Part shown: positions 1 to 58,904 of the stretch, in pieces
How the letters are laid out: each line of letters starts with the position of its first letter
Position numbering within the stretch: the stretch's first letter is position 1
Virus record (IMG/VR): IMGVR_UViG_3300034056_000017
Span: 1 to 58,904 of that record
Reading direction: 5' to 3' (one strand)
Source: a virus
Taxonomy: Duplodnaviria > Caudoviricetes
DNA: 58,904 nucleotides
Made by a program: the position numbers and the translations under genes
The notes under the pieces: generated by a model
What the model saw: the letters and a program-made list of their open reading frames with translations, nothing else
Told to the model about the DNA's origin: nothing
Database searches by the model: none

Positions 1-1
1 T

Positions 2-1255
2 GCCAAGCTCTGCCCCTGAAATCGTGGAGTATCTCGCGGCGCGGGTGACGGTGCCCAGCGTTTCCGTGGCGGCGTAAATCGGAGAGGTGGCAACTACGGA
101 TTCTTCAAGTTGGGGGAGGATGAAGTAGATAGATGCGCCAGCATTGGCTCTGAATTGGAATGTTCTTGCATTATCTCCCGGCAATACGTTTTCCGTTTTT
201 ACGCGTGAATATGACGCACTAGAAATAGCAACTTGGCTTCCTGTTTCATTAAGACCACATGATCCCGTGCCACCAGTTATGCGGGTATATGCCGACGTAG
301 AGTGTCGGTTCGTGTTTCCAGTTGCTCCTGCACACGTTGCTTGTGCTTGTGTTGTCCCAGCCGTGTTGTCCAACAAAAAAACATCGCCAAGACTACAAAT
401 ACCAATCAGTCCAGCAGTCGTCAAAGCTGCTGTATCGTCTACAATACTCAAGGTCGAAGCAGCATCCCCCGTCTTCGATATATTCGTCGTAACCGTAGGG
501 TTGGCCTTGTGGCATGTCGTTTTGTTGGTAATGGCCGGTTCACTCAGAATTCCTCCCGAAGGATTATCCGTTGCGAACCCTGTCAGGCGACTCAGGCCCG
601 ACGCGAGGGTGGTCTTTGCGCCTATCTGGACTGCTGACCCGTCTGTGTCGAGCATGGCGGGGGTTATTTCTTTGAGAGAAGCATTATCAATCTCTGCTGT
701 AGTAGTCCCAACAGCACGGAGTCTCCCATTGGTTGTCGCTGCACAAACAAAATTCTCCGTATATGTCCCTGGAGTTGTTCTGCTAGTTACAGCACCATAG
801 AATCTAACTCCACCACCAGATATGCTATTAATGGTAAAAGTGCCTTGATATGTTTTCCCGACGACGAGAGTTAATGCTGGATTTGTAGACAGGGCGTTGC
901 CATTCGCCACACTGGAAAATGTTGATACACCACCAGAAACAGTAATGCCAGCCTCACCTGACCACTTGGACGGGTCTGAAAACCCTCCATCGACTATCAG
1001 TTCACTCCCAGCCACCGCCCCATCAGCCACCGCATAGCTGATCCTCGCCCCCTCGACCACGGGGTAGCCAGCAGCGACGGTGTTGAGGACTCCGAGATTG
1101 TCAGCGATGACTACTGCGGAGGTGGCGACTTGTACCGGGGCCGTTCCCTTGGTCGTGGCGAGCGGCTGACCGCCTGGGGAGGCAGCCATGCCGAACAGCG
1201 CCAGGTAAGTGATCAGCGTCTTCCACAGCTCCCAACCCCAGAACCATTCCATCAT
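2..1255 (-). CDS. Tail/head spike-fibre protein, 5' part, truncated by the left window edge (absent from the ORF track)
   Basis: Manual translation from ATG 1255 (MMEWFWGWELWKTLITYLALFGMAA...) is open to the window edge. It contains GILSEPAITN and PQLEESVVATSPIY...TVTRAA motifs typical of phage fibre/LamG-associated proteins. The + ORF 144..800 is its antisense shadow. Confidence 0.75.
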   Translation of the reverse strand, partial: MMEWFWGWELWKTLITYLALFGMAASPGGQPLATTKGTAPVQVATSAVVIADNLGVLNTVAAGYPVVEGARISYAVADGAVAGSELIVDGGFSDPSKWSGEAGITVSGGVSTFSSVANGNALSTNPALTLVVGKTYQGTFTINSISGGGVRFYGAVTSRTTPGTYTENFVCAATTNGRLRAVGTTTAEIDNASLKEITPAMLDTDGSAVQIGAKTTLASGLSRLTGFATDNPSGGILSEPAITNKTTCHKANPTVTTNISKTGDAASTLSIVDDTAALTTAGLIGICSLGDVFLLDNTAGTTQAQATCAGATGNTNRHSTSAYTRITGGTGSCGLNETGSQVAISSASYSRVKTENVLPGDNARTFQFRANAGASIYFILPQLEESVVATSPIYAATETLGTVTRAARYSTISGAELG

Positions 1256-1368
1256 GACAAGACCCTCCGGACCAGATCCGCGATGCCGTTAGCCCGAACC
1301 TTGTAGATGAACGGGAGACCTTCAGAGATAACGATGACGCCGATCAGCGTCCAGTGCAGCCAGTCCAT
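1252..1368 (-). CDS. 38-aa membrane peptide, holin-like (MDWLHWTLIGVIVISEGLPFIYKVRANGIADLVRRVLS)
   Basis: Manual translation; AAGGAG upstream; ATGA overlap with the next gene; resembles 57454..57603. Confidence 0.6.
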   Translation of the reverse strand: MDWLHWTLIGVIVISEGLPFIYKVRANGIADLVRRVLS

Positions 1369-1369
1369 G

Positions 1370-1576
1370 TTATGCTCCTTTCGGGAGTTTCTGACAGATG
1401 GTAGTGAGCTTACCGACGCACTCCTCGCGGGTCATCTCGGGGTAGATGAGAGCCCCGCCGAAGAGCGTGTCAACCTCTTTCTTCTTCATGCCCTTCGAGG
1501 TCAAGTGATGCTCCAGATCCTGCATCTCCTGGTTCGTCATGCGAAGGTGTTTCGGTTTAAGGGAGGGCATTGACAA
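1370..1576 (-). CDS. Hypothetical protein
   Basis: Tightly packed in the late operon; natural amino-acid composition. Confidence 0.6.
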   Translation of the reverse strand: MSMPSLKPKHLRMTNQEMQDLEHHLTSKGMKKKEVDTLFGGALIYPEMTREECVGKLTTICQKLPKGA

Positions 1577-1814
1577 CCTCCTCGCAGGACAGGATCATGT
1601 AGTCAGCGTGGGCCTCGATTAGCGGCAGCACCGACTCCTCTACGATGCACTCAAGCACACCGAGGTTCGGATCGGCAACGTAGTCAGGAGAAGGGCGAAC
1701 GCTCAACTCCATCCAACTGATGTAGGCGAAGTCTTCACCGAAGCGTGGGCGGTAGGAATCATCCATTGCGCCACTACCAGCCCACGGGGATGTTATTGTC
1801 AGTTTGTAGTTCAT
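1557..1814 (-). CDS. Hypothetical protein (possible fibre chaperone)
   Basis: Overlaps the stop of the upstream fibre gene; acidic small protein. Confidence 0.6.
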   Translation of the reverse strand: MNYKLTITSPWAGSGAMDDSYRPRFGEDFAYISWMELSVRPSPDYVADPNLGVLECIVEESVLPLIEAHADYMILSCEEVVNALP

Positions 1815-3130
1815 ATCGCGTCCAGTACCGAGTCATAGCCGGTGGCAGGGTAGACTTTGAAGTTGTCAACAGCAGTCCCAGTCCCGCCATTCCCATCACC
1901 ATTAACAAACATTGCAGAACCATGTGTCTTTGGTGTTGCCAATGTCCCAGAAAGCGAAATAATGCTTCCAAGTATTGCAGTTACTGATGCCCCAACCACA
2001 CGAAGCTGACAATTATATGTTGTTGAATTTGCCACAGTCGTATTTGATGCAGCCCGATTTGCGGCAGAACCAGCAACAACTTCATAAATGACAAAAGAAT
2101 TTGATGAGCCGGGAAGAACGTTGGCCTGTACCGCGTCTCTGGCAGCAACAAAGTTTCCATTCGCATTACTTCTCGCAGCAAGCACTGAAGAATACGTGGT
2201 AGACCCTGTTGTAATATCAGCTGTTACTAATATATCAGACGCTGGAAGCCCTGAAACCTCAAACCATCCAGAACCAGACGCTGTTGTTGCTACTGTTACA
2301 GCCTTACCTGATTGCACCGTATGGGTTACTGCCCCATCCTCATAAACCTTCGTCCAGTTCCCGCCCTTGTCCAGTGCCTTACCACTGATTGCCGTCCCAT
2401 CCGCCTCACTAAAATCATCCTCTGCCACCGTAGTGACAAGGTTGGGGTAGAGGGTTTCGGTAACTTCAAGCGCAGAAAATTTATTATTGCCCCCAGAACC
2501 AACAACAGCAGCACCGGCATAAAGTGGGTTTGAATAGGATAATGACGGTGCGAATAGCAGAGTCCACAACGGGAACTCACCACCCTTAATAAAGAAGAAA
2601 CCAAGGCCGTCACCGATCACAAAGGCGAGATCGTATGTGCCGGTATTGGAGACGTTTCCGATTTTTATAATACTTGCAAACCCATTAAGACCCACATACA
2701 GAGTAGTATCGCTGTGCGGATAAAAAGCTGCTTTTGCGTTAGGAGGGGAAAAGAGCGCAGACGATTCGCCAACACCAACAATCGCCCTGCACGTTGCACT
2801 TTGCTCCGCCCCAGTTGCCTTGAAAATCCTCCCTATTGAGGCAGTAAATGCCTGTTGAGAAATCACCCCTGTTTCAGGCCAATCCAGATTCCCCGTGAGC
2901 ACCAGCTTGCTTGATGCTATGGCGACACTTCCGCTAGACGTATCCACCACCGTCAGCGACCCAACCACCATCCCCTCGGCAGCGGTATCAAGCACCTGCC
3001 CATTAGTCAGGGTAGCAGGAGTCGCCGCAGAGAAGTCCGTCTTCAGCAGGTACGCCACCCCCGTGGCCTCGTCAACCTTGGTGACGAACCATTCCCAGAG
3101 GTGCCTGAAATTGAGGGAGAACGGCGCCAT
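1811..3130 (-). CDS. Putative receptor-binding/spike protein, beta-rich lectin-like domains
   Basis: 439 aa rich in G/S/T/A/V; EDDFSEADGT...VDNFKV beta-sandwich pattern; body visibly lower in GC than its 5' end. Confidence 0.65.
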   Translation of the reverse strand: MAPFSLNFRHLWEWFVTKVDEATGVAYLLKTDFSAATPATLTNGQVLDTAAEGMVVGSLTVVDTSSGSVAIASSKLVLTGNLDWPETGVISQQAFTASIGRIFKATGAEQSATCRAIVGVGESSALFSPPNAKAAFYPHSDTTLYVGLNGFASIIKIGNVSNTGTYDLAFVIGDGLGFFFIKGGEFPLWTLLFAPSLSYSNPLYAGAAVVGSGGNNKFSALEVTETLYPNLVTTVAEDDFSEADGTAISGKALDKGGNWTKVYEDGAVTHTVQSGKAVTVATTASGSGWFEVSGLPASDILVTADITTGSTTYSSVLAARSNANGNFVAARDAVQANVLPGSSNSFVIYEVVAGSAANRAASNTTVANSTTYNCQLRVVGASVTAILGSIISLSGTLATPKTHGSAMFVNGDGNGGTGTAVDNFKVYPATGYDSVLDAI

Positions 3131-4041
3131 TACAGGAAGTGCAGTATCAGTTCAGCCGTGACGTTGGTGCCGGCGGCAGCCGTGGTCAGGCAGTGTCCAA
3201 CTTCTTTGAAGTGCTCCGTGTCGGAATCAGATCTGAAGATGACCTGATCGACGTACAGCCGGTCTCCCGCCACACCTGCGTCAGCGCCGTAGAGCCGCAC
3301 GCGCATCTCTCCAGCGTTGATCATGTCGGCAGTGATCGCCGCACTGATCACAGTCACGTCGGTCGTCCCGGCTGCGGCCAAGGTGTCGATCAGCACCCAG
3401 CTCCCACCGCCTGCAACGTAGTCCCAGATGCTGATCGTCACACCGGCCGCGCGGTTGGCGCCGAAGTAGCCATTGAACCGGATCTCCGTCGGCGTCTCGG
3501 TCACCCCGGTGAAGATGACCCTGGCGTCGATGCTCGGCGCCCCTGTGGTCCCACCGATGGTCAGCTTCACCCCGTTGTTCAGGCGAGTGTCAGCGATCGT
3601 GCCGCTGATCGTCACACCGTTGGCGGTGTCGTAGGTGATCGATGTCGCCGGGAAGTCCAGGCCCGGCATGTCCTGCGTGATACACCTCCCGGCGGTCGTC
3701 GGTGACAGGCGCACCCAATCGTTCGGTGCTGCCGCGTAGCCGTCCTCCAGGATGAAGGTCGCCTTGCTCCCGGGAACAGTGGTGATCCACGTCGGGTGAC
3801 CGTCCGGCACGCCGTTCTCCGCAACGAAACCGGTAACCACATAGGGGTTCGTCGCGGCAATGAAGCCGCCATCCGATGCGGTGTCAATGTTGACAGCCGT
3901 GCCTTTCACCGACGGGGCTCCGGTCTTGTTGATCAACTGGATGCGCCCCCACGCCGGCAGGGCGTCGTCCTCGATGACGCCGTTGACGCGCAGGTTGAAG
4001 GTGCGATTGTCTTCTACACAGGTGACGTTCATGGGGTCCAT
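3130..4041 (-). CDS. Virion structural/fibre-associated protein
   Basis: 303 aa G/T/A-rich; coupled to neighbours in the tail cluster. Confidence 0.6.
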   Translation of the reverse strand: MDPMNVTCVEDNRTFNLRVNGVIEDDALPAWGRIQLINKTGAPSVKGTAVNIDTASDGGFIAATNPYVVTGFVAENGVPDGHPTWITTVPGSKATFILEDGYAAAPNDWVRLSPTTAGRCITQDMPGLDFPATSITYDTANGVTISGTIADTRLNNGVKLTIGGTTGAPSIDARVIFTGVTETPTEIRFNGYFGANRAAGVTISIWDYVAGGGSWVLIDTLAAAGTTDVTVISAAITADMINAGEMRVRLYGADAGVAGDRLYVDQVIFRSDSDTEHFKEVGHCLTTAAAGTNVTAELILHFL

Positions 4042-4520
4042 CCGCTTTCAATGTCAATGGCGTCAAGCTCTGCCCCGGTTGAGGCCGCCATGATGAGGTC
4101 GAACAGGTCGGACTCGCGGGAGAAGGCGAAGTCGTGCAGCGCCCCCACGGCCTCGAAGAGATCCTTGATCTGCGCCTTGGTCAGCTCACCCAGGCCGGCA
4201 CGCTTGATGGTCTTGCCGGGCTTGTCGGCCAGGTAGTCGAGCGAGGAGGTGAACAGCACCAGGGCTTCCTTGTCGCTCGGGATCAGCTTGCCACCCACGT
4301 CGATGCCGGACTCAGCCACCTTGATGCGCTTGGCCTTGATGCGCTCGATCAGTGCGGCCTTCTCTTTGGCGAGATCCCGCGGCGGCTTGCTGAAGCTCAC
4401 ACCGTCCCACAGGTCGCCAACGTCGGCATGGGTGCCGTCGATCATGCCGGGGAACTGGTCAAGCCGGTCCACCGCCCAGACGGCAACGACGACGCCGTTC
4501 TCTACGATTGCGCCTCTCAT
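4029..4520 (-). CDS. Tail fibre assembly/chaperone protein (DUF4376-like)
   Basis: Directly downstream of the fibre gene; N-term AIVENGVVV...VGDLWDGVSFSKP and C-term ELDAIDIESGW patterns. Confidence 0.7.
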   Translation of the reverse strand: MRGAIVENGVVVAVWAVDRLDQFPGMIDGTHADVGDLWDGVSFSKPPRDLAKEKAALIERIKAKRIKVAESGIDVGGKLIPSDKEALVLFTSSLDYLADKPGKTIKRAGLGELTKAQIKDLFEAVGALHDFAFSRESDLFDLIMAASTGAELDAIDIESGWTP

Positions 4521-6268
4521 ACGATACCCCAGAGGATAGCTTTGCCATCACCACCAGCACCGCCAACACCGGCACCCGTTCCGCCCCCGCCGCCGCCCGG
4601 CTGCGACCCTGCGACACCCGCCGTGGCGTGACCGGCACCACCGTTGCCGCCGAAGATGGAAGTGCCTGGCACAACAAGCAGCGAGTTGTAAACTGAACCG
4701 CCGCCAGCTCCACCGTAAACACTATTCCCAGCGGATGCGCCACCGCCAGCTCCAGCTCCACCGCCACCGCCATAAGCCGAATGACCGCCTATTGTAGATC
4801 CGAGAGGGTAAGCTCCTTGCCCACCACCATACCCGTGATTGTTGATCCCTAGATCGGTTCGTGGTTGCCCACCGTAGGGGGATGTGCCCCCAAGACCAAC
4901 CGACAACGCGCCACCGCCCCCGCCGCCCCCCGCATCTGAAGCGTTCGCAGCGTGTGACCCCCCACCCCCACCATAAGCCGTGATCGCGGTGTATCCTGAC
5001 GCAACATTGAGGACAGTGTTCCCCCCAACGGCCCCAGAACCGGCTGACCCGGCGGCCTTTCCGGCTCCACCTGCCGCAACCGTCAGCGTCTCGCTGGCAT
5101 CGAGCATGGCAACCGGGACGGAGATGGGGACACATGCACCGCCACCGCCGCCGCCGGCTGAATTGGCTAAACTGTTCGCGTTCGCCCCGCCGCCACCGCC
5201 GCCCCGCAGCAGGCCACCGATGCGACTGTAGCCGGAGAGCGGCTTCGTGAAGGTCTGCGCCCCGGCGGTCGTGAACTCTTGGTAGAACGGACTCAGCACC
5301 ACGGTCTTAAAGTTCGACCCGTCACAGACGATCAGCCGCGTCTCCTGCGGCAGGATCGGGAAGGCATCACTCGCCACGCCGTCGATCGTCTCCGCGCCGT
5401 CAGGGTTGAGCGTCACCGGCGTGGCCGCGGTGTTGCGCACGATGCACCACCAGCCGTCGCCCAGTGTGGCCGCGGCAGTGATGGTCTGCGTGAAGGCTGC
5501 CGTGCAGTCGAAGTACTTGCCCTGGTCCGCTGCCGCCCAGATGGTGTTGCTGGAGCGTGCGACGTAGGGGATCTTGTCGGCGGCGACCAGCGCGTTGAGC
5601 TGCGTCTGGATGGCCGATGTGGCGCCGCCCAGGTAGCCGACCTCGGTAGCCGTCGCGGTCGAAGCCGCCAGGCCACCATTGGCATCCGTGACCAACGCCC
5701 GGCTGGCGGTCAGCGCCACGGCCTCCAGCGCCGTACCGGCTGCGTTGACCTGCACCTGGTCGTAGGCGGTGGCCAGGCCGATGCCTAGCTGTTGGAAGTT
5801 AATGCTCCCAGGAGGCGCTCCGGCAGCCACAGCCGCATCGATGTACGCCTTGGTGACGTTGCTCGAGCCGTGGACCTGGCGCCAGTGCGTGCCGTTGTAG
5901 ACCAGCGCCACGACGCAGGACGTGGTGAGGTCACCGAGTGAGACCGGGTAGCCGTCCGCAGTGACGATCGCCTTGACACCGAGGGTGTCGACGTTGACCG
6001 TTGCCGCTCCGGTGTTGGCGTGGTTGGGTAGGAAGCCGATGGCGGCGCCGGCAGCCAGCGCCGTGACACCTTTTTGCGTGGTGACGACGTAGGCGCCAGC
6101 CGACCCGGCGCAGGTGCCGAAGGACACCTTGCCGTCGTAGATCGACGCCTTGGTCGGCAGCAGGTCAAAGGCGGCCTTGAGATCCTTGAACTGATCACGC
6201 ACCGAGGCCGACGTGGCAGGGCTTAGGAACGGGGGATTGAGCGTGTTATTGTAATAGTCGTTGGCCAT
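4517..6268 (-). CDS. Tail fibre protein with glycine-rich C-terminal domain
   Basis: Probable start ATG 6268 (GAGGA RBS); NHANTGAATVNVDTLG fibre motif; long GGGGG repeats. Confidence 0.85.
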   Translation of the reverse strand: MANDYYNNTLNPPFLSPATSASVRDQFKDLKAAFDLLPTKASIYDGKVSFGTCAGSAGAYVVTTQKGVTALAAGAAIGFLPNHANTGAATVNVDTLGVKAIVTADGYPVSLGDLTTSCVVALVYNGTHWRQVHGSSNVTKAYIDAAVAAGAPPGSINFQQLGIGLATAYDQVQVNAAGTALEAVALTASRALVTDANGGLAASTATATEVGYLGGATSAIQTQLNALVAADKIPYVARSSNTIWAAADQGKYFDCTAAFTQTITAAATLGDGWWCIVRNTAATPVTLNPDGAETIDGVASDAFPILPQETRLIVCDGSNFKTVVLSPFYQEFTTAGAQTFTKPLSGYSRIGGLLRGGGGGGANANSLANSAGGGGGGACVPISVPVAMLDASETLTVAAGGAGKAAGSAGSGAVGGNTVLNVASGYTAITAYGGGGGSHAANASDAGGGGGGGALSVGLGGTSPYGGQPRTDLGINNHGYGGGQGAYPLGSTIGGHSAYGGGGGAGAGGGASAGNSVYGGAGGGSVYNSLLVVPGTSIFGGNGGAGHATAGVAGSQPGGGGGGTGAGVGGAGGDGKAILWGIV

Positions 6269-6281
6269 GTCATCCTCAAAG

Positions 6282-6348
6282 GAAAGCCCCGCCACTGTTC
6301 GATTGACTCGATCAGTGAGCGGGGCGTTGTTCCGCGCGACTCGATGTT
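6282..6348 (-). promoter_or_regulatory. Conserved structured leader, copy 1 (upstream of the tail fibre operon)
   Basis: Minus strand CGCGCGGAACA-A-CGCCCCGC...GCGGGGCTTTC; second copy at 32527-32596; candidate promoter TTGATT-N17-TATAGA at 6381-6353. Confidence 0.7.
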
Positions 6349-6377
6349 GGTTTCTATACCACCAAACGACAATTAAA

Positions 6378-9300
6378 TCAAGGCAATGTGTCCAAGAACT
6401 CGCGGTAGATTACATCCTCTTCCGCTTCGATCGCCCTGATCTCCTTGCGCCGCTGGCTCATCGACTTGGTCGGGTCGTTGCGGATGGTATCGATCAGCTC
6501 ACGCAGCGCCGCGGCGCGCTTCGCCTCGGCCTCTGCGCTCTTGGAGATGTCGATCAGTTCACCGTGCTCGGCGTACAGCTCGTCGGCCACCTCGGTGGCG
6601 CCGCCCTTGTTGGCTGCGCGATACTGCGCCCGGTACTTCTTCGCCTCCGCCTTCGCTTCGTTGAACGCGCGCCGGCTGTCTTGCACCGTGTTCTCCCGAC
6701 GGATGATGTTGACCATCGGCACCTCGGCCTCGGTCACGCTGCCGTTCCACGCCGCGCCGCCATCCATACCGAGGGCGGGGATCGGCGGACCAGCGAAGCC
6801 GTAGACCTGGTCGAGGAACGTGTAGGCGCCACCCATCAGGCTGCGCGCGTAGTGCTTGATCGACTCGGGGGAGACGTCGACCGCACCCTCGTTGAACGGG
6901 CTGCCGCCGGTCGCCTCGTTCAGCCCGGTGGCCACCTTGTCGTACCAGGTGCCGCGGGTGTTGCGCCACATGTTCTGGCTGTCCGGGGTGTCCTCCCTGT
7001 ACTGAGTCGGCTGGATCTTACCGCCGAAGTTGTTCTGGTTGAGCGCCGGAGCCAGGGCGATGTTCAGCGCGGTCGGCAGCATGTTGAACCAGCCAAGGAT
7101 GTTGGCCTCCTCATTGATCGGGTTGCCCACCGGGGAGAAGGCGTCGACGAAGCTGGACGCCAGATTCCATCCGCTCTTCTGGTCGAACTTCCCGTTGACC
7201 GCGTCGTTGACCGCGTAGCCCAGACCGACGAAGAAGCTAAACTCGTAAGGCAGCGGCAGGGTGATCTGACCGCGCTCCTTGTTGGTCGGGTCGGGGAAGA
7301 TCAGGTTGCGGTCCTTGGTGCTGCGCGAGATGATCTCCCACTCGTCGTCATCGTCACCGAGGGCACGCACCAGCTGGGCCGACATGTAGCCGATGGCGGC
7401 CAGCGAGCCGACGGCGCCCCACACCTGCGCCTTGTGCTTGGCGCGGAACATGGCGTAGGAGGCGCGGGTCACGCCCTGGATCGCCGGGTTGAAGAACAGG
7501 TAGAGGGCGGACAGGTTGGCGCCCCACTCACCGCGCTTGTCGAAGTTGAGCGTCACGTTCTTGGCCGCAGCTGCCGACTCGGAACGGGACTTGCCCTCTT
7601 CCACCAGGGTACGGTAGGTGGCCAGCCGGTATGCGTTTTCCGACACGCTGTTCAGCGCCTCGACACTGTCGATGAACCAGCGCGCCGGGGAGTACTTGCC
7701 ACGCCGCGCAGCATTCAGCCCGGAGGCGGCCACGGCCTTGGTGTGAGCGTACATCGGTGACTTACCCTGACGCAGCAGATCGTCACGGGTGCGCTTGTAC
7801 TTCTCCTGCATCCCCATCTCGCGCTGGTACATGGTCGTCATCTTCTCACCGACCTGCTCCAGCGTGCCGAGCCAGGCGGCGCCGGTCGACCCGCCATCGT
7901 TGGTGTACTTGTCCACCCACGGGTCGCTGCGACGGTCGCCCGTGCGCAGGTACGTCAGCAGGCTCTTCACCGCCCTCGGGTAGTTGGCGAGGATCTTACC
8001 AGTCACCGTGATGCCGTAGTCCCCGGTGATGTTGATCGTGCCGGCCAGGGCATCGCGGATCGTGTTACGGATCGTGAATCGCGGATCGTACCCGGTGTAT
8101 GCGCGGGAGAGGAAGTTGTTGATCTGCTTGCCGACGTTCAGGACCGACGCCACCTTCTCGACGCCGACCGCAGTCAGGGAGCCGGCCAACACTTCGTCGT
8201 TGAGCTGGATGCGGACCTGCTTGCCGTTAACGTAGGCGTTGATCTCGTTGGGCTGCAGCATCGGGCTCGACATGAAGACGACCGTGGGGTCGGTGCTCTT
8301 AACGACCTTGTACTCGCTGAACGGCCGACCGCTGGTGGCCATGATCGACTGGATGTGCTGGTGAGCCTGAGTCTGCCCACTGACACCAGGGGAGTCGGGG
8401 AACGCGGCCAGAGGCGTGCCCTGGAAGTAGACCGTGTAGGTTGCGACGTTGCGCACCGAAGGGCGCTTCTGCGGCTTGCCGACGGTGCCCACTGCCGGGT
8501 TGTTGGTCTCGAGCAGCATCTGCGCCACGGAGAGGTTGACCTTGTTCTTCTCGACCGCCCGGTAGGCCATCTCGCGCATGTTGATGATGTTCTCGATTAC
8601 CATCTCGTCGCGCAGCCCGTGACCCATGCGGCGCTTCTGCCGGTTGTTAACCTTCTGCCCCTGGCCGGCGCCGCGGGAGATGGCCTCCTGGTCGCCACGC
8701 ACCGGGACGTAGTAGCCGTAGCTGGTGTCCCATGCGTCCTTGGTGTCCTGGTCGATGAGCCCCTCGCGCAGGAGCAGATCAGCGGTGCCCTTGGTGAACG
8801 CCTGCCACTGGTCCGAGATGCGCTTGAGATCCGTCGAGGCGCCGGAGAGGATGTCGCGTGCGTCGATCACATCGTAGCCGGCGGCCACCGCCGCAGCGAT
8901 CTCAGCGTCGGTGGTGGCGTAGCCGTAGGCCAGCTTGGTCGGGTCGCCGTGCAGCTTCTGTATGGCGGCGTTGGCCTCAGCAGCGTGGCGCGCGAGCAGG
9001 TAGTCGTTGATGTCGTCCAGGGGGATCTTCAGCTTGGCGGCTTCCATCACCAGGGGTGCCACGTCAGTCTCGACGAAGCGCACCAGGCGGTCGGCAACCT
9101 TGCCGTTCATGGTATAGAGCCCACGGGCAGCGTTGGCCAGCTCGGACAGCTGCGTGCCAGTCTCAGTGATCCACTCCTGCAGGGTGGCGACCCGGTTGTA
9201 GCGGTCCTGCACCTTGCGCAGGAACAGCTGCAGGTAGGTCTCCGTCGGCGTGCCATTGGCGTTGAGGCGGCGGGAGGAGTACTTCACAAACTCACCAGGC

Positions 9301-12300
9301 GTCTGCTCGGTGACCCCGATCATCGGCTGCGGCGGGACGACCTTCTCGTTCTGCTTGTTGGCAAAGGCGTCAGCAGCCTCCTGGGTCGGGAAGCGTGCGA
9401 CCGTCTTCGTCCCTTCTCCTTCATTCTTGAAGACAAGGTAGGAGCTGCCACCCTGTTGGGGGACGACGAAGTGATGCCCTTCTGCCTTGCTGTTGGGGAT
9501 GCCCGACATCACAGCGATCTGACCCTTGGCGTACTTGGCGAACATCTTCGGCAGCATGGAGTCGTAGAGGTTCTTGAGCCCTTCGCCACCGACCCTGAGC
9601 CCGTCTCCGGTGATCTCCTTGCCGCCTGACTTACCAAGGTCACGACCCTCGCCAGCGACGATGCTCTTGGCGATCTCCTTGCCGACGACGTCCGCCAGCT
9701 CGTTTGCGGTCAGCCCCTCCTTGGTGATGACCTCCTCGCCGTCCTTCACCGCAGACAGGTCGTAGGTGTCGCCCTTCTTGAAGTACTGGATCGCGTCGAT
9801 CTGCTGCGACAGGTCGTAGCGGTCGGCCTGCTGCTGGCCCGTGGTCCAGGCGACGGCATCGAAGCCCTGCTCCTTGGCAATGGCGATGACCCGTTTCACG
9901 CCGATATCGTAGATGCGCTTGCGCAGCCACTCCGGCATCTGCTCCTGGTTGGCGTCACTCGGCCCCTGCATCTCCTCAACGAAGAGGACGCGCTTGCCGT
10001 CCACCTGGCGCTCGTTGTAGCGGATGCGGACGATGGGGTTATTGATCTCGGAGTATTGGGAGTGACCGTCTTTCCAGTTACCAGTAGCCGGTTTCCAATC
10101 ATAACGACCTGCAATACTTATCACCGTGGTATCTGGCAGCGCGGTCAGAGTTTCTTCTGGGAAATATCCCTCCCCTAGCAAGAATGCTCGCGCTGCCTTT
10201 GCTTCCAGGTCAAAGGGCAGTTTGCTATATTCAGGCGCCGTGACGAAGAACTCCCGGTAGCTGCCCGCGACCGCGCCGGGGAGCGTGTACTGACCGAAGT
10301 GGGTGCGCCGTTCTGCTGTCGGCATCTGTGCGCCAGGCGGGAGGTAGTCGTTGAGATCATCACTGAGGCCGGACAGTTCATTATCATCCAGCACCACGTC
10401 CTCGAACTCGACGCTGTTCGCCTTGACGTGGTCGAGCAGCTCCTGCCTGGCGATCGTCCCGTCCAGCCCGGCGAGCACGTTGTCGATCTCCACCGGGGAG
10501 ACGCCGGCGTTGCGCAGCATGGCCTTGAGGTTGAGCAGCGATGTCTTACCCTGCACCTTCTGCTCGACGACGCGCTCGAGCTTGCTGAAGAAGGGAGTCA
10601 GGGTGCGCATGGAGTAGCGGATGTCGGGGTTCTTCGCGCTGAACTTTCCAGAGTTATGCGTGGCGCTCTTGATGTCCGTCTGGTTGAACGCGATGAAGAT
10701 GTCGGTCGGGTCGTAGACGTCCCCTTGTGACCCGCTGTCCGTCACGTTGCGGATGATGGCGCCGTCGTTACCGTACTTCTGACCTTCTCGGGCAACCATG
10801 TCGGTGGTCAACCCCACGTCGCCAGCCTCTTGCACGCTGGCACCAGGAGTGTTGTCAGCCAGTTCGTCGGCCTCATCCTTGGTCAGAACTCCGCGACCAT
10901 CATCGGCATAAACGGGGTCGCCGTCCTGGTCGACAACTTCCCACTGGTCATGCCGGGAGCCGTCCCAGTTGGCTCCTTCAAAGTCTTCTTCGTTCGGGTT
11001 GCGGATGTTGAGGAAGACCTCGTAGATGCCCCGCTGCCCCTCTTCGTCGAAGTCGCTGATCGACTCACCGCGACCGGAGTATGTGCGAGCTGTTGTGCGG
11101 TCAGGGGTGAAAAAGAACGCACCCTTGACCTTGCCGTCACGGCTGTCGAACTCCGTGAAGCCCCCGTCGGTCGTCCCATGATAGACCACCAGCGGCTCGC
11201 CGTTCTCGTCGACCACCTTGGAAACGGACTTCTCGGTGTCGGCCCAGACGCCGCCCTTCATGGTAGCGAACTTCTCCCAATCCCCAAACCATTTCTTGAA
11301 GGCCGGCGTGCGCACCATGGCGTGCTGCTCGGGGGAGAGGTTGGACGGCTTGCCGTTGGGGGCAAGAGGGCGGCTGCTGTACCGGACCCCCTCGCCCTCG
11401 CTGAAGTCTCCGTTGTTCTCGACCGACTTGATGTCCGCCGGATCCCAGATGGCGACGGCGTCTTCAAACTTCTGATCCCAGACACCGGACCAGCCTTCCG
11501 CCTTGGCCGCAGCCTCTGCGCCTTCCCAACCGTGCTTGCTGATGTACTCCGACCACTTGGTGTTGCCCATGTACTTGCCCCGGGCGTAGAGCGCCATGAC
11601 GATCTGGCCGCCTTTGCCGGCGCCATCGTACCCTTCAGCCACATCACGGTCGGGGGAGGTGTAGACCGCCGGTCCCATCGCGCCGATCTTGCTGCGGCGG
11701 AAGGCGTCGATCTTTTTGTCGGTGCCGTGGTAGAGCACCATCGGGGAGCCGTCCTCGTTGACGAGGTTGCTCTCCTTGGCGTTGAACCACGCTTTGAACT
11801 CGGGGGTGTTGGTCAGATCGCGGGAGGAATATTTTACAGGCTGTTGTACTTCTTGGCTTCCGGTGTCGGGTTCGCCCCGAAGAACTCCTCGAAGACTCTG
11901 TCCTCGATCTCCTGGGAAGTCTCGAAGGTAGACGCTTCCTTCAACAGGGACTGGCGTTTCTCCTCTTGCGATGTCGTTGTCGTACCAGGTTGCGGTTTCA
12001 TGGGAACCTCCTTTCGACACCAATGTAGCAAAGTTCTGTGCCGACTGCAAGCCAATTCGTATGATATTGTATGGCGGAACCAAACGCCCCGTGAGTTCGT
12101 GTCTGGTAACCGCGCGGTCGATGGCCTTCTCTGCCGGGAGGTCGACGTAGTGCAGATGCACCGTGTAGCCCTTCTCCTTGAGGAGATCGATGCGAGCCTG
12201 CAAGGAGGCGGGGTTATCTCCGACCATTGGGTAAACGATGTTGTCACCGTTGGTCAGGGCGCGCACCATCACGGACGCCGTGATCTTGGAACTCTCCTCA

Positions 12301-15300
12301 TGCACCGAGCTGGCGCCGAAGCCATTGCGGAAGCCCCACAGCTTCTCCTTGGCCGCGTCCGGGTCGATCAGCAGGGCACCGTGCTTCGCGACCAGGGGGT
12401 CGGCGACAGTGGACTTCCCCGATGCAGGCAGACCGAGAATCAGGTCAGCACGACGATCCTTATTCTTCGCCCCCTCACCGTAGAGAAGGGTCTTGATCCG
12501 GCCACGGTGCAGCCAGCGCAGCGGCGTGTCGATCAGGTGCGTCTTTGGGAGTTTCTCCGCTTCAGAGACCAGTTCGAGAATCTTGGTCGGGATTCGCGCC
12601 TCAAGCTCGGCATCGCTGAGGATGCGACTGCTCGCCTTCACGTCAGCGTTACGCAGGTCGCTCCCGGCCAGCGCCTCCTGTCCTGCGTTCGGATTGGCCT
12701 TGATCTCGTCGGCAACCTTCTTGACGAAGGCGGTGTCCGGCTTGATGTTGCGGCCACCGTTGGCGACGTACTCGTCAAGCTGGGCCTTCATCTCGTCCAT
12801 GTTGATCTGGGACGGATCGGCCACATCGAACGCGGTGTCGGTGCGCGCGTAGTCCTTGCGCAGCTTGGCGAAATTGGGGTTGATGTCCTTCCACTCGATC
12901 TTGCCCTTGACCATCTCCTGCCACTTGGTCTTGGCTTCCTTCGCGGACGTGATCCCCTTGAACATGAACTGCGGGAAGACCGGGAGGATGTTGCGCTCCT
13001 TGCACAGCTCGAGATACGCCCGGGTGGTCTGCTCCGTGGTCTTGCCCTTGTCCCCGGCGAACTCCTGCATGATCGTCTTGCGGTCGAGCTTCTTCTCATC
13101 CAGACTCTTCTCGTTCTGAGTCCCCGTCAAGTTCTTCCAGTTCAGCGCATCATTATAGAACACCTTCGGCATCCCTGACGCATGGAACGGGATGATGTAG
13201 TCGATCCACTCCTGCGCGAGCGCCCACTCGGTCATTGCGTCGGAGGTGGTGACCATGATCACGCCAGCGTTGGGGTGTTTGTCACGCAGATCCTGGGCTT
13301 CCTTCCAGTCCATCCCCATGTGCGCGTCCGCCTTGAACGTCCCGTCCTCTTGCTCGACGGCGAACACCGACATGTTGATCTTGATCCCGGTCTTGCCGAA
13401 GATCTTCACGAACGCTGGATGCTTGGTGTAGGCGTGGGTGCGCATCCCGACAGCATAGGTGTCGACGATCGCCTGCCACAGGTCGAACACATGCTCGATC
13501 TGGAAGTCAGATGTGGAGAAGATACGCAGTCCCGCCCGGCGATTGATCCAGTCGAGGAACGTGACCTTCTCCCCGTTCTCGCGGATCGTTGCTTCAGCCT
13601 GCTTGAGGATCTGGCCGGCGTAATCGGTGTACATCTTCACCGCGTTCTGTGAGGACGACGCCTGTGCCTTGTTGCGGGCCCAGGCGTAGATCTCGGGGAA
13701 CTTCTGTTCGTGCTTGGACTGTCCCTCATCCGTCAGGAACGGCATCAGATCGAACTCGGACGCCTTGAAGCCCTGCTCCCGCGCCTTCTCGATCATCGCC
13801 TTGTCAGCATCGTAGGTCCGACGCTTGGCAGCGACAGCAGCATCGAGCGACCCGTGAGCGGTGATCTCCTTCTTGGTCGGCTTGCCGGGCTGCTTCAGCT
13901 CAACCGTTCCTCCAAGAACCCCGGCGTACCGGGCAACCTCTGCCACGAATATACGGCGCGGAGACTCGACGTAGCAATAGACGCAGGGTGCCTCCTTACC
14001 GGCCTCCCGCATTCTGATCACCATGAGCATCGCATCACCTGCGGTCGGCGCGCGGTCAAGCACCCGGTACAGTTCGATGAGGTTGGCACCATACTCAAGC
14101 CGCTTGATGCAGGACGATGCGAGGTCCAGAGACTTGATGTAGAGCACAGTATCGTTGTTGTTGCGCAGCGGGTTGCCCTTCTTCCACTCGATGTTGTGCG
14201 GGAAGAGATCCTTGACGTTGTCGAGCAGCTCGGCCAGCGCCTTCATCTCGCGGACGTTGTCGACGATCTTCTTGCGGCGCGACTTCGGGACCGTCGGCAG
14301 AGTCTTGTCAAGCTCCGCCGACCACTCGTTTATCGTGCGTGCCGAGTAGACGACCGGCCCCGGTGAGACGATGCCGCTCTCGACGGCTGGTGACTCGGTC
14401 ACCCCTTGACGCTCCATGGCGTAGTCAGCAACCGCCTTGGCGAGGATGGCGCGGACCTTCCTGGCGTCGGTGACGAATGATGCACGATAGGCAAAATCAT
14501 CTGCATTGACGAACTTCGAAATCAGGGAGTCGATCCAGGCGACAATCTTCTGCGACAGGGACTGAAACTTGTCAGCACCCATGTTCGCTTCAACCTGGGT
14601 CCAGAAGTCGGCGTTGTCGAAGTTGTTGCCGAGGATGTCTGCGATCTGCTCCTCGATGTCACCGCCGACCCGAGACTGATACTCCTTGGAACGGAGCAAC
14701 GGCTTGAGTGCGGATTCGAGAGCCGAGTAGAGTTTGGGGTTGTCGTTCTTGAGGAGATGGAGGATTTCGTGACCGAAGACGACGTTGAACTTCACGTCGG
14801 TACGAACATCAATGAAGACGGTGTCACCCATCTTCAGGTAGACCAGACCGTTGTCGGTGATCTTACCCGCGGTGTCACCCTTGCGCTGAAGAGTGCCGAA
14901 GACTACCTTTTTCCCGAAGACCTTGCCGAGGAATCTTGCGAGGTCCATACTCGACCGCGTGCCAGAGCTGCGTACAGCATCGCCGCCTCGTCCGCTTCCT
15001 CGCGCGTCAGACTGCCCTCCTCGATCTGACGCAGTTGCATCGTCAGACAGACCCTGCTGAAGTGCGGCTCCTCCTTGTGCTCCAGCAGATGCCGGCGCCT
15101 GGCCTCCTTGTGCAGCAGCTTGTCCTTGTCCCTCGACGACAGATCCAGTTGCAGAATCTCTTGGTACAAGAGGGGTAAAGGTAATCCCCGTTGCCTTTTG
15201 GAGAGTGTCGGCAATGCCCCGGTTTGAATCATCGATCTGCCATTCTTTGTTGAGAAGGTCTTGTGTCTCATCATCAAGCATAGCACCTTTGTCGATCGGT

Positions 15301-17429
15301 GCAACCTTGGCCGAGTAGGCGACCGTCTGCTGCTTCTTGAGAGCCGTTCTGATCGCGGTGGCGGTCTTGGCATTCGGCACGCTGGTCGAGCCATCCTGTG
15401 CCACCAGGCTCAACTTGCCGGCGGCATCCTGCACGACAACCTGCCCGTCGAGACCAGGAACGGTGAAGGCGGTCCCACCGAGGGACTGCACGGTGGTCTG
15501 CTGCGGAGACGCTGCCGGCTCGAGCGGAGCCGGCGTCGTCCCTACTTCTTCTTGCCCCCGCCCTTGCACTTGCCCATTGACATCACCCCCTAGCCCTTCA
15601 TCTCCTTGCGGCTCCTGCCGCACGTCGGACACTTGCGCTTGTCCCGGCTGATCTGCTTCCCGCACTGGCACTTCATTGGTGGTCTGCTCCTTGGGTTGAA
15701 GGATGAAGCCGCCGTCAACGGCGACCACGTCGTGGCTATCCTGCAGGCGGCGGTAGGACCGCACCCGGGTGGCTGCCGCCTCGTCGGCGTAGATCTTCGG
15801 TTGCCCGGTGGCGGCATCCGTATTGTCGAACGTCGGAGCTGCAGCTGGCGCGGTGCTGGTCGCCGTGCCCCCGTAGACGCTCTCGATCAGCGACTCGTCG
15901 GTCAGCTGCGACACGTCATCGTTGGTCGTCTCGCTGGTGCCGTCGGGGAAGGTGAAGGTTGCGCCACCGTTCTCGTTGCGCGTCACGGTCACCGTGGCGC
16001 CATCGTTCACACCACCGGTGAGCGTGTAGCCAGGGTCAGCGACAGGCGACACGGGGGCGACAGTCGCTTCAGTGTCGCCTGTCGCCGGCAGGTCGACACC
16101 GAGGTTCTCGGCGGTCTGCTCGAACTCGTTGTAGGTGTCCTGGTTCCACTCGGAGGCCGCCGGCGTGCTCACGGCCTCGGCAGCCGCAGCGATGGCGTCG
16201 TCGACGCTGGTGGCCGCCGTGACGTCGGGCGGCGGGGTGACGGGAGCGGGGCCGGAAGGCGACCACCCGGGCACACCACGATACATCCGCTCCAGCGATC
16301 CGGCGGCGGACAGGTTCTCTTGAGTGTCGTCAAGAGTTTTCCGTGCGTCCGGCGACATTGCGTCATATTCCGCACGCCGGCGCCGGATCTCTTCGATCTG
16401 CTCAGGAGACTGCAGAATACCCCTGGCAGTCTCCATCGTTTTACCGGCAGCACCAAACATCCCGGTCTGCACAAGCGTCTGCAGAGCAGTCTCCCTGGCG
16501 TCCTTGCTGGCGTTGTAAGTGCGATCCCCGACCTTAATGTCGCTGGTGTCGAGCATGGTTCCAGACGCCCATGCGACAAGCGTCTCACCGGTGTACTGCA
16601 GCGCCTTGCTTGTACTATCGGGGTCATCCGATGTGATGATGTCCGCAACATTCTGGATGAGGGTCGTCGGAAGCTCGGTCATCTCCTCGACACCAAAGTA
16701 CTCGAAGGTCCGGCGCAGCACGCTCTTGGCGCTCTGACTGTTGAACAGGTCGAAGAACTTGGCAGCAGGGATCGTCTCAAACCCGGCCTCAGCAATGCCG
16801 GCGATCACACCCTCGACCGCAGCAGCACCCTTGCTCTTTCCTTCAATCGCCCTGGCTTCGCCGTAGGTGTCACCGGCCGTGCGCAGGCCCATCGACCCGA
16901 GCATGCCGACAGGACCGAGCGCCATCCCCGGTGCCATGAAACCGGTCGACTCGACGGCGCCAGAGACGAGCTTGCCGGTCTCGGACGTCAGTGGATACTG
17001 TGCATCAAGTGACTTGCGATCTTGCTCAAGTTTGCGCAGGTCTTGGATGGCACTCTCGGCATCGATCGGGACGACCGGACCTTCCGAGTTTTCTTTGACA
17101 TATCCCGGTGCGAACTCCGACGTCAGGAGGTTGAGAGACGCCTCGCTGCGCTCGAGCCCCTGCGTGAACTGTTCAGGAGCCCTGGCAATGATGTTGGGAA
17201 CATCCCGCAGGAAGTTCCCCTCCATCCGATCCTCCGGCGCAGCGATTCCCATGACGTCGCGCTGAGAGCCAGCGGTGCCGGGGTTCCACTCTGCATAGTT
17301 GTCGGGAAGATTCGGATCCTGTGGGTTCCACGACGCATCAAGCCCAACCGGCGCTTCCTCCTCTGCATCAAACTGATCAAAGAAGTTGGCGCCGGTTTGC
17401 TCGTCAAACTGGTCAAAGAAGTTGGCCAT
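6378..17429 (-). CDS. Giant polyvalent virion/ejection protein (3683 aa): HExxH metallopeptidase, Cys-rich unknown module, zeta-toxin-like P-loop kinase, two ART-PolyVal-like domains, LPD38-like C-terminus
   Basis: GHEILH at ~14755-14775; PCVYCYVES; GLPASGKS plus IDPDAAKEKL...HEESS at ~12290-12434; FKAWF...PMVLYHGT and FKKWFGDWE...PLVVYHGT; C-terminal NFDKRG...LYLFFNPAIQG...LPLPYEF; located after the ejection-protein genes. Confidence 0.9.
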   Translation of the reverse strand: MANFFDQFDEQTGANFFDQFDAEEEAPVGLDASWNPQDPNLPDNYAEWNPGTAGSQRDVMGIAAPEDRMEGNFLRDVPNIIARAPEQFTQGLERSEASLNLLTSEFAPGYVKENSEGPVVPIDAESAIQDLRKLEQDRKSLDAQYPLTSETGKLVSGAVESTGFMAPGMALGPVGMLGSMGLRTAGDTYGEARAIEGKSKGAAAVEGVIAGIAEAGFETIPAAKFFDLFNSQSAKSVLRRTFEYFGVEEMTELPTTLIQNVADIITSDDPDSTSKALQYTGETLVAWASGTMLDTSDIKVGDRTYNASKDARETALQTLVQTGMFGAAGKTMETARGILQSPEQIEEIRRRRAEYDAMSPDARKTLDDTQENLSAAGSLERMYRGVPGWSPSGPAPVTPPPDVTAATSVDDAIAAAAEAVSTPAASEWNQDTYNEFEQTAENLGVDLPATGDTEATVAPVSPVADPGYTLTGGVNDGATVTVTRNENGGATFTFPDGTSETTNDDVSQLTDESLIESVYGGTATSTAPAAAPTFDNTDAATGQPKIYADEAAATRVRSYRRLQDSHDVVAVDGGFILQPKEQTTNEVPVREADQPGQAQVSDVRQEPQGDEGLGGDVNGQVQGRGQEEVGTTPAPLEPAASPQQTTVQSLGGTAFTVPGLDGQVVVQDAAGKLSLVAQDGSTSVPNAKTATAIRTALKKQQTVAYSAKVAPIDKGAMLDDETQDLLNKEWQIDDSNRGIADTLQKATGITFTPLVPRDSATGSVVEGQGQAAAQGGQAPASAGAQGGAALQQGLSDDATASDRGGQSDARGSGRGGDAVRSSGTRSSMDLARFLGKVFGKKVVFGTLQRKGDTAGKITDNGLVYLKMGDTVFIDVRTDVKFNVVFGHEILHLLKNDNPKLYSALESALKPLLRSKEYQSRVGGDIEEQIADILGNNFDNADFWTQVEANMGADKFQSLSQKIVAWIDSLISKFVNADDFAYRASFVTDARKVRAILAKAVADYAMERQGVTESPAVESGIVSPGPVVYSARTINEWSAELDKTLPTVPKSRRKKIVDNVREMKALAELLDNVKDLFPHNIEWKKGNPLRNNNDTVLYIKSLDLASSCIKRLEYGANLIELYRVLDRAPTAGDAMLMVIRMREAGKEAPCVYCYVESPRRIFVAEVARYAGVLGGTVELKQPGKPTKKEITAHGSLDAAVAAKRRTYDADKAMIEKAREQGFKASEFDLMPFLTDEGQSKHEQKFPEIYAWARNKAQASSSQNAVKMYTDYAGQILKQAEATIRENGEKVTFLDWINRRAGLRIFSTSDFQIEHVFDLWQAIVDTYAVGMRTHAYTKHPAFVKIFGKTGIKINMSVFAVEQEDGTFKADAHMGMDWKEAQDLRDKHPNAGVIMVTTSDAMTEWALAQEWIDYIIPFHASGMPKVFYNDALNWKNLTGTQNEKSLDEKKLDRKTIMQEFAGDKGKTTEQTTRAYLELCKERNILPVFPQFMFKGITSAKEAKTKWQEMVKGKIEWKDINPNFAKLRKDYARTDTAFDVADPSQINMDEMKAQLDEYVANGGRNIKPDTAFVKKVADEIKANPNAGQEALAGSDLRNADVKASSRILSDAELEARIPTKILELVSEAEKLPKTHLIDTPLRWLHRGRIKTLLYGEGAKNKDRRADLILGLPASGKSTVADPLVAKHGALLIDPDAAKEKLWGFRNGFGASSVHEESSKITASVMVRALTNGDNIVYPMVGDNPASLQARIDLLKEKGYTVHLHYVDLPAEKAIDRAVTRHELTGRLVPPYNIIRIGLQSAQNFATLVSKGGSHETATWYDNDIARGETPVPVEGSVYLRDFPGDRGQSLRGVLRGEPDTGSQEVQQPVKYSSRDLTNTPEFKAWFNAKESNLVNEDGSPMVLYHGTDKKIDAFRRSKIGAMGPAVYTSPDRDVAEGYDGAGKGGQIVMALYARGKYMGNTKWSEYISKHGWEGAEAAAKAEGWSGVWDQKFEDAVAIWDPADIKSVENNGDFSEGEGVRYSSRPLAPNGKPSNLSPEQHAMVRTPAFKKWFGDWEKFATMKGGVWADTEKSVSKVVDENGEPLVVYHGTTDGGFTEFDSRDGKVKGAFFFTPDRTTARTYSGRGESISDFDEEGQRGIYEVFLNIRNPNEEDFEGANWDGSRHDQWEVVDQDGDPVYADDGRGVLTKDEADELADNTPGASVQEAGDVGLTTDMVAREGQKYGNDGAIIRNVTDSGSQGDVYDPTDIFIAFNQTDIKSATHNSGKFSAKNPDIRYSMRTLTPFFSKLERVVEQKVQGKTSLLNLKAMLRNAGVSPVEIDNVLAGLDGTIARQELLDHVKANSVEFEDVVLDDNELSGLSDDLNDYLPPGAQMPTAERRTHFGQYTLPGAVAGSYREFFVTAPEYSKLPFDLEAKAARAFLLGEGYFPEETLTALPDTTVISIAGRYDWKPATGNWKDGHSQYSEINNPIVRIRYNERQVDGKRVLFVEEMQGPSDANQEQMPEWLRKRIYDIGVKRVIAIAKEQGFDAVAWTTGQQQADRYDLSQQIDAIQYFKKGDTYDLSAVKDGEEVITKEGLTANELADVVGKEIAKSIVAGEGRDLGKSGGKEITGDGLRVGGEGLKNLYDSMLPKMFAKYAKGQIAVMSGIPNSKAEGHHFVVPQQGGSSYLVFKNEGEGTKTVARFPTQEAADAFANKQNEKVVPPQPMIGVTEQTPGEFVKYSSRRLNANGTPTETYLQLFLRKVQDRYNRVATLQEWITETGTQLSELANAARGLYTMNGKVADRLVRFVETDVAPLVMEAAKLKIPLDDINDYLLARHAAEANAAIQKLHGDPTKLAYGYATTDAEIAAAVAAGYDVIDARDILSGASTDLKRISDQWQAFTKGTADLLLREGLIDQDTKDAWDTSYGYYVPVRGDQEAISRGAGQGQKVNNRQKRRMGHGLRDEMVIENIINMREMAYRAVEKNKVNLSVAQMLLETNNPAVGTVGKPQKRPSVRNVATYTVYFQGTPLAAFPDSPGVSGQTQAHQHIQSIMATSGRPFSEYKVVKSTDPTVVFMSSPMLQPNEINAYVNGKQVRIQLNDEVLAGSLTAVGVEKVASVLNVGKQINNFLSRAYTGYDPRFTIRNTIRDALAGTINITGDYGITVTGKILANYPRAVKSLLTYLRTGDRRSDPWVDKYTNDGGSTGAAWLGTLEQVGEKMTTMYQREMGMQEKYKRTRDDLLRQGKSPMYAHTKAVAASGLNAARRGKYSPARWFIDSVEALNSVSENAYRLATYRTLVEEGKSRSESAAAAKNVTLNFDKRGEWGANLSALYLFFNPAIQGVTRASYAMFRAKHKAQVWGAVGSLAAIGYMSAQLVRALGDDDDEWEIISRSTKDRNLIFPDPTNKERGQITLPLPYEFSFFVGLGYAVNDAVNGKFDQKSGWNLASSFVDAFSPVGNPINEEANILGWFNMLPTALNIALAPALNQNNFGGKIQPTQYREDTPDSQNMWRNTRGTWYDKVATGLNEATGGSPFNEGAVDVSPESIKHYARSLMGGAYTFLDQVYGFAGPPIPALGMDGGAAWNGSVTEAEVPMVNIIRRENTVQDSRRAFNEAKAEAKKYRAQYRAANKGGATEVADELYAEHGELIDISKSAEAEAKRAAALRELIDTIRNDPTKSMSQRRKEIRAIEAEEDVIYREFLDTLP
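11834..12001 (-). CDS. Nested +1-frame ORF (55 aa) right after the zeta-toxin-like domain; candidate antitoxin
   Basis: AAAGGAGG 5 nt before ATG 12001; MKPQPGTTTTSQEEKRQSLLKEASTFETSQEIEDRVFEEFFGANPTPEAKKYNSL; stop lies in the PVKYSSR linker codons. Confidence 0.65.
   Translation of the reverse strand: MKPQPGTTTTSQEEKRQSLLKEASTFETSQEIEDRVFEEFFGANPTPEAKKYNSL
14903..15274 (-). CDS. Nested +1-frame ORF (~109-123 aa, helical) just upstream of the HExxH domain
   Basis: Alt frame reads like a globular helical protein (LLYQEILQLDLSSRDKDKLLHKEARRRHLLEH...LTREEADEAAMLYAALARG) while the host frame is G/Q/A/S low-complexity; AAAGGTG 9 nt before ATG 15274; alternative ATG at 15232. Confidence 0.55.
   Translation of the reverse strand: MMRHKTFSTKNGRSMIQTGALPTLSKRQRGLPLPLLYQEILQLDLSSRDKDKLLHKEARRRHLLEHKEEPHFSRVCLTMQLRQIEEGSLTREEADEAAMLYAALARGRVWTSQDSSARSSGKR
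15542..15577 (-). CDS. Nested +1-frame basic micro-peptide MGKCKGGGKKK
   Basis: Follows the nested Zn-ribbon ORF; GGGGGTG RBS-like sequence upstream. Confidence 0.35.
   Translation of the reverse strand: MGKCKGGGKKK
15590..15676 (-). CDS. Nested +1-frame 28-aa Zn-ribbon peptide MKCQCGKQISRDKRKCPTCGRSRKEMKG
   Basis: AAGGAG 10 nt before ATG; CxC-x10-CxxC. Confidence 0.55.
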   Translation of the reverse strand: MKCQCGKQISRDKRKCPTCGRSRKEMKG

Positions 17430-17431
17430 GA

Positions 17432-18313
17432 TCAGAACCCTTCAGGAAGGTATCCGTACTTTTGCTTGAAAGCCGCGGCGAGCTTGGGGTCCGCCTTCAA
17501 AGCAGCAACCGCTGCAGGAGGCGCGGACACCGTCGTACCCTCAGACTGTGGCGCCTTGGCAATCGGCTTACCACCGGTGAAGGCGCTCGATGCCCACGGG
17601 GACTGTATCATACCTTCGGCGGGAGTGTCATCAGCGGGTTTCGCCCCACCCCTGGTAGCGCGCAACCGCTCAAGGCCTTTGCGCAGCTCGTCGGCCGCGG
17701 CCTTCTGATCGGGAGTAAGTCGCCCGTCCTCACCCTTGAGGATCTTGGAAAGCTCCATGATCATCTCGGCTTCTTTGTTCAAGGTGAACCGGTCTTCCTT
17801 GGTGGTGGCACCATCGGCGCCAGACTTTGCTGCCTTGTAATCGGCTGCCAGTTTCGCCTTGAACTCGGCCAGCTCTTCACGGTTCATCTGATCGAGCTTC
17901 TTCAGCTCCACAGCCTGTGCGTGGTCCTTCTCATCCTTCGTCTCGGCGGTGGACTTGACGATCGGGTCGGGTCTGTTGACCGGGCCGGCGACCGCGTCCT
18001 TCTCAGCGGCGATCTCCTTGTTGGTCTTGAGAGCGCCCTCAATCTCGCCCACGGTGCTGATCTGACCATCGACTGTGTAGTCCTTGGAGAGGGCCGCAAG
18101 TCTGATCGCCTCCTTCTTGTCCTCAAGTGACGCCAGATACTCGCGCTGCTCGTCCCGGTCAGCGATCTGCTGCGTCCGGCTCTCAGCCTTCTCCGAGGCA
18201 CGCAGCTCCATGGCGCGCCTGGTGGCAGCGTCCTCACGGATGCCGGTGGCGTAGTTGTTGGCCATCGAGATCAGGCCAGCTGCCAAGATGTTCTTATTGA
18301 ACCCGCCCATCAC
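17432..18313 (-). CDS. Putative ejection (internal virion) protein
   Basis: Helical A/K/E-rich; C-term PPAAVAALKADPKLAAAFKQKYG; precedes the giant protein. Confidence 0.65.
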   Translation of the reverse strand: MMGGFNKNILAAGLISMANNYATGIREDAATRRAMELRASEKAESRTQQIADRDEQREYLASLEDKKEAIRLAALSKDYTVDGQISTVGEIEGALKTNKEIAAEKDAVAGPVNRPDPIVKSTAETKDEKDHAQAVELKKLDQMNREELAEFKAKLAADYKAAKSGADGATTKEDRFTLNKEAEMIMELSKILKGEDGRLTPDQKAAADELRKGLERLRATRGGAKPADDTPAEGMIQSPWASSAFTGGKPIAKAPQSEGTTVSAPPAAVAALKADPKLAAAFKQKYGYLPEGF

Positions 18314-18903
18314 GCACCCCCTGCGGCGATCATGCCCTTCTTCTTGTCAGGTTGACCGACAGCGGTCGAGATGCTGCCCTTGCCCTGGTTGTACCGCTTG
18401 GCAATGTCCTGGGTCTTCTTGGCGCCAGCCAGGATCTCGGTGCGCTCCTTCGGCGGCAGCTTGCGCAGGTCCGCCTGGATCTGCACCTGCAGCGCCTTCG
18501 GGTTGATCCTGCCGGCCTTGGTCTCCGCCTTGATGTAGTCCTGCGCCGCGACCGAGGTGGCCAGCAGCTGCAGCTCCTCGTTCAGCTTGAAGAGCTTGGC
18601 GGCCTCGGCATACTCGGCAATCGACTTGATGACCTCATGCCCGGCGAAGATCCGCACGCTGTCCTGCAGCTCCTGACCCGCCGAGCGGATCGCACTGTCG
18701 ACACGCTGCATGACCATGACCGCGACGTTGGCCGTGCTCTGCACCGGGTCGACGCCGGTCTTGAGCATCTCCAGCACCTGGTCGCGCGTCTCCGGGGAGA
18801 AGATGACCTTGGTCGCCTTGGCGACGTAGCGGGTGAAGTCCCTCTGCAGGCTCTCTTTATCAGTGCCCGTCTGCTTCAACGGGACGATCGGTGCTGGTGC
18901 CAT
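18310..18903 (-). CDS. Hypothetical virion-module protein
   Basis: 197 aa, coupled in the late operon. Confidence 0.65.
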   Translation of the reverse strand: MAPAPIVPLKQTGTDKESLQRDFTRYVAKATKVIFSPETRDQVLEMLKTGVDPVQSTANVAVMVMQRVDSAIRSAGQELQDSVRIFAGHEVIKSIAEYAEAAKLFKLNEELQLLATSVAAQDYIKAETKAGRINPKALQVQIQADLRKLPPKERTEILAGAKKTQDIAKRYNQGKGSISTAVGQPDKKKGMIAAGGA

Positions 18904-18912
18904 GGTCGTCTC

Positions 18913-19656
18913 CTATGCCGCGTAGCTGCGGTAATCGGTCATGCTGCTGGCGCCGCCACTGCCGGGGATTGCGGTCGACTGTTTGGTGACCACCCCGGCA
19001 GCGTTCGGCGTGGCGGTCTCGGTGGCGAGCGTCGGCATCTTGGACAGGTCGCGCATGTCGCCGGTGAAGTTGTTGGAACCGGTCAACGCGAGAGGGCCGG
19101 ACAGGATCGCATCGTTGACGGTCGGCGTCTCCGGCGTCTCCGGACCTTCCTCGCCACCCAGTGCCGAGGCGGCCAGGGTGCCCACGCCCTGGATCAGGGC
19201 AGAGCTGCTGCGGTCACCGAGGCCGAGGATGCCTTCCTCGCCGCCGGTTGTCGGCGCCTTGGTCCCGATCTCTTTGACGACCGACCCGGTATTGGCACCG
19301 TTTGCTGCGGGAACCTGTGCGTCAGCCCCGGCCAACTTGGTACTGGTGCTCACTGTCTGTTGAGCAGGTGTGGCCGTGGCAGGCACTGTCGTAGACGCTG
19401 TCGCAGGTCCGGTCAGCAGCCCTCCACCGGCTGCAGCGGCCGACAGACCGCCGAGGATGCCACCACCGATTGCACCAGTCAGGCCGCCACGGAGCATCCC
19501 CTTGAGGACGTTCCCACCGGTAACGGCCGCCGATACTCCACCGACCACCGCACCGATAATGGCCCCGTTGACAACCCCGGCAACGATGCCGGCAGCTATC
19601 GAACCTGCCGCCAGATTCATGAAAGCGGCAACAGCCGCACCGATCATAACAGGCAT
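18913..19656 (-). CDS. Putative ejection protein with hydrophobic Gly/Ala-rich N-terminus
   Basis: GAIIGAVVGGVSAAVTGGNVLKG membrane-inserting pattern. Confidence 0.7.
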   Translation of the reverse strand: MPVMIGAAVAAFMNLAAGSIAAGIVAGVVNGAIIGAVVGGVSAAVTGGNVLKGMLRGGLTGAIGGGILGGLSAAAAGGGLLTGPATASTTVPATATPAQQTVSTSTKLAGADAQVPAANGANTGSVVKEIGTKAPTTGGEEGILGLGDRSSSALIQGVGTLAASALGGEEGPETPETPTVNDAILSGPLALTGSNNFTGDMRDLSKMPTLATETATPNAAGVVTKQSTAIPGSGGASSMTDYRSYAA

Positions 19657-19657
19657 C

Positions 19658-20146
19658 TCACACCTCCCGAATGAACACGGTCTCCAGCGGCTTGTAACCG
19701 CGCCGCCGCATGACCACGCTCATTGATTCATAGTTGTCATCCATCTTGGCGCCGGAGTAGATGACCCCGGCTCGATTACGTTTGGCCCACTGCTCCCAGG
19801 CCGTCAGCAGGTTCAGCGACCTGCGCCCCCGGTGCTCCGGCAGGACGAACCAAAAGACCTGCTGCGCTGCCCTGACACCGCGATTCATGTACATGGGGAG
19901 CAGGAAGCCAGCGATACCGCCGACGATCTCCCCCTCATGCTCCAGCACCATCACCACTCCATCGTGTCGCTCGATCAGCTCCAGGATCGTCTGCTCCAAC
20001 GACGCCTCGTCGTAGGGGAAGTAGCCTGGCAGGATCGTGTGATCGAAGAACCGGCGACCCTTGATCGCCATCTCCTCGGCCTCCTCAGGCAGCGCCAGGC
20101 GCACGCCGCGCGGGAGACCCATCACCGATGCGAGGTCGGAGATCAA
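19658..20146 (-). CDS. GNAT-family acetyltransferase
   Basis: EGEIVGGIAG...QVFWFVLPEHRGRRSLNLL...RRGY GNAT motifs. Confidence 0.8.
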   Translation of the reverse strand: MISDLASVMGLPRGVRLALPEEAEEMAIKGRRFFDHTILPGYFPYDEASLEQTILELIERHDGVVMVLEHEGEIVGGIAGFLLPMYMNRGVRAAQQVFWFVLPEHRGRRSLNLLTAWEQWAKRNRAGVIYSGAKMDDNYESMSVVMRRRGYKPLETVFIREV

Positions 20147-21486
20147 CCCTCACCCCCGCCGACGGTCCTTGCAGCCGCCGCTGCCGCTTCCTCTGCGGCC
20201 TTCGCATCGAGGTCAGCCTGCGACCCGGGGAACGCATTGGCGCTGTTGTTCTGCTGCGTCCCGGCGGCGAACTGATCATTGACCCACGCCACATCGAGCT
20301 GGTAGATGGCGGCCACGGTGTTCAGGCTCGCCTTGAAGTTGGAGGTCAGGTTGTTGGCGATCGCCTGCCGCACACCCTCGCCCTTGAGCGACGTGTCGCG
20401 CTGAATGTTGTTCAGCTGCTCCTGGTAGGTGTTGGTCAGGTTGCTGACCGTCGTGCCCAGCTCGGCGCGCGTCTGCGCCGTCAGCTTGGTCGTGTCGAAG
20501 TTGATCCCCTGCTGCTTGAAGTAGGAGTCGATGTGCTGATCTTCCATGACGATGTTGCCGTTGGCGTCCTTGACGACTTCGCCGTTCGCATCGCGCTTCG
20601 GCAGCGTGGTGTAGTTCAGCGCCTTGGTGGCGTCGATCTCCATCTGCGTGGTCTTGATCCGGTTCGCCAGCTCGTCAGCCAGGCGCTTGTCACCGTTGGC
20701 CAGCGCCTCGGCTTCCATCTGACGGTCGATCCGCAGCTTGGTCGTCAGCTGCGCCATGGCATTGGCGGCCTCCTGCTCCCCGAGGGCGATGTTGCCGGCG
20801 ATGTTCTGCTGGTTCAGCGCCTTCTGCGAGCTGAACGCGTTCATGGCCGAGGCGGTGTCGAGCTTGGCCTTCTGCATGGCCTCCTGCGCCGACATGCCGG
20901 ACTCGCTGTACGTCTTGGCATCCTGCTGCGCGATCGGCAAGGAGGCGTCGATGGCGGCGCGCTGGCCGGCACCAATCGCGATGGAGCTGTTCACCAGGCC
21001 ACGCCCGGCAGCCTTGCCGATGGCCCGGTTGGTGGCCGACTGCATGAACTTGCCGTTCTCGTCGGCCAGCTGACCCATCTGCCAGGCGACCCGCTCCGGG
21101 TCGGTGATGTCGCGCGGTCCCTGCTTGATGTCAGCCGTGACGAAGCTGGCGTTGACATCGTCCGCGTTCCAGCCGCCCGGGTCGGTCCACTCAGCCTTGT
21201 CGCCGGTCACAGAGTAGTCGACCGTCTCGGTCGCACCAGGCTGCTGCCCCGCGGCCGTGTCGATCAACCCTCCGCCCCCGCCGCCGGAGAGCTGCTGCGC
21301 TCCGCCACCGTTGACGACGTTGCGTGCCGTGCTGACCATCCCGTTGTTGCCGCCGGGAAGGATACCGTAACCCACGGTGCCGTCGGCGCGGGTGGTCGCC
21401 ACCATGTCGCCAGCCTGGGCGTAACCAGGGACAGGCTGCTTGGTGACCGGGTCGACTTTCGTATGAACGCCGGATGTGTCCGCCAT
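20143..21486 (-). CDS. Putative ejection/internal virion protein
   Basis: Q/N/A-rich helical protein; RGLVNSSIAIGAGQRAAIDASLPIAQQDA motif. Confidence 0.65.
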   Translation of the reverse strand: MADTSGVHTKVDPVTKQPVPGYAQAGDMVATTRADGTVGYGILPGGNNGMVSTARNVVNGGGAQQLSGGGGGGLIDTAAGQQPGATETVDYSVTGDKAEWTDPGGWNADDVNASFVTADIKQGPRDITDPERVAWQMGQLADENGKFMQSATNRAIGKAAGRGLVNSSIAIGAGQRAAIDASLPIAQQDAKTYSESGMSAQEAMQKAKLDTASAMNAFSSQKALNQQNIAGNIALGEQEAANAMAQLTTKLRIDRQMEAEALANGDKRLADELANRIKTTQMEIDATKALNYTTLPKRDANGEVVKDANGNIVMEDQHIDSYFKQQGINFDTTKLTAQTRAELGTTVSNLTNTYQEQLNNIQRDTSLKGEGVRQAIANNLTSNFKASLNTVAAIYQLDVAWVNDQFAAGTQQNNSANAFPGSQADLDAKAAEEAAAAAARTVGGGEG

Positions 21487-21490
21487 GTCT

Positions 21491-23614
21491 CTACCTCATC
21501 AGGCGGCGCTGCGAGTAATGCAGCAGCACGCTGTTAATGGTGAAGTCGCCAACGATGTCCGAGCTGCCGTAGAAGATCAGGCTGATGTTCTCCCCGGTGC
21601 CGTCCAGCTCGCACTCGATCGGGCTGGTGCTGGACAGGTCATAGAAGAACTGGTCCCAGGTCAGGTTGCCGTCCCAGCGACCGTCCTGCAGGTACGCACC
21701 GTAATCGCTCCAGGGCGCCGTCATCTGCCACTGACCGCCACTGATGAAGTCGGCGTAGTTCAGGTTGACCGGCTGGCTGTACTCGTCGGAAGCATACCCC
21801 AGAACGTGGTTGAAATAAAACTCGGAATAGATGCCGGCCTCGGAGTAGACCTCGACGGCGGCCTTGCGGTAACGCTTCTTGACGCGCGGCGATCCCTGCG
21901 AGGCGTAGACCAGCTGCATCATGTAGTCGATCTCGGTGCCGTCGAAGCTGGTGCCCTTGTCAAGCTGGTAGACGAAGCCGTCCGACGCACCGACGTACAT
22001 GACGTCGACGCCGGCGCTCTTCCCCTCGTAGGCGCAGTTGACAACCATCGGGGTGAACACGGGCATGCAGCCCAGCAGCTTGTTATTGACCAGGGTGATG
22101 TAGAGCGCGTAGCCGTCACTGTAGAACACCCGGTATTGACTCTTGCGGCGCGACACCGTGGAGGCGGTGGCCCTGCCGATCTTGCCGTTGATGAACGGCA
22201 GGATCTTGCTGGTCAGCATGGTCGACGAGAAGTTGCCGAAGTCCTGTGCCGCGCGCAGGCTTGACGCTCCGCGGTCGTCGTACATCAGGGTCATCGACAG
22301 ATTCTGGATGGTGTAGGCCACGGCCCCGGTGCCGGTGTTGAACTGGACGAAGTTGAGGTCGCTCACGTCGTTGCCGTAGAGAATGCCGGTGTTGTCGCGG
22401 GAGGTGACCCCCAGCGTGCCGCCGGTCTCAGTGCCAGGCATGACCTTGATCCCGGTGATCGTGTCGCCGGTGGGGATCTCCCAGACGTCAGCGACACTGG
22501 CGTCCCAGTAGAACGGATCGCCAGGCATCGAGCCCATCAGCGACGAGCCCAGCGTCAGCACCAGGAAGGTCTTGAAGCAGGCGATGTGCGACGGCGTGTC
22601 GGTGGTCGCTCCGGTCGCGATCGGCGTCAGGATGGTGCCGTCGAACTCGAACGCCTTACCCACGCCGTTGACCCCATAGAGCCGCTTGGTGATCGACTGC
22701 CCGTAGAAGTTGTACTCGACAAACTCGTAGACGCCTGCCGGCGGCAGAGTGATGTCGGTCTGCACGCCACCCAGAGTGACGCTGCCGCCCGGGAAGGTGG
22801 CCGCCCCAGCTGCGAAGCTGCCGCCAGCCAGGGTGTCAATGACGAAGATGCCGACCGCTGTGTGCGCGCCGTTCCAGACACCGGTCCTGGTGGCCACACG
22901 CTTGATCACGGCGGTCACGCCGCCCTGCGTCAGGGTGAGCCCCTCAGCTGGAGGCAGCTCACTGGTGCCGTTGTTGCCAACGGTGAAGGCCACCTGCTTG
23001 AGCATGGCGACCTCGGACCAGCCGGACGACGTCGACTTGTAGAGCTTCGCCTTGGTCACCGGGGTCGCATCCTCGTCGCGGACAGCGTAGACCACGTCGT
23101 TGAACTCGACCACGCCGCGGATGGCGTTCTTGCCAGGCACTGCAGCAATGTCAGCCCGGAAGATGTCGGCCACGGCGTTGCGGAACTGCGCCAGCTCCAG
23201 CGGCGTGCTCGGTCCACCGGAGACGTCGCTCACGGTGCCGACCAGCCCGGCCCCGGTGCTGACCGTCTCCGTGGTGGCGTAGGTGCCCGTGATCTGGCAC
23301 ACAACCATCCGGGTGCCGTCGACGTAGGCGACAGTACCGGTGGCGCCACCGCTCGCCGTGAGCGTGTCACCGATGACAGGCACGGTGGTGACGGTGGCGA
23401 CCTCGATGATCTGGAAGATGACGGAGTTGTCGGTCGGACTCGGCTGCCCGTCGAACCGCTCGTAGCCGGCGATCCGATTGTAGCCGCCGTTGACGCCACA
23501 CTCGAAGTTGAGCGACTGGCGACAGACGCCGCCGGCCAGCGACAGCGTCGGGGTGACCTGGTCCATGCCATCCTTGCAGACGATGATCTCGGTCTGTACG
23601 GACGGCAGGTTCAT
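21491..23614 (-). CDS. Tail nozzle / DNA stabilisation protein (tail tubular B-like)
   Basis: 707 aa beta-propeller-like; follows the adaptor; podovirus gene order. Confidence 0.7.
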   Translation of the reverse strand: MNLPSVQTEIIVCKDGMDQVTPTLSLAGGVCRQSLNFECGVNGGYNRIAGYERFDGQPSPTDNSVIFQIIEVATVTTVPVIGDTLTASGGATGTVAYVDGTRMVVCQITGTYATTETVSTGAGLVGTVSDVSGGPSTPLELAQFRNAVADIFRADIAAVPGKNAIRGVVEFNDVVYAVRDEDATPVTKAKLYKSTSSGWSEVAMLKQVAFTVGNNGTSELPPAEGLTLTQGGVTAVIKRVATRTGVWNGAHTAVGIFVIDTLAGGSFAAGAATFPGGSVTLGGVQTDITLPPAGVYEFVEYNFYGQSITKRLYGVNGVGKAFEFDGTILTPIATGATTDTPSHIACFKTFLVLTLGSSLMGSMPGDPFYWDASVADVWEIPTGDTITGIKVMPGTETGGTLGVTSRDNTGILYGNDVSDLNFVQFNTGTGAVAYTIQNLSMTLMYDDRGASSLRAAQDFGNFSSTMLTSKILPFINGKIGRATASTVSRRKSQYRVFYSDGYALYITLVNNKLLGCMPVFTPMVVNCAYEGKSAGVDVMYVGASDGFVYQLDKGTSFDGTEIDYMMQLVYASQGSPRVKKRYRKAAVEVYSEAGIYSEFYFNHVLGYASDEYSQPVNLNYADFISGGQWQMTAPWSDYGAYLQDGRWDGNLTWDQFFYDLSSTSPIECELDGTGENISLIFYGSSDIVGDFTINSVLLHYSQRRLMR

Positions 23615-24303
23615 ATCATGCTGCTCCCACGCTGGACAGGCGGCGTATGTTCGAACAACATCCTGGTGAGGAACTTACTGTAGCCGGACTTGCCGATCTC
23701 GATCTGCTCCTGCGCGACTTCGAAGAGCCCGTACTTGACCATGGCCCCGTAGACGACGACCAGGTGATGCTTGCTCGGGAAGATCGGCTCGTCGGCGTCA
23801 GCACTCAGCTCATGCGGCGAGCGGAAGTATTCGGCCACGATGGTGTAGTCGTCGTTGGGGATCGGCCAGAACATGAGCGCCTTGTCGGCCGGGCGGATGG
23901 TCATGTAGAGAGGCCGCCCCTGCACCGAGCGTTGCGTGCTGTACAGGTAGCGGTCCCGGAAGTCAGAGTAATCCATATACTGCGGCAGCATGATCTCGTT
24001 GCCGACGCCAGCCGAGGTCAGGTAGCCGCGGAACGAGTCGAACCGCCAGTTGCCGAAGTCGGAAACATCGATGTCCAGCCCGGTGCCTACCGTGTAGGCT
24101 TGCTGGGCTGCGACCGTGCTGAAGGTCTTGTCCTTCCGCATGAAGTCCCAGTCGTGGCGCTCGAGCTGGACATCGACGTAAGCCTGTGCGATCCAGTCCT
24201 TCAGACGCTTCTGTTCCTTGACCAGTCCGACGACAGTCGTAATGTCGGCACCAGAGATGCCGCATTCTTGCTTCAGTCGGTTAACCAACTGCAGAAACGT
24301 CAT
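23611..24303 (-). CDS. Head-tail adaptor (tail tubular A-like)
   Basis: Start MTFLQLVNRL at 24303; WDFMR and FWPIPNDDYTI...DEPIFP motifs. Confidence 0.75.
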   Translation of the reverse strand: MTFLQLVNRLKQECGISGADITTVVGLVKEQKRLKDWIAQAYVDVQLERHDWDFMRKDKTFSTVAAQQAYTVGTGLDIDVSDFGNWRFDSFRGYLTSAGVGNEIMLPQYMDYSDFRDRYLYSTQRSVQGRPLYMTIRPADKALMFWPIPNDDYTIVAEYFRSPHELSADADEPIFPSKHHLVVVYGAMVKYGLFEVAQEQIEIGKSGYSKFLTRMLFEHTPPVQRGSSMI

Positions 24304-25022
24304 GATGTGACTCCTCGCTTTTTCAAACCAAGCGCCTCTTCCAATGACCAACCGCGCGACAGTCTCCAAGATAGTGTTACTTTGTTGACCCCGTACTTTT
24401 CAGCCAATTGCGTCTGGTTCATTACAACACCATCAAACGTGAGAAGGTTCTGGACAGATCGTGCTTTATGTGACATTGGCACGTCCCGGTAAATTCGCTG
24501 CCTCACAATATCTTCTGTCAAACTGTACTTCACAGCAAGCTCTTTTACAGATAGACCTTCCAGCACCATCGTACAACGTTTGTTATCGTTTTGCCTGCTC
24601 TTCGGTAACCATGTACAGTTCTCTTTCGAGTAGCCACCGTTGACGTCCAACCGCTCAATCGTCATGCCCTCATCTGGTTCCCCCATGTCCTCATAAAACA
24701 ATGTGACGTCGTGCCACCTGTCACAAACTTTTATGCCCCGCCCTCCGTAATGATGATAGTTCCTGTCCCTCGGATTCCCGCACCTAGACATCATGTTGCG
24801 CCAAACTCCGTAACATCTAAGATGCGAAATGCTGTGAGTTCTTGCACCAATTCTGACACATCCGCAAGAGTGCTGCCTTTTTACATTCGCCCCGTTTATG
24901 ACAGTCATTCTTCCACATTCACACAAACAGCGCCAGCAAGCTCTCCCGCGAATGTCACTTCCCGCTCGTTCAACGATTGTGAGCATCCCGTAAACCTGAC
25001 CGATGAGATCTGAGGTAGCCAT
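24300..25022 (-). CDS. Free-standing HNH-type homing endonuclease
   Basis: DLIGQVYGMLTIV...WRCLCECG, YGGRGIKVCDRW, TIERLDVNGGYSKENCTW, C-terminal HTH repeats; lower GC; AAGGAG RBS. Confidence 0.85.
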   Translation of the reverse strand: MATSDLIGQVYGMLTIVERAGSDIRGRACWRCLCECGRMTVINGANVKRQHSCGCVRIGARTHSISHLRCYGVWRNMMSRCGNPRDRNYHHYGGRGIKVCDRWHDVTLFYEDMGEPDEGMTIERLDVNGGYSKENCTWLPKSRQNDNKRCTMVLEGLSVKELAVKYSLTEDIVRQRIYRDVPMSHKARSVQNLLTFDGVVMNQTQLAEKYGVNKVTLSWRLSRGWSLEEALGLKKRGVTS

Positions 25023-25051
25023 GGTGCGTCTCCTTTTATTGGAATTGCACC

Positions 25052-25080
25052 ATTGTATCGTATCTGTAACGGTCAGTCCA
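25052..25080 (-). promoter_or_regulatory. Candidate sigma70 promoter for the HNH gene
   Basis: TGGACT-N17-TACAAT on the minus strand. Confidence 0.5.
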
Positions 25081-25081
25081 C

Positions 25082-25540
25082 TCAAATCACATCGGCCATT
25101 CTCTGGCGTAACCACTCCGCACCCTTGGGGTTGCTGTCCTTGAGCACGCTGAACGGATACTTGTGGGCACTGTGCTGCCGAATGGCGCGAGCACGTTCGC
25201 CACCGTTGTTGATGTACTCAGGAGTCGTCACGCGACCGGTTTTAACGATCAGGCTGTCGACGAACTTGCGCTTGGCGATGGTGGGTTGACCACGGAAGAA
25301 GGCTTTGAACACGCCGTTGTTGCCAACGATGACCGGGTTCTCCGCGTTCTCGTCGGAGGTTTCGTGGACCAGGATCTCGATCGGCTCCTCCATGAATGCG
25401 AGGGTGCTGACGTAGTCAGTTTCGAGAGGTCTGTCAACCGGTTCAAACTGGTTGGCGGCGGTAGGGATACCGTCACCGAGGCGGATGTCCGGGGCTTGGC
25501 CGACGGGCATGTCCGTAGTCAGAACGTCTTTCCTTGCCAT
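25082..25540 (-). CDS. Conserved phage head-module protein
   Basis: 152 aa; RBS present; LAFMEEPIEI...YPFSVLKDSNPKG motif. Confidence 0.7.
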   Translation of the reverse strand: MARKDVLTTDMPVGQAPDIRLGDGIPTAANQFEPVDRPLETDYVSTLAFMEEPIEILVHETSDENAENPVIVGNNGVFKAFFRGQPTIAKRKFVDSLIVKTGRVTTPEYINNGGERARAIRQHSAHKYPFSVLKDSNPKGAEWLRQRMADVI

Positions 25541-25561
25541 CTGATTGATCTCCTTGGTTGG

Positions 25562-25593
25562 GGCGCCAGGACGGGGTTAGCCGCCCTGGCGCC
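25562..25593 (-). other. Intergenic GC-rich hairpin (loop CTAACC)
   Basis: 13-bp stem with one G-U pair on the minus strand; no U-tract. Confidence 0.55.
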
Positions 25594-25602
25594 GGTTGAG
25601 AG

Positions 25603-26112
25603 TTAGGCCACCTGCGGACGGGACGGCAAGAAGCCGATCGCCTGGGTCGCATGGACGGTGCTGCCGGTGTTCCAGTTGGTGGTGCCGATGACGAACGCCG
25701 AGCCACTGTAGTTGATGTGGGTCGTGTAGGTGACCGGGCAGATCCCTTCAGGGATCGACGGGAACCGGGGAGCGCGGGAGAATGCGTTGCTGGAGTCCAG
25801 CGCCACGGTCTCGCCGCGGTAGATGCTCACGGTGCCGGCAGCGTTGACGCCCCAGACGACGACCGTGCCGTAGCCGGTGGCCAGGGACAGTCCCGCGGTG
25901 GTGCCGTTCTCCAGGACAGCGCCGGCGGAGTCGGTGGTCGGGGTGGTTTCACCGGTGGCAGCGGCCTTGAGATATGCCTTGCCGTTGATGAAGTACTGGA
26001 TGTCCCCGACAGAGTAGGTGGTCGCGGCGCCACTGATGGCGTACACGCCCGGCTTGCTCGGGGTGATGGAGACCGCGAGGGTCGAGGAAACTTCTTGGCC
26101 GATGGATGCCAT
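25603..26112 (-). CDS. Putative capsid decoration/minor head protein
   Basis: T/A/G-rich 169 aa downstream of the MCP. Confidence 0.6.
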   Translation of the reverse strand: MASIGQEVSSTLAVSITPSKPGVYAISGAATTYSVGDIQYFINGKAYLKAAATGETTPTTDSAGAVLENGTTAGLSLATGYGTVVVWGVNAAGTVSIYRGETVALDSSNAFSRAPRFPSIPEGICPVTYTTHINYSGSAFVIGTTNWNTGSTVHATQAIGFLPSRPQVA

Positions 26113-26133
26113 GGTCGTTATCTCCTTATCAGG

Positions 26134-26688
26134 TTAGTTAGCAGTGATCGACAGCCCCGGACGCCACGGCCCGGTGATGTTGATGTAGGCGACAGTCAGG
26201 TTGACGGCGTCAAGGTCGGTCGTGGTCGCGTCGAACAGACCACCCGTCCCGTTGGCGATCAGCACGGCACCGATGACCACGCTGTTCTCGGGGATGGTCG
26301 GCGGCACGATGGCAGCCACACCGGAGGCGGTCAGCGCCGCGGTGCCCATGCGCACGGTCACGGTCCCGGCGGCGACGGCCGTCAGGAAGTAGATGTTGCT
26401 GTAGGTGTCCGCGATGTCGTGCGTGGTCGCGGTGAAGTCGACCTCGGCTGCGGCCACCTTGACCAGCACGCCGTTGATCGACCCGTAGACATCGGAAGCG
26501 ATCTTGATCTTCTTCTTGGATCCGGTCCCGATGGCCAGGCCGCCGGAGTTGAAGGTGCCGTTGGTCGTCGCTTCGATGACCTCACCGAAGAACTCCTCGT
26601 ACTTCTCGAGGACGGCCTGCATCAGCGAACCGTCGCGACGATCGGCCAACGCATTGAGGTGCTGCTTGAGATTCTTCAAAATTGCCAT
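26134..26688 (-). CDS. Putative capsid decoration/minor head protein
   Basis: 184 aa directly after the MCP; resembles the downstream gene (YGSING vs YFING; PTIPE vs PSIPE). Confidence 0.6.
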   Translation of the reverse strand: MAILKNLKQHLNALADRRDGSLMQAVLEKYEEFFGEVIEATTNGTFNSGGLAIGTGSKKKIKIASDVYGSINGVLVKVAAAEVDFTATTHDIADTYSNIYFLTAVAAGTVTVRMGTAALTASGVAAIVPPTIPENSVVIGAVLIANGTGGLFDATTTDLDAVNLTVAYINITGPWRPGLSITAN

Positions 26689-26708
26689 GAGACTTCTCCT
26701 TCGCAGTA

Positions 26709-26729
26709 GGGGGCGGGGTTGCCGCCCCC
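26709..26729 (-). other. Hairpin after the major capsid gene (loop CAACC)
   Basis: GGGGGCGG/CCGCCCCC 8-bp stem; no U-tract. Confidence 0.55.
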
Positions 26730-26744
26730 AGTGCGGGTCAGGTG

Positions 26745-27821
26745 TTAGTCAGTGAGGACCGAGGCGCCGACTTCCGCAACGGCCATGTGCAGGCTGTTGA
26801 GCAGGACGGCAGTGAAGTAGCAGCTGGCGCCGATGTAGCCGCGCTGACCGGTCGGGTCGTTCTTGTCGATCGAGGACGGCTTGAGGTCATGCACGTCCAT
26901 GGCCTTGGCGCCGCGCAGGGCGACGTCGCCGCAGGCATCGCGACCAACGACCACCACCTGATAGACGTCCGGGTAGGAGCTGCCGGTCGAGGTCAGGCCG
27001 TAGGTGGCGGCAGTCACCGAGGTGGCCGCGTTGATGATCGAGACCAGCTCCGGGGAGGCGATGATGCGGAACTCCTCGACGGTGCCGACTTCGTACGGGG
27101 AGATGGCTTTCATGTTTCCGTACTTGGCGACGGGCACGAAGCCAGGGATGTCGCGGACGTCCGGCTTGAGGTCCGTGTGAATGAAGACCAGGAACCCGGC
27201 CTCAACAGCCGAGGTGCCGTACTTCGGGCTGGCCGAGAGCACTTCCGTGATCTTCTCGGTGTGCTGCACGTCGAGCGCCTTGGTGATCTTGCGCAGGAGC
27301 TTGAGGGACAGCTTGCCGTTCACGGTGAGGCGGGTGGTGCCGGTGCCACCGTAGAACTTGTTGGTGCAGGCTTTGGCCACGTTGAAGCGGACCAGCTCGC
27401 GGACCAGGGCCAGACGCTCGCCAACCTGGGCCTTCATGGCGGCCGGGACGTCGTCCTCATAGAGGTCGGCAGTGCGCTTGGTGTAGCCGAAGAGCACGGT
27501 GTACTCCTGCATGCTCACCGAGATGTCCTGCGGGGTCAGCGTCTCGGCGTTGGGCGTCACACCCTCGCTCGAGAGGTGCTGATTGACCAGGGTCTGGGTG
27601 CGGTCGCCGGTCTCCGTCGAGACGAAGAAAGTGTTCGGGCTGGAGGTCGTGGCGTTGATCGGCAGCCAGCGACGATAGATGACGGTCTCGCCGGAGTTCT
27701 TCGGCATCGGCTTGCTGCCGAAACCGAGGGACAGGACTTCACGGGGGACCGCATGGGTCAAGATCTCGCCCTTGGTTTTGCCGATGCGCTGGGCGGGGGA
27801 CAGCATGGTGGACAGTGCCAT
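26745..27821 (-). CDS. Major capsid protein (N4-gp56 family)
   Basis: MPKNSGETVIYRRW, LSSEGVTP, IPGFVPVAKYG, EVGTVEEFR, DKNDPTGQRG motifs. Confidence 0.92.
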   Translation of the reverse strand: MALSTMLSPAQRIGKTKGEILTHAVPREVLSLGFGSKPMPKNSGETVIYRRWLPINATTSSPNTFFVSTETGDRTQTLVNQHLSSEGVTPNAETLTPQDISVSMQEYTVLFGYTKRTADLYEDDVPAAMKAQVGERLALVRELVRFNVAKACTNKFYGGTGTTRLTVNGKLSLKLLRKITKALDVQHTEKITEVLSASPKYGTSAVEAGFLVFIHTDLKPDVRDIPGFVPVAKYGNMKAISPYEVGTVEEFRIIASPELVSIINAATSVTAATYGLTSTGSSYPDVYQVVVVGRDACGDVALRGAKAMDVHDLKPSSIDKNDPTGQRGYIGASCYFTAVLLNSLHMAVAEVGASVLTD

Positions 27822-27848
27822 GATCGTTCTCCTTCAGAGAGTAAGTAG

Positions 27849-28706
27849 TTAACGTTTACCGAAGGAGGCCATCATTGCTGCCTCCTCCTCGTCTTCAGTG
27901 CCACCAATCACCGTCGTGCCGGGGATACCCTGCGGCGTGACAGCGGCGGTCAGGCGGTTCTGCTTGTCCTTCTCGGCCTGAGCTGCTGCCAGCTGGGCCT
28001 TGTGCCAGGTCTTGAACTCGGTCAAGCGTTTGCCGATCAGCTCGGCGTCCCAGGATGAATCAAGCTCTGCAGCTTCGTCAGGCTTGAGCATCTTGGTCTT
28101 GAACGTGTCGAACTCGACACTGGTGACGACCAGTTCCCAGTCGTTGTGATCCTTCTTCAGCAGCTTCTTCTCGTAGTCCTGCCGAAGTTTGACCGGATCG
28201 TCGGCCGCGAGCGGCTCGTCCGAGACGGGCGGTGCAGTCATCTGCATGGTCGACGGCGCCGGGTCGGGCGTCAGCTCGGGTGCCTTGGCACCATCGAACA
28301 GGATCTCGGCAAACTCGGGGAACTCAGTGAACAGTCTCTCCCGTGCCTTCGGTGAAATCCCTGACGCTTCCTTGCGCGCCTGCTCCAGCTTGTGCTGCAC
28401 GTCCCCCAGCTTGCCAAAGAGCTTGTCAATGGTGCGCTGGTGTTCTGCCTTGATCCCGTTAATCACCTCGTCGAACTGCTGCTTGGAGAGGAACTCCGGT
28501 TCGGGCTCGGTCACGGGAGGTGCTGCCTCGGCCGCGGTCTCGGTGCCTTCGGGCTCTGCATCCTGTTCCGGGGTCTCCGTCTCTTCGACGGTGGGTGGCG
28601 CTACCTCATCGAGGTCAACGTCGTTCCCTTCAAACCCGGCTTCAAATGCCGCTTCCTCGGCTGCCTCGTCCTCCGGCGTCATGACAATCTGCTCTTGCTC
28701 TTCCAT
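27849..28706 (-). CDS. Scaffolding protein
   Basis: Acidic N-terminus plus coiled coil, immediately upstream of the MCP. Confidence 0.7.
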   Translation of the reverse strand: MEEQEQIVMTPEDEAAEEAAFEAGFEGNDVDLDEVAPPTVEETETPEQDAEPEGTETAAEAAPPVTEPEPEFLSKQQFDEVINGIKAEHQRTIDKLFGKLGDVQHKLEQARKEASGISPKARERLFTEFPEFAEILFDGAKAPELTPDPAPSTMQMTAPPVSDEPLAADDPVKLRQDYEKKLLKKDHNDWELVVTSVEFDTFKTKMLKPDEAAELDSSWDAELIGKRLTEFKTWHKAQLAAAQAEKDKQNRLTAAVTPQGIPGTTVIGGTEDEEEAAMMASFGKR

Positions 28707-28731
28707 GTTTCCTCCGGCGGCCTCGCGGTCG

Positions 28732-28941
28732 CTAGGTAATGTGCGGGTCGGGTTCGGCCCACGTTAGAATCAGCTTGATCTCAGCGATGCGACCGCGCAG
28801 CTTGATGGTCTCCTCAACACTGAGGTCTTTATCGTTCTGCTCCCGCAGCATGGTCAGGCGCTCAGTCAGCTCGGCCGAGACCCGGACCCAACATGCGGAT
28901 TCACGTTCCAGTTGGTTCAGCTTCACGCAGGGCCACTCCAC
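28732..28941 (-). CDS. Small coiled-coil head-module protein
   Basis: LREQND...ETIKLRGRIAEIK motif often seen between portal and scaffold. Confidence 0.65.
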   Translation of the reverse strand: MEWPCVKLNQLERESACWVRVSAELTERLTMLREQNDKDLSVEETIKLRGRIAEIKLILTWAEPDPHIT

Positions 28942-29540
28942 TGACCCGAGTAGAACAGGATCACGTTCACGGTGGTGGCGCTGGCTGCCGTAGCGTCGAT
29001 GACCCTGAAGTTGCGCAGGGTGTCGGCGCCGACGAGCTGGTATGAGTTGTTGGCCGGCAGCACGATGCCCTTGTCGTAGGTCGTGTCCGGGTTGGTCCCG
29101 TCCAGCGTCATTAGGGCGGACTGCACGGTGGCCTGCACCAGGGCGGCCTTGGCGACCGCACCCTTGAACGGGTAGTCGCTGGTGTCGGCGGCCGGCGTGC
29201 CGGTCATCGTGGCGTCGTCGGTGCCGGCGCGCGTCTTCAGTTTCTCGTTGTTGCCCCAGGTGCCGACGCTGTTCTTGATCGTCAGCGTGCCAGCCGCATC
29301 GCCGCCAGCCCAGGAGCCCGAGGCCAGGGTGACGCTCACGACGTCGGCCGTGGCACCGGAGGTGGCACCGATGATAGTGTCGCCGGCTGCGATGACCGCC
29401 GTTCCTCCCGAGGTGAAGGTGATGACGTGCTGCGTGTAGCAGAGCACGTTGGCACCGAGGCCGGTCGGCGTGGCGCCGGGGACGATCTTCTGGGACGACT
29501 TCGGGATGCCCAGGTAACTAAACGCGAGTACGCTGTCCAT
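28923..29540 (-). CDS. Hypothetical virion protein
   Basis: T/G/A-rich; GDTIIGATSGATA beta repeat similar to segments of the nozzle protein. Confidence 0.6.
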   Translation of the reverse strand: MDSVLAFSYLGIPKSSQKIVPGATPTGLGANVLCYTQHVITFTSGGTAVIAAGDTIIGATSGATADVVSVTLASGSWAGGDAAGTLTIKNSVGTWGNNEKLKTRAGTDDATMTGTPAADTSDYPFKGAVAKAALVQATVQSALMTLDGTNPDTTYDKGIVLPANNSYQLVGADTLRNFRVIDATAASATTVNVILFYSGQWSGPA

Positions 29541-29549
29541 GATGGTCTC

Positions 29550-30269
29550 CTATACCGTCGGTGCGGTGGTCTTCTTCATCCAGCCAGCGGCCCGGTCCTG
29601 CCACGACCGGTAGGCCGAGTGCATTGCGTCACGCTGCTGTGCCAGTGCGTCCCCCGTGGCGATCGGTCCGGTCTGCGCCGGTTGCTGTGCAGCGATGCCA
29701 CCGGCTGGCTGTGCAGGTGCGGTCGGCTGCGTGGGGGCGGTCGGTGCTGCAGGTGCCACTCCAATGGGAAGCCCTGTTGCCCCGGACCGTGGCACACGCG
29801 ACGGTTCCCTTGGGTTAGAGGTACGCCGGTTGAGTGCTTGCTGAACACTGAGCGTGCCAAACTGGTCCTGCTGCCGCTGTCGCCTGGGTGTGAGCCCCGG
29901 TGTCGTCTGCGGTGTCGTTGACGGGGCCGCCCCTATCTTCCCGGTCGTCGCGTCCACCTTGTAATTCGGCATGCTGGTCGCAAAGATCTGTCTGACCTGG
30001 TCCCCATTGTAGTTGCCAACCCCGCCGGCGGTGAGGGCGGCAGCCAACTGATCGGGGGTCGCACCGACATTTACAGCAGCCTGGACAATCTTGGTCGGGT
30101 CGTTGCCAACATCCGCAAAGAACTTCTTCAACTGATCCGGGGTGTAGTTCATGTTGCCAATGGTGACCACGTTCTGCGGTCCCATGTTGTCAGCCGGCAG
30201 CGTGTTGGGCGCGGTAACCTGCAGGGAGTTGCTAACCGCCTCGTTCACCGATTGAAAGGCCATGGTCAT
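29550..30269 (-). CDS. Hypothetical protein with P/Q/T-rich C-terminal half
   Basis: Coupled to the portal stop. Confidence 0.55.
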   Translation of the reverse strand: MTMAFQSVNEAVSNSLQVTAPNTLPADNMGPQNVVTIGNMNYTPDQLKKFFADVGNDPTKIVQAAVNVGATPDQLAAALTAGGVGNYNGDQVRQIFATSMPNYKVDATTGKIGAAPSTTPQTTPGLTPRRQRQQDQFGTLSVQQALNRRTSNPREPSRVPRSGATGLPIGVAPAAPTAPTQPTAPAQPAGGIAAQQPAQTGPIATGDALAQQRDAMHSAYRSWQDRAAGWMKKTTAPTV

Positions 30270-32512
30270 TACTCCTGGAATGCTCGCCCGTCCGGGGCGT
30301 GCTGTGGCGGCTCGACCGCGGGGGTGGCCACCTGGGGAGCCTTGCCGACCTTGATGCCGGCCAGCTCCTTCTGGGTCGTGAGGCGCATGGTCTCTTTGGC
30401 CAGGTCTGCCTTGATCTGGTCCAGCGTCAGGTCGCGCTTGTTGGCATACTCGAGCAGGGCCAGCTCACGCTTGATCCGCAGCTCTTCGATCTTGGCAGTG
30501 TAGGTCGCCTGGTCGCGCTCGGTCTGCGCCTGGACGTAGACGGTATCGCGATCGGTGTCGACCTGGATCTTGTGCTGCGAGGTCTGCTCGCGCTGCTGCG
30601 CAATCTGCAGGTCGGTTTGCGAACGGATCTTGGCGACCTCGATCGCCGGGTCGGCAGGCGGCGGCTGCTCGGCGGCGGCCTTCTTCTGCTCCTCGGTCAG
30701 CTGCCACTTGTCAGGGATCATGCGCTTGGCGATCAGCACCTGCGTCATGGCCTTCTCGGGGTCGAGCCCGAAGGCCGGGTTGATCGACATCTGCAGGATC
30801 GCCAGGCTCTCGATGGCCTGGATGTCGCGCTCCACCAGAGCGGTGCTGCCGACGGCCTCGATGACCACGTCACCCTTGGCCTCCTCCGGCCCGTACTCCA
30901 TCAGGTGGACGTAGTAGCGGCGGATGTGCGGCTCGGTGATCTTCTCGTCGAACATCCTGGCCAGCCGGCGCAGGCCGGCGCTGGCGTTGCGGTTGAGCAG
31001 CTCCATGCCACCGACCGTGTCGGGAGCGGAGCCCTGCTCGCCCTGCAGCAGGAAGCGGATGCCGGTCGCATCCTCCATCATCTTGTAGCCCAGCTCGATG
31101 ATGGCGTTCAGCTCCTGCTGCATCATGGGGATGTTCACCGACATGAAGGCGTCGGAGACCGAGCGGATGTCGACCTCCTCCGTGGCGTACCAGATCTTGC
31201 CGCCGTACAGCGTCCAGTTGTTGTCTGCCGGCCGGATGGCCTTCTGGCGCAGGATCAGCTGCGGCGCCTTCGAGAGGCCGCCGTTCTCCATCAGCGAGCG
31301 CGCCGCGGAGTTGATCATGTCCTGCGGCGTGCGACCCTGTCGGGCGATGCCAATGCCCCACGGGCTGTCGTTGCGCGCCTGCCAAGGGAAGAAGTCGAAC
31401 GGATACTCCCCGGTGGACAGCGGGTTGAGGAACGCTTTGATCGGCGTCTCGTTGACCATGACCACGATTGCCGGGACGCTGTGCTTGCTGCCGCCGGCCA
31501 TCTTGGTGTCGACGTTCAGGGCGTCAAGCCCGTCCAGGTCCACCAGGCCGTAGTAGTACCACAGCTCGAAGCGGTCCTCGTCCTTGGTCATTGCCTCGGG
31601 ATCGCGGACGCCGTCGCAGTAGTTGCACTTGTTCGGCCCCTCGTCCAGCACGCTGTCGATGGCCTCGGCCAGGTAGCTGCTGTCCTTCTTCAGATCCTTG
31701 AGCTGCCGCGCGTTGAAGTAGTCGCGCTCGATGAAGTAGGCACCGTTCTGGATGTCGCTGCCGCAGTTGGGATCGGGGAAGCAGTTGCGCGGGTCGACCC
31801 ACTTGCTGACCGGTGCGACCGAGTCGCTGATGATCAGGGCCAGCTTGCCGTCCTTCTCCTGAGTCTTGCGGAGCTTGCGGATCTTGGGCACCGGCCCCTT
31901 CAGGACACCCGTGCCGATGCGGCCGGCATCCTCGATGACCTGACGCACCTGAGCGGTGTACTGACACTCGACCAACCAGTCCTGGATCTGCTTCTGGCTG
32001 ACCTCGGCCTTGTCCTGTGCCTCACGCTGCCGGGCACTCTTGTCGTCAGCGGCCTGCTGTGGGTCACCGCCCAGCTCCATGGCGATCTTTTCGAGATCGT
32101 CCTGCACCGGGCTCGGCTTGACGGCGAAGTTCCAGTCGTTGTTCGGCAGCAGGATGTCAGCCATCCTGGCCGTGCCACTGTCAACAAATTGACGGGTGAC
32201 ATTGAAGAACGCGGTGCAGCGGTTGCCGGACAGCTCAGGAGCCCTGGAGATGCCACCGACCGTCGACGGGGACTTGAGGTAGCTCACATGGTCGCGACAG
32301 GCGTCGTCGATGCCGATGTAATACTCCTCGTCCTCCTGCCAGATCTGCTCGATGCCGGTGGCCTTGCGACCACTGACGGCCTCGTCACGGCGCTTGGTGA
32401 CCAGCTTACCGATCGACTCGATCCGGGCGTTCTTGGCAGCACGCAGCTCGGCAACCATGTCGCCCAGCTCGCCGCTCATCTCCTCGTCGATCTTGTCTTC
32501 CAGGTCCATCAT
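30269..32512 (-). CDS. Portal protein
   Basis: ~747 aa from ATG 32512; GTGVLKGP, VDPRNCFPDP, PWGIGI; long C-terminal coiled coil; follows terL. Confidence 0.88.
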   Translation of the reverse strand: MMDLEDKIDEEMSGELGDMVAELRAAKNARIESIGKLVTKRRDEAVSGRKATGIEQIWQEDEEYYIGIDDACRDHVSYLKSPSTVGGISRAPELSGNRCTAFFNVTRQFVDSGTARMADILLPNNDWNFAVKPSPVQDDLEKIAMELGGDPQQAADDKSARQREAQDKAEVSQKQIQDWLVECQYTAQVRQVIEDAGRIGTGVLKGPVPKIRKLRKTQEKDGKLALIISDSVAPVSKWVDPRNCFPDPNCGSDIQNGAYFIERDYFNARQLKDLKKDSSYLAEAIDSVLDEGPNKCNYCDGVRDPEAMTKDEDRFELWYYYGLVDLDGLDALNVDTKMAGGSKHSVPAIVVMVNETPIKAFLNPLSTGEYPFDFFPWQARNDSPWGIGIARQGRTPQDMINSAARSLMENGGLSKAPQLILRQKAIRPADNNWTLYGGKIWYATEEVDIRSVSDAFMSVNIPMMQQELNAIIELGYKMMEDATGIRFLLQGEQGSAPDTVGGMELLNRNASAGLRRLARMFDEKITEPHIRRYYVHLMEYGPEEAKGDVVIEAVGSTALVERDIQAIESLAILQMSINPAFGLDPEKAMTQVLIAKRMIPDKWQLTEEQKKAAAEQPPPADPAIEVAKIRSQTDLQIAQQREQTSQHKIQVDTDRDTVYVQAQTERDQATYTAKIEELRIKRELALLEYANKRDLTLDQIKADLAKETMRLTTQKELAGIKVGKAPQVATPAVEPPQHAPDGRAFQE

Positions 32513-32526
32513 TCGCCCCAAATAGA

Positions 32527-32596
32527 GAAAGCCCCGCCTCTGCAATCGATGTTCTGACGGCAAAGCGGGGCGATGTTCCGCGCGGCTTAAAATGTT
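32527..32596 (-). promoter_or_regulatory. Conserved structured leader, copy 2 (upstream of the portal/head operon)
   Basis: Minus strand CGCGCGGAACA-T-CGCCCCGC...GCGGGGCTTTC; candidate promoter TTGACT-N17-TAGATA at 32633-32605. Confidence 0.7.
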
Positions 32597-32629
32597 AGTA
32601 CAGCTATCTACACGAAATCGCGAACAAAG

Positions 32630-32788
32630 TCAACGATGTTTAACAATCACCTGCGGCCCGGTGTCCTGACCAGTGCATCGGCAGCAGCTGGACCGTGGCG
32701 TCTTGCCCAGCTGGTACTCCGTTTCGAGCAGCTTCACAGCGAAGCAGAGCACCCTGTAGAGGATCGAGATGCCGCGGTTATCGGTCAC
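32630..32788 (-). CDS. Small hypothetical protein
   Basis: GTG start with GGAGG upstream. Confidence 0.4.
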   Translation of the reverse strand: MTDNRGISILYRVLCFAVKLLETEYQLGKTPRSSCCRCTGQDTGPQVIVKHR

Positions 32789-32894
32789 GTCGACCCTCCC
32801 ACCACTCGTCCAGCGTGACCAGGATGCCGAGAAACACGGGCGGCACGACGACGATGGCAACGAACAGGATGGCGGCGACTTCGAAGATTGTCAT
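32778..32894 (-). CDS. 38-aa single-TM peptide
   Basis: MTIFEVAAILFVAIVVVPPVFLGILVTLDEWWEGRRDR (manual translation). Confidence 0.45.
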   Translation of the reverse strand: MTIFEVAAILFVAIVVVPPVFLGILVTLDEWWEGRRDR

Positions 32895-32930
32895 AATGAA
32901 CAGCCCCGGCTCATCACCGGGGCTCTCCGG

Positions 32931-33026
32931 TTAGCGTTTGACCGGCTTCTTGACCTTGCCGCCGGCAACGGTGATGTTACCACCCTGCCCAAAGGTCTTG
33001 ACAGGCATCGCGGGTTTCTTAGCCAT
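32931..33026 (-). CDS. 31-aa basic peptide
   Basis: MAKKPAMPVKTFGQGGNITVAGGKVKKPVKR with AAGGAG RBS. Confidence 0.5.
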   Translation of the reverse strand: MAKKPAMPVKTFGQGGNITVAGGKVKKPVKR

Positions 33027-33039
33027 GGGGGATCTCCTT

Positions 33040-33306
33040 TCACTGAGATGCGCTGAACGGCAGCACAATCTGCCGGTCTTCGGTGATGATCGGCGAGCCC
33101 TCTGACTTGGTCAGCTGGTTTTCGCACCAGATGGCACCATCGTGGAAGGCGTCACTGATCACCTCGGCCAGGATCAGCCGCAGCTCCGGCGTGACGCCCT
33201 GAACGAAGCGACGGTCGATGAAGGTGTTGAGGTACTCGGTCATGTCCTCCACCAGGCGCTCGTCGGTGGCCTGGCAGGCTGCAGCGTGTCGGATCGCGTC
33301 ATCCAT
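33040..33306 (-). CDS. Hypothetical protein
   Basis: Packed behind terL. Confidence 0.55.
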   Translation of the reverse strand: MDDAIRHAAACQATDERLVEDMTEYLNTFIDRRFVQGVTPELRLILAEVISDAFHDGAIWCENQLTKSEGSPIITEDRQIVLPFSASQ

Positions 33307-33309
33307 TGG

Positions 33310-34581
33310 TCACATCCCCATGCGGTTGTAGGCGACGGGCATCGGCACCTCGGGCAGGGCCGCCACCTCGTCCTCGTTGGTCATCCTGTCCAGGTTCAGC
33401 GATGCGTAGCGGAACATGTCGGCATCATCACTGATGACCGGGTCGTGTGCCGGCATCCCGTCGCCACCGCTCTTGGTGTCGACGCGCCGGTAACGCTTCA
33501 GGCTCTCGACGAGCCCGGCGGCGTAGACACGGTCGAAGTAGAACTGCGGAAAGCAGTTGCGTGCGTTGCGGATGCCGTCCTCCCGTGGAATGTTCGGCGT
33601 CTGCAGCACCTGGAAGTTGTGAGCCCGGAACACGTCAGCATCGTTCTTGCCCTGCCGCACCTCATGGAAGCCGTCGTGGGGCAGGAAGACCTTGCCGTAG
33701 TTGTAGAGCCGCTGCTTACACATGGCCGCGATCTCCTGGGTGCGCTTGTGTCGCTCGTAGAAGTGCTCGATGCACCGGACCTCGTTGCGCAGCCGCTGGA
33801 AGAAGCCGACGCTCATGCCGTCACCGAAACCCAGGTCCAGGACGACGTGGACCTTGAGCATCGGATCATAGGGTAGGTTGCAGATCCGCTGGCCGGCGAT
33901 GGCCTTGCTGACCTCGCTGGCGTAGATCGCGCCAGCTACGGCCGAGCGGCACTGCCCCTCCCAGATGTTGTTATAGTCCTCTTCTGGCTCGGTGGCCTGG
34001 AAGTGCAACCGCTCCTGCTCCAGCACGTCTGGGAACCATGGGTTGTCCGTATGGTTGAGAGCAACGGACACGCAGTCTGGAGGTGGTGCCAGCACGAAAC
34101 GACGGTAGGTGTCGTCAGTGTCAAGGCACGGGTTAAACGTGATGATGAACTCTGAACCGGGTTTGCGAATGGTCGGGATCAGGATGTCCCAGCTCGACTT
34201 GCTGATGGTCTGCGCCTCTTCGCACCAGCAGTATGAGATCCCCTCGAACGACTTGATGGACCCGGCTGTCTGGTTCGACAAGCCACTGAAGATAAATTCG
34301 GTGCCGTTCTTGCCGCGGATGATCGTGTCCAGCACCTCGTATTCGGACAGAAGACCAAGCTCTTCGATCTTCGCCTTGAGCAGCTGATGCACCGAGTCCT
34401 TGATCGACTTCTGCACCTCGCGAGTGCAGAGGATGCGGCAGGGTGACTCGATCCCTTTAAGCAGAAGAAACATGGCCGCGGCGTGGGACTTGCCACTGCC
34501 ACGGCCACCGTAGAGGACTTTGTAGCGATGCTCCTCGAAGAGGAAGCCCAACTTGTCTGGGAACCTTGCCTTGACGATCAC
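33310..34581 (-). CDS. terL: Terminase large subunit (PBSX/SPP1-like)
   Basis: YKVLYGGRGSGKS Walker A, CWCEEA Walker B, LIPTIRKPGSE, VLDLGFGD nuclease motif. Confidence 0.95.
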   Translation of the reverse strand: MIVKARFPDKLGFLFEEHRYKVLYGGRGSGKSHAAAMFLLLKGIESPCRILCTREVQKSIKDSVHQLLKAKIEELGLLSEYEVLDTIIRGKNGTEFIFSGLSNQTAGSIKSFEGISYCWCEEAQTISKSSWDILIPTIRKPGSEFIITFNPCLDTDDTYRRFVLAPPPDCVSVALNHTDNPWFPDVLEQERLHFQATEPEEDYNNIWEGQCRSAVAGAIYASEVSKAIAGQRICNLPYDPMLKVHVVLDLGFGDGMSVGFFQRLRNEVRCIEHFYERHKRTQEIAAMCKQRLYNYGKVFLPHDGFHEVRQGKNDADVFRAHNFQVLQTPNIPREDGIRNARNCFPQFYFDRVYAAGLVESLKRYRRVDTKSGGDGMPAHDPVISDDADMFRYASLNLDRMTNEDEVAALPEVPMPVAYNRMGM

Positions 34582-34967
34582 GTCGGCTTCACCAGCTCGA
34601 TCTCGATCTTCTTGACAGAAACCCTGGCCGTCATATCGACCCGCTCCACATAGTGACCGAGTGCCTTGCCTGCGTTCGTCTCAGCCGTGACAGCCGCCCC
34701 AAAGTTGCCGGCAGCCGTGGCCAAACGCTTCAATTCCTGCAGGTTTGCGACATGCTGCTCCAGCGTCATCGTGAGCTTTTCGACCACAGGAGCCCGTAAT
34801 TCCGCGATCCTTACCGAAACGGTACCGGTTTTCAACAACTCACACGCTTTGACGTGGATCGTCTCCGGCTTCATCTTGCTGGTATTATACGCCGACCTGT
34901 AGGCTTCGGAGTTGTTCTTGCCGTCGACGATCGCCTGGCAAAACTTCTCCTGCTTCGGTGTCAGCAT
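34578..34967 (-). CDS. terS: Terminase small subunit
   Basis: MLTPKQEKFCQAIVDGKNNSEAYRSAY N-terminal HTH; adjacent to terL. Confidence 0.88.
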   Translation of the reverse strand: MLTPKQEKFCQAIVDGKNNSEAYRSAYNTSKMKPETIHVKACELLKTGTVSVRIAELRAPVVEKLTMTLEQHVANLQELKRLATAAGNFGAAVTAETNAGKALGHYVERVDMTARVSVKKIEIELVKPT

Positions 34968-35213
34968 CTACAGCATCGGCCCAGGCGCCTTGTAAGCGCC
35001 CTGCATGGCCGCCTCCTCTTCAGGCATCTCCTCAGTCGGCATTCCGTCACCGACGGGCACAGCGCCCTCTGAGGCCATCTGACGCACCATCTCGATGGCC
35101 TCGTCAAGGGAGCCGGCAGCCTGGCCCTCGGGAACCTCCTGCTCAGGGTTCATCGACTCACTCGAAACATAAAATTTGCCATCGTCAGCGATGGTCAGAC
35201 AAATCTCGATCAT
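34968..35213 (-). CDS. Small acidic protein (81 aa)
   Basis: Probable start ATG 35213 with GAGGAG RBS. Confidence 0.6.
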   Translation of the reverse strand: MIEICLTIADDGKFYVSSESMNPEQEVPEGQAAGSLDEAIEMVRQMASEGAVPVGDGMPTEEMPEEEAAMQGAYKAPGPML

Positions 35214-35251
35214 GGAGCTGCTCCTCGTCGGCCACCAACTCGGCCCCGCAC

Positions 35252-35336
35252 TCGACGCAACGGACTCGCCATGCTTCCACACAGAGGCATGGATCAAACA
35301 CCCGACCGACGATCTCGGTCGCTCCGTCGCAGTCGA
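35252..35336. ncRNA. Candidate structured RNA/leader (three-way junction)
   Basis: Closing stem plus two internal hairpins, just downstream of a leftward TTGACA-N17-TATACG candidate promoter. Confidence 0.4.
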
Positions 35337-35351
35337 AACAGATCATGCTTG

Positions 35352-35380
35352 CGTATATCACGCGGGTCGACGGGTGTCAA
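35352..35380 (-). promoter_or_regulatory. Candidate leftward promoter for the terminase operon
   Basis: Perfect TTGACA, 17-nt spacer, TATACG. Confidence 0.45.
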
Positions 35381-35706
35381 CGCGGTTTGCGGAACAGCGA
35401 ACGCAACGTGTCATAGACGTCAAGGAAACCAAGACCGGTCTTCTCTCTCAAGGCGTCCATCACTGGTGGGGTGAACATTGCCTGGTGTACAAGGCGCCTG
35501 TTGCGTTTGAGATCCAGAGGGATCGAACTCGGCCCACCACCAAGGATGTTCTCGATCTCACCCTCGCTCAGACCGACAATCAGCGATATCATGTTAACAC
35601 TGACACCATCGCGCACCATCTTGCGCACCGCCCTCCGAGTCTCCAGATCACCGGGGAGGGGCGGACGTCCTGCAGTTTTGATCGTTTTTTGATCACCCAT
35701 AACCAT
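35377..35706 (-). CDS. Hypothetical HTH-like protein
   Basis: AVRKMVRDGVSVNMISLIVGLSEGEIENIL HTH-like pattern; AAGGAG RBS. Confidence 0.55.
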   Translation of the reverse strand: MVMGDQKTIKTAGRPPLPGDLETRRAVRKMVRDGVSVNMISLIVGLSEGEIENILGGGPSSIPLDLKRNRRLVHQAMFTPPVMDALREKTGLGFLDVYDTLRSLFRKPR

Positions 35707-35719
35707 TTCTCCTTTGTTT

Positions 35720-35965
35720 TCAGGGACTTAACCACTGATAGTGGCGAAGTGTTGAAGTTTTTCACGTTCAACTCTACTACAGGGAAACTGCGTGTTGCGT
35801 ATTTTGTGAATAACACACATAAGTATACATGATACACACATCTCACATACATACTACCTTATTATTATAACTATAACACTATAGAGTAAAAAAGATAATG
35901 ATTTCAGGTACTTAGGATTAGTGTTGATCCAGTTTCGATCGACCAAATAGTGCTGATCCGATCAA
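35720..35965. other. AT-rich non-coding region between the divergent arms (candidate origin/packaging region)
   Basis: Strongly AT-rich relative to the genome; short ACAC(A)T repeats and two TAGTGYTGATCC repeats. Confidence 0.45.
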
Positions 35966-35986
35966 CCCTACGCCCTGTTACCCTCA

Positions 35987-36015
35987 ATCCTACCCGGTGA
36001 CACGCCGGCGGTCAA
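35987..36015 (-). promoter_or_regulatory. Leftward sigma70 promoter
   Basis: TTGACC-N17-TAGGAT on the minus strand. Confidence 0.6.
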
Positions 36016-36042
36016 CGGTAAATATAATTATGAAAATAGTTA

Positions 36043-36071
36043 TTGACAGTCATACGGGCTGTATGTATGAT
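36043..36071 (+). promoter_or_regulatory. Early sigma70 promoter P1 with CATAC-N5-GTATG palindrome
   Basis: TTGACA-N17-TATGAT with AT-rich UP element. Confidence 0.85.
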
Positions 36072-36104
36072 GGTCTTGCCTAGACGGCAGAAGGGAGAAC
36101 TGAG

Positions 36105-36353
36105 ATGAACGCCAAGGTTCGCTGGAACAACCTGATGAAGAAGGCCAACGCCGCCGACTGCGGCGGGTCCAAAGGGTTCGACCGTCCCTACCTCGCCATG
36201 GAGTCCGCCGGGGAGAACGCTCTCGACAGCGGTCACGCCTGGGGAACTAAAGAGTGGTTCGTCTGCGCACTCGGGTCGATCTCCTCGACCTCCTGGTTCT
36301 GCGAGAACGCGGATTGCCGCGAGTGGTTCAAACGCAACGGTTACGAGTGGTAA
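36105..36353 (+). CDS. Early hypothetical protein
   Basis: First ORF after P1; RBS present. Confidence 0.7.
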   Translation: MNAKVRWNNLMKKANAADCGGSKGFDRPYLAMESAGENALDSGHAWGTKEWFVCALGSISSTSWFCENADCREWFKRNGYEW

Positions 36354-36365
36354 AGGAGCCTGACC

Positions 36366-36452
36366 ATGAGAATCCAGATCTACTTCAAAACCTACGGCAT
36401 CTTCCTCTACACCGCCACCACCTGCTACACCTTCTCGAGCCTGGAGGGCTGA
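36366..36452 (+). CDS. 28-aa early peptide
   Basis: AAGGAG RBS; MRIQIYFKTYGIFLYTATTCYTFSSLEG. Confidence 0.45.
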   Translation: MRIQIYFKTYGIFLYTATTCYTFSSLEG

Positions 36453-36456
36453 CACC

Positions 36457-36750
36457 ATGAAAGCAATCTACTTCAAGAATGGCCGCGTGCGGATCAAGCC
36501 GGTCACCGACGCTGACTTCATGTCCATTGTCTATGTGCCGGAGATCCTCTCGGTGCCCTGCGGCCGGTACGCCGAGAAGCCGACGCTGGTCTACAAGAAC
36601 CCGGCCATTGGCAAGGTTGACTGCGGTGTGTTCAACAGCTCCGACGAGGCGCTCACCTGGCTGATCGACAACAACTACCTGCTGGCCAGCGACACGCCGA
36701 CCCGCGGTGACATGTTCCCGGTCCTGCCTGAGATCGTCATCAACTTCTGA
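36457..36750 (+). CDS. Early hypothetical protein
   Basis: GGAGG RBS; high-GC3 codons. Confidence 0.7.
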   Translation: MKAIYFKNGRVRIKPVTDADFMSIVYVPEILSVPCGRYAEKPTLVYKNPAIGKVDCGVFNSSDEALTWLIDNNYLLASDTPTRGDMFPVLPEIVINF

Positions 36751-36763
36751 AAGGAGCAACGCC

Positions 36764-37072
36764 ATGTCCGCAGACCTTCAGATCGCCCAGACCGTCCTGC
36801 AGCAGCTCGGCGGCGCGGGTAAGCTCCGCGCCATGATCGGTGCCTCTGGCTTCGTCGCCATCGAGAACGGTGTCCAGTTCAGCTTCAAGGGCTGCCGCGC
36901 GGTCAACAAGGTGGTCATCATCCTGACACCCTGGGATCTCTACGACATCACCTTCTACAAGTATAGCCCGAGCAAGTTCACCTGTAAGCCGAGCGCCCCC
37001 ATCGTCCAAGTCTCCTGCGACCAGCTCCAGCGCGTCTTCGAGGGCGCCACCGGGCTCTACCTCTCGCTGTGA
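36764..37072 (+). CDS. Conserved phage early protein
   Basis: IAQTVLQQLGG...MIGA...DLYDITF...FEGATGLYLSL; AAGGAG RBS. Confidence 0.75.
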   Translation: MSADLQIAQTVLQQLGGAGKLRAMIGASGFVAIENGVQFSFKGCRAVNKVVIILTPWDLYDITFYKYSPSKFTCKPSAPIVQVSCDQLQRVFEGATGLYLSL

Positions 37073-37081
37073 AATAAAGTA

Positions 37082-37110
37082 TTGACACCCATACAATGCG
37101 TATGTATAGT
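37082..37110 (+). promoter_or_regulatory. Early sigma70 promoter P2 with CATAC-N5-GTATG palindrome
   Basis: TTGACA-N17-TATAGT. Confidence 0.85.
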
Positions 37111-37132
37111 GATCATGCAAGGAGGTGACGAG

Positions 37133-37285
37133 ATGAAAGGCAAGAAAGTGAAAATCCTCGAGGGCATCAACGCCGGCGCGATCGGTGAGGTCATCTACGA
37201 GGACAACGAAGCGGTGGCCATCGCGTCACCGGATGGCTACTGGGGCTTGCTCTACGAACGCAAAGACAACGTGAAGGAGATCTGA
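37133..37285 (+). CDS. Small KOW/SH3-like protein
   Basis: GKKVKILEGINAGAIGEVI; AAGGAGGTGA RBS. Confidence 0.6.
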   Translation: MKGKKVKILEGINAGAIGEVIYEDNEAVAIASPDGYWGLLYERKDNVKEI

Positions 37286-37286
37286 C

Positions 37287-37595
37287 ATGACCACCTACAA
37301 CGCCACCACCCTCAACGCCATCGCCCCGATCCTCGAGGAAGCACGCAAGCTCTGGGCCGAGCGCATCGCCGAGTACGTCAAGCTCCATGGAGACGTCGGC
37401 TCCTGCGTCCTGGGCGCCGGCATCACCGTCAGCTACCTCGCCAAGGGGAAGCGCAAGCCGGTCCGCCGCCTGGTGATCTACCCGCCGACCCACGTCCAGG
37501 GCAGCTGCACCTGGGAAGCCAGTCAGAAGGAGATCGTGCAGTTCCTCCGTGATCGCGGTGTCGACGCCAGCTTCGCCTACGGCAACATGGACTAA
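37287..37595 (+). CDS. Early hypothetical protein
   Basis: RBS; operon packing. Confidence 0.7.
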   Translation: MTTYNATTLNAIAPILEEARKLWAERIAEYVKLHGDVGSCVLGAGITVSYLAKGKRKPVRRLVIYPPTHVQGSCTWEASQKEIVQFLRDRGVDASFAYGNMD

Positions 37596-37601
37596 AGGAG
37601 A

Positions 37602-37868
37602 ATGACCATGCTCACACGCCACTTCTACGAAGACGCCGGCCACGGCTGGCTCGCCGTCAAGCGCACCGAGCTGATCGCGCTGGGCATCCTGGACCAGATC
37701 ACCGGCTACAGCTACCAGCGCGGTGGCACGGTCTACCTGGAGGAAGACTGCGATGCAGCCACCTACATCAACGCGGTCGGCCGGGAGAACCTGACCATCG
37801 TGAGCAGCAGGGCTCGCTGTCACCGTGAGTGGTCCCCGATCCGCTACTACAAAAGATTCTCAAAATAA
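37602..37868 (+). CDS. Conserved phage/plasmid early protein
   Basis: FYEDAGHGWLAV...SY...VYLEEDCDA motif. Confidence 0.7.
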   Translation: MTMLTRHFYEDAGHGWLAVKRTELIALGILDQITGYSYQRGGTVYLEEDCDAATYINAVGRENLTIVSSRARCHREWSPIRYYKRFSK

Positions 37869-37872
37869 TGTA

Positions 37873-37901
37873 TTGACAGTCATACAGTTCTAGTCTAGAG
37901 T
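37873..37901 (+). promoter_or_regulatory. Early sigma70 promoter P3 (CATAC half-site only)
   Basis: TTGACA-N17-TAGAGT; shares TATTGACAGTCATAC with P1. Confidence 0.8.
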
Positions 37902-37936
37902 GAACTTGAAGCCAACCCCAACCAAGGAGACCCGCC

Positions 37937-38218
37937 ATGACCACCATCGCCCCTGAGAAAGCCCTGGACCTGCTGCGCTCGTTCCACGGTCACATCTTCG
38001 CCGCCGACTTCATCAAGAAGGACGGCACCGTCCGTCGTATGGTAGCCCGCATGGGTGTCCGCAAGGCCAAAGGGACCGGCACCTACAGTCACACGGCCTG
38101 CTTGACTCGCGCAAATGCGACCGTCTTCGACATGGCCCTCGGTGAGTACCGCGCCATCCCCCTCGACCGCGTCCTGGCCATCCGCCATGCTGGCGAGACT
38201 TACATCATCGGGGGCTAA
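37937..38218 (+). CDS. SH3-barrel/WYL-like small phage protein
   Basis: FIKKDGTVRRM...VFDM...YRAIPL pattern. Confidence 0.6.
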   Translation: MTTIAPEKALDLLRSFHGHIFAADFIKKDGTVRRMVARMGVRKAKGTGTYSHTACLTRANATVFDMALGEYRAIPLDRVLAIRHAGETYIIGG

Positions 38219-38219
38219 G

Positions 38220-38471
38220 ATGACCGTTCTCCAGCTGGTTCGACCCATCATCCGCGCAGCACAGAAGGAGTGTCGCATCCCGGTGAGTGATATCCGATTG
38301 ACGACACACTACGTCGGCAATGGTCGAGTGTTCGTAAACTACCGCGGATATAAAACCGTCGTGTTTACTGACATGGTGAAGAAGGTCTGTGCTGACCAGC
38401 GGTGGGGTTACGAGTGTCAATCGTACCACAATGACTTCGCCATCATCACTGTCAAGGAGTTCACCCAATGA
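38220..38471 (+). CDS. Hypothetical protein
   Basis: Operon packing. Confidence 0.5.
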   Translation: MTVLQLVRPIIRAAQKECRIPVSDIRLTTHYVGNGRVFVNYRGYKTVVFTDMVKKVCADQRWGYECQSYHNDFAIITVKEFTQ

Positions 38472-38659
38472 GCCAACGAATCAAGAAGATCCTGATGGAG
38501 CGTGACGGCCTGTCCTCGGTGGAGGCAAGCGACCTGATCCGCGAGACCCGCACCGCGGTGGCTGAGGCCATCGACGCTGGCTGCCTGGACGACGCTGAAG
38601 AGGTCGTGCAGGACATGCTCGGCCTCGAGCCTGACTACCTCGACGACTTCCTGTACTGA
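38468..38659 (+). CDS. Small acidic conserved phage protein
   Basis: ILMERDGLS...LGLEPDYL. Confidence 0.65.
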   Translation: MSQRIKKILMERDGLSSVEASDLIRETRTAVAEAIDAGCLDDAEEVVQDMLGLEPDYLDDFLY

Positions 38660-38660
38660 T

Positions 38661-39506
38661 ATGAACCTCCACCGTAACCTATCAATGCGCGATGCGATCG
38701 CCTACGCCCGTGAGCTGGGTGCCACCGTCACCAACGACAGCGAGGTGATCTTCACCTACCCTGGTATGCCCATGGCCCGGCGCGCGTGCAGCAAGACCGA
38801 CGCCGGTCCCCACACTATCAAGTGGCTCAAGCGGCTCGACAACCTGGTCCACCCGCCCGTGTCCACCACAACTGTCCTGGAGGACGACCCCATGCCCGTC
38901 ATCAAACCCCTTGACCTCGAGCAGCACATGCCCCTGGCCCCGCTCGTCGCGGACATCCTGCAGCTGATGTTCGCCGGCCCGGCCACGATCTCTCAGATCG
39001 TCCACAACCTGTGCGACGAGGAGCGTCCGTCGAAGGTGGTCGAACCCGTGTTCCTGTGCATGCGCAACAGTGGCCTGGCCGTGGCCGATGGGCTCGCCCC
39101 GCGCACCGGCAACGGGCGGCGCGCCACCTACTGGCGAGCGAGCACCGGCGGCCGCGCCTGGTACGACCAGTATAATATCATGCAGCGTAAAGGCGAGCTG
39201 AAGGCGGCCGAGCCGCTCCCGGTGCCCGAGCAGCCTGAGCTGCCGATGGTGCAGTCTCCCCCGCCGCTGCCCCCGGTGATCGTACCTCCGCCGCCCCCGC
39301 AGCCGCCGATCACCGGTAAGGATGCGACCATCCATGACAAGCTGATCCGCATCGCGTCCGAGCTGGCCGCGGTAACCTTCGAGTTCGCTGAGGTCCATCG
39401 GATCAACAAGAAGCTGGTCGAACGTAACAACCACCTGGAGGCCCGTCTCAAAGAGGTTGAGGCGCTGGCCGATCTGTTCAACACCGCACTCGGTAAGGAG
39501 AGCTAA
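38661..39506 (+). CDS. Putative DNA-binding regulator (wHTH-like core, Pro-rich linker, coiled coil)
   Basis: GPATISQIV...GRRATYWR pattern. Confidence 0.55.
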   Translation: MNLHRNLSMRDAIAYARELGATVTNDSEVIFTYPGMPMARRACSKTDAGPHTIKWLKRLDNLVHPPVSTTTVLEDDPMPVIKPLDLEQHMPLAPLVADILQLMFAGPATISQIVHNLCDEERPSKVVEPVFLCMRNSGLAVADGLAPRTGNGRRATYWRASTGGRAWYDQYNIMQRKGELKAAEPLPVPEQPELPMVQSPPPLPPVIVPPPPPQPPITGKDATIHDKLIRIASELAAVTFEFAEVHRINKKLVERNNHLEARLKEVEALADLFNTALGKES

Positions 39507-39507
39507 G

Positions 39508-39789
39508 ATGAGTGAGCCTAACGTGGACCAAGAGAAAACGATCGCGCTGCTGGAGAAGACCATTGAGCTGATCCGCGGCACCACCGACTCCGTCCCGCAC
39601 TTCTGCTTCGTGGTGGTCGAGACCGACATCGGTGTTACCAGCAACATGCCGGCCGATATGGTCGGAGAGCTGCTGCGCAACCTGTTCCAGCACTTCCCCG
39701 CCCTGTTCCACGCCACCATGATGGCGATGGTCGCCTCCGGCGCGGTGCAGCTGGACGGTGTGTATGACGCGCCGGAGGGGCTGCAGTGA
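39508..39789 (+). CDS. Hypothetical protein
   Basis: AAGGAG RBS. Confidence 0.6.
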   Translation: MSEPNVDQEKTIALLEKTIELIRGTTDSVPHFCFVVVETDIGVTSNMPADMVGELLRNLFQHFPALFHATMMAMVASGAVQLDGVYDAPEGLQ

Positions 39790-40304
39790 GGTATCGTCTC
39801 CTGCTCCTCTCCATCATCCTCGCCCTCTGGGCGCTGCCGGCCGCCTTGGTCTGGCAGCACCTGGACCATCAGAGGGCCATCCTGCAGGTGCAGCTGGACA
39901 TCGCCAACACGTCCCTTGAGTTCGACGCTGCGATCCTCTCCGTCGTCTTCGGTGAGCCCTGGGACCGCGACCGGCTGCGCACCGCGGACGGCGTCACTCT
40001 GTCGGCTTACAGCTCGACCAGGGCGCAGTGTGACAGCACCCCGCATGAGACGGCCAGCGGCAGCACGGTGTCGACCAACTGTGCCGCCACCTCGAGAGAC
40101 CTACCGATCCCGTTCGACAAGGTGATCCTGGTCCCCGGCGTCGGCACTGTGCGCAACGAGGACACCATGGGGCGGTACAAGACGATCCGTGGACAGCGTG
40201 TCCCCATCAAGAAGAGCGTCGACCTGTGGATGCCCGATACCAAGGCGGCCAGGGCGTTTGGGGTCAGCGAGAACCGGACGATTATGTGGCTGGAGGAGAA
40301 GTGA
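39786..40304 (+). CDS. Membrane-anchored 3D-domain (cell-wall glycosidase-like) protein
   Basis: N-terminal TM; LSAYS...TASG...AATSRDL...EDTMG...VDLWM. Confidence 0.75.
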   Translation: MRYRLLLLSIILALWALPAALVWQHLDHQRAILQVQLDIANTSLEFDAAILSVVFGEPWDRDRLRTADGVTLSAYSSTRAQCDSTPHETASGSTVSTNCAATSRDLPIPFDKVILVPGVGTVRNEDTMGRYKTIRGQRVPIKKSVDLWMPDTKAARAFGVSENRTIMWLEEK

Positions 40305-40305
40305 T

Positions 40306-40779
40306 ATGACGATCGAGTGTTACGAATCCTATTGTCCGTTCCACCCAAAGGACGAACCGTTCTGCCAGGAGCAGGAGTGTCGCTGCCGCGGGTGGTTCGA
40401 GAAGCTCTCCCAACTCCGTGCTGAACTCGCTGCGGCGAAGGAGAAGAACGAATCTTACAGACAACTTCTGGATGTACGGGACAAACAACTCGCTGCGGCG
40501 AGGGAGGATAACAAAATACTCGCCAACGGCACCATTGAAACGGCAAAGGCCATGCGCTATACGGCAGGAATTGCAGAACGTGGGCTTGGCGAACAATGGG
40601 CGGATACGGACGAAGGGCTAGGTCAATTCGTGCTGCGTTACGTCAAGCAACTCGAAGCCGACAACGCCGCGTTGAGGAAGATAGTAGCAGCATACCAACT
40701 GTTAGCATCAGGCGATAGTGAAGCCATGAACCTAGTTGTTGATGCCCTGCTAGCCTACGAGGAAGGGAAGGTGGAGTGA
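40306..40779 (+). CDS. Coiled-coil mosaic protein
   Basis: Shares an 86-bp block with the next gene. Confidence 0.65.
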   Translation: MTIECYESYCPFHPKDEPFCQEQECRCRGWFEKLSQLRAELAAAKEKNESYRQLLDVRDKQLAAAREDNKILANGTIETAKAMRYTAGIAERGLGEQWADTDEGLGQFVLRYVKQLEADNAALRKIVAAYQLLASGDSEAMNLVVDALLAYEEGKVE

Positions 40780-41104
40780 TGTGCCAATCTGAACAGTGCC
40801 AAAATGAACGCGATTACCTTGTGGCGCAGAATAAAGAACTCCGCGAAGAACTTCTCCACGAGCAGCGTAAGCGCGATGACCTGCAGCACAGGATCGATGG
40901 TCTGTGCATGGACAACGCCCAACTCCGCGCTGAACTCACAAGGCTAAATGGGCTCGCCCAACATCTTGTCCGTGAGCCTGAAATGACAGCGGCCAAGGCG
41001 CTTATCAGACAGAGTGAAGAACTCGCTGCGGCGAGGGAGAAGAACGAATTTTACAGACAACTTCTGGATGTACGGGACAAACAACTCGCTGCGGCGAGGG
41101 GGGA
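40423..41104 (+). repeat. 86-bp direct repeat (40423-40508 and 41019-41104, 3 mismatches)
   Basis: Both copies encode ELAAA(K/R)EKNE(S/F)YRQLLDVRDKQLAAAR. Confidence 0.95.
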
Positions 41105-41330
41105 GATAACGACACTCCGAGACATGGCATCGTCAGTACAAATCGGCGGCGAGAGTTACCAGTTTCACTTTTTGGCGGTTGCCGAGGATGAGAGAGATGA
41201 TGCTATTGCCCGTGCCGAGAGAGCAGAAGACGACAACGCCGCGTTGAGGAGACGGCTCAAGGCTGCGGAGGAAGAGATCGCGCAACTCACAAAACAACTC
41301 AATACGGCGCTTGATGATCATGCTTTTTAA
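40776..41330 (+). CDS. Coiled-coil mosaic protein
   Basis: Heptad-rich; carries the shared repeat. Confidence 0.65.
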   Translation: MMCQSEQCQNERDYLVAQNKELREELLHEQRKRDDLQHRIDGLCMDNAQLRAELTRLNGLAQHLVREPEMTAAKALIRQSEELAAAREKNEFYRQLLDVRDKQLAAARGEITTLRDMASSVQIGGESYQFHFLAVAEDERDDAIARAERAEDDNAALRRRLKAAEEEIAQLTKQLNTALDDHAF

Positions 41331-41361
41331 CCCAAGTACGCAGCGCTGAAAGGAGAGTGAT

Positions 41362-41583
41362 ATGAGACACGAATTTGACAAACAGGTACAAAGTAACATT
41401 GAACAGATGTTGTCCGATAAAGAGCAGCGCGACAAAGATAAGTTACGCGACCATTTCGCAGGGCTGGCGATGCAGGGAATGCTTGTTGGCATTGGTGATT
41501 GGGATGACGAGAAGATAGCGTTCCTTTCATATAACATGGCCGACTCTATGCTGGCCGAGAAAGCGAGGAGAGATGACGTTTGA
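41362..41583 (+). CDS. Conserved small phage protein (LRDxFAxxAMQG family)
   Basis: LRDHFAGLAMQGML...SYNMADSMLAE. Confidence 0.75.
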   Translation: MRHEFDKQVQSNIEQMLSDKEQRDKDKLRDHFAGLAMQGMLVGIGDWDDEKIAFLSYNMADSMLAEKARRDDV

Positions 41584-41782
41584 GGAGTTTTGGACAGACC
41601 GACTAGCACAGAAAGCATTTCTCGCCAACAGCGTTTACGAAGCTGATTTCCGCATGTTCTGGAACGCCGCCTACCGCGAAGGGATGATGCGAGGGGCTGC
41701 TATCTGTGATCGATTGGATAAGATGGATTCGTGGCTTGCTGCTCAAGAGATTAGATCGGAGGCAAACAATGAGCAAGGCTGA
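41573..41782 (+). CDS. Hypothetical protein
   Basis: MTFEEFW...; GAGGAG RBS. Confidence 0.6.
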   Translation: MTFEEFWTDRLAQKAFLANSVYEADFRMFWNAAYREGMMRGAAICDRLDKMDSWLAAQEIRSEANNEQG

Positions 41783-41987
41783 CGAAGCGTGGGAGAAACA
41801 CGCAGACGAAATGGAGTTCACAGATTTAGATTATCCACTAGCCAAGCGAGACTTCCTCGCCGGTTACTCTGCCTGCAACAAGGACGCTGCGGAGGTGGCG
41901 AGAGAACAGATGGAACGTGAAGAATACGGACACGCGAAACATGCTTGCGGAGAGATTGTAGATACTATCGAAAGGCTGCTGGAATGA
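41769..41987 (+). CDS. Hypothetical protein
   Basis: GGAGG RBS; start ATG 41769. Confidence 0.6.
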   Translation: MSKADEAWEKHADEMEFTDLDYPLAKRDFLAGYSACNKDAAEVAREQMEREEYGHAKHACGEIVDTIERLLE

Positions 41988-42172
41988 GAATAACTAGCAT
42001 GAAAACCTCTGATCTGGACGATGCCGTTAAAGCTTTGATCATGGGGCTTACAACTGACGGAGCGCACCACAAACAATACTATCTTGAGCAGGCGCTACTT
42101 GCCCTGACAGAAGAGGCGTGGCTAGAACATGCACGAACTGAGTTCCAATGGGAGAAGGGAATCCCGTCATGA
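41984..42172 (+). CDS. Small conserved phage protein (DGAHHKQ motif)
   Basis: TDGAHHKQYYLEQ...WEKGIP. Confidence 0.65.
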   Translation: MRITSMKTSDLDDAVKALIMGLTTDGAHHKQYYLEQALLALTEEAWLEHARTEFQWEKGIPS

Positions 42173-42357
42173 GAACCGTATGCTGGAACGAACAGGACGA
42201 GTCGGGGAATGATGTTGTGATTGAACGAACAGAAGATTGGTGTATCAGAGAGCAGAAGATATTGGCTATCCATCGTGGGATTGAGTTTGAATCAGACGAA
42301 GCAGCCATACAAGACTTCATGACCGTCCACTGGGCGTGGTTTAAGGAGGAGCCATGA
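42169..42357 (+). CDS. Hypothetical protein
   Basis: ATGA coupling. Confidence 0.55.
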   Translation: MRTVCWNEQDESGNDVVIERTEDWCIREQKILAIHRGIEFESDEAAIQDFMTVHWAWFKEEP

Positions 42358-42626
42358 GCCGCAAATGCAAAGCCTATAGCGAGTTCTCAAGAGACAACCC
42401 GCAGCACCAGAACCCATTGAGCAAGGAAGCGTTTGCTGCTGGGTGGGAGGCTGCTAAAGACGCTTACACCAAAGACCACAACAACCAGGAGCAAGAATCA
42501 GAGGTTAAGTTTATAGGTATCACCGACGGCTTCGGCTCCTACTGGTCTAAAACATGCCCACAGTGCGGGAAGGATAGCATGGAGGTAGTTCGACCGGGTT
42601 CTTGTCAATGTAAGGAGTGCGGATGA
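42354..42626 (+). CDS. Hypothetical protein with C-terminal Zn ribbon
   Basis: CPQCG...VVRPGSCQCKECG. Confidence 0.6.
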   Translation: MSRKCKAYSEFSRDNPQHQNPLSKEAFAAGWEAAKDAYTKDHNNQEQESEVKFIGITDGFGSYWSKTCPQCGKDSMEVVRPGSCQCKECG

Positions 42627-42796
42627 TGTGGAGATCAATAGGATGGGTCATCGGTGCTTTTACTTGTTTCATGATTTCAGCAATGCTTCATGATTATTGC
42701 GACAAGACACTGGCAATTGTGGTTGTGCCACAGGTGTTCTTCATCTTTGCTGGTGTTCTGATGCTTACTGCTGCCCTGATGGAGCATCACATATGA
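42623..42796 (+). CDS. Small two-TM membrane protein
   Basis: Manual translation MMWRSIGWVIGAFTCFMISAML...VVVPQVFFIFAGVLMLTAALMEHHI; AAGGAG RBS. Confidence 0.5.
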   Translation: MMWRSIGWVIGAFTCFMISAMLHDYCDKTLAIVVVPQVFFIFAGVLMLTAALMEHHI

Positions 42797-42948
42797 AATG
42801 CGCCTCATCTTGGTACGTGTGCACCTGCGGCCACCCGCTAGAGGACTTTACCTATCTGACGAATCAACCGGACGGATCAGCGCAGGAGTGGTTGCGGCTG
42901 ACCTGTCATAACTGCGGAAAGAGGTGGGAGGTGAGGAAAGATGTTTGA
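42793..42948 (+). CDS. Small Zn-ribbon protein
   Basis: CTCG...CHNCG. Confidence 0.5.
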   Translation: MKCASSWYVCTCGHPLEDFTYLTNQPDGSAQEWLRLTCHNCGKRWEVRKDV

Positions 42949-43225
42949 ACAGCGCCGATTCGGAAAATTCAGAATAGGGAATCTAAGAACGCTAAAACCG
43001 GAAGATGTTATATCCGATGTCTTTAGCAAGGTCTTTATCACTCGGTGCGAATACCTTATTGCTGAGGACTGCTTTGAATACACGGCATTCAGCAAGTATT
43101 TTCTGCCCGTAGATGAGGCTTGTATCATCCCTGAGTACGCTATTGAGATAACGCGCAAAGGGCATAAAAGCAGAGTTAGATTTATCATGATTGAAGGAAA
43201 CTATTGGAGCCGCGAGTGCGGCTGA
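42941..43225 (+). CDS. Hypothetical protein
   Basis: GAGG RBS; operon packing. Confidence 0.6.
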   Translation: MFEQRRFGKFRIGNLRTLKPEDVISDVFSKVFITRCEYLIAEDCFEYTAFSKYFLPVDEACIIPEYAIEITRKGHKSRVRFIMIEGNYWSRECG

Positions 43226-43236
43226 AGGGATGAGAG

Positions 43237-43422
43237 ATGATGGAAATATTTAGTGTACTCTTCATTGGTGTATTGCTCGGATTCTACCTCGGCACCAAGG
43301 CTGAACGTAACTCATGGGTCATCAGAGCGAATGGGCCGACTGCTCACTTCGCCGACGGGACGTTCTACTGGATCACAATCGAGCCGACACATACGCACAC
43401 GGTCAATACTAATGGCAACTGA
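43237..43422 (+). CDS. Small membrane protein
   Basis: N-terminal TM helix. Confidence 0.5.
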   Translation: MMEIFSVLFIGVLLGFYLGTKAERNSWVIRANGPTAHFADGTFYWITIEPTHTHTVNTNGN

Positions 43423-43544
43423 CCCCGCACGCACCAAGCCGCGCACGCGCAAGGAGATTCAGGACCAGTGCAGACAGCAACCGTGCTGGCCTGCGGAGAA
43501 GGGTAAACCGCCGTGTGTATTCTGCTGCAACGAAAGGAGAAACG

Positions 43545-43778
43545 ATGGCCCTGACCAACAGGCAGAAGTGTCTAAGACGCCTGCTGCTGAATGACTGGAT
43601 GCTGGTGGAGGGAGCCGGGCAACGGTTCTACCTCACCCATGAGACCCTGAAGCAGATCCCACCCGGCTTTGAATGGGTGGACTACAAGACCGTCAACGCG
43701 CTGTACCGCAAGGGACTGCTGCGGCAGATCAACTCTAACACCTGGAAATGGAGGCTCAACCGTGCTGATTGGATGTGA
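43545..43778 (+). CDS. Hypothetical protein
   Basis: AAGGAG RBS, ATG 43545. Confidence 0.6.
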   Translation: MALTNRQKCLRRLLLNDWMLVEGAGQRFYLTHETLKQIPPGFEWVDYKTVNALYRKGLLRQINSNTWKWRLNRADWM

Positions 43779-44322
43779 CGAGGTGTGGAGACCTGTTCCG
43801 TCGTTCCCCCATCACTACGAGGTCAGCAGCCGTGGGAGGGTCAGGTCTTTGTCGAGAGTGGCGAGAAATGGGAAAGGTTATAAGGAGTACCCAGGTAAAA
43901 TCATTAAACCAGACACTGTGCGAGGTTACAAAAGGGTGTCGATGAGCGTATCCGGTAAGGTGTTTCGCAGAACTGTTCATTCGTTGGTCATGGAAGTGTT
44001 CGCCGGTGCGTGTCCAATCGGTCACCAGGTTGCTCATAATGACGGTGATAGGGCTAACAACAACTTGGATAACCTCAGATACGCAACCGTTAGTCAAAAC
44101 CATCTTGATAAGCGAGATCATGGGACAATGAGCAGAGGTGAAACTAACGGACGTTCCAAACTTACCAAGGATCAGGTGTTGTTCATAAGGCGTCACACGG
44201 AACTGTCATCTAGAGCACTGGCTAAGATGTTTGGCATTACTCACACAAACGTCAACTATATCAGACGCCGCGTGGCGTGGTGTCACTTACTAGAGGAGGA
44301 AATATGTGCATCATTGGTTTGA
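43762..44322 (+). CDS. NUMOD4-HNH homing endonuclease
   Basis: EVWRPVP...YEVSSRGRVRSL (NUMOD4); VHSLVMEVF...VAHNDGDRANNNLDNLRY (HNH). Confidence 0.9.
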   Translation: MLIGCDEVWRPVPSFPHHYEVSSRGRVRSLSRVARNGKGYKEYPGKIIKPDTVRGYKRVSMSVSGKVFRRTVHSLVMEVFAGACPIGHQVAHNDGDRANNNLDNLRYATVSQNHLDKRDHGTMSRGETNGRSKLTKDQVLFIRRHTELSSRALAKMFGITHTNVNYIRRRVAWCHLLEEEICASLV

Positions 44323-44843
44323 GCGGTAAAGCAGGCACCGGTAAGACGACCACTGCTGACCTGCTGGCGTCGATGTGCGACGGGCAGGTCACCTCGTTCG
44401 CCAACGCCCTGCGTGACGAGGTGAGCGACCTCTTCCACATCCCCGTCGACTGCCTGCGCGACAGCTCGTTCAAGGCCATGTCGCAGGTGCCCGTCGGCTA
44501 CCGCTTCCTGTCGGCCAGGGAGCTGCTGCAGTGGTGGGGAGCCCTGCGTCGTGAGTTCAACCCGGACTACTGGGTGGACCAGGTGATTGGGACAGCGGAT
44601 CAGGATCTGCTGATCATCGACGACGTGCGCTACCGCAACGAGGCCGACGCCATCAAGGCAGCCGGCGGCCTGCTCTTCCGCCTCGAGCCGCACGACCAGT
44701 GGCGCCCGGGCGTTGGCGCCGAGCACATCAGCGAGACCGACCTAGACAACTACATGTTCTTCGACAAGATCTACCGGCCGGCACGGGGTCTCGCGCACCT
44801 GACCTGGGTGTGCCGCGACATCGTGGGGAGGATACAGCAATGA
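44304..44843 (+). CDS. Deoxynucleoside monophosphate kinase
   Basis: IIGLSGKAGTGKTT, SFANALR, RELLQWWG, IIDDVRYRNE, HISE. Confidence 0.88.
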   Translation: MCIIGLSGKAGTGKTTTADLLASMCDGQVTSFANALRDEVSDLFHIPVDCLRDSSFKAMSQVPVGYRFLSARELLQWWGALRREFNPDYWVDQVIGTADQDLLIIDDVRYRNEADAIKAAGGLLFRLEPHDQWRPGVGAEHISETDLDNYMFFDKIYRPARGLAHLTWVCRDIVGRIQQ

Positions 44844-45091
44844 TCGACAGACTCATGGAAAGTCTTCTCTGCGGTGTGGTCCTGGCGCTCCTGATCCTGC
44901 TCTCGTTTTTCCTGTACGAGCTGGTCTTCGAGACCACCGCCACCGATAACATCGCCACCGATAACATCGTCCTGATGCCGTGCGAGTGGGACTGCACCGA
45001 CACCCGCACCGTCAGCTACACCACCATGGCCGGCAAGGTTCCGGTCCTTCAGACGCGCAACGAGTGCGTCGAGTGGAGGAGGAAGCAATGA
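44840..45091 (+). CDS. Small membrane-anchored protein
   Basis: TM helix; 15-bp tandem duplication at 44939-44968 (ATDNI x2). Confidence 0.55.
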   Translation: MIDRLMESLLCGVVLALLILLSFFLYELVFETTATDNIATDNIVLMPCEWDCTDTRTVSYTTMAGKVPVLQTRNECVEWRRKQ

Positions 45092-45309
45092 AGAAAGCCG
45101 AAGCCGAGGAGAAGGCGTGCCCGTACATGCTGAGTGCCGACAGGCGGCGCATCCGCATCAACTGTATGACCGTCCACTGCATGGCGTGGAGCTGGCGTGA
45201 GACCCAGCGGCTCAAGGCTGACGCTCCGTCAAACCTTTACTTCCCGTCCAACCTCGAGGAGATCCCCGTCGACGAGCGTGACGGCTACTGCAGGCTGGTG
45301 CGCAGATGA
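45088..45309 (+). CDS. Cys-containing small phage protein
   Basis: CP...C...CMAWSW...GYC motif. Confidence 0.6.
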   Translation: MKKAEAEEKACPYMLSADRRRIRINCMTVHCMAWSWRETQRLKADAPSNLYFPSNLEEIPVDERDGYCRLVRR

Positions 45310-45506
45310 GTCGACATTACGAACTTCTGGTGGAAATCCTTGAGGAGTTGACACCGCGCTCCGGGGACCGTCAGGTCCATACCGTTATTGCGAAAGTCGC
45401 CAGCAAGCTGGTTTTTGAACTGATGACCATGAGTAAGGAGATCGACGATCTTCGCAGACGGGTTGATGAGATCCAGTATACCGCTTGTCGAGGGAGGGAC
45501 GGATGA
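45306..45506 (+). CDS. Hypothetical protein
   Basis: ATGA coupling. Confidence 0.5.
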   Translation: MSRHYELLVEILEELTPRSGDRQVHTVIAKVASKLVFELMTMSKEIDDLRRRVDEIQYTACRGRDG

Positions 45507-45573
45507 TCGGCATCGAGAACCTGATCTACTACATCACAGGGCTGCTGATCGGAATGTTCATCTCCCGCTAAAT

Positions 45574-45606
45574 AAACAGGGCGCCCTCATCAGGCGCCCT
45601 TGTTTT
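45574..45606 (+). terminator. Rho-independent terminator at the end of the early arm (possibly bidirectional)
   Basis: AGGGCGCC/GGCGCCCT stem followed by TGTTTT, between convergent genes. Confidence 0.7.
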
Positions 45607-45717
45607 GTCCTACCTCGCTGTGCAACCCCAACACATTCGACCCTATCCAACGAGTCTTATCATCCCGACGAGGTTCCCGGACAACCCGGTTGATGGACTG
45701 CTACGGATCATACTGGA

Positions 45718-48273
45718 CTACTTGACCGCCGTCAACACAGTATTGCTGGCGATCACTGACCGCTGCCGCACATACTCATGATGCAGCGGCGTCTGCGTCA
45801 TGGTGGCGTAATGCTCCCGGTTGCGGATGATGTAGATCGTCAGGTCGCGCTGCCGGCCGTTGTCCATGTACTTGCTGGTGCGCTTCTCAGCCAGGTTGTT
45901 CTGCGCGATCAGGCGGCCGATCTTGTTCTCGCTCGGCAGCTTCTCGCTGTACCCCGCACGCATCATGTTAACGATGTCTGTCATCGACACCAGGTCGCAG
46001 CTGAACACCCCGGTGTGGTCGTCGATCAGCTGCTTGAGCTTGGTCACCGCGGGGTGCTCCGACTGCTGGCGCATCTCGATCAGGAAGTCGGTCACCGGGG
46101 GAGCAGCACCTGGATCGAAGTCTGACAGGTCGACGTGGTTGATCAGATAGTTGCAGCAGTACTGCCAACCAACGCCGTTCAACCAATCCCACAGCGGCGT
46201 CCAGTAGGCCCGACCGCCGAGACCCGCCTGGGACACGTTGGTCCACAGCGGGTACAGCCGCCGGGTGTCCTCGGAGACCTGGATCGGGACGACCGAGTTG
46301 CTGGTCATCGCCATGTTGAGGATGTTGCGGACCTCCACCCTGTTCCTGTTCTTCGCGTTGAGCGCCAGGGTGACCGGCGGTGTGGCGGCCATGGTTTTGA
46401 GTTTGTTGTAGATGGCGCTCGCGTCGTTGTGATCGCCGTGTTCCGACTCGTTGACGATCAGGCACTTGGTGTTCATGATGTACTCGTTGAACCCTGACAA
46501 CAACTCCGCACCGTTCATCACCCGACCATAGCGACCGAAGTAGCGCAGCAGCGGGGTGAGCAGGAAGTCCTTGCCGCACCCCTCCCCGCCGGCCAGCAGC
46601 AGGATGTGGTTGATCTTGCGCTCAGGGTAGCGCAGGGTGTAGGCCATCCACTGCAGGACGTGCTTCTTCAGCTCACCGGACCAGCCCAGCCGGTCGAAGT
46701 GATCGAACCAGGGAGTGGCATCACCGGCCTCTGGCTGCGGCGTTCTCACTCCGACCCAGGTGTTGACGATATTGCAGCCGTACTCGTCGATCCAGGTCGG
46801 CGGCAGCCCCGGTGCGAAGTCGATCCGGTCCACCTTCAGGCACCGCCCATTCTGCAGGGCGTTGAGCTTGGCGTCCGGGTCGAGGTGGCAGTAGTTGTTC
46901 TGGAAGGCGGCCGGCTTGCGCCAGATGTTCAGCATCGCATTGTAGAACTGGTCCTGCTCCCCGACGTAGACCTCCGCCTTGTAGAAGTCCATGTCACCGC
47001 TGGCCTTCTGCTCCCTGCGGTGCCGGCGCCGCTCGTCAATGACCCGCTGCAGGTCCGACTTGCTCAGGCTGTAGTGCTCGCGGATTCGCGAGTAGTAGTT
47101 CAGCCGGCGACCCATGTCGACCACCTCGAGCATGTCGACCAGGGCGTAGAGCCCCTCGATCGAGTCGTTGCTGCCCGGGGCGATGCTGAAGATGGTGGAG
47201 ATCGCCGTCTCGATCAGGTCGTCGCTGTCACCGGTCCTTTTACCTGACACCGGTGACGCCTCGGGCTCCCCCGGCGGAGTCGACATGTCGAGGAAGGACA
47301 CCGGCGTCACCTTGCCCGTGATCTGGGTGAAGGAGCGCAGCGTCTGCCACGCCCTGAGCTGCTGCTTGAAGCCAGGCACCGACCGCTCGACATAGTCCAG
47401 CAGATCCTTGCCGGTCTTGTCCTGGCAGCACCCGTGGTGACACTTCAGTCCAATCGACCCGTCGGTGTTGGTGAAGATCGCAGCACCGTCATCAGCAGCC
47501 CCCGTATGGTTCTCGACCCACGGGCAGGTCACGTCGTAGCGACCCGGGCTGCGGACCTCCTTGACATGGATCAGATCCGGCAGCTGCAGCAGCGGGTGGT
47601 CGTCCACCTGGGCGGCGCCGTCGACCCTGGTCTCACGCCGCGGGGATGCCAGGTCGATAGTGAAGACCTGCGCCAGCTGCTCCATGGTGAACACGCGCTC
47701 CGGGTGCCACTCGAGCAGTTGGCAGGCCGGCGGCGTGCCGCCGTTGGCGGCGACCCGGCTGGCCTTGCTGTTGCGACCGACCGGCAGGCGGACGTAGCGC
47801 GTTACCCCGCGCATGCCGGGATCTTTGCCGGACGGCGACAGCCCCTTGGCCACCAGGCCATCGAGCAGATTTTCGACCTCCGCCATGTCCTGGCAGGGCG
47901 TGTCCAGTACCCAGCCCCACTGCTCGCTGCCGGGGCTGGTCGCCAGCTTGTAGCTGGGCTCAGGCAGCAGCTGCACCTGCTCGACCGGCAGCTTCTCGCG
48001 CACGTCGTCGGCCACGATCACATGGGTGCAGCGGAACAGGTTCTTGCGCCGCCGAGCGTTGTTCTCACCGTCGGCGTAGAAGGTGCTGATGGTGAAGTAG
48101 TTGTTGTTGGTCTCGATCAGCGGCGTGTTGTGGAACCAGCCACCGCCCCAGCACTTGGCCCGACGCTTGTCGGATATATCTGCCGGGTCATCCGGGAACG
48201 ACGTACAGTGTGCCCATATATAGTCATCCCGGAAGACGTGTCTTAGGAACTCCTCGTTGGTGATCTGGATCAT
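45718..48273 (-). CDS. Primase-helicase (RepB-like primase N-terminus, Zn finger, SF3/DUF5906-type helicase)
   Basis: VIVADDV...TSPGSEQW primase motifs; CPW..H...CHHGCC; LLLAGGEGCGKD Walker A; MTSN, DTRRL. Confidence 0.85.
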   Translation of the reverse strand: MIQITNEEFLRHVFRDDYIWAHCTSFPDDPADISDKRRAKCWGGGWFHNTPLIETNNNYFTISTFYADGENNARRRKNLFRCTHVIVADDVREKLPVEQVQLLPEPSYKLATSPGSEQWGWVLDTPCQDMAEVENLLDGLVAKGLSPSGKDPGMRGVTRYVRLPVGRNSKASRVAANGGTPPACQLLEWHPERVFTMEQLAQVFTIDLASPRRETRVDGAAQVDDHPLLQLPDLIHVKEVRSPGRYDVTCPWVENHTGAADDGAAIFTNTDGSIGLKCHHGCCQDKTGKDLLDYVERSVPGFKQQLRAWQTLRSFTQITGKVTPVSFLDMSTPPGEPEASPVSGKRTGDSDDLIETAISTIFSIAPGSNDSIEGLYALVDMLEVVDMGRRLNYYSRIREHYSLSKSDLQRVIDERRRHRREQKASGDMDFYKAEVYVGEQDQFYNAMLNIWRKPAAFQNNYCHLDPDAKLNALQNGRCLKVDRIDFAPGLPPTWIDEYGCNIVNTWVGVRTPQPEAGDATPWFDHFDRLGWSGELKKHVLQWMAYTLRYPERKINHILLLAGGEGCGKDFLLTPLLRYFGRYGRVMNGAELLSGFNEYIMNTKCLIVNESEHGDHNDASAIYNKLKTMAATPPVTLALNAKNRNRVEVRNILNMAMTSNSVVPIQVSEDTRRLYPLWTNVSQAGLGGRAYWTPLWDWLNGVGWQYCCNYLINHVDLSDFDPGAAPPVTDFLIEMRQQSEHPAVTKLKQLIDDHTGVFSCDLVSMTDIVNMMRAGYSEKLPSENKIGRLIAQNNLAEKRTSKYMDNGRQRDLTIYIIRNREHYATMTQTPLHHEYVRQRSVIASNTVLTAVK

Positions 48274-48410
48274 TTGCACACACCTTTGTAGTCTGGCCAG
48301 GCGCCCTGCTTGACCATGTCACAATAGGTGCTCTCTTCCTGCACAGCGTCCTCGTAACCCATCGTCCCGACCAGGACTATAGCAACCAGGATCAACAGAA
48401 TCAGCTTCAT
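48270..48410 (-). CDS. 46-aa membrane-anchored phage protein
   Basis: MKLILLILVAIVLVGTMGYEDAVQEESTYCDMVKQGAWPDYKGVCK; AAGGAGG RBS; ATGA overlap with the primase. Confidence 0.65.
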   Translation of the reverse strand: MKLILLILVAIVLVGTMGYEDAVQEESTYCDMVKQGAWPDYKGVCK

Positions 48411-48440
48411 GGTGAACCTCCTTGGGGTTGTTTGCTGCTG

Positions 48441-48513
48441 AACTTAACACGATACAAAATCGTACGCAACGTAAAAAAAAGTATTGACTGAAGAGAGTGG
48501 CAGGTGGTAATGA
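48441..48513. promoter_or_regulatory. Divergent promoter region with ACGAT-N5-ATCGT palindrome
   Basis: Leftward TTGCGT-N17-TAAGTT; rightward TTGACT at 48484 with unclear -10; A-tract between them. Confidence 0.55.
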
Positions 48514-48541
48514 TAGCACATCCTAACGAAAGGAGGACGAC

Positions 48542-48736
48542 ATGGCAAGCACCGTTTTTCAACTCAGGGTCGACGAAGAAGAGCTTGAGCGGTTCCGCTG
48601 CAAGTGCGAGGACGAGTACAAGCTGGACCACCGCGACGTGGTTCGCGAACTGATCACTGCGTATGCCGATGGCCGCATCCGCATCACCCTTGACGACATC
48701 ACCAAGAAAAGGAGCGAAATTTATGCTGGAGACTGA
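48542..48736 (+). CDS. Ribbon-helix-helix-like regulator
   Basis: TVFQLRVDEEELERF...DVVRELI pattern; AAGGAGG RBS. Confidence 0.6.
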   Translation: MASTVFQLRVDEEELERFRCKCEDEYKLDHRDVVRELITAYADGRIRITLDDITKKRSEIYAGD

Positions 48737-49202
48737 GATCCGTAAACTGACTGAAGCCATCGTCGAGCTGACCAACCGGGTTAACCAGCTCGGTGTCGTC
48801 GGTGAGGTGATGATCAACGAGCGCCTCACCGTGCCGCCCGGCCCCCAGGTTGAGGAGAGCGGTGTGGCTGTCCCCCCGGCACCTCCCGTGCCGCCTGCTC
48901 CTGCTGCACCTCCCGTGCCGCCTGCTCCGGTCGCACCTCCCGTGCCGCCTGCTCCGGTCGCACCTCCCGTGCCGCCCGTGCCGCCCGTGCCACCTGCTCC
49001 GGTCGCACCTCCCGTTCCGCCGACCACCGGCCTGACCCTCGAGCAGTTCCACGACCAGGTGATCGGTCTCAACAACCTGATCGGTGACGGTGGTGCCTCG
49101 GTGCAAGCGGTCATGGCACAGTTCGAAGTCTCCGGCGGTCTGCGCAACCTCGATCCGTCCAAGTACACCGAGTTCCTTGAAGTCCTCAAAGGGAAGGTGT
49201 AA
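48723..49202 (+). CDS. Pro-rich replication-module protein
   Basis: MLETEIRKLTEAIVELT, Pro linker, C-terminal helical domain; precedes DUF2800. Confidence 0.7.
   Translation: MLETEIRKLTEAIVELTNRVNQLGVVGEVMINERLTVPPGPQVEESGVAVPPAPPVPPAPAAPPVPPAPVAPPVPPAPVAPPVPPVPPVPPAPVAPPVPPTTGLTLEQFHDQVIGLNNLIGDGGASVQAVMAQFEVSGGLRNLDPSKYTEFLEVLKGKV
48879..49019 (+). repeat. Coding tandem repeat, 27-bp unit (APPVPPAPV) plus 9-bp sub-units
   Basis: GCACCTCCCGTGCCGCCTGCTCCGGTC repeated. Confidence 0.9.
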
Positions 49203-49203
49203 A

Positions 49204-50394
49204 ATGGCACATGCCCGTTTATCGCCCAGCAACCACCGCTGGGTTCACTGCCCTGGCTCACCTCGGGAGGAAGCCCTGTACGACCGCTCCGAGTCCAGCC
49301 CCGCCGCACTCGACGGGACCGGCACGCATACCCTGCTTGAGGCCGCGATCAAGTCGTGGGGCTGGGCGCAGTCGTTCATCGGTCAGATGGTCGGCCAGGG
49401 TCACCCCGAGATGCCCAACGGCTGGCGGGTGGACGCCGACCGTGCCAAGCGTGTCGACGACGCGCTGTCCTACATCTACCGGCGCATCGGTGAGATCGGC
49501 ACCGAGAACTATCCTACCAGATTCGAGACCGAGAGCAAGTCCGACCCGGGCAAGCACTTCGGCCGCACCGACTGGCACGGCACCTGCGATGTCACCCTGC
49601 TTGGCGCCGACACCCTCGAGGTCATCGACTACAAGGACGGCAGCGGCTTCGTCGCGGTGGAGAACAACCCGCAGCTGCTGGCCTACGCGATCGGCAAGTT
49701 CCTCGACCTGGATGATGTCAACACCATCCGCACCATCCGCCTGACCATCATCCAGCCGAAGACACACCCGGTCATCCGCACTGTTGACTTGACTCCTGAA
49801 GACCTGATGTTCGAGGGCAAGCGCCTGTCCGATGCAGCCGCTGCGACTGACGACCCAAACGCCCCACTGGTCGCCGGGGACTGGTGCCAGTGGTGTCCGC
49901 ACAAGTCCTTCTGTGCAGCCCACCAGGGTGTCAGCATGGCGACCGTGTCACAGTCGAGCATCGTGGATGTGCTGCAGGTGGAGTCGGTGCAGAAGATGAC
50001 CGGCGATCAACTGGCGGTACTCCTGTCGCACGCTTCCGCCATGCGCAAGGTGCTCGACCAGGCCGAAGACGAGGCGCTCTCCCGACTCAAGGCGGGGGGC
50101 GAGGTTCCCGGCTACGCTGTCGGTTTCGGTCCCAGCAAGCGGACCTGGGCGGGGACGCAGGAGGAGGTCGAGGCGCAGCTCAAGGCCATGCAGTATACGA
50201 AGGACGAGATCTGGGTGCGCTCGTTTGTGAGCCCTGCCCAGGCCGAGAAGAAGGAGATCTCCAAGGCCAAGAAGGCCAAGCTCGCGGAGATGATTGTCAC
50301 CCTGTCAGGAGAGGAGAAGCCCGTCCCGTCGAAAACGAAAATGTCAGCCGAGAAAATGTTCGCAGATGTCAAGCCGCAACTGTCATTCCTCTAA
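49204..50394 (+). CDS. DUF2800 PD-(D/E)xK (Cas4-like) exonuclease
   Basis: HARLSPS..RWVHCPGS, GTGTH, GTCD, VIDYKDG, NPQLLAYAIG, CQWCPHK. Confidence 0.88.
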   Translation: MAHARLSPSNHRWVHCPGSPREEALYDRSESSPAALDGTGTHTLLEAAIKSWGWAQSFIGQMVGQGHPEMPNGWRVDADRAKRVDDALSYIYRRIGEIGTENYPTRFETESKSDPGKHFGRTDWHGTCDVTLLGADTLEVIDYKDGSGFVAVENNPQLLAYAIGKFLDLDDVNTIRTIRLTIIQPKTHPVIRTVDLTPEDLMFEGKRLSDAAAATDDPNAPLVAGDWCQWCPHKSFCAAHQGVSMATVSQSSIVDVLQVESVQKMTGDQLAVLLSHASAMRKVLDQAEDEALSRLKAGGEVPGYAVGFGPSKRTWAGTQEEVEAQLKAMQYTKDEIWVRSFVSPAQAEKKEISKAKKAKLAEMIVTLSGEEKPVPSKTKMSAEKMFADVKPQLSFL

Positions 50395-50414
50395 CCGAAA
50401 AAGGAGCAACAACC

Positions 50415-51131
50415 ATGTTGATCAAAGGTATTCTGTCATTCCCTCATCTGTTCACCGCTCGCGCTGTCGATGCGAACAGCGCCCCGAAGTACAGCACCAC
50501 CATCCTGATCGCCGCCTCTGATCCGCAGGTCAACGAGATCCGCGCCGAGATCAACAAGGTCCAGGCGGCCGGCTTCCCTGGTGGCTTCCCGACCAACGGT
50601 AAGATCTGCCTGGCCGACGATGCCGATCACCCTGGCTATCTGAAGATCAACTGCTCGTCGTCGGCCGAGAACAAGCCGGCCGTCGTCGACATGAGTCGGC
50701 AGCCCGTCATCGACCCTGCCCAGGTGTTCGCCGGCGCGGTCGCCTACGTCAACGTCAACTTCTTCTCCTACAACAAGCCGATGAACAAGGGTGTCGCCGG
50801 AGGTCTCAACGGCGTTATGATCACCGGCGAGATGGGACCGTTCGGTCGCCTCGATAACAAGCCCACCGTCGACCAGATGTTTTCCGGGATCGCCGCATCG
50901 CAGGTGTCCATGGACGGGAAGATCTTTCAAGCTCCCGTGCCGGTGGCCCCACCCACTCCCCCCGTGGCCCCCGCGGCGCCGCCGGCTGGCCCTCCGGCCT
51001 ACGTCATGACGCCGGCCGCCGATGGGTTGACTCGCGACCAGTACATCGCGGCCGGGTGGACAGACGACCTGCTCATCCAGCACGGCAAGATGCTCCCGCC
51101 CGGCGGCGCCAAGCTGCCGTGGCAGCAGTAG
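50415..51131 (+). CDS. ssDNA-binding protein (DUF2815-like)
   Basis: LSFPHLF...KYSTTILI...NKGVAGGLNGV; start ATG 50415 with AAGGAG. Confidence 0.82.
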   Translation: MLIKGILSFPHLFTARAVDANSAPKYSTTILIAASDPQVNEIRAEINKVQAAGFPGGFPTNGKICLADDADHPGYLKINCSSSAENKPAVVDMSRQPVIDPAQVFAGAVAYVNVNFFSYNKPMNKGVAGGLNGVMITGEMGPFGRLDNKPTVDQMFSGIAASQVSMDGKIFQAPVPVAPPTPPVAPAAPPAGPPAYVMTPAADGLTRDQYIAAGWTDDLLIQHGKMLPPGGAKLPWQQ

Positions 51132-51140
51132 GAGGCCACC

Positions 51141-51434
51141 ATGCGTATGCGCGAGGTGAAGATCACCCCGGTGCTCAACGGCTTCATCGTTCAGGTTGGT
51201 TGCCAGATGTTGGTGTACTCCAACATGGAGGACTTGACCGGCGATCTGATCGAGTACCAAAGTGACCCTGAAGGCACCGAGGCGCTGTTCCGCAAGAACG
51301 CAGTCAACCCGATGGAGACAACTGCACCGGCTCCCCCTTCTTACGAGGATATCCGCGGTGCCGTCAATCGGGTTCCCCGGTATCACCACGGTCATCCCCT
51401 CAACTGTGAGCAGACTCAAGAAGAGCCCTGCTAG
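51141..51434 (+). CDS. Hypothetical protein
   Basis: ITPVLNGFIVQVGCQ motif; AGGAGG RBS. Confidence 0.6.
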   Translation: MRMREVKITPVLNGFIVQVGCQMLVYSNMEDLTGDLIEYQSDPEGTEALFRKNAVNPMETTAPAPPSYEDIRGAVNRVPRYHHGHPLNCEQTQEEPC

Positions 51435-51485
51435 TCCCCATCAGCCCGGCGGTAGTGACCCTGCCGCCGGGCAAGGTACTCCACC

Positions 51486-51662
51486 ATGAACGGCAAAGGC
51501 TCCATCCGTCGACCAACCGACGAGGTTGCGTACCAGGACAACTGGGAAAGGATTTTTATGGCCTGCAACAGATGCAAACGCGCCGGTGTGAAGGTGTGCT
51601 CGGAGGGCTGCCCCTTCGGCAACGATGACACCCCTTGCGAGGACTGTGAGCGCGATGCTTGA
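51486..51662 (+). CDS. Small protein (GKGSxRRP...NWERIF plus Cys-rich tail)
   Basis: Manual translation; overlaps the polymerase start. Confidence 0.5.
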   Translation: MNGKGSIRRPTDEVAYQDNWERIFMACNRCKRAGVKVCSEGCPFGNDDTPCEDCERDA

Positions 51663-53484
51663 TGTAATTTTTGATACGGAGACCTACCCCTCCATCTTCA
51701 CCCTGGCCGCCAAGCGCGGTGACCAGCGGTGGCTGTTCGAGATCTCCTGGCGGCGCAACGATCTGCAGGCAATGCTCGACTGGCTCTACGTCCTGCGTGA
51801 TCAGGGCTGCCGCATGGTCGGCTTCAACAACGTCGGCTTCGACTACCCGGTGGTCCACTGGATCATCGAGAACAAGTCGATCGCCACACCCGAAGCGATC
51901 TACAACAAGGCGATGTCGATCATCCACAGCGAGGAGAAGTTCGGTCACATCATCTGGGAGAGCGACCGCTACGTCGAGCAGATCGACCTGTACAAGATCC
52001 ACCACTTCGACAACAAGGCCCGGGCGACCAGCCTCAAGGCGCTCGAGTTCGCGCTGCGCCGCAACGTCGACGATCTGCCGTACAAGCCTGGCACGTTCCT
52101 GCGGTGGGACCAGTGCGACGAGCTGATCCGCTACAACCACTGCGACGTCGACGCCACCGAGTCGTTCTATCACCAGTCCAAGGAGCAGATCGCCTTCCGC
52201 GAGGAGCTGACTGAGCAGACCGGCGTCAGCTTCATGAACCACAACGATACCAAGATCGGCAAGGACTACTTCATCACCGAGCTGGAGAAGGCCGGCGTGC
52301 CGTGCTTCGACTCCGGTGCCGGCGGCCGGCGACCGCTGCAGACGCCACGCCCCAACGGCATCCGCCTGGCAGACGTGATCCTGCCCTACATCCAGTTCGA
52401 TCGACCGGAGTTTCAGACCGTTCTCGAAACGATGCGCAAAACCACCATCGTCAACACCAAGGCCGGCTTCACTGCCAGCTGCACGATCGACGGCTTCCGC
52501 TTTGACTTCGGGACCGGCGGCCTGCACGGTGCGGAGGAGAACGCAGTCTTCCGGGCCAGCGACACGCACATGATCCTGGACGTCGACGTCACCAGCTACT
52601 ACCCCAACCTGGCCATCGCCAACCGGTTCTTCCCGGCGCACCTGTCCGACAAGTTCTGCGACCTGTACCAGCAGCTGTTCGAACGGCGCAAGCAGACGAA
52701 GAAGGGCTCGTCCGAGAACGGCATGCTGAAGCTGGCGCTCAACGGCGTCTACGGTGACAGCGGCAACGAATACAGCCCGTTTTTTGATCCGCAGTACACC
52801 ATGTCAATCACGGTGAACGGGCAGCTGCTACTGTGCATGCTGATCGAGAAGCTGATCGCCTACCCGCAGGTCCAGCTGATCAGCGCCAACACCGACGGCG
52901 TCTGCCTGTACTTCCCCCGCACCGCGCGCCAGTACGTCGACGACGTCTGCGACTGGTGGCAGAGGTTGACCAAGCTACAGCTCGAGGACGTCGAATACAC
53001 CGCGGTGTTCAGCCGGGACTGCAACAACTACATCGCCGTCAAGAAGGACGGCATCAAGCGCAAGGGCGCCTACGAATACAAGGTAGGCTGGCACCAGGAC
53101 CACAGCGCCCTGGTCGTCCCTAAAGCAGCTGAGGCGTTCCTGGTGCATGGTGTGCCCCTGCGCTCGTTCATCGAGTCGCACACCGATATCCACGACTTCA
53201 TGATCCGCGGCAAGGCACCCCGGAATTGTCGGATGGAGCTGGTGGATATGCACGGCAACGTGACCGTGACGCAGAACACCGTGCGCTACTACATCGCCCC
53301 GTCCGGGTACGATCTGATCAAGGTGATGCCCCCGCTCAAGGGTGGCACCGAGGAGCGCCGCATCAACCAGTGCGCCGGGTGGAAGGTGCGCCTGGCCAAC
53401 CGGATGGAAGACTGCCTGGTCGACGAGATCGATCATGATTATTATTGCGAGCGTGCCACCAAACTTGTGAGGATGTTCCGATGA
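51655..53484 (+). CDS. DNA polymerase, family B-type motifs, with 3'-5' exonuclease
   Basis: FDTET, GFNNVGFDY, YNHCDV exonuclease motifs; DVDVTSYYPN, KLALNGVYG, SANTDG polymerase motifs. Confidence 0.9.
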   Translation: MLDVIFDTETYPSIFTLAAKRGDQRWLFEISWRRNDLQAMLDWLYVLRDQGCRMVGFNNVGFDYPVVHWIIENKSIATPEAIYNKAMSIIHSEEKFGHIIWESDRYVEQIDLYKIHHFDNKARATSLKALEFALRRNVDDLPYKPGTFLRWDQCDELIRYNHCDVDATESFYHQSKEQIAFREELTEQTGVSFMNHNDTKIGKDYFITELEKAGVPCFDSGAGGRRPLQTPRPNGIRLADVILPYIQFDRPEFQTVLETMRKTTIVNTKAGFTASCTIDGFRFDFGTGGLHGAEENAVFRASDTHMILDVDVTSYYPNLAIANRFFPAHLSDKFCDLYQQLFERRKQTKKGSSENGMLKLALNGVYGDSGNEYSPFFDPQYTMSITVNGQLLLCMLIEKLIAYPQVQLISANTDGVCLYFPRTARQYVDDVCDWWQRLTKLQLEDVEYTAVFSRDCNNYIAVKKDGIKRKGAYEYKVGWHQDHSALVVPKAAEAFLVHGVPLRSFIESHTDIHDFMIRGKAPRNCRMELVDMHGNVTVTQNTVRYYIAPSGYDLIKVMPPLKGGTEERRINQCAGWKVRLANRMEDCLVDEIDHDYYCERATKLVRMFR

Positions 53485-53771
53485 AAGAGCCAGCTGTTGA
53501 GCTGCACCTACGCAAAGAGATCGAGCGCCTCGGCGGTGTCTGCCGCAAGTGGGTGAGCCCGGGTCACGTCGGCGTGCCGGACAGGATCTGCTTCCTGCCT
53601 GGTGCCATGGTCGTGTTCGTCGAGGTGAAGACCGACACCGGCAAGCTGTCCGTCCGGCAGGAGCGCGAGATCGCTACCCTGCGTGCGCTCAACGCTGACG
53701 TGAAGGTGGTCTATGGGATCGAGGGCGTCGACTGCCTGATCCGGGAGCTTGAGTATGCTCTCACTGCCTAG
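53481..53771 (+). CDS. VRR-NUC domain nuclease
   Basis: KWVSPGHVGVPDRI...FVEVK. Confidence 0.88.
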   Translation: MKEPAVELHLRKEIERLGGVCRKWVSPGHVGVPDRICFLPGAMVVFVEVKTDTGKLSVRQEREIATLRALNADVKVVYGIEGVDCLIRELEYALTA

Positions 53772-53961
53772 CTTCGTCCCTATCGAGGAGTACGCCACAG
53801 TCGGACTGCTGACCGGCGAGATCGGTCGTATTGAGTCATACAGCATCTACGCGGTACAACTTCGACCGCGCCCTCGCAGCAAGAAGCGGCGCATCCAGAA
53901 GAAGTGGCTGAAAGATCCATGGCCGAAGGGCTCGCGGGTGAGATATGTTACAACCCGCTGA
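53755..53961 (+). CDS. Hypothetical basic protein
   Basis: RPRSKKRRIQKKWLK motif. Confidence 0.45.
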   Translation: MLSLPSFVPIEEYATVGLLTGEIGRIESYSIYAVQLRPRPRSKKRRIQKKWLKDPWPKGSRVRYVTTR

Positions 53962-56293
53962 CCTTCACGAGTATCAAAAAAAAGCGATACTTCATCAGCT
54001 TTATAGTCCTGATTCAATGTTACAATTGAAACCAGGATTAGGGAAAAGTTGTATCACCCTGACCTCGATCGCCCACCGCATGGCTGCCGGCCAGATCAAG
54101 AAGACTCTGGTGGTCGGTCCCCTGCGTGTCATCCACGGCGTCTGGCGCAGGGAGGCGAGGAAGTGGTCGCACCTGCAGCACCTGCGCTTCACCGTGCTGC
54201 ACGGCGACAAGCGCACCCGCCTCGAGCGCCTGATCAACAACGGCTTTGATATCGCCCTGATCAACTACGAGAACCTCTCCTGGTTGGCCGACGAGCTGAA
54301 GGCGCGCTACCTGGACCGCGGTCACCCACTGCCGTTCGACATGGTGGTCTACGACGAGGTCACCCGGATGAAGAACTCGACGTCCAAGCGCGGGGCTGCC
54401 TGGCGCAAGCTGACGCCGCACTTCAAGTTCCGCACCGGGCTCACCGGGACGCCGGCCGCCAACGGCTACATCGACCTGCACGGTCAGTACCTGGTGGTCG
54501 ACGGCGGCCAGCGCCTCGGCACCCACGTCACGCACTTCCGGGACGCCTACTTCGAGTCCGACTACATGGGCTGGAGCTATGCCCCCACCGAGCTGGGTAA
54601 GCGCGCCATCGAGCAGAAGATCTCCGACATCACCATCAGCATGGACGCCAAGGATCTGCTGAAGATGCCGGAGCTGCAGTTCCACGACATCATGGTCGAC
54701 CTGCCGCCTGCGGTGATGACCCGCTACCGCGAGGTCGAGGACGACATGTTCACCCGGTTGGACTGCGGCACCGAGATCGAGGTGTTCAACCAGGCCAGCG
54801 TGTCGAACAAGTGCCTGCAGATGGCCAACGGTGCAGCCTACCTGCAGCCTGGCTGTCCTGAGTGGGCGCACGTCCACGACGAGAAGCTCGAGGCGCTGGA
54901 CAGTCTGATCGAAGAGTCGGCCGGCAACCCGATCCTGCTCGGGTATCAGTTCAAATCCGACGCACAGCGAATCATGGAGCGGTACAAGCGGTTGAAGCCG
55001 GTGAACCTGACCGAGGTCAAGGGTAAGCAGATCGAGACCGTCATCAACAACTGGCAGGCTGGGAAGATCCCGCTGATGATCGGGCATCCGGCGTGTCTTG
55101 GTCCCGACACGGAAGTGTTGACAGAATGTCGAGGATGGGTGAATATCGTTGACGTGGTATCAACGGACAGGGTGTTCGATGGTGTTGATTTCGTGAACCA
55201 CGGTGGCGCCATGTACTCGGGGTTCAAACCGACCATCGATGTTCTCGGTATCACAATGACACCAGACCACAAACTGTGGATCAACGGAGAATGGGTGGAG
55301 GGAAAAGATGTTCGAGATTCTTTGCATATTAGGTGCGAAGCCGCGCGGCTCAAAAGGGAAATTGATAACCGTCTGCTTGGCGAAGTGTCTCACATGCGGG
55401 GAAGTGTCGGAGATGTTTCGACAGAACGCAGTGAAGAGCAACCGGAAGAATCAATCACACTGCAAGCACTGCATCAGGCAGACGTATCACAACATGACAA
55501 ACACCCGTATATACGGGATATGGCGCGGTCTCAAGTGCAGAGTGAAAGACCTGACGGATCGAAATTATGGGGCACGGGGGATCGGTGTCTGCGAGCGGTG
55601 GGGCAGCTTTCGGAACTTCTACGAGGACATGTCGCCAAGTTACTCGGACGACCTGACAATCGAGCGCATCGATGTGAACGGCCCTTACTCGAGAGAGAAC
55701 TGCCGGTGGGCAACCAACATGGAGCAACAGTCGAACAAGCGCAACAACAGGGTGCTGGTCTATTGCGGGGAGGAGATGCACCTCGCGGAACTGTGTCGTC
55801 GATCGGGCGTCAGCAAGATGATGATGTTGATGCGATTGAACAGAGGGATGACAGCAGAACAGGCGGTAGAGGATGCGAAGACCTCCCCTTACGGCAAGAG
55901 TCAACGCACGGTGAATATCCGTCGACGCGAAAGGCGCATGTCTACGACATCGTCGACTGTGGTCCAAGACACCGGTTCGTCGTAAGAAATGATGCGGGTG
56001 AGGTGTTCATTTCGCACAATTCTATGGGCCACGGCATCGATGGTCTGCAGGATACCGGCGGAACGCTGGTCTGGTTCGGCCTGCCCTGGAGCCTCGAGCT
56101 GTACGATCAGATGATTTGCCGGCTGTACCGGCAGGGCGGCATGAACAAGGTCATCGTCTACCGGCTGATGGCTCGCGACACACTGGACTTGGCGGTGGCG
56201 GACGCGCTCGCTAGGAAGGACTCAACGCAAGAAGGTCTGAAGGTTGCCATTAACAATTACAGGAGGCGTCATGGGCTGGAGCACCAGTGCTGA
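53945..56293 (+). CDS. SNF2-family helicase, intein-containing (473 aa after splicing)
   Basis: PGLGKS, VVYDE, GLTGTP; spliced motif HPA|SMGHGIDGLQ; QMICRLYRQG. Confidence 0.92.
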   Translation: MLQPADLHEYQKKAILHQLYSPDSMLQLKPGLGKSCITLTSIAHRMAAGQIKKTLVVGPLRVIHGVWRREARKWSHLQHLRFTVLHGDKRTRLERLINNGFDIALINYENLSWLADELKARYLDRGHPLPFDMVVYDEVTRMKNSTSKRGAAWRKLTPHFKFRTGLTGTPAANGYIDLHGQYLVVDGGQRLGTHVTHFRDAYFESDYMGWSYAPTELGKRAIEQKISDITISMDAKDLLKMPELQFHDIMVDLPPAVMTRYREVEDDMFTRLDCGTEIEVFNQASVSNKCLQMANGAAYLQPGCPEWAHVHDEKLEALDSLIEESAGNPILLGYQFKSDAQRIMERYKRLKPVNLTEVKGKQIETVINNWQAGKIPLMIGHPACLGPDTEVLTECRGWVNIVDVVSTDRVFDGVDFVNHGGAMYSGFKPTIDVLGITMTPDHKLWINGEWVEGKDVRDSLHIRCEAARLKREIDNRLLGEVSHMRGSVGDVSTERSEEQPEESITLQALHQADVSQHDKHPYIRDMARSQVQSERPDGSKLWGTGDRCLRAVGQLSELLRGHVAKLLGRPDNRAHRCERPLLERELPVGNQHGATVEQAQQQGAGLLRGGDAPRGTVSSIGRQQDDDVDAIEQRDDSRTGGRGCEDLPLRQESTHGEYPSTRKAHVYDIVDCGPRHRFVVRNDAGEVFISHNSMGHGIDGLQDTGGTLVWFGLPWSLELYDQMICRLYRQGGMNKVIVYRLMARDTLDLAVADALARKDSTQEGLKVAINNYRRRHGLEHQC
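55094..56020 (+). mobile_element. Intein (309 aa) inserted in SNF2 motif V
   Basis: N-term CLGPDTEVLT, block B MTPDHKL, block F VYDIV, C-term ISHN followed by Ser+1. Confidence 0.93.
55308..55985 (+). CDS. HNH-type homing endonuclease encoded in the +1 frame inside the intein
   Basis: GGAGG 6 nt before ATG; CLTCG, CKHC, YGARGIGVCERW, TIERIDVNGPYSRENCRWA, C-terminal HTH; same family as 24300..25022. Confidence 0.88.
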   Translation: MFEILCILGAKPRGSKGKLITVCLAKCLTCGEVSEMFRQNAVKSNRKNQSHCKHCIRQTYHNMTNTRIYGIWRGLKCRVKDLTDRNYGARGIGVCERWGSFRNFYEDMSPSYSDDLTIERIDVNGPYSRENCRWATNMEQQSNKRNNRVLVYCGEEMHLAELCRRSGVSKMMMLMRLNRGMTAEQAVEDAKTSPYGKSQRTVNIRRRERRMSTTSSTVVQDTGSS

Positions 56294-56687
56294 CTTCGGT
56301 CGGGTAAGTATCGACGAGCCGGAGATTGAGAGAGAAACCATCTACTGTCCGCAGGTCCGCTTCGGTGGTAAGACGCCGGATCGCCCCACCATGCGCCAGA
56401 GCGAGTGCCAGCGGCGCATCGACACGAAGGCGGAGTGCAGCCTCAAGTGCCCGGTCGCAACCGGTGCGCCGGTGGAGGAGACGCGCGACCCGCGCTTCGG
56501 TCGGTGCGCCTGCGGCCGGTGGTACGACACAGCGAAGCTGAGCATGTGCAGCATCTGCCGGGTGGACGAGCTGATGAAGATCGAGCGGGACAAGAAGGTT
56601 CTGAACAGGTTGAAGGATCGGCGCAAGGCTGAGCTGCGCCGGCATGACAATTTGTTCAAGAAGTACGGCGGCGAACTAACCGGATGA
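56271..56687 (+). CDS. Cys-rich hypothetical protein (possible late regulator)
   Basis: AGGAGG RBS; CACG...CSIC; last gene of the replication arm. Confidence 0.55.
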   Translation: MGWSTSADFGRVSIDEPEIERETIYCPQVRFGGKTPDRPTMRQSECQRRIDTKAECSLKCPVATGAPVEETRDPRFGRCACGRWYDTAKLSMCSICRVDELMKIERDKKVLNRLKDRRKAELRRHDNLFKKYGGELTG

Positions 56688-56825
56688 GGGAGTAGCCGTC
56701 GTCATCCTCGTCGATGACCACGTCGTGCGTCGACAGATCGACGACCAGCATGAACCGGTCGCCGTTGTCGCAGACGTAACTGCAGGTCTTGCAGACATCA
56801 CCGAAGAGGTGACAACCGACCGGGA

Positions 56826-57185
56826 TCAAAAGTTTGATCCGATCCCAAGCAGCGCACCCGCACGGACACCCGCATATCCCCACTGCTTGGTGATCCACCA
56901 GCTTGTGGTGCCAACGTCCTCGCGGAACATCCGATCAGCCCACGCGCGCTGCTCTGCGTTCTCTGCCATCAGGCACCGGAAGTCGTGGCGGCAGGAGGCG
57001 ATGGGGTGGTTCCACCGGGGGAAGGTGAAGGAGAGGAGGCCTGCGCTGTGCCCGTTCCACATGAAGTTCCTCGGGACGCGCTCCTCCCCGACGTACCCCG
57101 GCCACATGGGGCAGGGCAGACTCATGTCGAGCGCGCGCCACATGTCCCCCTTGCCGGGGACGTTGCGCATGTGGATGACGGTCAT
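56826..57185 (-). CDS. DUF1353-like protein
   Basis: VPRNFMWNGHS...ASCRHD...ADRMF...YAGVR. Confidence 0.6.
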   Translation of the reverse strand: MTVIHMRNVPGKGDMWRALDMSLPCPMWPGYVGEERVPRNFMWNGHSAGLLSFTFPRWNHPIASCRHDFRCLMAENAEQRAWADRMFREDVGTTSWWITKQWGYAGVRAGALLGIGSNF

Positions 57186-57451
57186 TACGGTTTGACGCCG
57201 ACCGCACCGAGCGTCTTGGCCGCCTCAAGCACCTCAGCCAGGGACGGCAGCTTCTCGCTGGTCTTGCTGCCGAGGAGGTCGGCGCTGGCGTGACAGATCT
57301 GGAACTGACCAGCCTCGAGGGAATGGAACAGACTGCTCCAGTTTCCATGGCAGCTAATCGGTTCGATCTTACCGTTGATCATGCCATACTCGTACCTCAC
57401 ATCAGCAACAACGCAGCCGGTGAGGAATAGACACAGAATAGCAACCCGCAT
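57185..57451 (-). CDS. Lipoprotein in the lysis cassette (spanin-like candidate)
   Basis: Lipobox MRVAILCLFLTG-C. Confidence 0.6.
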   Translation of the reverse strand: MRVAILCLFLTGCVVADVRYEYGMINGKIEPISCHGNWSSLFHSLEAGQFQICHASADLLGSKTSEKLPSLAEVLEAAKTLGAVGVKP

Positions 57452-57453
57452 AG

Positions 57454-57603
57454 CTACCTCCGCAATAACTTCCCGATAAACAGATAGATGAAGTGCAGCA
57501 CCCCGTTACTCTTGACGCGATTCATGAATGGCATGCACTCACTGGCGGCAGCGTAGGCGGCAACAGCGAGGACGACCCAGTTGTCCTGCAGGAACTCAGC
57601 CAT
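57454..57603 (-). CDS. 49-aa membrane peptide, holin-like
   Basis: MAEFLQDNWVVLAVAAYAAASECMPFMNRVKSNGVLHFIYLFIGKLLRR. Confidence 0.6.
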   Translation of the reverse strand: MAEFLQDNWVVLAVAAYAAASECMPFMNRVKSNGVLHFIYLFIGKLLRR

Positions 57604-57742
57604 TGTCCTCGAGTCCTTCCTGCTTTGGCGGCGACGGGGTGAAAGGCTTCCGGCACTGGTCGCAAGCGGCCGAGTAGCTCTTGCCGCATTGACGGCAGAT
57701 CCGATTGATCCCTGTCCCACGGTGGTCTGGTGTGGTCCTCAT
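57596..57742 (-). CDS. 48-aa Zn-ribbon peptide
   Basis: CRQCG...CDQC; fills the gap between endolysin and holin-like gene. Confidence 0.45.
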   Translation of the reverse strand: MRTTPDHRGTGINRICRQCGKSYSAACDQCRKPFTPSPPKQEGLEDNG

Positions 57743-58167
57743 ACCGGCAGACCCTTCGGCCACCTGAAGCCAAGCACATCGGAGCGCCGGAACTCAGCAA
57801 CGCTCACCCGGTCACCCTGGTTGCCTCCGAGCAGCTTGATCATGCCGTTGCGGCCGTCGCCCATGAAGAAGCCAACATGTCCGGCCGTCGGGGAGCTGCC
57901 GCGCTGCAGGACCACGACGCACCCCTCGGTCGGCTGCGTCAGGGCGTAGCCCCAGTCGAGCCAAGAGCGAGCGTTAGCACGCCTGGTGCCGACGTAGCCG
58001 CCGTGGTAGACGCACCAGTTGGCGAACGAGCTACACCAGGGCGTCTCGTCATCGGTGGCCTTGAGCGTACACATGGCGTGGTACTCGATGATCCTGGGGT
58101 TATGTTCCGCGCCCGGGATCTCCGCCTGACCCAGCTCCCCTTCCGCTATCCTCATCCATGGAAGCAT
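57739..58167 (-). CDS. Endolysin, TIGR02594 / NlpC-P60-like cysteine peptidase
   Basis: PWMRIAEGELG, DDETPWCSSFANW, GHVGF, LGGNQ. Confidence 0.88.
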   Translation of the reverse strand: MLPWMRIAEGELGQAEIPGAEHNPRIIEYHAMCTLKATDDETPWCSSFANWCVYHGGYVGTRRANARSWLDWGYALTQPTEGCVVVLQRGSSPTAGHVGFFMGDGRNGMIKLLGGNQGDRVSVAEFRRSDVLGFRWPKGLPV

Positions 58168-58556
58168 CAGTCACCCGCCCTTCGATGACCGTGGAGGGAG
58201 CCATCAGCAAGCATCTGCTTGAGGGCCATCGCTCCGGGGCAGTGATCGCCCCGGTTATCGTGCTCCCCCCGCAGGGCTGTCAGCCTCCGGTCCACGTCAT
58301 TGATCCGGTCATAGATGTTGTCGGCCAGCTCGATGTGGCGCTGGTCCATGCGGTCGACGATGCCGGCCAGCTTGTCCATGCCTTCGTGCATCGTCTCCTC
58401 CAGCTTATCGATCGCCTTAGTCAGCCTCCGCTCGACCTGGGTGCCACCGTCTCGGATGTTGCTCAGATAGAGCGCCCCCACCCCGATCAAGCCGCTACCC
58501 AGGATCGAGATGATCGCCAGGGCAGCACCAGGGTTCTCGGCAATGAACTGCTGCAT
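58167..58556 (-). CDS. TM plus coiled-coil protein (holin/lysis accessory)
   Basis: Single TM then coiled coil; upstream of the endolysin; AGGAGG RBS. Confidence 0.65.
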   Translation of the reverse strand: MQQFIAENPGAALAIISILGSGLIGVGALYLSNIRDGGTQVERRLTKAIDKLEETMHEGMDKLAGIVDRMDQRHIELADNIYDRINDVDRRLTALRGEHDNRGDHCPGAMALKQMLADGSLHGHRRAGD

Positions 58557-58648
58557 CGTCGCCTCCTACACGGTCGCAAGTTTAACGAGCAAAGCGATCG
58601 ATGCTGCAACGAGCAGCAAACCAATCATCAGTTTATCTTCGCGGCACA

Positions 58649-58904
58649 TTACTGAAACGCTCCTACGGCCTGCAGCATGGTGCCGGACGGGTTGCCGTTG
58701 AGGTCGTAGGCAGTCACCACCGCGGTCGGCCAGGGCAGCAGGTTGCCGTCCTGATCGCGCTCGTTGGACTGCCAGATCGTGGAGAAGTTCGGCGTGTCGT
58801 TCTTCGGCAGCTTGGCCATCTGCTCCGGGGTGAGCATGATCGAGAAGTAGGTGTCGCCGTTCACGTCGGTGAGCATCGGCGTGCTGCACTGCTCGTACCT
58901 CTCC
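58649..58904 (-). CDS. Hypothetical late protein, possibly 5'-truncated by the window edge
   Basis: Frame is open to the right edge (ERYEQCSTPMLTDVNGD...). Confidence 0.5.
   Translation of the reverse strand, partial: ERYEQCSTPMLTDVNGDTYFSIMLTPEQMAKLPKNDTPNFSTIWQSNERDQDGNLLPWPTAVVTAYDLNGNPSGTMLQAVGAFQ

Follow-up and report, generated by a model that had tools for sequence, protein, structure and literature searches.

Results

A helicase intein with a nuclease-like gene in a second frame

The SNF2-family helicase gene of the phage analysed here probably carries, within its GHPA/SMGHG motif (a slash marks each splice junction or insertion point), a mobile class-1 intein whose middle is read in two frames, the product of the +1 frame most likely being a homing nuclease. 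The gene lies in IMG/VR record IMGVR_UViG_3300034056_000017, all 58,904 nt of which were analysed (the window). It is a single ORF of 782 aa (53945-56293) that continues uninterrupted through the intein and reads ...MIGHPA/CLGPDTEV...MTPDH...HVYDIVDCGPRHRFVV...FISHN/SMGHG across the insertion. The features discussed below are as follows.

53945-55093, + strand: N-extein of the SNF2-family helicase, 383 aa, last residues ...MIGHPA
55094-56020, + strand: class-1 intein in the helicase frame, 309 aa; C1...T56-x-x-H59...H308-N309, then Ser
55094-55387, + strand: N-terminal half of the splicing (HINT) domain, intein residues 1-98
55297-55301, + strand: Shine-Dalgarno-like GGAGG, 6 nt upstream of the nested ATG
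55308-55985, + strand: nested +1-frame gene inside the intein, 225 aa plus TAA
55386-55472, + strand: zinc-ribbon part of the nested protein, C27-x2-C30 ... C52-x2-C55
55388-55918, + strand: linker in the host frame (intein residues 99-275), translated and without stops; not conserved, with predicted disorder
55656-55736, + strand: beta-beta-alpha core of the nested protein, IERIDVNGPYSRENCRWATNMEQQSN, residues 117-143
55919-56020, + strand: C-terminal splicing region, blocks F and G, HVYDIVDCGPRHRF...FISHN
56021-56293, + strand: C-extein of the helicase, SMGHGIDGLQ..., 90 aa plus stop

The N-extein matched Pfam SNF2-rel_dom (E 5.6e-16) and the DNA helicase family phrog_62 (E 1.3e-120), and the best phage relative was 56% identical (Vibrio phages, Yersinia phage fEV-1). 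The C-extein matched phrog_11354 (E 8.8e-25, residues 689-770) and Helicase_C (E 0.0027) and could be aligned with intein-free alleles.

A preliminary description of this DNA had proposed a canonical intein splitting HPA/SMGHG, and the intein was found there with its splicing residues intact. Its first residue is Cys (C1 at 55094-55096), invariant in 13/13 aligned inteins, as are T56, H59, D285, H308 and N309. Block B, T56-P-D-H59, follows the T-x-x-H pattern, and the C-terminal His-Asn (H308-N309) is followed by the Ser of the C-extein (TCT at 56021). The last 30 intein residues had a mean pairwise identity of 0.72. AlphaFold2 modelled the N-terminal HINT half with pLDDT 90-95 for residues 1-90 and the C-terminal splicing region with pLDDT 93-94 for its last three 10-residue blocks (281-309). 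Nearly all top Foldseek matches of the frame-0 model were inteins or other HINT-type domains, the best being 6rix_A (probability 1.00; its E of 3.5e-3 exceeds the 0.001 line set by the tool); the NCBIfam intein_Nterm model scored E 0.036, below its cut-off. A group I intron with an endonuclease ORF was considered and rejected, given that an Rfam search of 54700-56400 returned zero families at E up to 1, the host frame is open and intein blocks are present. Judged from its sequence the insertion is a genuine class-1 intein, and its intact catalytic residues, together with selection for an open host frame, suggest that it undergoes protein splicing.

The centre of the intein in the helicase frame had pLDDT below 50 (residues 99-229 and 231-275) and gave no family match in Pfam, PHROG or NCBIfam profile searches. 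Its earlier reading as filler agrees with this disorder and lack of a family but fails at the edges, where ~27 codons at the start of the nested ORF and ~20 at its end lie over stretches of the splicing domain whose fold is modelled with confidence.

The nested ORF has a conserved start

The 225-aa ORF that had been proposed in the +1 frame behind GGAGG is present as described, at 55308-55985. Across these 678 nt the helicase frame and the +1 frame are both open, and 16 stops fall in the third frame. The nuclease-like ORF was in the +1 frame relative to the intein in the window and likewise in each of the 10 relatives examined. The start codon (ATG or GTG) lay at a constant offset of 214 nt in 10/10 relatives, preceded in 10/10 by a purine-rich run at the same place (for example GGAGG, GAAAGAGG, GGAAGAAG, AAAGG). 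In some members this run is weak (L015 and L017 have AAAGG), and it doubles as coding sequence for the conserved intein residues W-x-E-A/G-K. The conserved start, the purine run and the protein-level selection on the +1 frame described below therefore make translation independent of the helicase frame the best reading. The preliminary description had also suggested an internal promoter. Its hexamers exist (TTGACA at 55118-55123, GAATAT at 55141-55146), but the suggestion found no support: a promoter scan listed no + strand site, this pair included, and TTGACA encodes V-L-T and was exact in only 1/10 family members.

The two frames are under different selection

The openness of both frames over 678 nt, noted earlier, exceeds chance. 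When the +1 ORF of the window was shuffled among synonymous codons 5000 times, the host frame stayed open in 0.0002 of shuffles, with 6.8 stops expected and 0 seen. The host frame had 0 stops in 9/9 sequences, against 6-17 expected, and was open in at most 0.0008 of shuffles; seven further cases likewise had 0 stops and were open in at most 0.001. No T-ending +1 codon precedes a codon starting AA-, AG- or GA-. A frame-by-frame comparison of 28 pairs gave mean pairwise identities of 0.51 for +1, 0.29 for the host frame and 0.28 for the non-coding third frame (0.53, 0.28 and 0.28 for the core only), so that the +1 frame is conserved and the host frame is at the level of the third. Nucleotide changes concentrated at the third codon positions of the +1 frame (0.59 versus 0.38 and 0.33). 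These comparisons indicate selection for the protein sequence encoded in the +1 frame, whereas the host frame is only kept free of stops.

The nested protein is a probable, HNH-like nuclease

The profile searches that left the frame-0 centre without a family placed the +1 product among PHROG HNH families: six families annotated as HNH or restriction endonucleases matched, including the 'HNH endonuclease' families phrog_3377 (E 1.7e-44) and phrog_374 (E 2.9e-39). No member of the nested family (0/12) matched Pfam HNH even at E 10, the NCBIfam search gave no HNH match, and hhalign of the family against a canonical HNH_3-type protein from L043 returned nothing. No sequence relatives in the PDB were found with a single sequence or a profile, and a Foldseek search with the model gave nothing at E below 0.001.

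The AlphaFold2 model of the nested protein had a mean pLDDT of 80.4. The Cys pairs singled out in the preliminary description were borne out (C27, C30 and C55 invariant, C52 nearly so), and several family members gave weak Pfam zinc-ribbon matches. The core of the model consists of strands at 117-120 and 132-135 and a helix at 137-143, with R120, Y127, N131, T136, E139, Q140 and N143 invariant in the family. Among 48,161 chains the best structural match was PacI (3m7k_A; Z 6.2, rmsd 2.2 A over 73 residues, model residues 61-144); the tool rates a Z in this range as middling, and second in the ranking (Z 5.5) came an axonemal protein that is unrelated. The position of the general-base His is taken by the invariant R120 in I-E-R-I-D, in a register that is our own reading rather than a tool alignment, and a nearly invariant His, H61, lies elsewhere in the protein. 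PacI itself is not known to have the usual general-base His. The proposed C-terminal HTH is plausible from model helices at 159-192, but Pfam HTH matches were only weak. In database proteins the module occurs in 2-3 tandem copies or fused to a YqaJ-like nuclease, arrangements that would also fit a DNA-binding module. The earlier claim of a complete HNH nuclease is too strong: the PHROG HNH profiles and, weakly, the PacI fold point that way, but Pfam and NCBIfam HNH models do not, and in our register an Arg stands at the expected catalytic His. On these sequence and model comparisons, the nested product is probably a homing nuclease.

The intein is patchily distributed and its layout recurs

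Related inteins and intein-free helicase alleles were both found. The uninterrupted site, HPx/SxGHG, was present in 34/47 related helicase loci and the intein in 2/47, the other 11 loci running off a contig end, being broken or being missed by the search pattern; in intein-free alleles GHPA/SMGHG is contiguous. An extein tree was built from 34 rows, of which 11 had the intein and 23 lacked it; at least 4-5 changes were needed to explain its presence, and L026, which has the intein, was sister to L033, which does not, on short branches. The intein was more clustered on the tree than random (5 changes versus 9.5 in shuffles), so much of its spread is vertical.

The two-frame layout is no artefact of assembly: over 55042-56210, contigs that came from a different sample and study (X2) matched with 0 differences and 0 gaps. 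Among 20 IMG/VR loci retrieved with the +1 protein, 15 had its ORF nested +1 within a longer ORF that aligned as the same helicase with the intein at the same site, and free-standing relatives of the nested ORF occurred in the other 5/20; matches to the nested family were found in 833 phage records. Altogether 11 distinct IMG/VR sequences share this insertion site and two-frame arrangement, and members whose +1 proteins are only 45-63% identical keep the same arrangement, start offset and frame. The same design was found at three further sites, one of them a second site in helicase and the other two in DNA polymerase, with homologous inteins in Caulobacter phage RW, L003 and L041/L043. A search among longer proteins found no in-frame fusion and a single frameshifted copy, P0007. 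The mini-intein of L002 retains, in +1, codons 1-52 of the nested ORF (48% identical to L015, E 2e-17) and, from this remnant, is a deletion derivative rather than an ancestor.

Discussion

A model for the composite element

In the account that we favour, ribosomes in frame 0 would cross ~177 codons of unconserved, disordered, stop-free linker to reach the C-terminal splicing block, after which the two HINT halves would fold and excise the intein to leave a 473-aa helicase. In the +1 frame, initiation at ATG 55308 behind GGAGG would yield a separate 225-aa protein with a predicted zinc ribbon, an HNH-like beta-beta-alpha core and a helical DNA-binding tail. During co-infection this protein would most likely nick or cut intein-free helicase alleles, and repair of the cut allele would copy the intein in, as in homing. 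The composite would be old and stable, homologous inteins with the same nested family occupying four helicase or DNA-polymerase sites, and in-frame deletion of the nested gene would give rise to a mini-intein.

Alternative explanations

The most serious alternative, which we regard as unlikely though well worth keeping in mind, accepts the architecture and takes the +1 protein for a degenerate HNH-like module that binds specific DNA sequences. Such a protein might act as a regulator or as a targeting factor for another nuclease, and the intein would then spread mostly vertically or with help in trans. The invariant Arg at the expected catalytic His, the lack of Pfam, NCBIfam or hhalign (canonical HNH_3) matches, the tandem and YqaJ-fused copies of the module and the merely middling PacI match all fit this view. 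Against it, six PHROG HNH or restriction endonuclease families match with E down to 1.7e-44, the beta-beta-alpha unit is confidently modelled and the top match of 48,161 chains is an HNH-family enzyme; the gene also sits exactly where intein homing nucleases usually do, the distribution of the intein needs several gains or losses, and the relatives are common free-standing phage genes of a kind that is usually mobile. A different route to the protein, fusion to the N-terminal intein half by programmed +1 ribosomal frameshifting, is conceivable in that the frames overlap on one mRNA and the +1 frame of the window is open for 16 codons upstream of the ATG. We consider it very improbable: an ATG or GTG stands at a constant offset behind a purine-rich run in 10/10 members, +1-frame similarity begins at the Met (M-F/Y-E/K-I-L), and only 3 codons (L015, L017) or 9 (L005) separate an upstream +1-frame stop from the nested start, which leaves almost no room for a shared shift site.

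The preliminary description had a free-standing HNH gene invading a mini-intein and being expressed independently. The gene's own conserved start agrees with the latter part; the 11 sequences at this site and the three further sites speak against a fresh invasion. That the gene entered a mini-intein only recently, as a short-lived step towards decay or in-frame fusion, is in our estimate improbable. Such an origin has been proposed for other out-of-frame intein nucleases in a recent preprint (bioRxiv 10.1101/2025.01.02.630785), free-standing relatives of the nested gene do exist, and the intein is lower in GC (0.48-0.57) than the helicase sequence that flanks it (0.60-0.70). Arrangement, offset and frame have nevertheless been kept down to 45-63% identity of the +1 protein and in the homologous inteins at other sites, the sole mini-intein found (L002) arose by deletion, and longer proteins yielded the one frameshifted copy and no in-frame fusion. 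An assembly or sequencing frameshift, with the nuclease really an in-frame intein domain, is what might be suspected of a metagenome-assembled virus record, and we give it almost no credence: two compensating frameshifts would be required, the contigs of a different sample and study are identical and gapless, the same layout appears in more than 10 independent assemblies and two cultured-phage genomes, and the host frame is held open against expectation.

Our broader interpretation, offered tentatively and as something short of a firm expectation, is that the overprinted design is itself an old mobile unit that has stayed stable, rather than a passing accident. A single intein lineage, together with a single nested nuclease-like gene, would have moved among at least four phage helicase and DNA-polymerase sites, the nested start lying a few codons past the invariant Trp after block B, mostly in the +1 frame, with the first ~27 and last ~20 codons truly dual-coding.

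Comparison with known systems

In textbook inteins the homing nuclease is an in-frame domain. The nuclease coding region sits here between blocks B and F, as it does in canonical LAGLIDADG or HNH inteins, and homing would presumably follow the same logic. A canonical in-frame homing endonuclease was rejected for this locus, where the nuclease-like ORF is in +1 and the frame-0 centre matched no family. Its product is no part of the intein polypeptide, so the homing and splicing proteins would be physically separate.

The arrangement is rare and has already been described, and this locus adds to the inteins with a separately framed nuclease. Gosselin, Arsenault & Gogarten (bioRxiv 10.1101/2025.01.02.630785) report actinobacteriophage inteins with the homing endonuclease in a separate frame or antisense and infer that transfer is ongoing and that the arrangement arose from free-standing genes for nucleases. 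In their cases, as here, splicing blocks in the extein frame flank a nuclease ORF in another frame, the host frame is open, and distribution is patchy among closely related exteins. In their set, the out-of-frame case on the same strand involves an endonuclease VII-like gene in 'frame 3', the HNH cases are in frame, the hosts are terminase, polymerase, capsid and thymidylate synthase genes rather than a helicase gene, and the secondary ORFs are 'typically outside the bounds of the splicing domain', whereas the ORF described here overlaps that domain at both ends. Ours is a different, HNH-like family in +1, from environmental and Caulobacter phages rather than actinophages.

Two cultured phages offer close comparisons. 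The terminase large subunit intein of Brucella phage Tb (NC_019446) is likewise class-1-type (C...VHN/C) and lies in an essential phage gene, with a nested gp08, a 'putative HNH endonuclease' of 228 aa, in +1 and a host frame with 0 stops versus 10 expected. That HNH is unrelated in sequence to the nested protein here (BLASTP E 1.7), and the extein differs. The nested Tb gene receives a passing mention in PMC4422536, where the HNH active site is placed within a zinc-ribbon domain. The DNA polymerase gp057 intein of Caulobacter phage RW (also GB2A, RLK, KcrB; MK929790) is homologous to ours over its full length (31% identity, E 5e-31); its nested gene is of the same family and also in +1 (38% identity, E 6e-25), and its host frame is stop-free versus 5.4 expected. 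Extein and site differ (KL/C...HN/CENVVQ in DNA polymerase). The RW record annotates only 'DNA polymerase' and leaves the nested ORF unannotated, and a literature search found no paper describing it.

A 'hidden' out-of-frame HNH in an open host frame, its start an open question, has been described in the ShiLan-domain mycobacteriophage methylase (PMC11855218). That insertion is without a splicing domain, is thought to be retained in the protein, and had no RBS found; here a complete intein encloses the ORF and an SD-like run precedes the ATG. The fractured genes with split inteins of Dassa et al. 2009 (PMC2677866) share a separately translated nuclease inside an intein, DNA-replication host genes, environmental phage or microbial sources and short coding overlaps with the intein C-part. 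In those cases the host gene is in two ORFs, the inteins splice in trans and the nucleases are GIY-YIG or Vsr-like. A fractured gene was rejected here, where a single 782-aa ORF is present and its openness is under selection. PacI (PDB 3m7k/3ldy), the best though middling structural match to nested residues 61-144, is a beta-beta-alpha-metal enzyme; sequence identity is 16%, and the zinc sites around the PacI core are absent from this one.

Implications

Nuclease genes that are separate from and overlap the intein bear on how inteins and homing nucleases first met ('splicing first') and on whether splicing and homing depend on a physical link. To such cases this locus contributes a large conserved family, with 11 sequences at one site, three more sites and a loss product, and brings quantitative evidence for dual-frame selection. 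Cultured Caulobacter phages carry homologues, which opens start-site mapping, splicing, cleavage and co-infection homing to bench work. Nested genes escape gene callers, so estimates of the homing-nuclease content of phage genomes and of the fraction of 'mini' inteins are probably off. If the design is indeed a stable unit, separate translation would be advantageous compared with an in-frame domain, in that it would give low, ribosome-traffic-limited nuclease expression from the host mRNA and would leave the splicing domain free of a folded insert, and many 'mini' or 'endonuclease-less' phage inteins would hide such genes.

A +1 gene nested in a helicase intein

The window spans a complete IMG/VR virus record of 58.9 kb. 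Downstream of genes for a DNA polymerase and a VRR-NUC-like nuclease it carries a 782-aa ORF that matched Pfam SNF2-rel_dom (E 5.6e-16) and a PHROG DNA helicase family (E 1.3e-120) and that is broken after ...MIGHPA by 309 codons, behind which SMGHG resumes. These codons read as an intein, with CLGPDTEV at the start, MTPDH inside and HVYDIVDCGPRHRFVV...FISHN at the end, and they enclose a second ORF in the +1 frame. Every element named in the preliminary description was found at its coordinates.

53945-56293: helicase ORF (host frame, frame 0)
55094-56020: intein
55297-55301, + strand: GGAGG upstream of the nested ATG
55308-55985, + strand: nested ORF, ATG to TAA, 225 codons, +1 frame inside the intein

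Megablast of 53900-56700 against deposited phage records found no close DNA relative. A Cys-rich 138-aa ORF without a PHROG match (56271-56687, + strand) lies right behind the helicase and overlaps its last codons, and at the start of the helicase gene (53875-54099) GC content drops locally to 0.46-0.48, in surroundings of about 0.63. Elsewhere, a 3682-aa ORF (6378-17429, - strand) occupies about a fifth of the genome. Its Pfam domains, ART-PolyVal (E 1.7e-30), LPD38 (E 8.3e-23), Zeta_toxin (E 2.8e-14) and AAA_33, give it the look of a giant 'polyvalent protein'.

The two-frame layout is no artefact. An assembly frameshift, against which the preliminary description had cautioned, was not seen: 55042-56210 matched contigs of a second sample and study with 0 differences and 0 gaps. 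Searched with the +1 protein, IMG/VR yielded 20 loci. In 15 of these the homologous ORF was nested +1 in a longer ORF, which alignment identified as the same helicase carrying the intein at the same site. A helicase search added L026 and L027, identical to each other, and removal of near-duplicates left 11 distinct sequences at this site. One further locus (L008:1608-2452) is a truncated copy whose nested ORF lacks the zinc-ribbon part. Its host frame is open only from a point within the intein, and the 5 kb of this contig show no recognisable helicase N-part upstream.

Selection acts differently on the two frames

We shuffled the +1 ORF among synonymous codons, holding protein and codon usage constant, and counted stops in the helicase frame. 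The shuffles predicted 6-17 stops, none was seen in any of nine sequences, and the helicase frame stayed open in no more than 0.0008 of the shuffles; the third frame held 9-27 stops over the nested ORF. The helicase frame of the window is stop-free because +1 codons that precede AA-, AG- or GA-starting codons never end in T (0/61, compared with 28/163 elsewhere). Seven additional cases, Brucella phage Tb among them, likewise had 0 host-frame stops where 5-11 were expected.

Over 28 pairs, amino-acid identity averaged 0.51 for the +1 frame, compared with 0.29 for the helicase frame and 0.28 for the third, which is non-coding. Nucleotide differences amounted to 0.38 at the first, 0.33 at the second and 0.59 at the third position of the +1 codons. 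The core (+1 residues 28-204) gave 0.53, 0.28 and 0.28 for the +1, helicase and third frames, while at the two ends of the nested ORF both the +1 and helicase frames exceeded the third (0.34/0.29/0.23 and 0.41/0.32/0.23). The splicing parts outside the overlap were 0.61 and 0.72 identical. From stop avoidance and frame-by-frame identity together, the conserved protein is the +1 product, and the helicase frame is merely kept readable.

An AlphaFold2 model of the frame-0 intein, built with 13 aligned inteins, was confident at its ends (pLDDT 90-95 for residues 1-90, 93-94 for 281-309) and below 50 for 99-275. Its top PDB matches were, with few exceptions, inteins or HINT-type domains related to them; the MchDnaB-1 intein ranked first (probability 1.00, E 3.5e-3). 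C1, T56, H59, H308 and N309 were invariant. The +1 protein model (mean pLDDT 80) comprises a beta-rich N-part with an invariant CxxC...CxxC, a beta-beta-alpha unit at 117-143, C-terminal helices and a disordered tail (213-225) that overlaps block F of the intein. Residues 1-27 of the +1 protein and 72-98 of the intein were confident in both models, so this short N-terminal overlap is truly dual-coding. A group I intron reading of the insertion was dropped, as Rfam matched none.

The nested start is conserved

In all ten members, including the remnant in the mini-intein locus L002, the nested start sits at an offset of exactly 214 nt within the intein. It is ATG (GTG in L016) and follows a purine-rich run, and sequence similarity begins at that Met. 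If the +1 protein instead arose by frameshift fusion with the upstream intein, it would have little room to do so, given this conserved start and the mere three codons between the upstream +1-frame stop and the start in L015 and L017. These sequences are thus best read as pointing to internal initiation on the mRNA of the helicase. The internal promoter proposed at a TTGACA was rejected: a scan listed no + strand promoter in 53700-56800, and the hexamer corresponds to V-L-T codons and is exact in one of ten members. Among public sequencing runs, none from RNA was listed as carrying the locus.

Homing nuclease or DNA-binding protein

The preliminary description called the +1 protein an HNH nuclease, a label that the profile searches upheld in part. 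Matches came from six PHROG families with an HNH or restriction endonuclease annotation (best E 1.7e-44), but Pfam and NCBIfam offered nothing usable, with no HNH model matching any of 12 nested-protein members. PDB sequence searches with a single sequence and a profile returned only chance-level zinc-ribbon rows, a canonical HNH_3-type ORF from L043 did not match the family profile when the two were compared by hhalign, and Foldseek of the model against PDB found nothing below E 0.3. An exhaustive VIA structure search placed the HNH restriction enzyme PacI first (rmsd 2.2 A over 73 residues, model residues 61-144), with a Z of 6.2 that the tool rates as middling. By eye, the conserved motif I-E-R-I-D...Y...N-C-R-W-x-T..E-Q..N appears to resemble the HNH signature; the residue at which this register would place the general-base His is an invariant Arg. 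PacI is likewise not known to have that His. The nearest ESM Atlas clusters were unnamed viral proteins, and those with I-HmuI_NUMOD-like, NUMOD1 or DUF723 (scores 0.85-0.90) are leads only.

Relatives of the +1 protein occurred in 833 phage records, mostly as free-standing genes (tblastn). Among longer proteins there were nine matches at E <= 1e-10, five of which (P0002, P0004, P0005, P0006, P0008) carry the HNH-like module two or three times in tandem, with the module fused in P0008 to a YqaJ-like nuclease domain (PF09588). None of the nine was an in-frame intein-domain version of the nested nuclease, an absence that is weak evidence. In P0007 (684 aa, one ENA contig), a helicase-intein copy, the called protein begins in the helicase frame, switches to that of the nested gene partway along and terminates at the stop of the latter; the copy is a frameshifted (dead) allele or else reflects a sequencing error.

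The main rival to a nuclease is a non-catalytic DNA-binding role, with which the failed HNH searches, the invariant Arg and the tandem and fused modules would agree; the PHROG matches and the rank of PacI speak against it. Given this mixed evidence, a homing nuclease is the most likely function, and we consider it reasonably probable from the sequence and model comparisons.

History at the helicase site and beyond

Intein-free alleles were found: 34 of 47 related helicase loci have an uninterrupted HPx/SxGHG site (slash, insertion point) and two carry the intein, the remaining 11 running off the contig, being broken or being missed by the pattern. The extein tree comprised 34 spliced exteins, 11 with and 23 without intein. 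It omits near-identical (L010, L012-L014, L022, L027, L053-L059, L067, L070), partial (L008, L016, L037, L046, L047) and broken loci (L042, L048), those with another intein (L041, L043, L044) and those without a motif found by pattern (L050, L052, L066, L068, L069). Intein presence required five changes, four forced by well-supported branches, and L026, which has the intein, and L033, which lacks it, were sisters joined by short branches. Shuffles required 9.5 changes, so the intein is more clustered than random and its inheritance is partly vertical.

The same nested family occurs in homologous inteins at three further sites, and a third helicase site has an intein of another kind.

L041:3934-4875 and L043:3934-4893: second helicase site (NKCLQ/C...HN/CNGSPY), nested +1 HNH-like ORF, 223 aa
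L003, 3164-3787: DNA-polymerase site shared with cultured Caulobacter phage RW, nested ORF of the same HNH-like family, +1
L072 (Caulobacter phage RW, MK929790), 2375-3031: 219-codon +1 ORF in the polymerase intein
L003, 1857-2615: another polymerase site, nested ORF of the same family, +2
L044:1873-4377 and L048:1888-3354: third helicase site, P-loop (GK/C...)

The polymerase intein of phage RW is 31% identical to that of the window (E 5e-31), and phages GB2A, RLK and KcrB gave the same match. The MK929790 record labels the region 'DNA polymerase' only, leaving the nested ORF unannotated. L003:190-4098, on an IMG/VR contig, is a 1303-aa DNA-polymerase ORF with two inteins; L042 is the L041 locus broken by frameshifts and an N. 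In the P-loop inteins the centre is of the usual in-frame LAGLIDADG type (LGDG... / LLDTDG motifs, by eye), and in L048 the helicase goes on in another frame.

At the window's helicase site, L002 has a 147-aa mini-intein whose +1 frame encodes the first 52 nested-protein residues and then a stop (48% identity to L015, E 2e-17); it arose by deletion of the nested-gene core. A design shared across four sites, together with this deletion product, points to an old and persistent arrangement and not to a recent invasion of a mini-intein.

Relation to known systems

Separately framed intein nucleases have been described. The preprint 10.1101/2025.01.02.630785 describes actinophage inteins whose nucleases, LAGLIDADG or VSR-like, are antisense, and one whose 'frame 3' endonuclease VII-like nuclease lies on the same strand; it proposes that such out-of-frame nucleases arose when free-standing genes invaded. 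The HNH nucleases in that preprint are in frame, unlike the +1 gene here. Out-of-frame HNH genes also occur in methylase insertions (PMC11855218), which are no inteins. The intein-bearing terminase of Brucella phage Tb has an annotated nested +1 'putative HNH endonuclease' (RefSeq NC_019446; one passage of PMC4422536), unrelated to the protein studied here, and Dassa et al. 2009 (PMC2677866) present a broken-gene version of the arrangement. The literature searched contained no description of the helicase/polymerase intein family or of its nested gene; the supplements of 10.1101/2025.01.02.630785 may list further types. The preliminary description was largely right on architecture, but not on the promoter, the recency of invasion, the certainty of 'HNH' or novelty. 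The locus joins a rare kind of intein, recognised only recently, as a new and well-populated member, and its cultured relatives make the nested-gene intein testable.
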